Positions 1-33,833 of a stretch of DNA of 33,833 nt are shown here, piece by piece (within the stretch, counting starts at the first letter, position 1; the number at the start of each line of letters is the position of its first letter). The notes beneath the pieces were generated by a model, which saw only the letters and a program-made list of their open reading frames with translations, was not told where the DNA came from and searched no databases. Position numbers and translations under genes: made by a program. The stretch covers positions 1 to 33,833 of the forward strand of contig JBGPQQ010000001.1 of NCBI GenBank assembly GCA_041489115.1. The letters run 5' to 3'. The DNA comes from Vicinamibacteria bacterium (GTDB lineage: Bacteria > Acidobacteriota > Vicinamibacteria > Fen-336).

Positions 1-54
1 GAGGCCCGCGGTCGGCGAACCCAGAGCCCGTCACCACGAGGTGAGGAGTTCGAC

Positions 55-846
55 ATGAGACGGGTTCCTCAGGCGATTCTGATCGCCGCGGTCACCGCGG
101 TCACCGCGGCCACGGTGGCCGCCTCCGAGCGGCACTTCACCTACACCTACGAGTCGGGGGTTCTCCGCCCGGGCGCGCGGGAGCTGGAGCCGTGGAGCAC
201 CTTCCGGCTGGGCAGGTCGGGCTTCTACAGCCGCCTCGACACCCGGATCGAGGCGGAGCTGGGCCTGACCGACCGCCTGCAGACCGCGCTCTACCTGAAC
301 CTGAGCGCCGAGAACGCGGACACACCCCTCGGCCGGGAGGGCTCCACGCAGATCGAGGGGGTGTCCTCCGAGTGGAAGCTCAAGCTGGCGGACCCGGTGG
401 CCGACCACGCGGGCGTCGCCCTCTACGGCGAGCTCAGCGCCGGGCCGCCCGCGGTGGGGCTCGAGGGCAAGCTCATCCTCGACAAGCGGGTGGGCCGCCT
501 GCTCGGTGCCCTCAACCTGGTGGCGGAGCACGAGTGGAAGTTCGACGAGCCGGAGACGGAGCGGGAAACGGCGTTCGAGGTGGATGCGGCGGCCTGCTGG
601 TTCCTGACCCCCCGCCTCACCGCCGGGCTCGAGATCCGGAGCCACACGGTCGTCCCGCCGGGGGAGGAGCCGACGCGCTCGGCCCTCTTCCTCGGGCCCA
701 CGTTGTCCTACGCGAGGGACGGCTGGTGGGCCGCGGCATCCGTCCTGCCGCAGGTCCGGGCGCTCAGGGGGGCGAGCGACGGGCACCTCGATCTCGAGGA
801 GCACGAGCGCGTCGAGGTCCGCGTCCTCTTCGGGCTGGAGTTCTGA
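55..846 (+). CDS. Secreted / outer-membrane beta-barrel-like protein, uncharacterised
   Basis: ATG at 55 lies 6 nt after GAGGAG (43-48). The N-terminus is signal-like (AILIAAVTAVTAATVAA). The body has alternating hydrophobic/polar strands, and the C-terminus ...VLFGLEF ends in an aromatic residue, as in OMPs. GC3 is high in this frame. Confidence 0.55.
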   Translation: MRRVPQAILIAAVTAVTAATVAASERHFTYTYESGVLRPGARELEPWSTFRLGRSGFYSRLDTRIEAELGLTDRLQTALYLNLSAENADTPLGREGSTQIEGVSSEWKLKLADPVADHAGVALYGELSAGPPAVGLEGKLILDKRVGRLLGALNLVAEHEWKFDEPETERETAFEVDAAACWFLTPRLTAGLEIRSHTVVPPGEEPTRSALFLGPTLSYARDGWWAAASVLPQVRALRGASDGHLDLEEHERVEVRVLFGLEF

Positions 847-847
847 C

Positions 848-1195
848 GTGCGCCCGGCCCGACGTCTTGCGCGGGTCACGTTCGTCGCCGGGGCCCTGAC
901 CGCCGCCGGCTGCGCCGCCGCCCTGCGCCAGGCCACGCCGGAGGATGCCTTCCGCCTGGCCCCGCGGTGGCCGGGGACGACCGTCCAGGACCTCGAGCGC
1001 GGCCGGAGCCTCTACGTTCGGCGCTGCTCCGGCTGCCACACCCTGATCCTGCCCGGAGCCCACCCGGCGGAGGAGTGGCCGGGGCTGGTGGACGGCATGG
1101 CGGACAAGGCGCGCCTCCGCCCCGGGGAGCGGGACGACGTCGTGCGGTTCCTCGTGGCGGTTGCCTCGGACAGCGGAGGCGGGCCGCGGCGGTGA
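848..1195 (+). CDS. Small lipoprotein-like monohaem c-type cytochrome
   Basis: GTG at 848 lies 1 nt after the upstream TGA (844-846). The signal and lipobox are plausible (FVAGALTAAGC). There is a single haem-binding motif, CSGCH. Confidence 0.55.
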   Translation: MRPARRLARVTFVAGALTAAGCAAALRQATPEDAFRLAPRWPGTTVQDLERGRSLYVRRCSGCHTLILPGAHPAEEWPGLVDGMADKARLRPGERDDVVRFLVAVASDSGGGPRR

Positions 1196-1268
1196 GACGG
1201 GTCTCGCGGCCTTCACGTACAATCGGCCGTCCACCACGTCATCCCGAACCCGTTCCCCGAGAGGAACC

Positions 1269-3524
1269 ATGCGCGCCATGCTCGTCGCCGCTGCCCTCGT
1301 GCCGCTCTTCGCCCTGACCGCCCCCGCCCCGGGCGAGGAACCGCCCACGGCCGGCGCCGCCTCGAAGGCCGGGCGTGAGTGGGAGAGCAAGTTTCTGGCG
1401 CTCCCGAGCCCCGACAACATGCGGGAGGCGATGCGCCGCCTGAGCGCGCGCCCGCACCACGTCGGGTCGGCCTACGACAAGGACAACGCCGAGTGGATCC
1501 TGGCGCGGTTCCGGGAGTGGGGGCTCGACGCGCGGATCGAGACCTTCGACGTGCTCTTCCCGACGCCGAAGGAGCGGCTCGTCGAGATGATCGAGCCAAA
1601 GCGCTTCAGGCTCGCGCTCGAGGAGCCGCCCCTGGCGATCGATCCCACCAGCGGCCAGAAGGCCGAGCAGCTCCCGACCTACAACGCGTACTCGACCGAC
1701 GGCGACGTCACCGCCCCGCTCGTCTACGTGAACTACGGCGTGCCCGAGGACTACGAGCAGCTCGACCGCCTGGGGATCTCCGTGAAGGGCGCGATCATCC
1801 TCGCCCGCTACGGGCACTCGTGGCGCGGCATCAAGCCGAAGGTGGCGGCCGAGCACGGGGCCATCGGGTGCCTCATCTACTCGGACCCAGGAGACGACGG
1901 CTACTTCGAGGGCGACGTGTTCCCGAAGGGCCCCATGCGCCCGAAGGACGGCGTGCAGCGCGGCAGCGTGATGGACTTCCCATCCTCTAACCCGGGCGAC
2001 CCGCTGACGCCTGGGGTGGGGGCGACGCCGGACGCGAAGAGGCTCTCCGTGAAGGAGGCGCCGAGCCTCACCCGGATCCCTGTGCTCCCCATCTCCTACG
2101 GCGACGCCCAGCCGCTCTTGGCCGCGCTCGCGGGGCCGATGGCGCCCGAGGACTGGCGCGGCGCGCTCCCGATCCCGTATCACGTGGGGCCGGGCCCGAC
2201 GAAGGTCCACCTCAAGGTGGCCTTCAACTGGGACATCAAGCCCGTCCACGATGTCGTGGCCCGCATCCCGGGGAGCGAGCACCCGGACGAGTGGATCGTG
2301 CGCGGGAACCACCACGACGCGTGGGTGAACGGCGCCGAGGACCCGGTCGCGGGGATGGTCGCCCTGCTGGAGGAGGCGCGGGCTCTCGGCCTCCTCTTGA
2401 AGCAGGGCTGGAAGCCGAAGCGCACGATCGTCTACTGCGCGTGGGACGGCGAGGAGCCGATGCTGCTCGGCTCCACCGAGTGGGCCGAGGCGCACGCCGA
2501 GGAGCTGCGGCAGCACGCCGTCGCGTACGTCAACACGGACGGCAACGGCCGCGGCTTCCTCGGGATGGCCGGCTCCCACACGCTCGAGCACTTCGTCAAC
2601 GACGTCGCGCGGGACATCCAGGACCCGGAGTCGAAGGTCTCGGTGTGGAAGCGGGCGCACGCGCGGACCCTGGCCGACGCCTCGTCCGTGGAGGAGCGGA
2701 AGGAGATTCGGCAGCGGGCGGACCTGCGCCTGGGCGCGCTGGGCTCGGGCAGCGACTACACGGCATTCATCGACCACCTCGGTGTCGCCAGCCTGAACCT
2801 CGGCTACGGCGGCGAGGACGACGGCGGCATCTACCACTCGATCTACGACGATTTCTACTGGTTCACGCACTTCGCCGACACGGACTTCGTCTACGGGAGA
2901 GCGCTCGCCCAGACGATCGGGCTCGCCGTCCTGCGCCTGGCGGACGCGGAGATCCTGCCCTTCGAGTTCTCGGCCTTCGCCGACACCATGCAGGAGTACC
3001 TCAAGGACCTGAAGAAGCTGCTCGAGCGGAAGCAAGAGGAGATCGGCGAGCGCAACCGGCAGCTCGACGAGGGCGTCTTCCAGGCGACACTCGACCCGCG
3101 GCGCCCGACGGTCGCGCCGCCGAAGGAAGAGGTCCCGCCTCACCTCAACTTCGCGCCGCTGGAGAACGCGGTCGAGGCGTTGACGCGCGGCGCCGACCGC
3201 TACAAGAAGGCGCGGGCCGGAGTCGAAGGCCGGGCGGTCCCCCCCGAAGTCCTCTCGCGCGTCAACGCACTGCTCATGCGGAGCGAGCGCGTCCTCCTCT
3301 CGCCGGACGGCCTGCCGCGCCGGCCGTGGTTCAAGCACCTGATCTACGCGCCCGGTGTCTACGCGGGTTACGGCGCGAAGACGATGCCGGGGGCCCGCGA
3401 GGCGATCGAGCTGAAGCGTTACTCCGAGGCCGACGGGGAGATCGCGCGCATCGCGAAAGCCCTGCAGGACGAGGCCGCCCTGGCCGACGCGGCGGCCGGG
3501 GAGTTGGAGAAGGCGCGGCCCTGA
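1269..3524 (+). CDS. M28-family metallopeptidase, glutamate carboxypeptidase II (PSMA)/transferrin-receptor-like (PA domain + M28 + dimerisation domain)
   Basis: ATG at 1269 is preceded by GAGAGGA and followed by a signal peptide (MRAMLVAAALVPLFALTAPAPG). Matches to the PSMA/NAALADase family include RGNHHDAW, WDGEEPMLLGSTEW, GSGSDYTAF and a C-terminal helical dimerisation region. The ORF-track start at 1161 gives an implausible Arg/Thr-rich leader. Confidence 0.8.
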   Translation: MRAMLVAAALVPLFALTAPAPGEEPPTAGAASKAGREWESKFLALPSPDNMREAMRRLSARPHHVGSAYDKDNAEWILARFREWGLDARIETFDVLFPTPKERLVEMIEPKRFRLALEEPPLAIDPTSGQKAEQLPTYNAYSTDGDVTAPLVYVNYGVPEDYEQLDRLGISVKGAIILARYGHSWRGIKPKVAAEHGAIGCLIYSDPGDDGYFEGDVFPKGPMRPKDGVQRGSVMDFPSSNPGDPLTPGVGATPDAKRLSVKEAPSLTRIPVLPISYGDAQPLLAALAGPMAPEDWRGALPIPYHVGPGPTKVHLKVAFNWDIKPVHDVVARIPGSEHPDEWIVRGNHHDAWVNGAEDPVAGMVALLEEARALGLLLKQGWKPKRTIVYCAWDGEEPMLLGSTEWAEAHAEELRQHAVAYVNTDGNGRGFLGMAGSHTLEHFVNDVARDIQDPESKVSVWKRAHARTLADASSVEERKEIRQRADLRLGALGSGSDYTAFIDHLGVASLNLGYGGEDDGGIYHSIYDDFYWFTHFADTDFVYGRALAQTIGLAVLRLADAEILPFEFSAFADTMQEYLKDLKKLLERKQEEIGERNRQLDEGVFQATLDPRRPTVAPPKEEVPPHLNFAPLENAVEALTRGADRYKKARAGVEGRAVPPEVLSRVNALLMRSERVLLSPDGLPRRPWFKHLIYAPGVYAGYGAKTMPGAREAIELKRYSEADGEIARIAKALQDEAALADAAAGELEKARP

Positions 3525-3537
3525 TCCTGATAGCCGC

Positions 3538-3765
3538 TCAGATCTTCGCGGCCGCTCTTCGCTGCGCTCGCGCCCTGGACGCGCGGCTTTCCAGCGCCAC
3601 GTCCCAGGAGCGGAACTTGCGCACGCCCGTCTGGTACCAGACGGGATGAAGGCCGTGCGCCAGAGAGGCCAGCCCGAGGGCGAGGCGGAGGTTCTCCGGA
3701 TCCAGCGGCGGGCATCGTGACGGCCCCGGCATCTCCTCGACGGACCGGAACTTCCGGACGCCCAT
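3538..3765 (-). CDS. Small basic protein with internal GVRKFRS repeat, partner of the upstream nucleotidyltransferase
   Basis: ATG (3765-3763) overlaps the upstream TGA (3767-3765) by 1 nt, which suggests translational coupling. GC3 is high. The motif GVRKFRS occurs twice, at residues 2-8 and 47-53. Confidence 0.45.
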   Translation of the reverse strand: MGVRKFRSVEEMPGPSRCPPLDPENLRLALGLASLAHGLHPVWYQTGVRKFRSWDVALESRASRARAQRRAAAKI

Positions 3766-4289
3766 CAGGTCTCCTCGTCCAGGCCGAATTCCTGACGAAT
3801 GGTCTCGGCGTCGAGCCGATCCTGCGGACGGACGGTGCCCTTCTTCATGCGGTAGAGCATGGTCGGCGTCGCGACACGAATCCGGATCCCGTCCAGTAGC
3901 AGCTCTTCGAACTCGAGGGTTTCGTAGCGAAACGCCTCCCCCAGGCGAGTCAGGATGTCGATCGAGTAGCGGCCATGCGGTGGAACGTACTCGACCGCCG
4001 GGTAGTCGCCGGCGAGCTCCTCCGCCGAGATCTGGTCCACGTTGGGGTCGCCATCGTAGAGGGACTTGAGCGCTCGCTTCAGTCGCGCGACGTTCTCCTC
4101 TTCGGGCGAGACGAAGAAGTCGAGGTCCCGCGTCGCACGCACGAGTCCCTGCGCCGCCATCGCCATCGAGCCGACGAGCACGTATGCCACGTCCTCGTCC
4201 TCGAACGCCGCCAGAATCCGCTTCGCCTCGTTCAGATCCATCATGGCCGTTCGCACCGTGGCCGGCTCACCGCGCACGACTTCCGCCAC
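3765..4289 (-). CDS. Nucleotidyltransferase-fold (Pol-beta/MNT superfamily) protein
   Basis: The minimal NTase signature is present: VGSMAMAAQGLVRATRDLDFFV (G-S ... D-x-D) plus a third acidic site, YSIDIL. The listed start at 4289 is GTG, and an alternative ATG-ATG at 4244 (MMDLNEAK...) is equally plausible. Confidence 0.65.
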   Translation of the reverse strand: MAEVVRGEPATVRTAMMDLNEAKRILAAFEDEDVAYVLVGSMAMAAQGLVRATRDLDFFVSPEEENVARLKRALKSLYDGDPNVDQISAEELAGDYPAVEYVPPHGRYSIDILTRLGEAFRYETLEFEELLLDGIRIRVATPTMLYRMKKGTVRPQDRLDAETIRQEFGLDEET

Positions 4290-4333
4290 GGCTATCGTAT
4301 CAAGCTGGAGCAGCCGAGGTGCGGCCCCGCGCC

Positions 4334-6964
4334 TCAGTGCCAGTCGCCGCGGGGGCGGCGGATGCGGCCGACGCTCATGGCGCGGGCCGCGGGCGAGTCC
4401 TTCATGGGCAGAGTCGTCCGCCGGACGCCGTCGAAAGCCTCGAGCGCCCCGGCCACCGCCGCGGCGGTGGGCACGAGGCCGATCTCGCCCACGCCCTTAG
4501 CGCCGAACGGGCCCTCGGGCTCGGGCTCCTCAACCAGGATCACCTCGGTCTTCGGCATGTCGCGGGCGCGCAGGACGCCGATCTCGCGCAGGCTCGACGT
4601 CACCGGCATCCCGTTTTCGCACGGCAGCTCCTCGGTCAGGGCGTAGCCGAGGCCCATGTGGATGGAGCCCTCGATCTGGCCTCGGCAGAGCAGGGGATTG
4701 ACGACCCGGCCCACGTCGTGCGCGGCCACCACGCGCTCGACGCGCCCGTCGGCGTCGAGCATCACCACCTGGGTCGCGAAGCCGTAGGAAGTGTGCGTCT
4801 TGATCTTGGGCACGTCCGCGCCGAGGGCGGTGGTGTCGTCGACCACCTCGTCCGCCGCGTAGACGCGGCCGGCGAGGTCGGCGAGGCGCCGGCCGGCGTC
4901 GAGGTCGGCCCGCAGCTTCCGGGCCGCGCTCGTGACGGCTCGTCCGCTGAACAGAGTGGCCCGAGAGCCGGTCGTCTGGCCGCAGCCGAGGGCGAACGTG
5001 GAATCCACCTTCGGGCGGAAGACGGCAGCAGGTAGCCCCGTGACCTCGACCGCGAACTGCACCAGCACCGTCAGCAGCCCCTGGCCCATCTCCGTGTAGC
5101 CGTTGTAGAGCGAGACCGTCCCGTCCGGCTCCACCACGAGCCGGCACTTGCCCCACTCGGCGACGCCGTTGCCAATCCCGCTGTTCTTGAGCCCGCAGGC
5201 GATCCCGGCCGCTTTTCCCGCGCGGCGTGCCCCGTAGTACGCGTGCTTCACCGCGTCGAGCGTCTTGCGGAGGCCCACCGACTTCTCGAGCACCTGGCCC
5301 GTCGTGACCGCGTCGCCGACGGCCACGGCGTTGCGGCTGCGGATCTCCCAGCCGTCGAGGCCAGCCTTCTTCGCGAGCAGGTCCAGGCAGCCCTCGATGG
5401 CGAAGGCCGCCTGCGGGACGCCGAAGCCGCGCATCGCGCCGCACGGGGGGTTGTTCGTGTAGACGGCGAGCGCCTCGACGTCCACGGCCGGCACGCGGTA
5501 CGGGCCGCAGGCGTGCCCGGCCGCGCGCTCGAGCACCTTGCCGCCGACCGATGCGTAGGCGCCCGAGTCGCCCACCATGCGCGCCACGACCGCGGTGAGT
5601 CGACCCTCGGCGTCGCAGCCGACCGTGTAGTCGAGCCGGATGGGGTGCCTCTTCGGGTGCAGCCGGACGGACTCGTCGCGGCTGAGAACGAGCTTGACCG
5701 GCCGGCCCGTGACCTGGGCGAGGAGGGCCGTCTGCGCCTGGACCGACATGTCCTCCTTGCCGCCGAAGGCCCCGCCGCTCGGCACGAGCTCCACGTGGAC
5801 GCGCTCTTCAGGCACGCCGAGGAAGCGCGCGACCTGCCGCCGGTCGTCGAACACCCCCTGGCCCTGGCTGTAGAGGGCCAGCCGGCCGTCCGGCAGCGGC
5901 TCCGCGAGCGCGGCCTCCGGCTCGAGGAAGAGGTGCTCGATCCGCTGCGTGCGCCAGGTGCCGGTGACGACGTGGGCGCTCGCGGCCAGAGCCGCGGCGG
6001 CGTCGCCCCGCCGGATGACCGAGCGCGAGAGGAGGTTGGGGTGCGTCGGGTTGACCTGCGGGGCGCCGGGGGCGAGCGACGCCTCGGGATCGAGGACGGG
6101 CGGGAGCGGCTCGTACTCGACCGCGACCAGTGCCGCCGCGGCGCGGGCGGTCCGGGCGTCGTCGGCCGCCACCGCGGCGAGGACGTCGCCGACGCAGCGC
6201 ACCTCCTCGCCCACGGCCACGAAGCCGGGCCAGTCGTCGTACAGCAGGCCGTACCAGCGCTCGCCGGGCACGTCCGCGGCCGTCACCCCGGCATGTACAC
6301 CGGCCAGCGTTTTCGCCTTCGACATATCCACGCGGCGCACGAGGGCGCGCGGGTGCGCGGAGAGGACGAGGGCGCCGTGTAGCAGGCCCTCGCGCTGCAT
6401 GTCGGCCACGTAGGGCCGGATGCCGAGAGCCTGGTCGAGAGCGCCGTAGCGGGCGAGCGGCTGACCGACCCCGCCGTCGCTGACCGGCTCCGGCATCTCG
6501 CCGCCGCGCCAGGCCCGCGCCATCACCTCCACCGCCTCGACGATCTGCGTGTAGCCGGTGCAGCGGCAGAGGTGGCCGTCGATCGCGCGGGCGATCTCGT
6601 CGCGGCTCGGGTTCTCCCGGCGGTCGAGAAGGTGCTTGGCGCGGAGCGCGATCCCGGGGATGCAGAAGCCGCACTGCACGCCGCCGGCCGCCGCGAACGA
6701 CTTCGCCACGACCTCGCGCTCGCGGGCGGAGAGGCCTTCGAGGGTCAGCACATCGCGGCCCTCGGCCCGCTCCGCCTCCATCGCGCAGGTCACGAGGGGG
6801 CGGCCGTCGATGAGGGCCAGGCAGCAGCCGCACTGGCCCTGGGGCTGGCAGCCGTCCTTGATCGAGGTGATCCCACACTGCTCGCGCAGCGCGTCGAGGA
6901 GCGACTCGCCGGGTGTGGGCTCGATGGCGCGGGTCTGGCCGTTGAGGCTGAAGCGAACGGTCAC
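4334..6964 (-). CDS. Molybdopterin hydroxylase with fused N-terminal [2Fe-2S] domains and no FAD domain (XdhD / aldehyde oxidoreductase Mop architecture)
   Basis: The N-terminus [10 protein letters not shown]...[18 protein letters not shown]...CGFCIPG...CRCTGY carries both 2Fe-2S motifs. The xanthine dehydrogenase a/b-hammerhead and Mo-binding domains follow ([19 protein letters not shown], ...[13 protein letters not shown]). GTG at 6964 overlaps the aspartokinase stop (GTGA). The 1273-aa track ORF is this gene plus an out-of-frame read through the aspartokinase. Confidence 0.85.
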
Positions 6965-8148
6965 GCTGCGTCGATCATACCGCAGTGCAGACGGCGCACT
7001 GCGTCCGGGATAGCCTCCTGATCGAGCAGGAGGCTGATGCGGAAGCTGGAGGTGGCGAGGCCGAGGATCGGCGTGCGGAGCTCGCTCACGAGCCGCACCG
7101 CCTCGCGGACGTTGTGGAAGCTCGCGTTGATGCCGGCCCCGATGGCGGAGGCGGCGCCCACCCGCTCGAGCACGGAGACGCCGGGGAGGTGCGCCTGGAG
7201 GTCGGCCCGGAGGGCGTCGAAGTCGTGGAGGTTCTCGAGCGAGAGGACGAGGGACGCGCCCAGGGGACCGTCGAAGCGGAGCTGCTTTCCGCCCGCCCGG
7301 CGGGTGTCGAGCCGATCCAGCAGGGCGACGAGTTCCCCGAGGTCGCCCCCGGCCAGGCGGAGGAGGACGAGGCCCGTCTCGCTGGCGACACCCACCACGC
7401 GGCCCGGGGCCCGGGGCGGGTGGCGGCGCACGACGGTCTCCCCGTCGCCGCCCGTGGTGGCCCGGGCGTAGATCGCGATACCGCGCTCCTTGGCGAACTC
7501 GACGGCCTGGGCGTTGAGCACCCGCGCCCCCGCCTCGGCCAGCTCCTGCATCTCCTCGTAGGAGATCTCGGCCAGGCGTCGGGCCTCGGGCACGACACGC
7601 GGGTCGGCGGAGAAGACCCCGGCCACGTCGCTGTAGATCTCGCATGCCTCCGCCTCCAGGGCGGCGGCCAGCGCCACCGCGGTGGTGTCGGAGCCGCCCC
7701 GGCCGAGGGTGGTCACCTCGCGCTTGTAGGAGACCCCCTGGTAGCCGGCCACGATCACGACCTTGCCCCGGGCCAGCTCGTCCTGGACGCGGAAGGGACG
7801 GACCTCGACGATGCGCGCGTTGGTGTGGGCGTCGCTGGTGATGATCCCCGATTGCGACCCGGTGAAGCTCACCGCGGGGACGCCGCGCTCGTTGAGGGCC
7901 ATGGAGAGCAGCGCCATGGCGATCCGCTCCCCGGCGGAGAGGAGCATGTCCAGCTCGCGCCGTGAGGGGTTGGGGCTGATCCGGCGGGCCAGGGCCAGCA
8001 GCTCGTCGGTGGTGTCGCCCATGGCCGAGACCACCACCACCACGTCCCGTCCCGAGGCCTTCGTGGCCGCCACGCGGTCGGCGACGGTGCCGATGCGCTC
8101 CACGTCCGCCACCGAGGAGCCGCCGTACTTCTGGACGACGATCGCCAC
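6961..8148 (-). CDS. lysC: Aspartate kinase (monofunctional, with C-terminal ACT domains)
   Basis: [13 protein letters not shown]..., [32 protein letters not shown] and [14 protein letters not shown] are all present, and an ACT-like region follows. GTG at 8148 is preceded by GGAAGAGG. Confidence 0.85.
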
Positions 8149-8229
8149 CTCGCACCTCTTCCGGGTATTGTAGCCACCCTCGGCGGGGGCATCTTGAATC
8201 CCGGGCCCGGCGTGGTCATGCTCTAGCGC

Positions 8230-9567
8230 GTGATCTACGGCCCCACCTTCGCCGAGATGCGGGATCCCGGGCTCGCCGACCCCGCCGTACGGGCGAAGGC
8301 GGCCGGGGCCCGAAAGCACCCCCTCGACCCCCTCAACCTCTGGAACCTCTCCTGGAAGGCTGACGGCGCGGTGCCGTTCACCGTCCTGCCCGAGGCCCTG
8401 ACCGGCGTCCGCGCGCCGATCGTCGTCCTCTCGGGACGCCGTTTCCCGGCCGGCTCCCACAAGGTCGGGCCGGCCTACTCGATCCTCGTCGAGAAGCAGC
8501 TCGACGCCGTGTGCGCGCCGGGCCAGCAGACGCTCGTCTTCCCCTCGACCGGCAACTTCGGGATCGGCGGCGCCTGGGTCGGCCCGCGCATGGGCTATCG
8601 CTCGCGCGTGGTGCTGCCCGAGGAGATGAGCGCCGAGCGCTTCGAGAAGATCCGGGACTACGGGGCGGACGTGATCGCGACGCCGGGCAGCGAGTCGAAC
8701 GTCAAGGAGATCTACGACAAGGTCCGCGAGCTGCGCGCCGATCCCGCGAATCGGATCCTGAACCAGTTCGAGGAGATGGGAAACTACCGGTTCCACTTCC
8801 ACTGCACCGCGGCGGCGGCCGAGGATGTCGTGGGCTCGCTCGGCCTCGAGGCCGGCGCCTTCGTCTCGGCGATGGGGTCGGCGGGGACGATCGCGGCGGG
8901 GGAGGGGCTTCGCCAGAGGCATCCCGGCCTGCGCATCGTGGCGGTCGAGCCGATGCAGTGCCCGACGCTCCACAGCGTGGGCTTCGGCGCGCACCGTATC
9001 GAGGGCATCGGCGACAAGCACGTGACCTGGATCCACAACGTGTGGGTCACGGACCTGCTCGTGTGTGTGGACGACCTCGAGTGCCTGGAGGGCCTGCAGC
9101 TCCTGCAGGAGGGACAGGCGACGCTCGAGGTGGAGGGCATCGCAGCGGAGCGGGCGCGCAGCTGGGTGGGCTTCTTCGGCATCAGCGGCGTCTGCAACGT
9201 CCTCGCCGCGATCCGCGCGGCCGCCCACTACGGCCTCGGCCCGCGGCATGCGGTGGTGACGGTGGCGACTGACGGCTTCGACCGCTACCCGTCCGTCCTG
9301 CAACGGCTCGACGTTGAGCAGGGGCCGATGGACGCCGAGAAGGCGCGGCGGCGGGTGGAGATCCTCCGCTCGCGGCGCACAGGCTGGCTTCTCGAGGGCA
9401 CGCCCGAGGTGCGCCGCCGCTGGCACAACCAGAAGTACTTCACGTGGGTGGAGCAGCAGGGGAAGACGGTGGCGGACCTGCGGGCCCAGGAGGACCCGGC
9501 GTGGTGGGTCGCCGAGCAGGAGCGGGCGCACGAGATCGACCGCCGCATCCGGGAGCGCCGCGCTTGA
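8230..9567 (+). CDS. Fold-type-II PLP-dependent enzyme (Trp-synthase-beta / cysteine-synthase superfamily) with a ~100-aa C-terminal extension
   Basis: The candidate PLP-lysine motif is [12 protein letters not shown], and the phosphate-binding loop is [12 protein letters not shown]. The gene is 445 aa with a GTG start at 8230. I cannot resolve the exact subfamily by eye. Confidence 0.65.
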
Positions 9568-10811
9568 GCTTCCCCGGCTGCGTGAGCGGGCTTCTCTGCG
9601 TGCGCTGCGGGCGGCGGTATCGGAGCCTCCTCGACGGGCCGTGCGCGGCCTGCGGGCCCGAGGGCGTCCTCGAGATCGAGTTCGACCTGGCGCGGGCGCG
9701 GCGCACGCTCACGCCGCGTGCGCTGCGGTCGCGGCCGCGGAACGCCTGGAGATACGAGGAGCTGCTGCCGGTGCCCGCCGGCGCGCGGCGCCCCCCCCTC
9801 GAGCCCGGCTGGACGCCGATCCTGGAGACCCCCCGACTCGCCGAGTGGGCCGGCGTGCGGCGGCTGCTCGTCAAGGACGAGGGCCGGAACCCCACCGCCT
9901 CCTTCAAGGACCGCGCGAGCGCGGTGGGTGTCGCCCGCGCTCTCTCCCGTCGCGCGCGGGTCGTGGCCTGCGCCTCCACCGGCAACGCGGCGACGTCTCT
10001 TGCCGGCGCTGCGGCGAGCGTCGGCCTGCCGTGCGTGATCTTCGTCCCGGAGTTCGCGCCGGAGCCCAAGGTGGCGCAGCTCCTCGTCTTCGGCGCGCGG
10101 GTCCTGCGCGTGCGAGGCAGCTACGACGCGACGTGGGAGCTCTGCCAGCGGGCGTGCGAGCGCTACGGCTGGTACAACCGCAACGCGGCCGTGAACCCGT
10201 CGCTCGTCGAGGGGAAGAAGACGGGCGGGCTGGAGATCGCCGAGCAGTGCGGCGAGGAGCCGCCGGACTGGGTGGCGGTATCGGTCGGCGACGGCTGCAC
10301 GATCGCCGGGATCGCGAAGGGCCTCGTCGAGATGAAGGCCCTCGGCTTCATCGCGCGGTTGCCGCGGATGCTCGGCGTCCAGGCCGCGGGCGCGCGGCCG
10401 CTGGTCGACGCCTTCGCCGCCGGCCGCGATCTCCTGCCCGGCCCGGCCGAGACGATCGCCGACAGCATCTGCGTCGGCCATCCGCGCAACTGGCGGAAGG
10501 CCCTGGCCGCGGTGCGAGCTTCGGGCGGGGCGTTCGTGGCCGTCCCGGACGAGGCCATCCTGGACGCGCAGCGCGAGACCGGGCGGCGGGCCGGCCTCTT
10601 CGGCGAGCCGGCGGCGGTGGCGGCCGTCGCCGGTCTCCGCCAGGCGGTGGCCGACGGGATCGTGAGCCGTCGGGCGTCGGCGCTCGCCGTCCTCACCGGC
10701 AGCGGGCTGAAGGACGTCCGCGCCGCGCTGCGCGCCGGGGGCGCGCCGGTGAGCCTTCCGGCCGACGACGCGGCCCTCGCGGATCACCTCCGCGAGCGGC
10801 CGCTCGCCTGA
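9564..10811 (+). CDS. Threonine-synthase-like PLP enzyme with N-terminal Zn-ribbon
   Basis: The N-terminus carries CVRCG...CAACG. The PLP-lysine motif is [11 protein letters not shown], and the loop is [13 protein letters not shown] at 9564 overlaps the upstream TGA (TTGA). An alternative GTG at 9582 exists. The track start at 9444 would overlap the upstream gene by 124 nt. Confidence 0.75.
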
Positions 10812-10818
10812 GGATGGC

Positions 10819-12108
10819 ATGCTGCTGAAGGACACGACGGTCGCGACGCTCGATCCGCCCCGCGTAGAGTGGGCTGACCTCCGGATCGAGGGAGAGCGGA
10901 TCGCCGACCGGGGCCCGGCGCTGACGCCCGCCCCGGGCGAAGAGGTCCTGGACCTCGAGGGCGCGCTCGTGCTGCCGGGCCTCGTCAACGCCCACACCCA
11001 CCTGTACAGCGCCCTGGCTCGGGGCATGCCTGGGCCGAAGGAACCCCCGCGCACCTTCGTCGAGATCTTGGAACGCGTCTGGTGGCGGCTGGACCGCGCG
11101 CTCGACGAGGAGTCGGTGTACCTGTCCGGGCTCGTCGGTGCCATCGAGGCCGCGCGCTCCGGGACGACGGTCCTTTTCGACCACCACGCCTCGCCCTCCT
11201 TCATCGGGGGATCGCTCGCGACGCTGCGGCGGGCCGTCGAGGAAGTGGGACTGCGCTCGGTACTCTGCTACGAGACGACGGACCGCAACGGTCTCGAGGG
11301 CCGCGACGCCGGGATCGAGGAGAACCGCGGCTTCCTGGCGGCGGGCCCCACGGCCCTCACCCGCGCGATGGTGGGCGGCCACGCGAGCTTCACGCTGTCG
11401 GACGAGAGCCTCGACCGCCTGGCCGGGGTTGTCCGGGACACTAACTCGAGCCTGCATGTCCACGTGGCCGAGGACCACGCCGACGTCGAGGACAGCCGGC
11501 AGCGGGGTGGCGCGGGCGTCGTCGAACGCTTGCGCCAGCACGGGCTCCTCGTCCGCCGGACCCTGCTCGTTCACGGCGTCCACCTTTCCGGGCCCGAGCT
11601 GCTGGAAGCGCAGGCGTCGGGCGCGTGGATGGTCCACTGTCCGCGCTCGAACATGAACAACGGCGTGGGCCACGCGCCGACGGTGGCCTTCCGGCGCGCG
11701 GCCCTGGGCACGGACGGCCTAGACGCGGACATGCTGGCCGAAGCGCGGGCCGCTTACCTGAAGATGCGCGACGCGGGCTGCGCCGACGCTCTCGACGCGG
11801 CCCTGGCCATGCTCGTCGGCGCGCACCGCCTCGCCGCCGCATTCTTCGGCGTTCCCCTGGGGACGCTGGAAAGAGGCGCTCCGGCCGACCTCGTCGTGCT
11901 CGACTACCGGCCGCCGACGCCGCTCGCGTCGGAGAACCTCGCCGGCCACCTGCTCTTCGGCCTCGACCGGAGCCACGTCCGCTCGACCATGGTGGCCGGC
12001 CGCTTCGTGCTCCGCGATCGGCGGGTCACGACGGTGGACGAGACGGCCGTCATCGCCCGGGCTCGCACGGCCGCCGCGGCTCTCTGGGAGCGGATGCAGC
12101 GGCTCTGA
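10819..12108 (+). CDS. ssnA: SsnA-family amidohydrolase (aminohydrolase/chlorohydrolase superfamily)
   Basis: Metal-binding motif VNAHTHLY. Long blocks match E. coli SsnA as I remember it: WWRLDRALDEES.Y.SGL, DHHASPS.IGGSL.TLR, ETTDRN and RSNMNN.VG. Confidence 0.75.
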   Translation: MLLKDTTVATLDPPRVEWADLRIEGERIADRGPALTPAPGEEVLDLEGALVLPGLVNAHTHLYSALARGMPGPKEPPRTFVEILERVWWRLDRALDEESVYLSGLVGAIEAARSGTTVLFDHHASPSFIGGSLATLRRAVEEVGLRSVLCYETTDRNGLEGRDAGIEENRGFLAAGPTALTRAMVGGHASFTLSDESLDRLAGVVRDTNSSLHVHVAEDHADVEDSRQRGGAGVVERLRQHGLLVRRTLLVHGVHLSGPELLEAQASGAWMVHCPRSNMNNGVGHAPTVAFRRAALGTDGLDADMLAEARAAYLKMRDAGCADALDAALAMLVGAHRLAAAFFGVPLGTLERGAPADLVVLDYRPPTPLASENLAGHLLFGLDRSHVRSTMVAGRFVLRDRRVTTVDETAVIARARTAAAALWERMQRL

Positions 12109-12123
12109 ACGCGGAGGTTCCGA

Positions 12124-13069
12124 TGCGCCATCGCACGATCGTCCTCGTGGGTCTCATCACGCTCGGGCTGGCATTAGCGGTGGATGCAGCCCCGGCGAGG
12201 GTGACCGCCTGGCCCGTGGACGCCCTGGTCAAGGTCTTCCCGGGGGATCGGGCGCCGACGCAGCCGCCACCCGCGCCGGAGCTCCGGGCGGCCCGGAACC
12301 AGCACGTCAGCCTGCAGAGGGTCGAGCGCTTCCTCGGCGGCTTCCTCCCGCCCTGAACCTCCACCTCGAGGAGAAGGGCTGGAAGCCGATCTACCTCCAG
12401 CACGTCCTCGACGAGCCGCACGGAAACGAGCCAGCCGCGTACGCGCGGGTCGCCGCGCTCGCGAAGAGACACCTGCCCGGCGTGCCTACGATCGACGCGA
12501 TCGACGCCCACGACGTGCCCGAGGCGCTGCGCGACGCGAGCGACGTCTGGGTCCCGCAGCTCGGCCGCTTCGACGAGCAGGTGGCGCTGCTGGCCGAGCG
12601 GCAGCGTGCCGGGAACGAGGTCTGGTACTACACCTGCCTCTTCCCGCGCGGCCGCTACATGAACCGCCTGATGGACCTCCCGCTCCTGAAAGCGCGGCTC
12701 CTCCACTGGCTCAACTACCGGTACTCGCTGACCGGGTTCCTGCACTGGGGCTGGAACTTCTGGACGCCGGAGCCGATGAAGGACACGCAGCCGGTGATCA
12801 ACATGAACCTGACGCTGCTGCCGTCGGGCGACGCGTTCATCGTCTACCCCGACCGCGCACGGCTCTCCGTCTTCCCGTCCATCCGGCTCGAGGCCATGCG
12901 CGCGGGAGTCGAGGACTACGAGATGCTGGTCGCCCTGGCCCGGCGCGACCGCGCCGCGGCCGACGCCCTCGCCCGCGAGGCCGTGGCCTCGTTCACCGAC
13001 TACGTCCGCGACCCGGCCGCCTTCCGCCGGATCGAGGCGAAGCTGATCGAGTCGCTGGCCGCCCGGTAG
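12124..13069 (+). pseudogene. Decayed DUF4091-family (glycoside-hydrolase-like) gene with internal deletion plus frameshift
   Basis: The N-terminal piece (12124-12356) has a signal peptide and WPVDALVKVFPGD...RAARNQHVSLQ, then stops. The C-terminal piece continues in another frame from ~12353 (LNLHLEEKGWKPIYLQHVLDEPHG...) to 13069. Together they give ~315 aa, against my recollection of ~550-600 aa for intact family members. Confidence 0.55.
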
Positions 13070-13155
13070 GAGGGGCTCAGGCCCTCGTCGCCGCGAGGCC
13101 GCTCGTGAACCGGGCCCCGACCTGCGCCCGCCGCGGGCAAGTCGAGATCTCCTCG

Positions 13156-13184
13156 TTGACCCCTGACCGGTGCGGGTGTAGCGT
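13156..13184 (+). promoter_or_regulatory. Candidate sigma70-type promoter for the OmpA-family gene
   Basis: TTGACC (13156-13161), a 17-nt spacer, then TAGCGT (13179-13184), about 30 nt upstream of the ATG at 13215. This rests on a sequence match only. Confidence 0.3.
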
Positions 13185-13214
13185 CGCGCACGAGGACCAC
13201 CAGGGGAGGTGGGC

Positions 13215-14087
13215 ATGAGGCTGGCGGTGATCGTGACACGGGTCTTCTCGGTTGCCTTCGTGTCCGCGGCACTGGTGGGCGCCGCTGCGGCACAGGAGCC
13301 GGGCGCCCCCGACGAGGAGGGCTGCAAGGACCTGCCCGTGCTGAGCCGGATGCCGGGCTGCAGCATCACCTCGTGCAGCGCCAAGGAGTACGACGCGGCC
13401 GAGGTGCAGGTGGGGGGCATGGATGACCAGAAGGGGGACTTCCAGAAGAAGTCCCTCGAAGGCCAGGTCGACGCAGTGACCTACATCTGCCCCGCGCGGC
13501 TGTCGCTGCTCCAGATCGGCCGCAACGCCGAGAACGCGCTGAAGACGGCGGGCTACACGGTCGTCTTCTCCGGGAAGAGCTGGAACGACAGCCCGATCGT
13601 CACGGTGCAGAAGGGCGTACGCTGGGTACAGGTGAAGGCGGAGCCGTGGAACGAGTTCACCAGCTACGAGCTCACCGCCGTGTCCGTCAAGGGCATGGCT
13701 CAGGAGATGGAGGCCACGGCCGAGCAGATGGCCGAGGAGATCGCGAGGACCGGCCACGTGGCCGTCTACGGGATCAACTTCGACACCGGCAGCGCGAAGG
13801 TCAAGCCCGCGTCCGACAAGGTCCTCGGCGAGATCGCGACGCTGCTCAAGAGGAACCCGGCCTGGAAGATGCGCGTGGAGGGCCACACCGACAACGTCGG
13901 GGCCAGGGCCACGAACCAGACGCTATCCGAGCAGCGCGCCGCGGCCGTGGTGGCCTGGCTGGCGAGCCACGGGATCGCCCCGGACCGGTTGGCGGCGCAG
14001 GGCTTCGGGGACGGCAAGCCGGTGGCGGACAACAAGACCGAGGATGGTCGGGGGAAGAACCGCCGCGTCGAGCTCGTGAAGCTGTAG
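13215..14087 (+). CDS. OmpA-family protein (N-terminal uncharacterised domain + C-terminal OmpA/peptidoglycan-binding domain)
   Basis: ATG at 13215 follows GGGGAGG, and a signal peptide ends in AAAAQEP. The C-terminus reads FDTGSAKV...VEGHTDNVG....N..LSEQRA..V...L...GI...RL...GFG...P.......GR..NRRVELV. Confidence 0.85.
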   Translation: MRLAVIVTRVFSVAFVSAALVGAAAAQEPGAPDEEGCKDLPVLSRMPGCSITSCSAKEYDAAEVQVGGMDDQKGDFQKKSLEGQVDAVTYICPARLSLLQIGRNAENALKTAGYTVVFSGKSWNDSPIVTVQKGVRWVQVKAEPWNEFTSYELTAVSVKGMAQEMEATAEQMAEEIARTGHVAVYGINFDTGSAKVKPASDKVLGEIATLLKRNPAWKMRVEGHTDNVGARATNQTLSEQRAAAVVAWLASHGIAPDRLAAQGFGDGKPVADNKTEDGRGKNRRVELVKL

Positions 14088-14115
14088 ATCGGGTCGCGGG
14101 CCGCCCGGCAGGAGA

Positions 14116-14343
14116 TCAGCCGCGCCAGGTCAGGAAGTCTGCCGGCCCGTCCGGCCGGGCACGGGCTTCGCGGATGCCCATCGCCACGAACAGCCCGGCG
14201 AGGATGGCCTGGGGCGGACGGCGGGCGTCGAGGCGCCCGATCGCGACCAGGATGCCGAAGAGGATGGCCTCCGGGCGCGGGGGGCAGCCGGGGATGCAGG
14301 AGCCCGCGTCGAGGTGGCGAAGGCGCAGCGACCGGCCGAGCAC
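14116..14343 (-). pseudogene. Remnant of a NuoB/HyfI-like hydrogenase small-subunit paralogue (internally deleted, C-terminal motif duplicated)
   Basis: LGRSLRLRHLDAGSC is joined directly to PGCPPRPEAILFGILVAIGRL and then to a second copy, PPQAILAGLFVAMGIREARARPDGP. The intact gene at 15408-16358 has LGRSLHVRQVDAGSCNGCE...(about 95 aa)...PGCPPPPQAILAGLFVAMGIREARARPDGP. Confidence 0.6.
14171..14217. repeat. 47-nt segment, 46/47 identical to 15493-15539 (3' end of the intact NuoB-like gene)
   Basis: Direct comparison: cggatgcccatcgcCacgaacagcccggcgaggatggcctggggcgg versus the same string with G at position 15. With one 1-nt indel, the similarity extends 8 nt further. Confidence 0.85.
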
Positions 14344-14356
14344 CCGGTGGGACCTG

Positions 14357-14895
14357 GGTGGCCATGAGCCGGACGAGCCGTTCGCGGAGCACGCCGGGTT
14401 GGCCGCAGGCGCCGACGATCACGGTCGGCCTGAGGGCACGAACGACAGCGCCGAGGTCCCGAGCCCCGCGGCCCAGGCCGCTGCTCTCCGCCAGCAGGCT
14501 GGGCCAGGCGAACGGGCGCTGGAAGTCCTCTACGGCGCTTCCCTCGACGAGGAGCCCCTGCCGGTCGACGAGGGCGACGGCGCGCCGCAGGCGGTCTCCC
14601 TCCAGACCGGCCTTCGGCCCCTCAGGCGGGGCTCCCGCCAACCGACGTACAGCTCGTCCTCGAGGAGGGAAGCGTCGTCGGTCCCGGCGTCCAGGCTGAT
14701 CGGCAGGGTCCCCGTGGGGTGGATCCCGGCCGCGGCCGTGTAGAGGGCGACCTTGCCGATCGCCATCGCCATCCCTCCGGCACCCTGGTCGCCCAGCCCG
14801 GAGACGCGCTGGTTGTCCGTCGCGACGACGAGGCGGATGTCCGGGCTGGGCGCGTTGGCCAGGACTTCCGCGACCCGCCCTCGATGGTCGGTCAT
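14357..14895 (-). pseudogene. Remnant of an NAD(P)-malic enzyme gene (lacks N-terminus and most of the NAD domain; internal frameshift near 14600-14617)
   Basis: Frame 1: IRLVVATDNQRVSGLGDQGAGGMAMAIGKVALYTAAAGIHP...LPISLDAGTDD..LLEDELYVGWREPRLRG, matching the malic enzyme core VTDG..ILGLGD.G..GM.I..GK..LY.. Frame 2 continues with ...RRAVALV...VEDFQRPFAWPSLL...GAVVRALRPTVIVGACGQPGV (EDF...A...L and the GAGxAG Rossmann start), after which homology ends. Confidence 0.6.
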
Positions 14896-15197
14896 CGGTC
14901 GCGGCGGGCGTCGCGCAGCGCGGCCTGGAACCGCACGGCCACGGCCTCGGGGTCGTGACGCTCCTCTCCGGTCAGCGTGAGGTACCACTCGAACGCGGGG
15001 CCGTCGATGCGGACCATCCAGCGCTCGGCGAGCCGCGAGCAGAGGATCTCGACCCTCCAGTCCCCGGCCATGTCCCGAAAGGCGTCCCGGATGGCCGTCT
15101 CCACGCCCTCCTTGCACGGCTCCCACGACGGGATCTCGCTTCGGATCTCGATGCTCGTCACCGGGGCTCCTTCAGGCAGAGGCATCACGCGGTTCAA
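14892..15197 (-). CDS. Hypothetical protein (about 97-101 aa)
   Basis: High GC3 and a non-repetitive, balanced composition (…WEPCKEGVETAIRDAFRDMAGDWRVEILCSRLAERWMVRIDGPAFEWYLTLTGEE…). Start options are TTG 15197, GTG 15188 and ATG 15185. I recognise no family. Confidence 0.4.
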   Translation of the reverse strand: MNRVMPLPEGAPVTSIEIRSEIPSWEPCKEGVETAIRDAFRDMAGDWRVEILCSRLAERWMVRIDGPAFEWYLTLTGEERHDPEAVAVRFQAALRDARRDR

Positions 15198-15359
15198 TCA
15201 CTCCCGCCATGTCACGAAGTACAACGGCCCCCTCGGGCTCGGTACGCAGTCGCGCAGCTCGAGCGTGTCGAGCCTCTCCGGGCGAGCGTGCGGGGTGAGC
15301 GACACCGTCCCCTCGCGCTCGAGCCGGAGCAGGCACTCGTCGAAGACGAGCCGCGACAC
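15198..15359 (-). CDS. Possible small ORF (53 aa from GTG) with coding-like codon bias, in the same frame as the upstream NuoB-like gene
   Basis: The frame is open from the TGA at 15408-15410 to the TGA at 15198-15200 and has high GC3 (…PPEVSRLVFDECLLRLEREGTVSLTPHARPERLDTLELRDCVPSPRGPLYFVTWRE). The only in-frame start candidate is GTG 15359, and its GGAGG is placed too close. Confidence 0.25.
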   Translation of the reverse strand: MSRLVFDECLLRLEREGTVSLTPHARPERLDTLELRDCVPSPRGPLYFVTWRE

Positions 15360-15407
15360 CTCCGGCGGCGGCTTCTGTTCGCTCCCTTGGCTCCATCGCG
15401 GCTGACC

Positions 15408-16358
15408 TCACTTCCCGGGGCCGGCCGGGCCCGCTTCCGCCCTGGCCGAGCCGGCGCCGGGGGCCGGTCCGTCGGGTCGAGCCCGCGCCTCCCGGATGCC
15501 CATCGCGACGAACAGCCCGGCGAGGATGGCCTGGGGCGGCGGCGGGCAGCCGGGGACGTAGATGTCGACCGGGATCACGCGGTCGACGCCGCCGCGCGAC
15601 GCGTACGTTCCCTCGCCGAAGAGGCCGCCGCTGCAGCCGCAGGCGCCCACCGCCACGACCACGCGGGGCTCGGGGGTCGCCTCCAGGGTCCGAAGGAGTG
15701 CGACCTCCATGTTCCGGGTGACGGGCCCCGTGACGAGCAGGAGATCCGCGTGCCGCGGGCTGGCCACGAAGTGGATCCCGAAGCGCTCGAGGTCGAAGAC
15801 GGGATTGGCCGTGGCAGCGATCTCGAGCTCGCAGCCGTTGCAGCTTCCCGCGTCCACCTGACGCACGTGAAGCGAGCGGCCGAGGCGGCCGCGGATCCGC
15901 GCCTTGAGGGCCTCGGCGGACTCGGCCAGCGAGGGCCCGGGCAGGCTCTCCTCCTGGCGGAACGTCGCGTGCCCCGTCGAATCGAGATCGAAGGAGGCAC
16001 GGCGGGTGAGCTGCTCGCGCGTGTACGTGGCGAGATCGAACTCGTTGCCGGCGGTCACCGCTCCCTCGGGGCACGCGGGGAGGCACTCGCGGCAGGAAAT
16101 GCACTGCCCGTAGGATAGGGACACGGTGCGGCTTGTCCTGAGTGAATACCCAGGGCTGGTCCTGGGCGAAGGCCCAGGGCGCGTCGGGTCCGTCTCACCG
16201 ACTTGGATCGCCCCCGTCGGGCAGGCGCGCGCGCAGTCCCCGCACGCGGTGCACCGCCGGAAGTCGATGACGGGGAAACCGAGGCGCAGCCGGGCCGCGA
16301 GTGGCCGCGGCTCGGTCACGATTCCGGTTCGCGCGCTGCGGGCCAGGATCCTGAACAT
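15408..16358 (-). CDS. Fused 2x[4Fe-4S] ferredoxin (HyfH/HycF/NuoI-like) + NuoB/HyfI/HycG-like small subunit
   Basis: ATG at 16358 follows GAGGAGGAG. The N-terminal half has CTACGDCARACP and CISCRECLPACP. The C-terminal half has GSCNGCE, VGACGCSGG and VPGCPP, so the NuoB-type cluster ligands are retained. Confidence 0.85.
   Translation of the reverse strand: MFRILARSARTGIVTEPRPLAARLRLGFPVIDFRRCTACGDCARACPTGAIQVGETDPTRPGPSPRTSPGYSLRTSRTVSLSYGQCISCRECLPACPEGAVTAGNEFDLATYTREQLTRRASFDLDSTGHATFRQEESLPGPSLAESAEALKARIRGRLGRSLHVRQVDAGSCNGCELEIAATANPVFDLERFGIHFVASPRHADLLLVTGPVTRNMEVALLRTLEATPEPRVVVAVGACGCSGGLFGEGTYASRGGVDRVIPVDIYVPGCPPPPQAILAGLFVAMGIREARARPDGPAPGAGSARAEAGPAGPGK
15493..15539. repeat. 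Partner of the 14171-14217 repeat, inside the intact NuoB-like gene
   Basis: 46/47 nt identical to 14171-14217. Confidence 0.85.
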
Positions 16359-16373
16359 CGCTCCTCCTCGCGC

Positions 16374-17957
16374 CTACCGGTCGTTTCCCGAGTACGACAG
16401 GTCGAAGCTCTTGTTGATCACGGGGAAGTCCGGGATGATGTTGCCCGGCACGGTCTGGGCGAGCCCGGGCCAGTTCTTGAAGCTCGGGTCCGTGACCTTG
16501 ACGCGGGTGAGACGCCCGTAGGCGTCCGTTTCCACCCAGTGCAGGCAGGGTCCGCGCCATCCCTCGGCCCACCCCAGGGCCGCCGAGAATGCCGGCAGCT
16601 CCGAAGGCAGCGGGGTGAGGAGAGGCGAGTCGGGGAGCGCGGAGAGCGCCTGACGGAGGATCGCGAGCGACTGCTCCACCTCCCTCGCCCGGACCATCAG
16701 CCGGGCGCGCACGTCGCCGCCCTCCTCCACCGGCACCTCGAAATGCAGCGAGTCGTAGGCGTCGTGCGGGTGGTCGCGGCGCAGGTCCTCGTCGATCCCG
16801 GAGGCCCGCGCGGCGAGGCCGACGACGCCGAGATCCCGGGCCGCCTCCGTCGAGAGCACCCCGGTCCCGTCCACCCGGTCGGTGAAGCTGCCCGAGTCGA
16901 TGAGCAGGGTGAACAGCGACTCGAAGTCGGCCTGGAACCGACGAAGGTGCGCCTGCAGCTCCTCTCGGCCCACGGCGGACAGGTCGGTTTTCACCCCACC
17001 CGGGGCCACCGTCCCGCGGAGCAGCCGGGACCCGAAGAGCCGCTCGTGCAGTGAGACGAGGCGCTCGCGCAACAGCTGGGCGTGCGCGGCGGGGGCGGCG
17101 AAGGCCACGTCGGTGGCGACGGCCCCGATGTCCGCGACGTGGTTGTAGAGGCGCTCGAGCTCCAGCAGGACGACGCGGAGGTGGCGCGCCCGGGGCGGCG
17201 GCGGGCAGCCGGTGAGCCTCTCGATCGCGTGGGCCCAGGCGAGAGCATGGCCCACCGCCGTGTCGCCGGAGACGGACTCGGCGAGATAGAGGCCGTGGCG
17301 CCACGGCAGCCGCTCGAAGCGCTTCTCCGTCCCCTTGTGCACGTAGAAGAGGCGGAGCTGCAGGTAGAGGACGGGCTCTCCGGCCACTCCGAAGCGGAAG
17401 TGCCCGGGCTCGATGATGCCGGCGTGCACGGGGCCCACCGGCACCTGGAAGACCCCTTCGCCCGTGACGGGACGGAACGGGTGAAGGGCGCCCTCCACGC
17501 GTGGCACGGAGCGGTCGTCGGCGAAGTCCTTGCGGAGCGCCCACTCGCCCTCGGGCCAGTCGTCGTGCAGGGAGACGCGGGTCGGGTTCGGGTGGCCCTC
17601 GGGCACGAGCCCGAACATGTCCATTACCTCGCGCTCGAACCAGTTCGCGGCGGGGTGCTTCGCCGCGATCGACGGGAAGCGGGGGTGCGCGGGATCGACG
17701 CGGGTGGAAACCCGCAGGAACGTCCGGTGTCTCGGCAGGAGCCAGACCTGGTGGAGGGCGTAGACCGCGTTCCAGACGCGCTCGTCGGTGGCGAAGAGAG
17801 ACGCCAGGCGGGCTCCCAGGCCGGACACGAGGCGGTCGGCCACGGCGGGGAGCGCTTCCGGCTCGACGTCGGCCCGCAGCTCCCCGGGGCGCGGCTCGCG
17901 GATGGAGCCCGCCGGGATGGCCAGGGCTTCGGCGACGACGGCGATCGCTGGGTTCAT
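16374..17957 (-). CDS. HycE/HyfG-like NuoC-NuoD fusion large subunit lacking all four NiFe cysteine ligands (Ehr-type large subunit)
   Basis: The N-terminus is NuoC-like (NWFEREVMDMFG). The NuoD-like core has GPVHAGIIEPGHFRF. The NiFe motif positions read ESVSGDTAVGH (17247-17279) and FDLSYSGNDR (16377-16406) in place of ERxCGxCxxxH and DPCxxCxxR. The ATG overlaps the upstream stop (ATGA at 17954-17957). Confidence 0.85.
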   Translation of the reverse strand: MNPAIAVVAEALAIPAGSIREPRPGELRADVEPEALPAVADRLVSGLGARLASLFATDERVWNAVYALHQVWLLPRHRTFLRVSTRVDPAHPRFPSIAAKHPAANWFEREVMDMFGLVPEGHPNPTRVSLHDDWPEGEWALRKDFADDRSVPRVEGALHPFRPVTGEGVFQVPVGPVHAGIIEPGHFRFGVAGEPVLYLQLRLFYVHKGTEKRFERLPWRHGLYLAESVSGDTAVGHALAWAHAIERLTGCPPPPRARHLRVVLLELERLYNHVADIGAVATDVAFAAPAAHAQLLRERLVSLHERLFGSRLLRGTVAPGGVKTDLSAVGREELQAHLRRFQADFESLFTLLIDSGSFTDRVDGTGVLSTEAARDLGVVGLAARASGIDEDLRRDHPHDAYDSLHFEVPVEEGGDVRARLMVRAREVEQSLAILRQALSALPDSPLLTPLPSELPAFSAALGWAEGWRGPCLHWVETDAYGRLTRVKVTDPSFKNWPGLAQTVPGNIIPDFPVINKSFDLSYSGNDR

Positions 17958-19462
17958 GCGCCCGCCTCCACGACCCGCAGGGCCGCGCGGATCAGCGCCA
18001 CGAGCGGCCCCGGCAGGTAGAACGCCGAGACGACGGCCAGCATCGCGGCGACGAGCGTCGTGCCCATGGCCAGGTCGAGCCGCTCCGGCAGTGCCCGACG
18101 ATCCCCGGGGTTGGCGTCGGGACCCGGGACGAGCCCTGGGTCTTCACCCAGGACAAGCTTGCCCACCTGGTAGAAGAAGCCGCAGAAGAGCACGACCAGG
18201 GCGGCGAGGAAGACCGCGGTCACCGCCGGGTGGGGACCGAAGAAGCCGGCCTTGAGGATCGTGATTTCGCTGAAGAACAGGCCGAAGGGCGGGGAGCCCG
18301 TCACCATGAGGGTCGCGAGGAGAAGCAGGCCGCTCGCGACCGGCGTTCGTGCCAGCGTGCCCTCGCCGATCTCGTCGAAATCGGACGACCGGTGGAGCTG
18401 GGCGAGCGTGCCCGCCGAGAAAAACGCCACTGGCTTGGCGAACGTGTGGTAGGTCATGTGGAGCAGGGCGCCGAAGGCAGCCGTCTCCCCCCCCAGGCCG
18501 AACCCCACCGCCATGATCCCCACGTGCTCGATGCTCGAGTAGGCCAGGAGGCGCTTGAGGTTCCACTGGATGAGGATGAAGGGCGTCGCGACGAGGACGG
18601 AGGCGAGCCCCAGGGCGAGGAGCAGCCGGCCCGAGAAGGCCGGCCCCAGGACGGCCTTCGACACGAGGTGCACCCGCAGGAGGGCGTAGAGAGAGCAGTT
18701 CATCATCCCCACCGCCATCAGGACGCCGGCGGGCGAGGGCGCCTCGCGGTAGGCATCCGGTTTCCAGGTGTGCATGGGAGCGAGGCCCGCCTTGGTGCCG
18801 TAGCCGATGAGGAGGAAGACGACGGCCAGCTTCACGGTGAACGGGTTGAGCTCGGCGGCGTGGGCGAGGAGCCGCGTCCAGTCGAGGGCCGACATCTCCT
18901 CGCCGAGGACGCCCTGGCCCGACGCGAAGAGCAGCACCGTGCCCAGGAGAGCGAAGGCGAGGCCCACGCTGCCGAGGACGAGGAACTTCCAGGCCGCCTC
19001 CAGGGAGGTGTCCCGGTTGTGGAAGGCCACCAGGAACACAGACGCGAGGGTGGTCGCCTCCACCGCGATCCAAAGGATGCCGAGGTTGTTGGACACGGCG
19101 ACGAGGAGCATCGCCGCCAGGTAGGCGGGCACGAGGGCCAGCAGCTCCGTTCTCCTCTTCGCCGGGACGAAGCCCGCTCGCTCGTTGCGCTCGAGGTATC
19201 CCACGGAGTAGAGGCCCGACAGCAGGCCCACGAAGGCGGTCAGGACGAGGACCAGCGCCGAGAGGCCGTCGACGCGTAGCGCCCCGCCGAAGGCGACGGG
19301 CGTCTCTCCGGCCAGAAACCGCGCGGCCGTGGCCAGGGCGAGGCCGAAAGTCGTCGCAAGGCCGCCCAGCAGGACGGCCTCCTTGGGCCGGCGCGGGCCG
19401 GGGAGCGCGCCGATGCCGGCGGTCGCGAGAGGAGCGGCGAGCGTCGCGAGGAGGAGGTTCAC
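17954..19462 (-). CDS. hyfF: HyfF/HyfD-like antiporter-type membrane subunit (NuoM/N family)
   Basis: A polytopic 502-aa protein with a proton-antiporter-like core (…WKPDAYREAPSPAGVLMA…, …LLAYSSIEHVGIM…). The GTG at 19462 lies 1 nt after the upstream stop. Confidence 0.8.
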   Translation of the reverse strand: MNLLLATLAAPLATAGIGALPGPRRPKEAVLLGGLATTFGLALATAARFLAGETPVAFGGALRVDGLSALVLVLTAFVGLLSGLYSVGYLERNERAGFVPAKRRTELLALVPAYLAAMLLVAVSNNLGILWIAVEATTLASVFLVAFHNRDTSLEAAWKFLVLGSVGLAFALLGTVLLFASGQGVLGEEMSALDWTRLLAHAAELNPFTVKLAVVFLLIGYGTKAGLAPMHTWKPDAYREAPSPAGVLMAVGMMNCSLYALLRVHLVSKAVLGPAFSGRLLLALGLASVLVATPFILIQWNLKRLLAYSSIEHVGIMAVGFGLGGETAAFGALLHMTYHTFAKPVAFFSAGTLAQLHRSSDFDEIGEGTLARTPVASGLLLLATLMVTGSPPFGLFFSEITILKAGFFGPHPAVTAVFLAALVVLFCGFFYQVGKLVLGEDPGLVPGPDANPGDRRALPERLDLAMGTTLVAAMLAVVSAFYLPGPLVALIRAALRVVEAGA

Positions 19463-19463
19463 C

Positions 19464-20120
19464 TCATCCCCTGAGGTTCGAGAGGCGGCTCGTGTCCATG
19501 GACTCGAAACGGTCCACGATGCGGTGCACGAGGACGCCCAGGACCAGCACGGCCAGGATCACGTCGAACGAGATGCCCAGCTCCACGATCAGGGGCATCC
19601 CCGAGGTCGCCCCCAACGCGACCAGGAACACGGCGTTCTCGACCGTGAGCAGGGCCAGGATCTGGGTGACGGCCTTGCGGCGCGTCACCATGAGGAAGAG
19701 GCCCATGAGGACCATCGAGAGGGCGACCCCGACCACCTGGTGGGGCACCCCCTGGCTGGCCCCGGCCATGCCGAGGCTCACCCGGTACCCCACCACGGTC
19801 AGGCCCAGGCACAGCAGCAGCGACGCCGGCACGTTGACGTAGGGCTCGATCTCCCGCCGGATGCCCACCCGGTCGATCACCTTCTGCAGGAACCAGGGGA
19901 TCAAGACGGCCTTCAGGACGATCGTGAGGCCGGCGGTGACGAAGAGGTGGAACCGATGCTCGGTCAGGCCCATAGCGACGCCCACCGCGCCGAGGAGCAG
20001 CGACTGCAGGCCGTAGAGCCGGATGGCGACGACGAGCGCCTTCTGGCCCACCATGAGGTAGACGGTCACCAGCATCCCCGCCGCGCACAGGATCACGAAG
20101 TCGTTGGTCATTCCGGTCAC
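19464..20120 (-). CDS. hyfE: HyfE-like small membrane subunit (NuoK-related)
   Basis: A 218-aa hydrophobic protein occupying the same position as HyfE in hyf operons. The start is GTG 20120 or ATG 20111, directly abutting the upstream TAG at 20121. Confidence 0.7.
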   Translation of the reverse strand: MTGMTNDFVILCAAGMLVTVYLMVGQKALVVAIRLYGLQSLLLGAVGVAMGLTEHRFHLFVTAGLTIVLKAVLIPWFLQKVIDRVGIRREIEPYVNVPASLLLCLGLTVVGYRVSLGMAGASQGVPHQVVGVALSMVLMGLFLMVTRRKAVTQILALLTVENAVFLVALGATSGMPLIVELGISFDVILAVLVLGVLVHRIVDRFESMDTSRLSNLRG

Positions 20121-21062
20121 CTAGAAGAACCGCATCGCCAGCGCGAGGAAGCCCAGGCCGAGCGACACCGCCATCAGCTCCGGGACCCGGAAGAAGCGGA
20201 GCTTGGCGTTGGTCGTCTCGACGAGGACCACCACCACCGCGAGGGCGACGATCTTCGCGGCCAGGAGGAGCGCGGCCACGCCGAGCGCCTGTGGCCGGAG
20301 GCTCGTGGCGACGCCGAGGGGCAGGAAGAGGTTGACGAGCAGCGTCATGAAGAGCAGCTCCTTCACCGCGGAGGCCCACTCGACGAGGGCGAGGTCCGGA
20401 CCGGAGTACTCGAGGACCATGGCCTCGTGGATCATGGTCAGCTCGAGGTGGGTGGCCGGGTTGTCCACCGGGATACGGCCCGCTTCGGCGAGGAGGACGA
20501 TGAACAGCGCCGCCGCCGCCAGCAGCTCGCTGGGGTGGATTGAGACCCCGCGCTCAGCGGTGCGCCGCGCGAGCTCGCCCAGGTTGAGCGAGCCGGCGGA
20601 GAGCCCCGCCGTGAAGAGGGCCAGCATCATGGCCGGCTCCGCCAGCGCCCCGACCGTCATCTCGCGGCTCGCGCCCATGCCGCCGAAGGGGCTGCCCGTG
20701 TCCAGAGCGGCCGCCGCCAGCGCGAAGCGCCCCAGGGCCAGGAGGCCGACCAGCAGCAGGATGCCGCCCGCCCCCTCGAGGGGCGGCGAGGTGATGAGCG
20801 TCGGGACGAGGGCGGTGGCCGCGAGCGCGCTCGCGAAGTAGACGCGCGGGCCGGCCACGAAGACCCACGACGCGGTCGTCGAGCGCACGGGCTCCTTGCG
20901 CAGCAGCTTCGCCAGGTCGCGGTACGGCTGCCACAGCGGCGGGCCCTGCCGGACCTGGAAGGCCGCCTTCATCTTCTTGATCAGCCCGCGCAGGAGCGGG
21001 GCGAGCAGAAGGAAGCCGGCGGCCTGCGCGACCGCGAAGAAGGCATCGTTCATCCCCGCCAC
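20121..21062 (-). CDS. hyfC: HyfC/HycD-like membrane subunit (NuoH family)
   Basis: …LLAPLLRGLIKKMKAAFQVRQGPPLWQPYRDLAKLL… is a typical HycD/NuoH N-terminus. ATG 21053 overlaps the upstream TGA (ATGA), and GTG 21062 is an alternative. Confidence 0.8.
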   Translation of the reverse strand: MAGMNDAFFAVAQAAGFLLLAPLLRGLIKKMKAAFQVRQGPPLWQPYRDLAKLLRKEPVRSTTASWVFVAGPRVYFASALAATALVPTLITSPPLEGAGGILLLVGLLALGRFALAAAALDTGSPFGGMGASREMTVGALAEPAMMLALFTAGLSAGSLNLGELARRTAERGVSIHPSELLAAAALFIVLLAEAGRIPVDNPATHLELTMIHEAMVLEYSGPDLALVEWASAVKELLFMTLLVNLFLPLGVATSLRPQALGVAALLLAAKIVALAVVVVLVETTNAKLRFFRVPELMAVSLGLGFLALAMRFF

Positions 21063-23089
21063 CAGAGGTAGACCACGAGAACGAGGACGAGAGCCATGAC
21101 GTAGCCGAGGTAGGCGTGGAGGCTCCCCGCCTGGATGACCCGCATGCGGGTCGCCAGGCCCAGGACCGTGCGCGTGAGGGGACGGTACACGAAGCGCTCG
21201 AAGGTGGGCTCGACCTCGGCCCGGTAGCGCACCTCTCTCGCGTAGTAGGGCGCCGCCTCCAGCGTCGAGACCTCACGGGTGGGGCGGTAGATGGCGCTGA
21301 AGATCATCATCAGGGGCTTCGAGAAGGCCGTCGCGGTGTACTCCGTCTCCGGCGAGAGCTCGCCGCCGCATCCCCAGGTCGGGGCGGTGCGGCGACTGAA
21401 GGCGGTGCGCGTCGCGACGAACGTCGCGACGGCCAGCGCGGCGGCCAGGGCGAGAGCTGCCGTGGGAAGAGCGAGCCAGTCGAAACCGCCGGGGCCCGGG
21501 GCGATCCGGAAGACGTCTCCCACCAGCGCCGCGCCCGGCCGGGCGCCGATCAGGCCGCCGGCGAGGCCGGCCAGCGCCTCGACCACGGGGCCGGGGAAGA
21601 GCCCCAGCGCGACGCAGGCCGCGGCGAGGCCGGCCTGGGGCGCCAGCATCAGCCAGTGTGACTCGCGCGCCTCGCTCGCGGCCGCGCTGCGGGGCAACGC
21701 CAGGAACGTGATGCCGAAGGCCTTGACGAAGCAGGCGGCGGCGAGCGCGGTCGTCAGCCCCAGCAGCGCGGCGCCGATCGGGAAGGCGACCCGGACGAAG
21801 GTGTCCGTCGAGGTGTGGAAGCCCAGCAGGAGCGACTGGAACACCAGCCACTCGCTCACGAAGCCGTTGAGGAAGGGCAGACCCGAGATGGCCGCCGAGG
21901 CGACGAGGAAGAACCCCGCCGTCCACGGCATGCGGCGGGCGAGGCCGCCCATCTCCTCGATGTGGCGAGTGCCGGTGGCGGCGCCGACACCGCCCGCCCC
22001 GAGAAAGAGCAGCCCCTTGAAGAGGGCGTGGTTGAGGACGTGGAGAAGCGAAGCCGCGAAGGCGAGCACCGCCAGCTCGGGCCGTCCCGTCGACCGAGCG
22101 AGCATCCCGACCCCGGCGGCCACGAGGATGATGCCGATGTTCTCGATGCTGTGATAGGCGAGCAGTCGCTTGAGGTCGTGCTGCATCAGCGCGTAGAGGA
22201 CTCCCATCACCATCGAGACGGCGCCCACGGCGAGGACGAGGCCGCCCCAGGCCCCGGCCGGCACCCCCAGGCCCGCGACGCACACGCGGAAGATCCCGTA
22301 GATTCCGACCTTGATCAGGACGCCGGACATGAGCGCGGAGATCGGGCTCGGCGCTGCCGGGTGGGCCTCGGGAAGCCAGACGTGGAGAGGGATCACCCCG
22401 GCCTTCACCCCGAATCCGGCGAGGAACAGCAGGAACACGACGTCGCGGGAGGGCGCCGCCGCCGCGTGTCGTCCGAGGATGTCGGTGAAGGCGAGCGAGT
22501 GCCCGCCCGAGGCGAGGAGGAAGAAGCCCGCGACGAGGCAGCCTGTGCCGACGTGCGACATGGCCAGGTAGAGGAAGGCGGCCCGGCGGGACTGTGCGTG
22601 CTCGTGCTCGGTCGCCACCAGGGCGACCGTGGCCAGGGTCATGATCTCCCAGGCGAAGAGGAAGCCGATGGCGTCGCCCGCCAGGAAGACCATCTCGACC
22701 GAGCCCAGCAGCACGTTGAAGCCGACGCCGACGAAGGCGACTCGGCCAGGGCTCGACCCGTGGGCGAAGTAGGCCACGCTGTAGACGGCGACCGCGACGC
22801 CCAGGATGGCGAGGACCACGAGGAACCAGCCCGAGAGGGCGTCCACGGCGTAGCCCAGCGTCAGCCCCGAGGCGGCGTGGCTGATGAAGGGACCCCGGGC
22901 AGCGGCGCCGCCGGCGCCGAGACCGAAGATCCCTATACCGCCAGTGAGCAGGGACGCCGCGGCGGACCCGCCGAAGGCCGTCCAGCGACTCGCGCGCGGG
23001 CTGCGGTGGAAGGCGAGCGTGAACGCGATCGCCGCCAGACGGGCGGCGGCGGCGAGGAGCAGCCAGGCCGCGGGCTCAGCGGCGTGCAA
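21050..23089 (-). CDS. hyfB: HyfB-like antiporter-type membrane subunit (NuoL family)
   Basis: A 679-aa polytopic protein with …HVWLPEAHPAAPSPISALMSG… and …LLAYHSIENIGI…. The TTG start at 23089 is preceded by GAGAGGGGG. Confidence 0.8.
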   Translation of the reverse strand: MHAAEPAAWLLLAAAARLAAIAFTLAFHRSPRASRWTAFGGSAAASLLTGGIGIFGLGAGGAAARGPFISHAASGLTLGYAVDALSGWFLVVLAILGVAVAVYSVAYFAHGSSPGRVAFVGVGFNVLLGSVEMVFLAGDAIGFLFAWEIMTLATVALVATEHEHAQSRRAAFLYLAMSHVGTGCLVAGFFLLASGGHSLAFTDILGRHAAAAPSRDVVFLLFLAGFGVKAGVIPLHVWLPEAHPAAPSPISALMSGVLIKVGIYGIFRVCVAGLGVPAGAWGGLVLAVGAVSMVMGVLYALMQHDLKRLLAYHSIENIGIILVAAGVGMLARSTGRPELAVLAFAASLLHVLNHALFKGLLFLGAGGVGAATGTRHIEEMGGLARRMPWTAGFFLVASAAISGLPFLNGFVSEWLVFQSLLLGFHTSTDTFVRVAFPIGAALLGLTTALAAACFVKAFGITFLALPRSAAASEARESHWLMLAPQAGLAAACVALGLFPGPVVEALAGLAGGLIGARPGAALVGDVFRIAPGPGGFDWLALPTAALALAAALAVATFVATRTAFSRRTAPTWGCGGELSPETEYTATAFSKPLMMIFSAIYRPTREVSTLEAAPYYAREVRYRAEVEPTFERFVYRPLTRTVLGLATRMRVIQAGSLHAYLGYVMALVLVLVVYLWWRG

Positions 23090-23107
23090 GAGCCCCCTCT
23101 CGGGACG

Positions 23108-23569
23108 TCATCCCCGTGGTCCCGCCCCCTGCAGCCACGCGGGGTCGTAGACCAGGCGGAGACAGTGCGGACAAGGGGCGACGCCGCGGCGCTGGCGGAT
23201 GATCTGATCGAGCTTCGAATGCAGGCGCACGTGGCAACCAGAGCAGACACTCGCCACCAGGCGGACCACCGCCGGCTGTCGTCCCGCCCGGAGCGCCCGG
23301 TCGTAGGCTTCGAGGATCCCGGGCGAGATCCGCGCCCCGAGCCCCTGGCGTTCGTCCGCCATCTCGTCGTACACGGGCGTCCGCCGCGCGGCTTCACGCT
23401 CCAACAGAGCGGCGTCCAGCTCGGCCAGGTGGAGCAACGCGGAGATCTCGAGGGTCGTGCTCGTCGGGCCCGCGGTGGGCTGGCGCGCGGGGGCCGGCGG
23501 CTCGATCGGCGTCGCCTTCTTCCGGGGCGCCCGTCGGCGGGACCGGGCGCCGGTGTCGGCTTCGCTCAT
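23108..23569 (-). CDS. Coiled-coil + C4 Zn-ribbon protein (COG1579 / zf-RING_7 type), short paralogue
   Basis: The C-terminus reads CSGCHVRLHSKLDQIIRQRRGVAPCPHCLRLVY. ATG 23569 overlaps the upstream TGA (ATGA) and follows GGAG. The track start at 23584 is an alternative. Confidence 0.7.
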   Translation of the reverse strand: MSEADTGARSRRRAPRKKATPIEPPAPARQPTAGPTSTTLEISALLHLAELDAALLEREAARRTPVYDEMADERQGLGARISPGILEAYDRALRAGRQPAVVRLVASVCSGCHVRLHSKLDQIIRQRRGVAPCPHCLRLVYDPAWLQGAGPRG

Positions 23570-24186
23570 GGCTGCTCCGTCCATTCAGGGTCGTACATGA
23601 GCCGCTCGCAGTGGGGACACGGGACGAGGCGGGCCTCGCTCTGGAACTCGGAGGTGACCGCGATCGGCAGGCGATGAAAGCACCCCCAGCAGACGGCCCC
23701 GTGCGTGCCGATGGCCGCCGGCTGCCGGCCGAGGCGAAGCGCCTTCGCGTAGATCTCGAGCGCCACGCCAGGGATGCGGCTCATGAGCACGGTCCGGCGC
23801 TCGGCGAGATCGGCACACGCGTCTCGCAGGTCGGCGGACGCGGCGAGGGCGTCGGCCTGCTTCCTTTCCGCCTGTCGCATGACAAGAGCCACCCGCCTCT
23901 CCTTGCCTCGGAGCGCGCGCCGCAGCTTCTCCACCTCGGGAATGGCGGCTCCCGACTGCTCGAGCTGGTGCAGCTCCTCCCGGGCCGCCTCCAGCTCCGG
24001 AGTTAACCGTGTGAGGTCGCTCGTCGTCCGGTCGAGGATGGCGAGGGACTGCGCCACGGAAGCCTCGCGCTTCGCGAGGCCCTCGTCGAGGGCCACGAGG
24101 TCGAGCAGGGCTCGCACGTCGCCCCGGGCCGGCGCCACGGCGACCTTCGCCGTCTTTCTGCGGCACGTGTGCTCAACTCCGTCCAT
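23566..24186 (-). CDS. Coiled-coil + C4 Zn-ribbon protein (COG1579 / zf-RING_7 type), long paralogue
   Basis: ATG 24186 lies 5 nt after GAGGAGG. The coiled-coil region (…ELEAAREELHQLEQSGAAIPEVEKLRRALRGKERR…) is followed by CWGCFHRLPIAVTSEFQSEARLVPCPHCERLMY. Confidence 0.75.
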   Translation of the reverse strand: MDGVEHTCRRKTAKVAVAPARGDVRALLDLVALDEGLAKREASVAQSLAILDRTTSDLTRLTPELEAAREELHQLEQSGAAIPEVEKLRRALRGKERRVALVMRQAERKQADALAASADLRDACADLAERRTVLMSRIPGVALEIYAKALRLGRQPAAIGTHGAVCWGCFHRLPIAVTSEFQSEARLVPCPHCERLMYDPEWTEQP

Positions 24187-24658
24187 CGACACCTCCTCGT
24201 CCCGCATGGGGCGGCCGCGAGGGCGGCGAGATCGCGGCGCGGCCGCTGCGCAGGGCCCGGCGGAGAACCTCGGGTGGGGCGGGCCAGGACACGAATGCCG
24301 TTGCTCCGCCCTCGAGCGCGTCCTTGAGCCCGCGGGCGGCGGTCGTCGCGACGACGACGACTGCCGTGGAGGGAGAGATCCTCCGGCACTCCCGCAGGGC
24401 GACCATCCCCTTGAGCCCGAGGCGGTCGGCATTGACGATGAGCGCCGTCACCTCGCTCGCTCCGAGAAACGCCGGGGCTTCGCCGAGCTCGGCGAGCCGC
24501 ACAACGAAGGCGCCGTCCCGGCCGACGAGCTCCCGCGCGACGAAGGCCTCGAAATCGGCGGGCCATTCGTGCTCGTAGCCGGCCAGGGCCACGTGCAGCG
24601 GAGCGTGCTCGGGATCCTGTGCAGACGTGCCCATGGGTACCGCAGACCCGGACTGCAC
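24173..24658 (-). CDS. Stand-alone degenerate receiver (CheY-like) domain protein
   Basis: The layout is receiver-like (HVALAG…, ALIVNADRLGLKG, VVVVATT, GATAFVSWP), but the acidic pair, the phospho-Asp position and the conserved Lys appear substituted by eye. The start is uncertain (GTG 24658 or ATG 24634, no clear RBS). Confidence 0.5.
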   Translation of the reverse strand: MQSGSAVPMGTSAQDPEHAPLHVALAGYEHEWPADFEAFVARELVGRDGAFVVRLAELGEAPAFLGASEVTALIVNADRLGLKGMVALRECRRISPSTAVVVVATTAARGLKDALEGGATAFVSWPAPPEVLRRALRSGRAAISPPSRPPHAGRGGVDGRS

Positions 24659-24787
24659 GGGTCATGCCCTGCACGCGGGTCAGCCTCGAACTAGCTCATC
24701 TGGCTATGCTTATCTAGCAGGGTCTCCGGCCGTCTCGATCTGGAAGAGGCGGAAATATGCCGATTCCGCACTCGACGCTCCCCGGTG

Positions 24788-24804
24788 AAGCCCGTGGGGT
24801 GCCA
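24788..24804 (-). promoter_or_regulatory. Candidate sigma54 (-24/-12) promoter reading toward the receiver/Zn-ribbon/Ehr genes
   Basis: The minus strand reads TGGCAC-CCCAC-GGGCTT. The GG and GC have canonical spacing, but the -12 element is GGGC rather than TTGC. The site lies 19 nt downstream of the stop of the sigma54-type activator gene. Confidence 0.3.
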
Positions 24805-24822
24805 TTCCGGCATCTCGGGGGA

Positions 24823-26211
24823 TCAGAGTTCCGGCTTCGTTGCCGGACTGGCAGTCCGAGGCCCCGCCCCGGGACGGATCTGGTAGCTCCGGAGCTTGGT
24901 GTGCAGGGTACGCAGCCCGATCCCCAGCACGCGGGCGGCGTCTTTCAGCGTCGGGTAGGCCTCGACGGTGCGGCGGATGATCTCCCGCTCCGCGTCCTCC
25001 ATCCGCGTGCCGACCGGAAGCCGGATCTCGGCCGCCACGGTCGCTTCGCGCACGTTCGCGGGCAGGTCGGCCACGTCGATCTCCACCTTGGGGCTGGTGA
25101 GGGTGAGGCTCTCCATGCAGTTGCGAAGCTCCCGGATGTTGCCCGGCCAGCGATAGCGGGCGAGCTGGGCCAGGGCGTCCGGGGTCAGCCGCTTGGGAGC
25201 GAGGTCGGACTGTCGCGCGACGTCCTCGAGGAAACGCTGGGCGAGCACCGGGATCGCGTCCTGGCGGTCCCGCAGGGGCGGGACGGTGAGCGTGACGACC
25301 TTGAGGCGATAGTAGAGGTCGGAGCGGAAGCGCCCGCTCTCGACGAGCGCTTCCAGGTCGGCGTTGCTCGCGGCGAGGAGATGGATGTCGACCGCGATCT
25401 TGCGCGTGCCGCCCACGCGCCGGAACTCGCGCCGCTCGAGCGCCCGCAGGAGCTTGGCTTGGCAGCCGAGGCCCATCTCGTTGACCTCGTCGAGGAAGAG
25501 GGTGCCCCCGTCGGCGGTCTCCATCACGCCTTCCTTGGGCCGATCCGCGCTCGTGAAGGCCCCCCGCTCGTGGCCGAACAGCTCGCTCTCCAGGAGGGCC
25601 TCGGAGAGCGTCGCGCAGTTCACCGCGACGAAGGGGCCGTCCCGCCGGGGCCCCAGCGAGTGGAGAGCCCGCGCGATCAGCTCCTTGCCCGTCCCGCTCT
25701 CCCCGAGGATGAGGATGGTCGACTGGTGCCGGGCGAGCCTCTTGACGGTGTCGAAGAGCTCGAGCATGGCTCGCGAGCGTCCGATGATCCCGAGCCGGTC
25801 CATCTCCGCGGCGGCCCGCGACGGAGGCGTCGCCAGGACCCCGCTCGCGCTCGCCCGCTCGATGCCCCGGGCCAGGGTCGCGAGGAGGCTCTCGATGTCG
25901 AGGGGCTTGGTGAGGAAATCCGTGGCGCCGCGCTTCATCGCCTCGACGGCGGTGTCGACGGTCCCGAAGCCGGTGACGACGATGGCGGGCAGCCCGGGGT
26001 GCTGCTCGAGCACGGCGTCGAGGACGGCCGCGCCCTCCATGTCCGGGAGCTTCATGTCGAGGATGAGCGCGTGCAGCTTCTCGCGGCGGGCGGCGGCGAG
26101 CGCCGCGCGGCCGTTCGAGGCCTGGCGCACCGCGTAGCCGTTCTTCTCGAGCACCCAGGCCAGGCTCGACCGGCTCTCGGCGTGGTCCTCGACGAGGAGG
26201 ATGGTCTGCAT
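24823..26211 (-). CDS. NtrC-family response regulator (REC + sigma54-interaction AAA+ + Fis-type HTH)
   Basis: The receiver is canonical (LLVEDH, LILDMKLPDMEG, VVTGF, FLTKP). Walker A is GESGTGKE and Walker B is LFLDEV. The sigma54-contact loop reads GAFTSA (25546-25563). The C-terminal HTH is LKDAARVLGIGLRTLHTKL. The ATG overlaps the kinase stop (TGATG). Confidence 0.9.
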   Translation of the reverse strand: MQTILLVEDHAESRSSLAWVLEKNGYAVRQASNGRAALAAARREKLHALILDMKLPDMEGAAVLDAVLEQHPGLPAIVVTGFGTVDTAVEAMKRGATDFLTKPLDIESLLATLARGIERASASGVLATPPSRAAAEMDRLGIIGRSRAMLELFDTVKRLARHQSTILILGESGTGKELIARALHSLGPRRDGPFVAVNCATLSEALLESELFGHERGAFTSADRPKEGVMETADGGTLFLDEVNEMGLGCQAKLLRALERREFRRVGGTRKIAVDIHLLAASNADLEALVESGRFRSDLYYRLKVVTLTVPPLRDRQDAIPVLAQRFLEDVARQSDLAPKRLTPDALAQLARYRWPGNIRELRNCMESLTLTSPKVEIDVADLPANVREATVAAEIRLPVGTRMEDAEREIIRRTVEAYPTLKDAARVLGIGLRTLHTKLRSYQIRPGAGPRTASPATKPEL

Positions 26212-26939
26212 CAGCCGGCCCGCGGCCCCGCCGGCAGCGAGAGGCTGGCGCTGGTGCCTTCGCCCTCGCGGCTTCGCACGGCCAGGGTGCCCCCGTGAGC
26301 CTCCACGATGCGGCGCGCGATGGGGAGCCCCAGCCCGGTCCCGCCCTCGCGCGTCGTGAAGAACGCGTCGAACACGCGGGGGAGGACCTCCTCCGCCATG
26401 CCCTCGCCGGTGTCGCGCACCACGATCTCGAGCGCCCGCGCGTCGCCCCCGGCCTCGATCGCGATCGCGCCGCCGGCCGGCGTCGCCTGGATCGCGTTCA
26501 GCACCAGGTTCAGCACCGCGTGCTTCAGCTGGAAGCCGTCCGCCACGACGGTCTCGGGCCCGCCCGCGACGGCCAGGGAGAGCGACACCCCCTTGCGGGC
26601 GCACTCCGGGCCGATGAACGTCACGAGGTCCGCGAGGAGAGGGCGCACGGCCACCGGCTCCAGCTTCGGGCGGGGCGGCCGGGCGAAGCGCAGGAACTCC
26701 GTCACGAAGTTGTCGAGGCTGCGCAGCTCGTGGGCGATCTTGCCGATCACCTCGAAGACGTGGCGGTTGCGGTCGGGGACGATCTCCGACAGCTCCTGCT
26801 CGAGGATGCCCAGGTTGATCTGCAGGGCGTTGAGCGGGTTCCTGACCTCGTGGGCGATGCCGGCGGCGATCGCCTCGACGAGGGGCGCGTGCGGCTCCGC
26901 GGCGTGCTCCAGGCCGTCTTCGCCCGTCCGGTCACTCAC
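26211..26939 (-). CDS. Soluble minimal histidine kinase (HisKA + HATPase_c only, no sensor or TM domain)
   Basis: The H-box is GIAHEVRNPLNAL, the N-box LVLNAIQA, G1 DTGEGM and G2 GGTGLGLPIA. Only ~25 residues precede the H-box. The start is GTG at 26939. Confidence 0.85.
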   Translation of the reverse strand: MSDRTGEDGLEHAAEPHAPLVEAIAAGIAHEVRNPLNALQINLGILEQELSEIVPDRNRHVFEVIGKIAHELRSLDNFVTEFLRFARPPRPKLEPVAVRPLLADLVTFIGPECARKGVSLSLAVAGGPETVVADGFQLKHAVLNLVLNAIQATPAGGAIAIEAGGDARALEIVVRDTGEGMAEEVLPRVFDAFFTTREGGTGLGLPIARRIVEAHGGTLAVRSREGEGTSASLSLPAGPRAG

Positions 26940-26978
26940 TCCGCAGATGCTAGCCTGTTTTGGCTCCCGTCCGCTCCG

Positions 26979-28526
26979 CTACCACTGCCCCAGGAGCGCG
27001 CTGGGGAAGCGGGCCAGCACCGCGATCGCGTGCTGCATCTCGCGCAGGTCCACGCACTCTCCGACGCGGTGCGTGTTCTGCTCGATGCCGGCGCCGATCC
27101 CGAACATGGCCGGGTGCTTCACGTCGCCGGAGACGACCCAGCGCTTCGCCTCGGGAACCGCGATGGTCCGGTCACCGGCGGGGATGGGGAAGCCGACGCC
27201 GTCCGTCGAGAAGATCCAGCGGTCGACCCGCGGCTCCTTCCGCAGCGCGCCTTCCCGCGCTCCCCCCGGCGCCTCGGCCACGTGGGGCGTCACGACCCTG
27301 CGGTAGGCCTCGACCGCGGCGCGGATCGCCGGGTGGTCCTCGGGCGTCAGCCAGCCCCGGTAGATCTGCGGGTTGTCGGCCAGGTACCCGCGCCACGTCT
27401 TCTCGCGGTACCGCGGGACCGCGACGTCCACCCGCAGCCCGGCCGCTCGCGCCGCGCGCACCGCGTCGAGCGCCTCGACGTCGCGCACCGCCTGCCCCGG
27501 CGTCTCGCCGGCCGTGAGCCTCCGGTCGAAGCGGAAGGTGAGGCGCTCGGGGACCGCGCAGTCGCTCGGCGTGTCGAGCCTCGCCCACGACGCGGTGCGC
27601 GTGCCGTGGCCGAGGAACGGGTGGTCGAGGAAGCCCTCGCGTGCGTCGTAGCGCCGCGCGGCCTCGGCCACGATCGCCCCGCCGTGCTCGAGGGGATTGA
27701 GGCCTTCCCACGGCATCGAGCCGTGGCAGGAACGGCCGGTCACCACCACTTCGATCTGCATCCGCCCGCGCTGGCCGCGGTAGATCCCGAGAGCGCCCTT
27801 CTTGGAGTCGCCCGTGCCCTCGGTGAGGATAACGACGTCGGGGACGAGCTCGGGCGGGGCGCCGGGCAGCACGTGGCCCATCAGGTGGAGGGGTCCGCCG
27901 CCGTCGTTGTCCTCCTCGGCGGCCGTGGCATAGGAGCGCACGATGACGCCGCGCAGCGCCCCCTCGGGCAGAAGCTCGAGCAGGATCTTCGTGGCCACGA
28001 TCTGGGACACGACGCCGGCGAGCTGGTCGGCCGAGCCGCGGCCGAACAGCAGGTGCTCCCGCTCGCCGTCGGGCGGCAGGTAGCCGAGGAGGCCACGGAG
28101 CCCCGAGCGGTCCACGCGGTCGAGGTCCACGAGGCCGTCGTAGGCGTCGATCCCGCCGTTCGTCTTCTCCTGCCACACCGGCCGCAGGGCCTTCACGGTG
28201 TCGGCGTGCCCGTCCATGTAGACGACGCGCTTGTCCCGCGCGCGGACGCCGTCGGCCTCGTCCTGGACGACCCAGACGAGGTTGCCGTACGCGTCGAAGC
28301 CCACGTCCTCCGGACGACGTACGGCGCCCACCTCGACGACCGTGCGCTTCAGGTACTCCATCCGCGGCCCCTCGTGGTTGCTGAGGCCGCAGAGGGGATC
28401 GCCGCCCTCCTCGACTGGCTTGTCCACGTAGTCGGCCGGGATGCGGATCGACTCCTTGAGGATGCGGGCGGCGAGCGGGCGGTAACGGGTGGCGAGGTTG
28501 GCGACCTTGTCGTCGAGCGGGGGCAT
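26979..28526 (-). CDS. M20-family metallohydrolase related to YgeY (selenium-metabolism-linked hydrolase family), with extra insertions (515 aa)
   Basis: MDGHADTV, GRGSADQ, AEEDNDGGG, YRGQRGRMQIEVVVTGRSCHGSMPWEGLNP, CAVPERLTFRFDRRLTAGET and DRWIFSTDG parallel YgeY blocks as I remember them. ATG 28526 lies 4 nt after the upstream TAG. Confidence 0.7.
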   Translation of the reverse strand: MPPLDDKVANLATRYRPLAARILKESIRIPADYVDKPVEEGGDPLCGLSNHEGPRMEYLKRTVVEVGAVRRPEDVGFDAYGNLVWVVQDEADGVRARDKRVVYMDGHADTVKALRPVWQEKTNGGIDAYDGLVDLDRVDRSGLRGLLGYLPPDGEREHLLFGRGSADQLAGVVSQIVATKILLELLPEGALRGVIVRSYATAAEEDNDGGGPLHLMGHVLPGAPPELVPDVVILTEGTGDSKKGALGIYRGQRGRMQIEVVVTGRSCHGSMPWEGLNPLEHGGAIVAEAARRYDAREGFLDHPFLGHGTRTASWARLDTPSDCAVPERLTFRFDRRLTAGETPGQAVRDVEALDAVRAARAAGLRVDVAVPRYREKTWRGYLADNPQIYRGWLTPEDHPAIRAAVEAYRRVVTPHVAEAPGGAREGALRKEPRVDRWIFSTDGVGFPIPAGDRTIAVPEAKRWVVSGDVKHPAMFGIGAGIEQNTHRVGECVDLREMQHAIAVLARFPSALLGQW

Positions 28527-28530
28527 GAAG

Positions 28531-29655
28531 CTACTCCTCGGAGCCGAGGCCCTCGAGGCGGGCGGCGAGGCCGTCGACCTTCGCCGCGGCCAGGAGCGCC
28601 ATGATCACGTACACCTTCTTGTTGGCCTCGCGCGCCACGTCCACGCGGAAGCGCTCCATGACACCCGGGCTCACCTCGGCCCCCATGTCGGCCGGCAGGC
28701 AGTGCAGGTAGAGCGCGTCCTTCGTGAGGCCCATCCGCCGCTCGTCGCAGATCCAGTCGCGGTGGCGGGCGTTCCGCTCGAGCGCGCGCGTCTCGATGTC
28801 GGCCATCCGGGCTTTGTCGCCCTCTCGGTTCGCCTCGACCCGCTCCTGCATGAGGTCCCACGGGCCCCACGACTTCGGGTAGACGGCGTGGGCCCCGGTG
28901 AAGGCCTCGTCCATCGAGGACACGGCCCGGAAGGAGCCGCCCGAGGCCCTGGCGTTGGTGGTGGCCGCGGCCATGGGCTCGTCCATCAAGCGGTAGCCCT
29001 CGGGCTGCGCCAGGGTGACGTGGGCCCCGAAGCGCGTCAGCAGCGTGACGAGCCCCTGCGGCACCGAAAGCGGCTTGGCGTAGCTCGGCGAGTAGGCCCA
29101 GGAGACGGCGATCTTCTTCCCGGCGAGGTCGCCCAGGCGCTCGCGCAGCCACAGGAGGTCGGCCAGCGTCTGCGTGGGGTGGTCCACGTCGCACTGCAGG
29201 TTGACGATGGGGACGACGCGGCGGTCGCCCGTCGCGGCGAGGTAGGCGTCGATCCCGCTCTTCACGTCGCGCATGAAGCGGTTGCCCTCGCCGAGGATGA
29301 GGTCGTGGCGGATGCCGAGGGCGTGCGCGTTCATGCCGAGCATGGCCCCGGTCTCGGCCGCGGTCTCGCCGTGGGCCACCTGCGTCGAGGAGCCGTCGAC
29401 GACCACCGGCTGCATGCCGAGGCGCGCCGCCGCCCCCGCCCAGGCCGACTTGGTGCGCGTCGAGGTGTCGAAAAAGAGGGCGTAGGCGAGCTGGTCGGGG
29501 AGGAGGGCGATCGGCTTCCCAGCGCGGTCGAGGGCCTCGAGCCGGGAGGCGAGGGCGAGGAGCGCGTCGAGGTCGCGCGTGGACCAGTCCTGCGTCAAGA
29601 GGAGGGAGCGTCCGTGGAGAGCGTCGAGGGCGGAGGCGTCCAGGCGGGTCGTCAT
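28531..29655 (-). CDS. ygeW: YgeW-type (knotted) carbamoyltransferase of the Asp/Orn carbamoyltransferase superfamily
   Basis: STRTK, VNLQCDVDHPTQTLADLLWLRE, GKKIAVSWAYSPSYAKPLSVPQG, ASGGSFR, YPKSWGPW and HCLPAD are closely collinear with E. coli YgeW as I remember it. ATG 29655 gives an N-terminus of similar length to YgeW, so the longer track ORF (to 29904) is unlikely. Confidence 0.8.
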   Translation of the reverse strand: MTTRLDASALDALHGRSLLLTQDWSTRDLDALLALASRLEALDRAGKPIALLPDQLAYALFFDTSTRTKSAWAGAAARLGMQPVVVDGSSTQVAHGETAAETGAMLGMNAHALGIRHDLILGEGNRFMRDVKSGIDAYLAATGDRRVVPIVNLQCDVDHPTQTLADLLWLRERLGDLAGKKIAVSWAYSPSYAKPLSVPQGLVTLLTRFGAHVTLAQPEGYRLMDEPMAAATTNARASGGSFRAVSSMDEAFTGAHAVYPKSWGPWDLMQERVEANREGDKARMADIETRALERNARHRDWICDERRMGLTKDALYLHCLPADMGAEVSPGVMERFRVDVAREANKKVYVIMALLAAAKVDGLAARLEGLGSEE

Positions 29656-29773
29656 GGAGCCGTCATTATGGGACAAGCACTCGCGGCGTGCGTCCCGGAT
29701 ATGGGCTATTCTGGATGCTTCCACGAGGCGTGGCCGCGGAGCCGAGCCGCCGTTCAGCAGCGGGAGCGGTCCG

Positions 29774-31228
29774 ATGGCATGGAGGGAGTCGGCATTGACG
29801 AACACCGAGTCCGGCTGGCACCAGCATGGACTTCCGCCGCCGCGCCGGCTCGCTGCGAACAGAGAGGGGCCGGGCCACCTGACGGTCCTCGGCGGGGGGA
29901 TCACGGGCCTCGCCGCCGGGTTCTACGCGCGGCGGCGTGGCCTGCCGGCCACCGTCTACGAGGGGCAGGCGCGTCCCGGAGGCCTCAGCGTCACCTTCGC
30001 GCACGACGGCTTCCTCTTCGATTCGGGGGCGCACCGTTTCCACGACAAGGACCCCGCGATCACGCGCGACGTGCGGGCGCTGCTCGGCGAGGACCTCCGC
30101 GCCGTGGACCGGCCCAGCATGATCTTCGACGGCGGCCGGATGATGAAGTTCCCCTTCCGGCTGACCGACGTTCTCTCGCACCTGGGGCCGAGGGTACTAG
30201 CCCGCGGCGTGCTGGATCTGGCGGCCGTGCGCATGGCGGGTCGGGGCCCAGCACCGGAGAGCTTCGCGGTCCTCGCCACACGGAGGTACGGCCGGACGCT
30301 GGCCGCGCGGTTTCTCCTGGGCTACTCGCGCAAGCTCTGGGGTCTCCCTTGCGAGCGCCTGTCGGTGCGGGTCTCCGGCGACCGGCTGGATGGACTCGAT
30401 CTGCGGCAGTTCCTGCTCCATACGTTCCTCGGTCGGAGACGAGACCAGCGGAGCGCCGACGGGACCTTCTACTACCCCGCTCGCGGCATCGGCATGCTGG
30501 CCGAGGCTCTCGCCCGGGGTTGCGAGCCGCACGGGGTCCGCACCTCCGCGGAGATCCGCCAACTCCACCACGACGGCGCCCGGATCCGCTCCATCGCGGT
30601 GGCCGGGGCGCGGGACCAGGTTCCCGTGGACGCGCTCGCCAGCACCCTGCCGGTGGAACGGCTCCTGGCCATGATGGATCCCCCTCCACCCGAGGGCATC
30701 CTCCGGCTCGCGCGCGACCTGACGCACCGGGACCTCGTGCTGGTCGCCCTCTTCCTCAGGAAGGAGTCCGTCACCGACGCCGCCACCGTCTACTTTCCCG
30801 ATCCGCGAGTCCCGTTCACCCGCGTCACCGAGCCCAGGAACCGGAGCGAGGCCATGAGCCCTCCCGGGCACACGTCGCTGGTGGCGGAGATCCCCTGCGG
30901 GCCCGGGGATCCGGTCTGGAGCGCCGACGACGCCCATCTCGTTCGAATGACGCAGAGGCCGCTCGAGGAGATCGGGTGGGTCCGGGACGGGGAGGTCGTG
31001 GGATCCCAGGTGGTGAGGCTCCGGCACGCGTATCCCGTGTTGTCCCTGGATTTCGAGCGCTCCCTCGGAGCGATCCTCCGGTACCTGGACGGCTTCGGGA
31101 ATCTCACGCTGGCCGGGAGGAACGGCCGGTTCGAGTACGGGTGGATCCACGACATGGTTCGCAGCGGGAGGGACCTCGTGGCTTCGTGCGTCGGCGGTCC
31201 CCTCGTGACGGAAGCCGGCGTCGCGTAG
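29774..31228 (+). CDS. FAD-dependent oxidoreductase (amine-oxidase / protoporphyrinogen-oxidase-like fold)
   Basis: The Rossmann dinucleotide motif is LTVLGGGITGLAAGFYARRRGLPATVYE..ARPGG. The C-terminal family motif is LAGRNGRFEYGWIHD. The start is uncertain: ATG 29774, or TTG 29795, which lies 6 nt after GGAGGGAG. Confidence 0.7.
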   Translation: MAWRESALTNTESGWHQHGLPPPRRLAANREGPGHLTVLGGGITGLAAGFYARRRGLPATVYEGQARPGGLSVTFAHDGFLFDSGAHRFHDKDPAITRDVRALLGEDLRAVDRPSMIFDGGRMMKFPFRLTDVLSHLGPRVLARGVLDLAAVRMAGRGPAPESFAVLATRRYGRTLAARFLLGYSRKLWGLPCERLSVRVSGDRLDGLDLRQFLLHTFLGRRRDQRSADGTFYYPARGIGMLAEALARGCEPHGVRTSAEIRQLHHDGARIRSIAVAGARDQVPVDALASTLPVERLLAMMDPPPPEGILRLARDLTHRDLVLVALFLRKESVTDAATVYFPDPRVPFTRVTEPRNRSEAMSPPGHTSLVAEIPCGPGDPVWSADDAHLVRMTQRPLEEIGWVRDGEVVGSQVVRLRHAYPVLSLDFERSLGAILRYLDGFGNLTLAGRNGRFEYGWIHDMVRSGRDLVASCVGGPLVTEAGVA

Positions 31229-31235
31229 GGGGGCC

Positions 31236-32558
31236 GTGGTGAGGGTCCTCCTGCTTCATCCCGCGCGGAGCGACACGATCGACCGGCTGATCCGCCTGCC
31301 CCCCCTGGGCCTGGCCTGTGTGGCGGGAGCCCTGCGCGCGGCCGGCCACGAGGTTCGCATCCTCGATGCCGCGGTTCTGCCTCGCTGGAAGACGGACCTC
31401 GACGCTCTGCTGTCGGCCTGGCGGCCGCAGGCCGTGGGCATCTCGGCCTCCACCGCCGTCGCGGGCCCAGCGCTCGCCCTGGCCGCGAGGGCCAAGGAGG
31501 GCGACCCCGCCGTCGCGGTCATCCTCGGCGGCGTGCACGCGACCCTGTTCCCGGCGGAGGTCCTGCGAGAAGGAGCGGTCGACTTCGCGGTGCACGGGGA
31601 GGGCGAGCAGACCGCGGTCGAGCTGCTCGCGGCGATTTCCGGCCACGGGCCGATGGACCGCATCCCCGGGATCGCCTTCCGGGACGGGGGCCGGCCGCGG
31701 GTCAACGCCCTGCGGCCTCCCATCGCCAAGCTGGACGACCTCCCGCGGCCGGCCTACGACCTGCTGCCCATGGGGCGCTACTCGACACCCTTCTCGGCCA
31801 CGGGCAGGGTGACATCCATGGTCACCAGCCGCGGCTGCCCGTATCCCTGCACCTTCTGCGACGCGTCCGTCGTCCACGGCAGGAGACACCGGGTCCAGTC
31901 CGCGGAGAGGGTCGTCGAGGAGGTCCACGACCTCGTCCGCGAGCACGGAGTCCGCGAGGTGCTCTTCAAGGACAGCGAGTTCACGCTGGACCGCGATCGG
32001 GTCGAGCGCTTCTGCGACCTCATGATCGCCCGCGGGCTTCGCGTGAGCTGGACCTGCAGCGCCCGCGTCGATCGCGTGGACGGACCGCTGCTGCGCCGGA
32101 TGGCCACCGCGGGTTGTCGTGTGATCCAGTTCGGGGTGGAGTCGGCTGATCCGGCGGTCCTCGCCGCGTTGAAGAAGGGGATCGCCGCGGGGGAGGTCCG
32201 CGAGGCGTTTCGATCGGCCCGGGCCGCCGGGATCGAGACCGTGGCCAACCTCATGGTCGGCGCACCGGGGGAAACGCCGGGCTCCATCGAGGCGACCCGG
32301 CGGCTCGTCCGGGAGATCCGGCCGGACCACCTCAACGTCCAGATCCTCGTGGCGTACCCGGGGACGGAGTTGCACCGGACCCTAGAGGGCCGCCCCCCGG
32401 TGGCGGAGGCGGAGGCCCGCCGGAGGCGAAGGAGGCTCCTGCGGTCCTTCTACCTTCGACCGGGCCGAATCGTGGGAAGGATGCTCACGCTGAACCCGCA
32501 GCACTGGCGGCAGAACGCCGCCGCGGCGGCGCAGATGCTGGGGATCGGAAACGGTTAG
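31236..32558 (+). CDS. B12-binding-domain radical SAM enzyme (class B rSAM)
   Basis: The N-terminal cobalamin-binding-like domain has VLLLHP…PPLGLACVAGALRAAGHEV…VILGGVHAT. The rSAM cluster motif is SRGCPYPCTFCD. The GTG start at 31236 lies 7 nt after the upstream stop. Confidence 0.8.
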   Translation: MVRVLLLHPARSDTIDRLIRLPPLGLACVAGALRAAGHEVRILDAAVLPRWKTDLDALLSAWRPQAVGISASTAVAGPALALAARAKEGDPAVAVILGGVHATLFPAEVLREGAVDFAVHGEGEQTAVELLAAISGHGPMDRIPGIAFRDGGRPRVNALRPPIAKLDDLPRPAYDLLPMGRYSTPFSATGRVTSMVTSRGCPYPCTFCDASVVHGRRHRVQSAERVVEEVHDLVREHGVREVLFKDSEFTLDRDRVERFCDLMIARGLRVSWTCSARVDRVDGPLLRRMATAGCRVIQFGVESADPAVLAALKKGIAAGEVREAFRSARAAGIETVANLMVGAPGETPGSIEATRRLVREIRPDHLNVQILVAYPGTELHRTLEGRPPVAEAEARRRRRRLLRSFYLRPGRIVGRMLTLNPQHWRQNAAAAAQMLGIGNG

Positions 32559-32573
32559 GGCTCGCCACCCTCT

Positions 32574-33833
32574 CTAAGGTCCGATCTCCGCGGAGACGAT
32601 CCGCACGCCGAGCTCGCGAGCGTCGTCCGACAGGCCCAGCGCCTTCATGCTGAACGCATTCACCCTGAGGGTGACGATCCTCTTCGCGGCCGCGCCCTCC
32701 GGCCTTGGCATGGGTAGGTGGAGGCGATGCCATCCCGCCAGGTCCGTCGGGCCCGCATCCACGGGAACACCGTCGACGTCCACCTCGATCGTCGCCGCTC
32801 TCGCCGTTGCGGGACGCGACGTGTCGATCGTCAGCGCGACCCATGCCACCGGGGGAAACGCCATCGTCGCCACGGGGCCGGTCCAGCGGAAAGGTGTGGG
32901 GGGCTGCCCGGGACGCACCTCGATCTCCGGGCCATGGAATCCCTTCACGAGGATCCCGACGTCGTCCCGAACGTCGCCCACCCTGATGGACCGCGGCACC
33001 TGCCCGTTCTCCTGAGGTCGCACCTCCCACACGCGGTTCTGTAGCTGGGCCGTCGCCGGGGGCTCCGGGAACGCGTCGTGCGCCACGAACCCCACGCTTT
33101 CGAACGACAGGGCCTGCTCGAACAGGAAGTCGAGCTGGAAGTGGCGCACGAGCGGGCCTGCGAGATCGGTCGGTCTCGCGAGCAGGAGACACACCCTTCG
33201 TCCCTCGTCGATCCGGCGAGCGAGGAACCGAACCATGGCGTTCTCCACTCGTCCCTCGCGACCACCCGCGAGCGGCAGGAGGAGCACATCCCGGCCGCCC
33301 ATGTACTCGAGCGCGATCTGTGTGTGGAGACTGGCGTTCGAGTCCGGGATGACGATGAGGGCGTCCGGTGGAATCGCCTTCGCCAGAGCCCTCACTTGTG
33401 CCCCCGTACCGGCGCCCGCCCCGTGGCTGGCCAGGCCGGCCGACGAGCCGAGGAACGTGCCGGCGGTCATGATCGCCAGACCGGCGAAAACGGCCCCGGC
33501 CAGGCCCGCCCGACGGCCACCCAGCCGGCGCAGTCCCGTCTGCCACCCGTACAGCGCGAGGAGGAACAGGAGAGGGAAGATGAGGGGGACGAACCGCCTC
33601 ATCGCCCACGGCTGCAGAGCGATCACCATGGGGTCGATGAGATAGCAGAGCGCCGGGCCCGCGAAGAACGCCAGGGCCACGCTCACGCCTCGGGCGGCCC
33701 GGCCGAGAAGGCACGCGGCGAGAGCCGCGAGGACGCCGGCGCACAGCGGGAGCAGGAGGGCGGAGGTCGTGTACATCGCGATCCAGCGAACGTGTCGCAC
33801 CACGAGAGCCCAGTCCAGACGCACGAGGAAGAC
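32574..33833 (-). CDS. Polytopic membrane protein with large C-terminal soluble domain, 5'-truncated by the window edge (possibly a GT-C-type glycosyltransferase)
   Basis: The frame stays open to the window end, with no stop upstream of 33824. TM helices in the N-terminal third are followed by a ~270-aa soluble domain. The GT-C assignment is a guess from architecture only. Confidence 0.45.
   Translation of the reverse strand, partial: VFLVRLDWALVVRHVRWIAMYTTSALLLPLCAGVLAALAACLLGRAARGVSVALAFFAGPALCYLIDPMVIALQPWAMRRFVPLIFPLLFLLALYGWQTGLRRLGGRRAGLAGAVFAGLAIMTAGTFLGSSAGLASHGAGAGTGAQVRALAKAIPPDALIVIPDSNASLHTQIALEYMGGRDVLLLPLAGGREGRVENAMVRFLARRIDEGRRVCLLLARPTDLAGPLVRHFQLDFLFEQALSFESVGFVAHDAFPEPPATAQLQNRVWEVRPQENGQVPRSIRVGDVRDDVGILVKGFHGPEIEVRPGQPPTPFRWTGPVATMAFPPVAWVALTIDTSRPATARAATIEVDVDGVPVDAGPTDLAGWHRLHLPMPRPEGAAAKRIVTLRVNAFSMKALGLSDDARELGVRIVSAEIGP

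Follow-up and report, generated by a model that had tools for sequence, protein, structure and literature searches.

A six-gene Ehr-type operon of a Vicinamibacteria bacterium with a hydrogenase-like large subunit that lacks the NiFe ligands

What can a membrane complex with the architecture of a group-4 [NiFe] hydrogenase do once its large subunit has lost the residues that hold the metal centre? The question is raised by a locus in a 33,833-nucleotide stretch of a Vicinamibacteria bacterium genome (contig JBGPQQ010000001.1; here called the window). Six co-directional minus-strand open reading frames are packed at positions 15408-23089, with coding-type GC3 values of 0.87 to 0.97, the highest in EhrC. 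They are listed here in operon order.

21050-23089, minus strand: EhrA, HyfB-like antiporter-type membrane subunit, 679 aa
20121-21062, minus strand: EhrB, HyfC/HycD/NuoH-like membrane subunit, 313 aa, with an alternative ATG start at 21053
19464-20120, minus strand: EhrC, HyfE-like small membrane subunit, 218 aa, its C-terminal half NuoK-like
17954-19462, minus strand: EhrD, HyfF-like antiporter-type membrane subunit, 502 aa
16374-17957, minus strand: EhrL, NuoC-NuoD/HycE-like large subunit, 527 aa, without NiFe ligands
15408-16358, minus strand: EhrS, HycF+HycG-like fusion small subunit, 316 aa

The genes are separated by 0, 1 or 15 nt or joined by ATGA overlaps, one formed by the internal ATG of EhrB at 21053 with the stop codon at 21050-21052 (EhrA/EhrB junction) and the other at 17954-17957 (EhrD/EhrL junction). 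Subunits were identified with Pfam, NCBIfam and BLAST against E. coli K-12 proteins. EhrA matches hydrogenase 4 subunit B of NCBIfam over its full length (E=2.4e-189) and is 37% identical to E. coli HyfB; EhrB matches Pfam NADHdh (6.5e-44), with HyfC as its top E. coli match (37% identity); EhrC matches the NCBIfam hydrogenase 4 membrane subunit (3.2e-26); and EhrD matches hydrogenase 4 subunit F (1.9e-114), with 37% identity to HyfF. EhrL contains Complex1_30kDa and Complex1_49kDa, and EhrS contains Fer4 families and Oxidored_q6. The best E. coli K-12 matches are thus HyfB, HyfC, HyfE, HyfF, HycE/HyfG and HycG plus HycF, each better than the Nuo counterpart, and the subunit set reads HyfB-HyfC-HyfE-HyfF-HycE-(HycF+HycG). 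An earlier note, made from the letters alone, had described a packed, co-directional Hyf/complex-I-like module with both of these ATGA overlaps, and the ORF calls and database searches agree with it.

The best PDB sequence match of EhrL is E. coli HycE (7z0s_E; phmmer, E=1.3e-80, full length). The phmmer alignment places HycE RVCGICGFAH opposite SVSGDTAVGH (EhrL residues 228-237) and DPCYSCTDR opposite DLSYSGNDR (residues 519-527), and therefore all four NiFe ligands are replaced, the cysteines by S230, T233, S521 and G524.

17247-17279, minus strand: former L1 motif, E227-S-V-S230-G-D232-T233-A-V-G-H237 where hydrogenases have E-R-x-C-G-x-C-x-x-x-H
16377-16406, minus strand: former L2 motif, F-D-L-S521-Y-S-G524-N-D-R527 where hydrogenases have D-P-C-x-x-C-x-x-R

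EhrL ends at the residue opposite HycE R537. It has two cysteines only (251 and 471), neither at a ligand position, and its close relatives have 0 to 5. The AF2 model (pLDDT 89) has HycE as its best fold match, with a TM score of 0.92. The replacement of both CxxC motifs was already proposed in the earlier note, whose residue numbers and nucleotide coordinates proved correct, and the alignments place no other cysteine at an L1 or L2 position. Nor are the motifs assembly errors: more than 110 close relatives of independent origin share them, and among the 120 closest database clusters, which stem from independent metagenomes, at least 113 have them.

A conserved replacement motif is found in about 100 of the 150 nearest 50%-identity cluster representatives; these Cys-less proteins carry AE[RS][IV]SGD[ST]..H and SFNLSY[SA]GND and group with EhrL. 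The L1 region of the family has S or A at 230 (86/86), G231 (82/86) and D232 (74/86), and the L2 region has S521 (80/86), Y522 (78/86), G524 (84/86) and D526 (86/86); conservation of the replacement residues extends across phyla. Two aspartates are specific to the Cys-less family: D232 occurs in none of 22 Cys-containing siblings, and D283 occurs in 72 of 86 Cys-less members compared to 3 of the 22 NiFe siblings. In a neighbour-joining tree EhrL falls in a mostly Cys-less clade whose neighbours are the Cys-containing siblings; HycE/HyfG stand apart from it, and NuoCD is distant. The bit scores of EhrL, 275 against HycE and 157 against Thermus thermophilus Nqo4, and this tree position rule out that it is a bona fide NuoD.

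These results support the assignment of the six genes to the Ehr (energy-converting or Ech-hydrogenase-related) class named in the earlier note, a class that has been described before and is widespread. The six-gene architecture matches the published EhrA/B/C/D/L/S of Geobacter (PMC7894505), the Ehr of Sulfobacillus (PMC4378227) and Rv0082-87 of Mycobacterium tuberculosis (PMC6728331). At least 593 species genomes have the six genes in this order, with carriers in Acidobacteriota, Verrucomicrobiota, Nitrospirota, Rokubacteria, Actinobacteria, Chloroflexota, Omnitrophota, CPR, Thaumarchaeota and others; the operon is self-contained, and its conservation spans many phyla. Many Ehr-class members have a single proximal cluster only, and 45 of 79 related loci have no detectable HycF-like domain. 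The earlier note went too far in calling the class known only from comparative genomics, since Geobacter and M. tuberculosis express such complexes, as proteomic and transcript data show (PMC7894505, PMC6728331), with all Geobacter Ehr subunits detected by proteomics (PMC7894505). Its statement that the role has not been established experimentally is still accurate: papers up to 2026 call the function unknown (PMC10284858, PMC10432482, PMC13194489).

The Fe-S and pump residues are intact. In EhrS, residues ~1-130 form a HycF/NuoI-like 2x[4Fe-4S] ferredoxin domain and residues ~150-295 a HycG/NuoB-like proximal-cluster domain. None of the 12 Fe-S cysteines is missing, with eight in two CxxCxxCxxxCP motifs (36/39/42/46 and 86/89/92/96) aligned with the HycF ligands and four (C173, C176, C240 and C271) aligned with the HycG/NuoB cluster ligands, as had been noted for the NuoB-like part. 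The first pair of the proximal cluster is CxxC, as in hydrogenases, whereas NuoB has CC. Ion-translocation residues are kept in EhrA (E148, K229, K260, H350, H354, K358 and E413) and in EhrD (E135, K224, H335, H339, K343 and E399), where the pattern is that of HyfF. EhrB shares a charged network with NuoH (E142, D200, E207 and E218, corresponding to NuoH E157, D213, E220 and E228), and the membrane glutamates in the TVEN and IVELG motifs of EhrC line up with HyfE. All six genes are under purifying selection, with dN/dS values of 0.16 to 0.37, the lowest being that of EhrL (0.16, measured against the orthologue in the related locus L001).

The window contains no homologues of Hyp, HycI, HycH, FdhF or NuoE/F/G (Pfam; tblastn with E. 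coli proteins), in line with the earlier note, which saw no hyp/hycI, formate dehydrogenase or NuoEFG-type genes. Across about 85 related loci, no conserved redox partner, hyp, fdhF or nuoEFG gene was found within 10 kb and no hycI gene was found, nor does any dehydrogenase, HycB-like, NuoEFG or FdhF gene lie in or adjoining the operon, here or in those loci. A 1273-aa xanthine-dehydrogenase-family protein is encoded in the window 7 kb from the operon, and 1 kb downstream there is a decayed NuoB-like fragment. In a close relative (L087), genes for GcvH-like, NrfC-like and NrfD proteins lie 220 nt downstream of the operon.

We regard it as somewhat probable that the Ehr complex is a former Hyf-like group-4 hydrogenase that has dispensed with NiFe and acts as a redox-driven ion translocator, likely with ferredoxin as donor and with an acceptor other than H+. 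The ancestor would have been a formate-hydrogenlyase/Hyf-like group-4 [NiFe] hydrogenase, whose NiFe centre is presumably no longer bound. Ech and MBH are group-4 enzymes without an extra input module, and the HycF-like input domain is exposed here as it is in them. By analogy, reduced ferredoxin, as the most likely low-potential protein donor, would dock on this domain of EhrS; the two ferredoxin-type clusters there would pass the electrons on to the proximal cluster in the HycG-like domain. Because no dehydrogenase, HycB-like, NuoEFG or FdhF gene is nearby, the HycF-like domain would be the sole exposed input. The lack of NiFe ligands and of hyp or hycI genes nearby argues against H+ as acceptor; another acceptor would be reduced in a pocket at the EhrL/EhrS/EhrB interface, probably lined by the family-specific S230, D232, T233, D283, S521 and G524. 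Redox and protonation changes in the pocket would then drive H+ (or Na+) translocation via EhrB, EhrC, EhrD and EhrA, where the two antiporter-like subunits would fit an energy span larger than that from ferredoxin to H+.

The acceptor in this acidobacterium is possibly membrane menaquinone, which is our best guess and the weakest step; the enzyme would then be a ferredoxin:quinone oxidoreductase, possibly a reversible one. EhrL D283 lies opposite Nqo4 Asp139, a residue of the complex I quinone site, and this gives a hint towards a complex-I-like site. Counting against a quinone is the absence of the canonical complex I quinone ligands, Nqo4 His38 and Tyr87, which lie opposite EhrL I182 and G231. 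The hydrogenase-type CxxC at the proximal cluster, in place of the CC of NuoB, likewise counts against the preferred reading. CPR, Saganbacteria and Margulisbacteria genomes encode Ehr complexes too, and no quinone biosynthesis pathway was found in Riflemargulisbacteria (PMC6349859), so a universal quinone acceptor is doubtful. Since so many related loci have no detectable HycF-like domain, the ferredoxin-docking argument is limited to the subtype found here.

A separately encoded dehydrogenase (formate dehydrogenase, molybdopterin oxidoreductase or similar) might dock in place of free ferredoxin, as HycB-FdhF does in formate hydrogenlyase, and the complex would then be a membrane anchor and coupling unit. 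For Riflemargulisbacteria and Saganbacteria, an FDH-Ehr complex has been put forward (PMC6349859), Geobacter has higher levels of its Ehr subunits on formate (PMC7894505), and the downstream genes of L087 and the xanthine-dehydrogenase-family protein of the window could be partners of this kind. We nonetheless consider such docking unlikely: no candidate partner is conserved beside the operon in the ~85 loci, the xanthine-dehydrogenase-like gene is parted from the operon by opposite-strand genes and has weak counterparts in only 2 of 83 loci, and no HycB-like connector is encoded in the window. A similarly low probability attaches to a redox-gated antiporter, in which a dead-end Fe-S chain would sense the ferredoxin pool and tune a Mrp-like EhrA-D cation/proton antiporter, and no net turnover of a substrate would take place in the former NiFe pocket. 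Such gating is, to our knowledge, without precedent in the enzyme superfamily; the conserved three-cluster wire of this subtype looks like a through-path for electrons, and many pocket residues shared with true hydrogenases are near-invariant, which suggests chemistry at the site. On the other side, no acceptor site is recognisable, because the NiFe ligands and the Tyr/His quinone ligands are both absent, some carriers of the class have quinones and others do not (PMC6349859), many members have the proximal cluster alone, and the pocket has gained two carboxylates, D232 and D283, that could form a redox-linked protonation site.

That the complex is a non-functional relic, a decaying hydrogenase drifting under relaxed selection, is strongly disfavoured. 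The catalytic ligands are lost, a decayed NuoB-like fragment lies close by, and one paper treats the Geobacter Ehr as non-functional (PMC13194489), but the low dN/dS values, the intact and tightly coupled reading frames, the conservation of the replacement residues across phyla, the intact Fe-S and pump residues and the detection of every Geobacter subunit (PMC7894505) all speak against decay. Least probable of all, to the point of being nearly dismissible, is a working hydrogenase in which non-cysteine ligands hold NiFe or another H2-activating metal site; in its favour, the Cys-containing siblings and the Cys-less group have much of their conserved residue scaffold in common, and new O-donor residues (S, D and T) stand at or beside the ligand positions. 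Against it, all four thiolate ligands are gone, the two cysteines left in EhrL are not conserved, hyp and hycI genes are missing from the window and the ~85 loci, and we know of no [NiFe] hydrogenase without Cys ligands.

The earlier note had also pointed to unusual candidate partners at this locus. The upstream genes instead form a regulatory cassette, a sigma54 two-component system with a pseudo-receiver and zinc-ribbon proteins, and no partner gene is conserved across relatives; the neighbouring genes do not look like unusual redox partners.

26211-26939, minus strand: sensor-less histidine kinase core, HisKA + HATPase_c (Pfam), 242 aa
24823-26214, minus strand: NtrC-type sigma54-dependent response regulator, REC + AAA+ + HTH_8
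24799-24813 and 24757-24771, minus strand: two palindromic GTGCC-N5-GGCAC-like sites, candidate enhancer-binding-protein sites
24655-24669, minus strand: candidate sigma54 -24/-12 promoter, GGGCATGACCCGTGC, ~20 nt upstream of the receiver-like ORF
24173-24634, minus strand: degenerate receiver-like protein (pseudo-receiver), 153 aa, first gene of the predicted transcription unit
23566-24186, minus strand: Zn1, second coiled-coil plus zinc-ribbon protein, 206 aa from an ATG with a GGAGG site
23108-23584, minus strand: Zn2, coiled-coil plus C4 zinc-ribbon protein, 158 aa, 18 nt upstream of EhrA

For this lineage we predict transcription of the operon from the sigma54 promoter, under control of the adjacent kinase and NtrC-type regulator along with the pseudo-receiver and the HP0958-like zinc-ribbon proteins. 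The promoter candidate differs from the consensus at three positions, with the GG-N10-GC spacing kept; in L001 the orthologous sequence is GGGCACGACTCCTGC, with two mismatches to TGGCAC-N5-TTGC. The three mismatches count against the regulatory prediction, as does the number of sigma54-type matches in the window, where this lone match is not above chance and there is no enrichment. Both palindromes are conserved blocks in the window/L001 intergenic alignment, and a further related locus, L091, carries two similar ones. The regulator (Sigma54_activat 1.9e-66, Response_reg 6.4e-27) is also encoded beside the operon in L001, in L091 and in several loci of Nitrospirota and Rokubacteria, and the kinase has an orthologue in L001 (75% identity). 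The pseudo-receiver, with a weak Pfam Response_reg match (E=0.008) and an L001 orthologue (79% identity), reads as lacking the acidic DD pocket and the conserved Lys (KP to WP). Zn2 matches Zn_ribbon_9 below the gathering score (E=0.002) and has an orthologue of 66% identity at the same position in L001 and L091. Zn1 is an extra paralogue in the window (Zn_ribbon_9, 5.5e-6), and its PDB sequence matches include HP0958 (3na7, 8.8e-5) and CT398 (4ilo, 0.014).

The six co-directional ORFs fill positions 15408 to 23089 of the minus strand with strongly coding-type third-position GC, in a window whose overall GC content is 72%. The tight packing that had been read from the sequence alone was seen, with ATGA overlaps at 21050-21053 and 17954-17957 and remaining gaps of 0, 1, and 15 nt. 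Pfam, NCBIfam, and BLASTP against the Escherichia coli K-12 proteins agree on all subunit assignments, for which we use the names of the energy-converting or Ech-hydrogenase-related (Ehr) complexes, L and S being the large and small subunits:

21050-23089, minus strand: EhrA, HyfB-like (37% identity; NCBIfam hydrogenase-4 subunit B, E=2e-189)
20121-21062, minus strand: EhrB, HyfC/HycD-like (NuoH family)
19464-20120, minus strand: EhrC, HyfE-like
17954-19462, minus strand: EhrD, HyfF-like
16374-17957, minus strand: EhrL, HycE/HyfG-like (35% identity, full length including the NuoC-like N-terminal domain)
15408-16358, minus strand: EhrS, a HycF/NuoI-like two-cluster ferredoxin domain fused to a HycG/NuoB-like domain

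For all six subunits the match to Hyf/Hyc is far stronger than that to Nuo. The operon consists of these six genes only, with NuoA and NuoJ not among them, and neither Pfam nor tblastn gave a match to NuoE, NuoF, or NuoG anywhere in the window. The nearest named relatives are Vicinamibacteria (Acidobacteriota) MAGs, whose large subunits are 85-87% identical.

Alignment of EhrL to E. coli HycE by phmmer (7z0s_E, E=1.3e-80) bears out the claim of the earlier note that the large subunit has lost its NiFe ligands, since all four are replaced. The HycE motif RVCGICGFAH pairs with SVSGDTAVGH and DPCYSCTDR with DLSYSGNDR, which places Ser230, Thr233, Ser521, and Gly524 at the ligand positions. EhrL has only two cysteines (251 and 471), neither of them conserved in relatives, and thus does not have the four cysteine ligands that define the group 4 NiFe hydrogenases (Hyc/Hyf/Ech/Mbh). 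Because at least 113 of the 120 nearest database clusters, which derive from independent metagenomes, carry the same replacement motifs, a sequencing or assembly error is excluded. The polypeptide stops at the residue aligned with HycE Arg537, the HycI cleavage site, and has no C-terminal extension beyond it; this end is not diagnostic by itself, since Ech-type hydrogenases also have no such extension.

The residues expected of the electron path and the ion pump are kept throughout the other subunits. EhrS retains all eight cysteines of two CxxCxxCxxxCP motifs, as well as all four proximal-cluster ligands (C173, C176, C240, and C271), which align with those of HycG, HyfI, and NuoB; the first proximal pair is of the hydrogenase-type CxxC. 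In EhrA and EhrD the Glu of TM5, the Lys of TM7, the His/His/Lys at the centre, and the Glu of TM12 are all retained, arranged exactly as in HyfB and HyfF. EhrB has kept the charged residues, both acidic and basic, that HycD, HyfC, and NuoH have in common, and EhrC the two membrane glutamates aligned with HyfE. Values of dN/dS (Nei-Gojobori, with orthologues in two related contigs) ranged from 0.16 to 0.37 across the six genes, with EhrL the lowest. The AlphaFold2 model of EhrL is confident (pLDDT 89, pTM 0.91), and its best fold match in the PDB is HycE (TM 0.92), with NuoCD next; no solved Ehr structure was found in the PDB, where the best match was again HycE, at 33% identity. The retained Fe-S and pump residues, together with the purifying selection, therefore indicate a maintained and presumably working machine, not a decaying hydrogenase.

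Searched in full with HMMER, a set of 1.84 billion cluster representatives yielded 1177 clusters at E<=1e-30. Among the best 150 of these, about 100 are without the cysteines and 22 have bona fide CxxC/CxxC motifs, three of the latter being HycE/HyfG-like. The replacements in the Cys-less group are themselves conserved among these 150, as AE[RS][IV]-S-G-D-[ST/E/N]-x-x-x-H and S-F-N-L-S-Y-[SA]-G-N-D. Compared column by column, the Cys-less and Cys-containing members differ consistently at the four ligand positions and at two aspartates: D232 is found in 74 of 86 Cys-less members and in none of the 22 Cys-containing ones, and D283 in 72 of 86 compared to 3 of 22. D283 aligns with Asp139 of Thermus thermophilus Nqo4, the quinone-site aspartate of complex I. 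His38 and Tyr87 of Nqo4, its two quinone ligands, align with Ile182 and Gly231 of EhrL, so that the ligand pair expected of a complex I quinone site is not present.

The family placement of EhrL was examined in a neighbour-joining tree, a rough one without support values, computed from 115 sequences after the ligand columns had been taken out. EhrL lies in a large, mostly Cys-less clade that adjoins a Cys-containing one; HycE/HyfG fall outside, and NuoCD forms a far-removed outgroup. Two representatives that have the cysteines are nested within the Cys-less clade. The literature puts Ehr complexes in this same position, close to the group 4f or 4a hydrogenases and without CxxC motifs (PMC10284858, PMC10432482, PMC6349859, PMC4378227). 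The Ehr-type interpretation put forward in the earlier note is thus supported by the loss of the large-subunit cysteines, the intact cluster ligands of the small subunit, the NuoH-, HyfE-, and antiporter-like subunits in the same operon, and the grouping with Cys-less relatives. The operon is a further member of the already described Ehr class, and we consider it very probable that the complex is of the Ehr type, is not a hydrogenase, and is functional.

Compared by their published descriptions, the Ehr complexes of Geobacter sulfurreducens (EhrA-1/A-2/B/C/D/L/S, GSU0739-45), the six-gene clusters of Sulfobacillus, and Mycobacterium tuberculosis Rv0082-Rv0087 have the same kinds of subunits as the window (PMC7894505, PMC4378227, PMC6728331): HyfB/NuoL-, NuoH-, HyfE-, and HyfF/NuoN-like proteins, a large subunit without the cysteines, and a small subunit in which the cluster ligands are retained. 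The Geobacter list includes a NuoL-like EhrA, a HyfE-like EhrC, EhrL, and EhrS, and the Sulfobacillus clusters have the same architecture (PMC7894505, PMC4378227). All are alike in having no maturation or input-module genes. The window has one EhrA, whereas Geobacter has two, as does a relative at 80% identity (L093, 1-3917), in which an extra HyfB-like subunit upstream gives a seven-gene version like that with EhrA-1/EhrA-2.

Outside the Ehr class, E. coli hydrogenases 4 and 3 (Hyf and Hyc; group 4a; FHL, 7Z0S) provide the best E. coli match for every subunit and share the NuoC-NuoD fusion, the large-subunit fold, and identical antiporter residue patterns (HyfB, HyfF). A sigma54-type activator is near both, FhlA/HyfR in E. 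coli and an NtrC-type regulator in the window. The window differs in having no NiFe ligands, HycB/HyfA, HyfD, FdhF, HycH/I, or Hyp proteins and in combining HycF and HycG in one protein. Complex I (NDH-1; NuoB, C, D, H, I, K, and L/M/N) has a homologous modular architecture, and its E-channel and antiporter charges are conserved in the window operon, but the tandem Cys of NuoB is replaced by CxxC, NuoEFG are missing, NuoA and NuoJ are not in the six-gene operon, and sequence scores are about half those to Hyc/Hyf. The MBS and MBH (6CFW) complexes are far more distant, the EhrL query scoring 105 bits against MbsL and 129 bits against MbhL, compared to 275 bits against HycE; both have Mrp-type small subunits, which the window operon does not.

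Across the GTDB species, each represented by one genome, a pattern scan placed relatives in at least 593 species genomes (593 of the 600 candidate stretches listed). The best 80 loci come from Acidobacteriota, Verrucomicrobiota, Nitrospirota, Rokubacteria/Methylomirabilota, Omnitrophota, Chloroflexota, Actinobacteria, Firmicutes, CPR, Thaumarchaeota, and others. Together with three relatives fetched earlier they make up 83 related loci, 71 of them Cys-less and 11 with all four cysteines, and the gene order A-B-C-D-L-S or S-A-B-C-D-L is kept almost everywhere. Two Nitrospirota MAGs (L043 and L056) each carry two complete A-B-C-D-L-S sets within one 21-kb stretch.

Partners were sought by calling ORFs in the 83 loci, clustering them by BLASTP, and running tblastn with E. 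coli proteins. The simple ORF caller gave spurious antisense ORFs in high-GC loci (e.g., cluster 6), and the conclusions therefore draw on the low-GC loci and the tblastn table alone. A conserved redox partner was rejected: beyond the six subunits and regulators nothing recurs, each non-Ehr protein family being found in at most nine loci, and in close relatives at 73-88% identity the six genes are flanked by unrelated genes. With E. coli queries, tblastn found none of HypA-F, HycI, HycH, FdhF, or NuoE/F/G in the window (33.8 kb) or up to 10 kb away in about 85 related loci; its matches were limited to HydN/HycB ferredoxin-type similarity (L076, L087) and to the FhlA AAA+ domain against sigma54 activators. 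One relative at 88% identity (L087, 12708-15355) has, after EhrS and a 220-nt gap, genes for a GcvH-like protein, a four-cluster NrfC-type ferredoxin, and an NrfD-type quinone-interacting membrane protein, a single case with a possible link to the quinone pool. In the window itself, the gene at 4334-8155 (minus strand) encodes a 1273-aa single-chain protein of the xanthine-dehydrogenase/aldehyde-oxidase family, with 2Fe-2S domains, a hammerhead, two MoCo-binding domains, and about 400 N-terminal residues without a Pfam match; it was rejected as an Ehr partner, as it is not syntenic in relatives.

The small subunit divides these loci. About 45 of 79, including the S-first Actinobacteria, have no HycF-like domain in it that tblastn detects at E<=1e-3 (e.g., L017-L019, L021, L033, L048, L055, and L075); S-first is also the gene order of M. 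tuberculosis Rv0082-87. The fused HycF+HycG protein with three clusters is found in the window, other Acidobacteriota, Verrucomicrobiota, and the Cys-containing siblings. There are therefore at least two Ehr subtypes, and the comparison suggests that the loci without the ferredoxin-type domain represent a minimal single-cluster form distinct from the fused one. The same mode of action should not be assumed for both.

Upstream of EhrA lies a group of regulatory genes, the first three of which directly adjoin the operon and are mutually overlapping or at most 18 nt apart:

23108-23584, minus strand: Zn2, putative coiled coil and C4 zinc ribbon (Pfam Zn_ribbon_9, E=0.002)
23566-24186, minus strand: Zn1, putative coiled coil and C-terminal C4 zinc ribbon (Pfam Zn_ribbon_9, 5.5e-6, below the gathering score)
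24173-24634, minus strand: degenerate receiver-like ORF (pseudo-receiver), upstream of Zn1
24823-26214, minus strand: NtrC-type sigma54 activator
26211-26939, minus strand: sensor-less histidine kinase

In a PDB sequence search Zn1 matches HP0958 (3na7) at 8.8e-5 over residues 70-199, and also CT398; both are sigma54 (RpoN)-binding proteins. We considered Zn1 and Zn2 as new subunits of the complex and rejected this, preferring a putative role in regulation, given their resemblance to HP0958/CT398 and their association with the sigma54 regulator; the zinc-ribbon genes are also missing from many close relatives that retain the six Ehr genes. The window has two such genes in tandem, whereas the related locus L001 has only one, so that the window shows a lineage-specific duplication. 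The receiver-like ORF (3865-4392 in L001), the first gene after the sigma54 activator, has a receiver-like fold without the acidic DD pocket and with WP in place of the conserved KP, and it is 79% identical in one relative.

L001-L003 and L091 have the same cassette in front of the operon. Intergenic alignment with L001 revealed two conserved GTGCC-N5-GGCAC-like palindromes (24799-24813 and 24757-24771) and, about 90-130 nt past them and about 20 nt before the receiver-like ORF, a GG-N10-GC element at 24655-24669 (GGGCACGACTCCTGC in L001). This conserved sigma54 promoter candidate emerged only from that comparison; a consensus scan of the window gave 16 matches, with 21.8 expected by chance, and is uninformative on its own, so that the promoter remains a candidate. 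The first TGGCAC match, at 24790-24804, was rejected as a promoter, since it fits better as one half of a putative palindromic enhancer site. The locus reads as a predicted sigma54-dependent transcription unit of nine genes. Regulators differ between lineages. The commonest neighbour, in at least nine loci from several phyla (L012, L014, L032, L061, L066, L074, L080, L094, and others), is an ArsR/SmtB-type HTH regulator directly upstream, in contrast to the two-component cassette and HP0958-like proteins of the window. The arrangement mirrors that of M. tuberculosis Rv0081-Rv0087, where Rv0081 is the ArsR-type regulator. The lineage-specific sigma54 cassette suggests that expression is conditional, which could guide induction experiments.

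The analyses show an electron wire of three clusters, a pocket that has lost its cysteines, ion-translocation machinery that is intact, genes under purifying selection, and no input or maturation genes encoded alongside; the steps of the mechanism that we propose are inferred. A ferredoxin-type donor would dock on the HycF-like domain of EhrS, by analogy with Ech and MBH, which also have no extra input module. Electrons would then pass through the proximal cluster to a non-proton acceptor at the EhrL/EhrS/EhrB interface, and a coupled change of charge and protonation, plausibly via D232 and D283, would drive ion translocation through EhrB-C-D-A. The Pyrococcus MBS/MBX complex (6U8Y), a group-4 relative without a NiFe site, reduces a non-proton acceptor using ferredoxin and is the functional precedent for such a mechanism. 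The preferred acceptor in the Vicinamibacteria host would be menaquinone, because a complex with two antiporter modules is suited to a reaction of large energy span and because D283 mimics the site in complex I. Two points speak against it: the canonical Tyr/His quinone ligands are missing in EhrL, and Ehr also occurs in lineages reported to have no quinone synthesis (PMC6349859); ferredoxin-to-quinone chemistry specifically is a tentative choice.

Electrons might instead come from a separately encoded dehydrogenase docking on the complex; the self-contained six-gene unit without a conserved partner points to a diffusible donor such as ferredoxin. The complex might otherwise be a redox-gated antiporter or a non-canonical hydrogenase. 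The view that Ehr is a non-functional relic would account for the lost cysteines, but purifying selection and the intact Fe-S and pump residues argue against it. The former NiFe pocket could also have become a new kind of active or coupling site, made of S-G-D-[ST] (230-233), D283, and S-Y-[SA]-G-N-D (521-526), all nearly invariant and family-specific. Such a site might hold a cofactor or metal other than NiFe, or accommodate a quinone or a different acceptor in a manner unlike complex I. We think this rather unlikely; if true, Ehr would be a very widespread respiratory ion pump, extending over at least 593 species genomes, including those of ammonia-oxidising archaea, Nitrospira, Acidobacteriota, Actinobacteria, and CPR.

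Many descriptions of Ehr complexes present them as linking group-4 hydrogenases to complex I, and their carriers include many environmentally important microbes such as soil Acidobacteriota, nitrifiers, Geobacter, and M. tuberculosis. No experimental function was found for them in the literature up to 2026. The locus sharpens but does not solve the long-standing question of what they do and, its host being uncultivated, is not enough on its own for the question to be put to the test. Its contributions are a signature motif, evidence of function, the subtype distinction, and a lineage-specific sigma54 control cassette. The conserved motif that replaces the lost cysteines adds two carboxylates, one at the position of the complex I quinone-site aspartate, which are concrete targets for mutagenesis.

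A few other features of the window are worth recording. A 174-aa ORF at 3765-4289 (minus strand) has a weak match to an AbiEii-type nucleotidyltransferase toxin (E=1.9e-5) and overlaps a coding-like plus-strand ORF, so the gene call is uncertain. Directly downstream of EhrS are two contiguous ORFs of 53 aa (15198-15359, minus strand) and 101 aa (14892-15197, minus strand) with coding-like GC3 of 0.89-0.90, which have no Pfam match and no tblastn counterpart in the 83 related loci. No terminator-like site was found between them and the operon, and a scan downstream of EhrS for a sigma70 promoter and terminator gave neither. About 1 kb downstream of the operon, at 14140-14340 (minus strand), lies the remnant of a second NuoB/HycG-like gene, which looks like a decayed paralogue or a recombination scar, or is possibly an assembly artefact. 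In it, LGRSLRLRHLDAGSC (EhrS 159-173) is joined directly to IPGCPP...GIREARARPDGPA (EhrS 268-299), with residues 174-267 of EhrS deleted in between, and the remnant also contains an internal tandem duplication of 60 nt; its DNA is 78% identical to 15463-15575 over 113 nt (tblastn E=2.5e-12).

Follow-up and report, generated by a model that had tools for sequence, protein, structure and literature searches.

A pseudo-receiver and HP0958/CT398-family zinc-ribbon proteins are encoded first in a predicted sigma-54 operon for an Ehr complex in Vicinamibacteria

Introduction

What is the role of three small genes that lie between a sigma-54 activator gene and the operon for an Ehr membrane complex? 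The question is raised by a stretch of Vicinamibacteria DNA of 33,833 nucleotides (here, the window), in which this place is taken by a gene for a stand-alone receiver-like protein and two genes for zinc-ribbon proteins of the COG1579/DUF164 family, together called the trio below. An earlier note, made from the sequence, had offered assembly, regulation or tethering as their function. The host is a soil acidobacterium, and the trio precedes a hydrogenase-like membrane complex.

The COG1579/DUF164 family is widespread, and its role beyond Helicobacter and Chlamydia is unsettled. HP0958 of Helicobacter pylori stabilises RpoN (PMC3372290; PMC5947703), while CT398 of Chlamydia trachomatis, according to the summary of Barta 2015 given in PMC5947703, binds the RpoN holoenzyme, with RpoN being bound by the long coiled coil only. 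The only general clue to the family has so far been its statistical co-occurrence with rpoN (PMC3372290). A non-flagellar system of about seven parts, like the one described here, is a compact test bed for the hypothesis that these proteins are sigma-54 partners.

Results

Layout of the locus and gene starts

The genes of interest are all on the minus strand and are given here in the order of reading:

26211..26939, minus strand: sensor-less histidine kinase, 242 aa, with HisKA and HATPase_c only (Pfam); first gene of the control module
24823..26211, minus strand: NtrC-type sigma-54 enhancer-binding protein (the activator), with receiver, AAA+ Sigma54_activat and HTH_8 domains (Pfam, NCBIfam)
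24173..24634, minus strand: stand-alone pseudo-receiver, 153 aa, with a CheY fold, N68, W117 and no acidic pair
23566..24186, minus strand: long HP0958/CT398-family protein, 206 aa, with a shortened coiled coil and a C4 zinc ribbon (C166, C169, C190, C193)
23108..23569, minus strand: short HP0958/CT398-family protein, 153 aa, with a C4 zinc ribbon (C109, C112, C133, C136)
15408..23089, minus strand: six-gene operon for an Ehr membrane complex (Hyf-like, without NiFe ligands), from Pfam and NCBIfam matches

All three open reading frames of the trio are present and translationally coupled. The start of the long ribbon gene overlaps the stop of the pseudo-receiver gene by 14 nt, and its own stop codon and the start codon of the short gene share an ATGA at 23569-23566, where coupling of the two paralogues had been proposed; these stop/start overlaps are kept in relatives. 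The activator gene likewise starts within the stop of the kinase gene. The end of the short ribbon gene is separated by 18 nt, as previously noted, from the TTG start (23089) of the HyfB-like gene. The pseudo-receiver gene starts at a conserved ATG (24634) and not at the GTG at 24658, which falls within the -12 promoter element described below, and for the long ribbon gene the start moves from 24432 to ATG 24186, which has a GGAGG 6 nt upstream. The adjacency of the trio to the activator and Ehr genes, the starting point of the earlier note, was kept in related genomes in a neighbourhood survey. In the large subunit of the Ehr complex, SGDT and SYSG stand where NiFe hydrogenases have CxxC.

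A receiver fold without its phosphorylation site

The first protein of the trio was modelled by AlphaFold as a (beta-alpha)5 CheY fold of five strand-helix units (pLDDT 84). The model had 285 PDB matches at E <= 0.001, and the 50 listed were all receiver-domain or receiver-like. The ortholog profile matched a solved receiver at E 1.5e-7; Pfam Response_reg (PF00072) reached 16.6-16.8 bits (E 0.008-0.009), under its gathering threshold of 30.2 bits, and no curated family in Pfam or NCBIfam was matched above its cut-off. Judged by alignment and model, the protein derives from receiver domains.

It had been suggested that this receiver is independent of phosphorylation, and the alignments agree, since the canonical Asp/Lys set is not retained. 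N68 aligns with the phospho-Asp of 6qrj, at the end of beta3, in the profile alignment, and W117 with the conserved Lys of both 6qrj and the receiver of the neighbouring activator. In 27 sequences W117 was invariant and the phospho-acceptor position was N, A, P, V or G, with D only in the fused protein of an outlier locus (L044). The acidic pair after beta1 is absent, and the beta1-alpha1 loop, which reads GYEHEW or G-x-x-x-D-W, contains a second, nearly invariant Trp. Conservation is strongest on the alpha4-beta5-alpha5 face, GLKDALEGGATAFVSWP, and a GATAF motif is invariant.

Two other identities were considered and rejected. A flavodoxin-like electron carrier is at odds with the 50 PDB matches listed, all of receiver type, and with Response_reg as the only Pfam match. 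A recent copy of the receiver of the neighbouring activator was discarded because BLASTP aligned the beta4-alpha5 stretch only (E 0.002).

Truncated and additional members of the HP0958/CT398 family

The two remaining proteins share a C-terminal layout in which CxGC and CPHC are followed by (L/E)RLxYDP. Their proposed paralogy is borne out by 44% identity over the C-terminal 80 residues (E 2e-18). The C4 ribbon that had been read from the sequence was also recovered, with a corrected spacer: instead of 17 or 18 residues there are 20 in both proteins (C112-C133 and C169-C190), giving CSGC-x20-CPHC (short) and CWGC-x20-CPHC (long). The four cysteines were all invariant in 26 homologues of the short protein and 22 of the long one, and nowhere are the two paralogues better conserved than in the ribbon.

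Assignment to the COG1579/HP0958 family was upheld by ortholog profiles, which matched HP0958 (3na7) and CT398 (4ilo) with E values of 3e-11 to 7e-10. The profile of the short protein found 4ilo (2.9e-11) and 3na7 (3.8e-11), that of the long protein 3na7 (7e-10) and also 5y05 (8e-6), and Foldseek, given the short protein as modelled by AlphaFold, had 3na7, 4ilo, 5y05 and 5y06 as its only PDB matches. In Pfam the family (DUF164) has the entries PF02591 and PF24481. Against a gathering threshold of 29.1 bits for Zn_ribbon_9, the long protein scored 26.2 bits, and 29.8 in a six-frame genome search, and the short protein 18.6 and 19.7, respectively; many ribbon orthologs carry a precomputed PF02591 match. 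The NCBIfam model CdsZ was matched at E 4e-11, far under its equivalog cut-off. A rubredoxin-like iron centre was rejected, as no such fold was matched at E <= 10.

The long protein aligns with residues 43-234 of HP0958, with a shortened coil. As modelled, the short protein has a basic, Pro-rich disordered tail (residues 1-33) and a short helical hairpin (35-94), with helices at 35-60, 67-79 and 83-94 only. Neither operon copy had a Pfam match to CT398_CC (PF24481, an antiparallel coiled-coil hairpin of ~180 residues), which canonical COG1579 paralogues do match; with the shortened helices and coil, this identifies both copies as truncated family members. The basic tail was always found on the short protein, N-terminally in the clade of the window and C-terminally in 4/6 distant members. 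A canonical COG1579 gene is encoded elsewhere in the genome, so that the operon copies are extra paralogues; nearly all bacteria have a single copy (Pereira 2011). In a domain tree the operon ribbon copies were separate from the canonical paralogue, with long branches and a midpoint root from which the order of duplication cannot be stated.

The ribbon genes had been described as a pair, which is not constant: their number ranged from 0 to 3 among 54 complete intervals, with one gene in 29 and two in 22.

A conserved -24/-12 element and three palindromes

The region between the activator and pseudo-receiver genes, together with the 3' end of the former, contains the following elements:

24841..24853, no strand: palindrome 1, TGCCAGTCCGGCA, candidate activator site near -217 (counted from the pseudo-receiver ATG), within the 3' end of the activator gene
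24800..24812, no strand: palindrome 2, TGCCGGAATGGCA, at about -176, including a TGGCAC that resembles a -24 box
24758..24770, no strand: palindrome 3, TGCGGAATCGGCA, at about -134, 41-42 bp from palindrome 2
24654..24668, minus strand: predicted sigma-54 -24/-12 promoter, GGCATGACCCGTGCA (GG-N10-GC), position kept among relatives

Loose patterns are unspecific in DNA of 72% GC, giving 49 promoter and 106 palindrome hits in the window, and positional conservation alone was therefore used as evidence. The three palindromes (TGCCG-N3-CGGCA, spaced by 41-42 bp) were at the same places in most of the 18 related loci compared, with the aligned columns of palindrome 2 reading TGCCG-GAACGGCAC. In 15/18 loci a pattern search found the -24/-12 element upstream of the start codon at a distance of 27-41 nt, with the consensus GG(C/T)A(C/T)G-N4-xTGC(A/T); in another locus (L039) it was at -72 from a provisional start, and in L024 a variant ending in TGT was visible in the alignment only. 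In the window the element is ~20 nt before the pseudo-receiver ATG, and the predicted 5' leader is only ~9-10 nt long and has no Shine-Dalgarno sequence. Another promoter candidate, TGGCAC-N5-GGGC (24804-24790), was rejected after an 11-locus alignment, in which it coincided with one half of palindrome 2, 136 nt upstream of the conserved element.

The other parts of a sigma-54 switch were also found. The genome has rpoN (on contig C14), and the Sigma54_activat domain of the activator was recognised by Pfam at E 3e-66, with GAFTSA as the sigma-54 contact loop and GAFTSA/GAFTGA variation among orthologs. The kinase has no input domain in Pfam, its H-box beginning ~30 residues from the N-terminus, and its orthologs, 55-89% identical, occupy the same position in related loci. 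The palindromes are candidate sites at which the activator may bind. The link to sigma-54, which had been drawn from adjacency, is extended here: the trio constitutes the promoter-proximal genes of a conserved, predicted sigma-54-dependent operon, a placement that is new, and the Ehr operon is the downstream cargo of this predicted transcription unit.

Distribution and co-inheritance

The cluster is found again in metagenomes of Vicinamibacteria (Acidobacteriota), but only in one family of this class. The 14 named records obtained in a contig search with the pseudo-receiver profile were all uncultured genomes; the same type of search with the single long ribbon protein as query gave no matches. 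When loci were collected with the short ribbon protein as the seed, the pseudo-receiver gene was found upstream in 29/30 loci, the activator in 16/16 and HyfB downstream in 15/16. Intact open reading frames of the trio were seen in more than 50 loci, and within the genus the pseudo-receiver is 71-86% identical, as high as the Ehr subunits.

The class sample comprised 20 genomes with an orthologous Ehr large subunit (at least 69% identity), and nine of them (large-subunit identity 69-76%) have no pseudo-receiver ortholog. The five Ehr operons inspected among these, as well as the relocated operon of another genome (G008), were also devoid of kinase, activator and ribbon genes, and pattern scans upstream of them gave no -24/-12 match and palindrome-like hits at background level. 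In orthologous Ehr operons of other families, then, kinase, activator, promoter, pseudo-receiver and ribbon genes are absent together, which indicates that the trio belongs to the sigma-54 control module and not to the enzyme. The earlier suggestion that the three genes are specific to the complex is not supported by this. In G008 the kinase and activator have decayed; the neighbouring pseudo-receiver gene and short ribbon gene are intact, and the Ehr genes are on a different contig.

As the earlier note had supposed, no published description was found of hydrogenase or Ehr operons with pseudo-receiver or COG1579 genes as accessories.

Discussion

The trio travels with the sigma-54 switch rather than with the complex, and its products are therefore probably regulators. 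The most likely role, to which we give about an even chance, is that of a feedback regulator with sigma-54, the activator or the kinase as its target. We base this reading on the conserved promoter and palindromes, the presence of rpoN, co-inheritance with kinase and activator, the precedent of HP0958 and CT398, the receiver ancestry of the first protein, the kinase without input domain, the status of the operon copies as extra COG1579 paralogues, and the stop/start overlaps kept in relatives. The activator would bind the three palindromes in helical register and then fire the -24/-12 promoter, producing a single transcript for the pseudo-receiver, one or two HP0958-family proteins and the Ehr complex. 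The pseudo-receiver could dock, unphosphorylated, on the kinase or on the receiver domain of the activator, and the ribbon proteins could act on sigma-54 or the activator, by analogy with the action of HP0958 and CT398 on RpoN, so that the trio would feed back on its own expression. All protein-protein contacts in this scheme, and the sign of the feedback, are ones that we infer. Several observations speak against it: the short paralogue, although universally present, has lost most of the RpoN-binding type of coiled coil; in G008 the pseudo-receiver and short ribbon genes persist next to a decayed activator, which is unexpected of pure regulators of that activator unless the event was recent; and a basic tail with a ribbon is equally suited to RNA binding. 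Co-inheritance with kinase and activator could also simply reflect the insertion of one ancestral block.

RNA binding is the core of an alternative that we consider unlikely, in which the ribbon proteins bind the long mRNA of the operon, to stabilise it or to link its translation with the insertion of the polytopic Ehr subunits into the membrane, with the pseudo-receiver as an adaptor. It is modelled on the role proposed for HP0958 with flaA mRNA, which binds the zinc-ribbon domain of that protein (PMC5947703), and would suit the strong conservation of the ribbon in both paralogues, the constant basic tail of the short protein and the short predicted leader without Shine-Dalgarno sequence. However, Ehr operons that are orthologous and built alike manage without the trio genes, and the pseudo-receiver and the strict linkage to kinase and activator are left unexplained. 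The module-less operons also weigh against the assembly and tethering roles originally offered beside the regulatory one: factors for assembly, tethering or electron input of the Ehr complex of this lineage would be expected to accompany it, yet the pseudo-receiver is missing from 9/20 genomes, the five operons inspected lack the module, and in G008 the two gene sets are on different contigs. Such factors would fit the 18-nt distance to the Ehr genes in the same predicted transcript, HyfB as the downstream neighbour in 15/16 surveyed loci, the binding of membrane-apparatus ATPase regulators by HP0958 and CT398 (PMC5947703) and the lack of a known electron donor for Ehr complexes (PMC6349859). 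Nevertheless, the trio has no redox-cofactor motifs, the pseudo-receiver has no flavodoxin among the 50 PDB matches listed and only Response_reg in Pfam, and the ribbon model matches no rubredoxin at E <= 10, which makes this role rather improbable.

It is very improbable, finally, that the three genes are functionless hitch-hikers of the kinase-activator block, left over from the ongoing decay of a response regulator and of a duplicated COG1579 gene. The loss of the classic receiver residues, the truncation of the short paralogue and a ribbon-gene count varying from 0 to 3 would be consistent with decay, but the frames are intact in more than 50 loci, the pseudo-receiver is conserved within the genus to the same degree as the Ehr subunits, W117, the GATAF motif and the four ribbon cysteines are invariant, translational coupling is conserved, and both structure models are confident.

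The feedback-regulator reading has a more specific form, which we advance only tentatively: pseudo-receiver and ribbon protein(s) may form a dedicated, operon-embedded device on sigma-54, activator or kinase that ties expression of a respiratory-type complex to its own output. If true, COG1579 would for the first time have a functional context other than flagella and type III secretion, and there would be direct genomic support for the family as a general sigma-54 partner. Knowledge of the signal to which the operon responds would give access to the physiology of Ehr complexes.

Like HP0958 (FlgZ) and CT398 (CdsZ), the ribbon proteins have a C4 zinc ribbon after a helical hairpin (3na7, 4ilo), and sigma-54 is encoded in the genome. 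Unlike them, they have 206 and 153 aa instead of ~250 and no CT398_CC match, and the short copy retains little of the coiled coil with which CT398 binds RpoN. They are also encoded in a sigma-54 operon for a respiratory-type complex, away from NIF3 and rpoD-dnaG and with no flagellar or type III secretion context.

Feedback by a first-encoded protein on its own activator, as proposed here, has a parallel in PspA, a helical protein encoded first in the operon activated by its target PspF, a sigma-54 operon tied to membrane energetics. PspA and PspF have no sequence or fold relation to the trio, and PspF has neither receiver domain nor partner kinase. The E. coli hyf and hyc operons are sigma-54 operons with the activators HyfR and FhlA, which belong to the formate-sensing GAF protein type. 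The operon studied here resembles them in being of group-4-hydrogenase type, with a predicted sigma-54 promoter, a dedicated activator nearby and an NCBIfam FlhA model match, but it has an NtrC two-component activator and a sensor-less kinase, and its complex is a Cys-less Ehr; we know of no pseudo-receiver or COG1579 genes in hyf or hyc.

Pseudo-receiver domains have a CheY fold lacking the phospho-acceptor Asp and active-site residues, and are presumably protein-binding modules. The combination of an input-less kinase with such a protein offers a testable idea of how signals are received or limited in minimal two-component systems. Unlike other pseudo-receivers, those of this family are stand-alone proteins of ~150 aa, with Trp in place of the beta5 Lys in every member.

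Gene organization of the locus

The window, an entire 33.8-kb contig from a metagenome-assembled genome (79% complete, 72% GC), carries a kinase-activator pair, a trio of small genes and a Hyf-like operon.

Features of the locus (window coordinates)
26939-26211, minus: histidine kinase, 242 aa, HisKA and HATPase_c domains only
26211-24823, minus: NtrC-type sigma-54 activator with receiver, AAA+ and HTH domains
24853-24841, 24812-24800 and 24770-24758: palindromes 1, 2 and 3, TGCCG-N3-CGGCA, at about -217, -176 and -134 from the ATG
24822-24635: intergenic region from activator to pseudo-receiver, 188 nt
24668-24654, minus: predicted sigma-54 -24/-12 element GGCATGACCCGTGCA, GG-N10-GC at a conserved position
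24634-24173, minus: receiver-like protein, 153 aa
24186-23566, minus: long zinc-ribbon protein, 206 aa
23569-23108, minus: short zinc-ribbon protein, 153 aa
23089-15408, minus: six-gene Hyf-like operon, beginning 18 nt past the short ribbon gene

The Hyf-like large subunit has SGDT and SYSG at the sites of the two NiFe-hydrogenase CxxC motifs, indicating that the complex is of the Ehr type, with HyfB encoded by its first gene. Gene junctions from the trio (pseudo-receiver, long and short ribbon genes) through the Ehr genes are overlapping or at most 18 nt long, so a single sigma-54 transcription unit is predicted; rpoN is present in the genome. In the activator, the loop that contacts sigma-54 is GAFTSA (25546-25563). 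Among 18 orthologous loci with a loop match, 14 have GAFTSA and four GAFTGA, suggesting that Gly/Ser is free to vary at this position within the lineage.

Promoter and palindromes

The region between the activator and pseudo-receiver genes was aligned from 11 loci and then scanned in 18. Four elements were conserved at fixed positions, namely the three palindromes, whose 41-42 bp spacing places them on the same helix face, and one GG-N10-GC element. Since loose patterns are frequent in GC-rich DNA, the promoter argument was built on positional conservation: in 15 of the 18 loci the -24/-12 pattern, with consensus GG(C/T)A(C/T)G-N4-xTGC(A/T), was found 27-41 nt ahead of the start codon, and the distant locus L039 has it at -72, counted from a start that is provisional. 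The sequence TGGCAC at 24804-24799 was rejected as a -24 box, being half of palindrome 2.

The pseudo-receiver start was assigned to the ATG at 24634, which is aligned in all close orthologs; the GTG at 24658 offered by the ORF finder was rejected because it sits within the promoter. The ATG lies ~20 nt past the -12 GC (24634-24668), with the same spacing in close orthologs, so that the predicted leader would be only ~9-10 nt long; it has no Shine-Dalgarno sequence.

The receiver-like protein

The model of this protein has a CheY fold with five strand-helix units (pLDDT 84) and gave 285 PDB matches at E <= 0.001, the best 50 of which were receiver-domain or receiver-like proteins; none of the curated families matched it. 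Profile alignments with the solved receiver 6qrj and the receiver of the neighbouring activator matched N68 to the phospho-Asp and W117 to the conserved Lys, and GATAFVSWP aligned with GATDFLTKP of the activator. W117 was invariant in 27 sequences, the acceptor site held N, A, P, V or G, and there was no acidic pair. The protein lacks three defining features of phospho-receivers, and its fold, the N68/W117 alignment and the 27-sequence comparison bear out the phosphorylation-independent pseudo-receiver proposed in an earlier note. Its most conserved surface is the alpha4-beta5-alpha5 face.

A pseudo-receiver-like domain fused to pentapeptide repeats was found in a genome labelled Deltaproteobacteria (L044:9806-10567), with SWP kept and Asp at the acceptor site. 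This gene has orthologous kinase and activator genes on one side and, on the other, a Hyf-like operon that is more distantly related (37-44% identity); no ribbon ORF was found between it and that operon.

The zinc-ribbon proteins

The long and short ribbon proteins share 44% identity across their last 80 residues (E 2e-18) and their genes overlap in an ATGA, the stop of one and the start of the next, as expected of the two coupled paralogues described in the earlier note. The cysteine spacer had been miscounted there as x17/18, and is CxGC-x20-CPHC in both. Single sequences scored marginally against Pfam Zn_ribbon_9 (26.2 bits for the long and 18.6 for the short protein, threshold 29.1), and neither matched the CT398 coiled-coil model in the Pfam search. 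Membership in the HP0958/CT398 (COG1579) family, which the note had also called, is nevertheless clear from the match of the short protein to NCBIfam CdsZ (E 4e-11), from ortholog profiles matching CT398 (4ilo) and HP0958 (3na7) at E 3e-11 to 7e-10, the long-protein profile covering HP0958 residues 43-234, and from the AlphaFold model of the short protein (pLDDT 80), whose only PDB matches were 3na7, 4ilo and the mycobacterial 5y05/5y06. Judged from these comparisons, both are members of the HP0958/FlgZ/CT398 family, but truncated.

The model of the short protein shows a disordered tail of basic character, followed by a helical hairpin of 60 residues and then the ribbon. The Pro-rich tail (encoded at 23459-23569) is N-terminal with a net charge of +3 to +6 in the clade of the window; four out of six distant orthologs (L039, L040, L042, L043) have it at the C-terminus instead (+3 to +5).

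The family is present as one copy in nearly every bacterium (Pereira et al., PMC3372290). Another contig of this genome carries a canonical, full-length type of COG1579 gene (C173:1-702, L003), with a CT398-type coiled coil and the ribbon cut by the contig end, which together with the operon copies makes three paralogues. Known synteny of the family is with NIF3 and rpoD-dnaG (PMC3372290, PMC8469502) and its studied roles are in flagella and type III secretion, whereas the window copies lie in an Ehr operon; a literature search found no link of the COG1579 family to Ehr, hydrogenase or complex I.

Distribution of the module

The order kinase, activator, pseudo-receiver, ribbon gene(s), Ehr was found on three metagenome contigs reached via long-protein orthologs, in six genus relatives and one family relative, and in more distant Vicinamibacteria genomes whose pseudo-receiver is merely 30-42% identical. 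Close relatives carry the label Acidobacteriota, class Vicinamibacteria, in their records. A neighbourhood survey seeded with the short ribbon protein alone yielded 80 metagenome loci; where the flank was sufficient, the pseudo-receiver was upstream in 29/30, the activator upstream in 16/16 and HyfB downstream in 15/16, so the association with a sigma-54 activator and Ehr genes reported earlier is conserved in relatives. The 54 complete pseudo-receiver-to-HyfB intervals contained one ribbon ORF (29), two (22), three (1) or none (2), indicating that the short paralogue is the constant partner. A long paralogue is common as well; in distant loci it comes after the short one.

Strong pseudo-receiver orthologs (>150 bits) were present in 12 of 151 sampled class genomes, all from one family, and in none of a further sample of 400 phylum genomes. 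The module is conserved, has a narrow distribution and, to the extent that could be established, has not been described before.

Ehr operons without the module

Orthologs of the Ehr large subunit (at least 69% identity) occurred in 20 genomes of four families in the same 151-genome sample, and nine of the 20 had no pseudo-receiver. Five Ehr operons from such genomes were inspected, together with the relocated operon of the same-genus relative G008. Upstream of these six operons there were unrelated genes, with no kinase, activator, pseudo-receiver or ribbon genes and no match to the -24/-12 pattern; palindrome-like matches were at background level. This suggests that kinase, activator, palindromes, promoter, pseudo-receiver and ribbon gene are gained or lost as a package, independently of the enzyme, which counts against a role of the trio as obligatory subunits or assembly factors and in favour of its belonging to a control module. 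The earlier suggestion that the trio is specific to this complex therefore fails, while its regulatory option is now favoured.

In G008, only fragments of the kinase and activator remain, next to an inserted gene (contig C6, L025/L035), the pseudo-receiver, short ribbon gene, palindromes and promoter are still intact, and the Ehr operon lies on contig C7 (L051) behind an ornithine-cyclodeaminase-like gene.

Possible role of the trio

In the proposed circuit, the input-less kinase would phosphorylate the activator, which would bind the palindromes and open the sigma-54 promoter. The first products would be the pseudo-receiver and ribbon protein(s), possibly in a fixed ratio set by the overlapping stop/start codons, which are conserved in relatives. 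The pseudo-receiver could bind the kinase or the receiver domain of the activator and use up no phosphate in doing so; the ribbon proteins might act on sigma-54 or the activator. The logic of such a circuit would resemble that of PspA/PspF. For the ribbon proteins there is family precedent: HP0958 shields RpoN from turnover and requires its ribbon cysteines (PMC3372290), and CT398 binds the RpoN holoenzyme, with only its coiled coil binding RpoN (PMC5947703).

We give about an even chance to such feedback of the trio products on their own sigma-54 circuit, of which we infer all contacts and the sign. Against it count the loss from the short paralogue of most of the coiled coil, the RpoN-binding part in CT398, and the state of G008, where the pseudo-receiver and short ribbon genes are intact although the adjacent kinase and activator have decayed and Ehr is far away. 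The ribbon and recurring basic tail also count against it, as they would fit RNA binding. An RNA-directed role is rather unlikely. Lineage-specific Ehr accessory proteins are slightly less probable still, given that the control package comes and goes independently of the enzyme, and functionless remnants are very improbable.

Hyf/Hyc-type operons of E. coli are also under sigma-54 control, through HyfR and FhlA, but these activators are of another type and the operons are not known to carry such accessory genes. The module is of value mainly as a small, naturally occurring system in which to test the COG1579 sigma-54 partner hypothesis and the idea that a pseudo-receiver controls a two-component system with no sensor.

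Variation at related loci

In distant loci, the short and long ribbon genes are separated by a 237-aa lipoprotein-like ORF (L107:5387-6100), and a 118-aa HEAT-repeat ORF precedes HyfB on two JGI contigs (L020:11043-11399). Apparent frameshifts in HyfB, HyfF, the NuoCD-like gene, the activator and the pseudo-receiver start of L019 (an ENA contig) and L026 are most simply explained as assembly errors. Many related Ehr operons have two tandem HyfB-like genes (L019, L038, L042, L045, L046-L048, L050), where the window has one.
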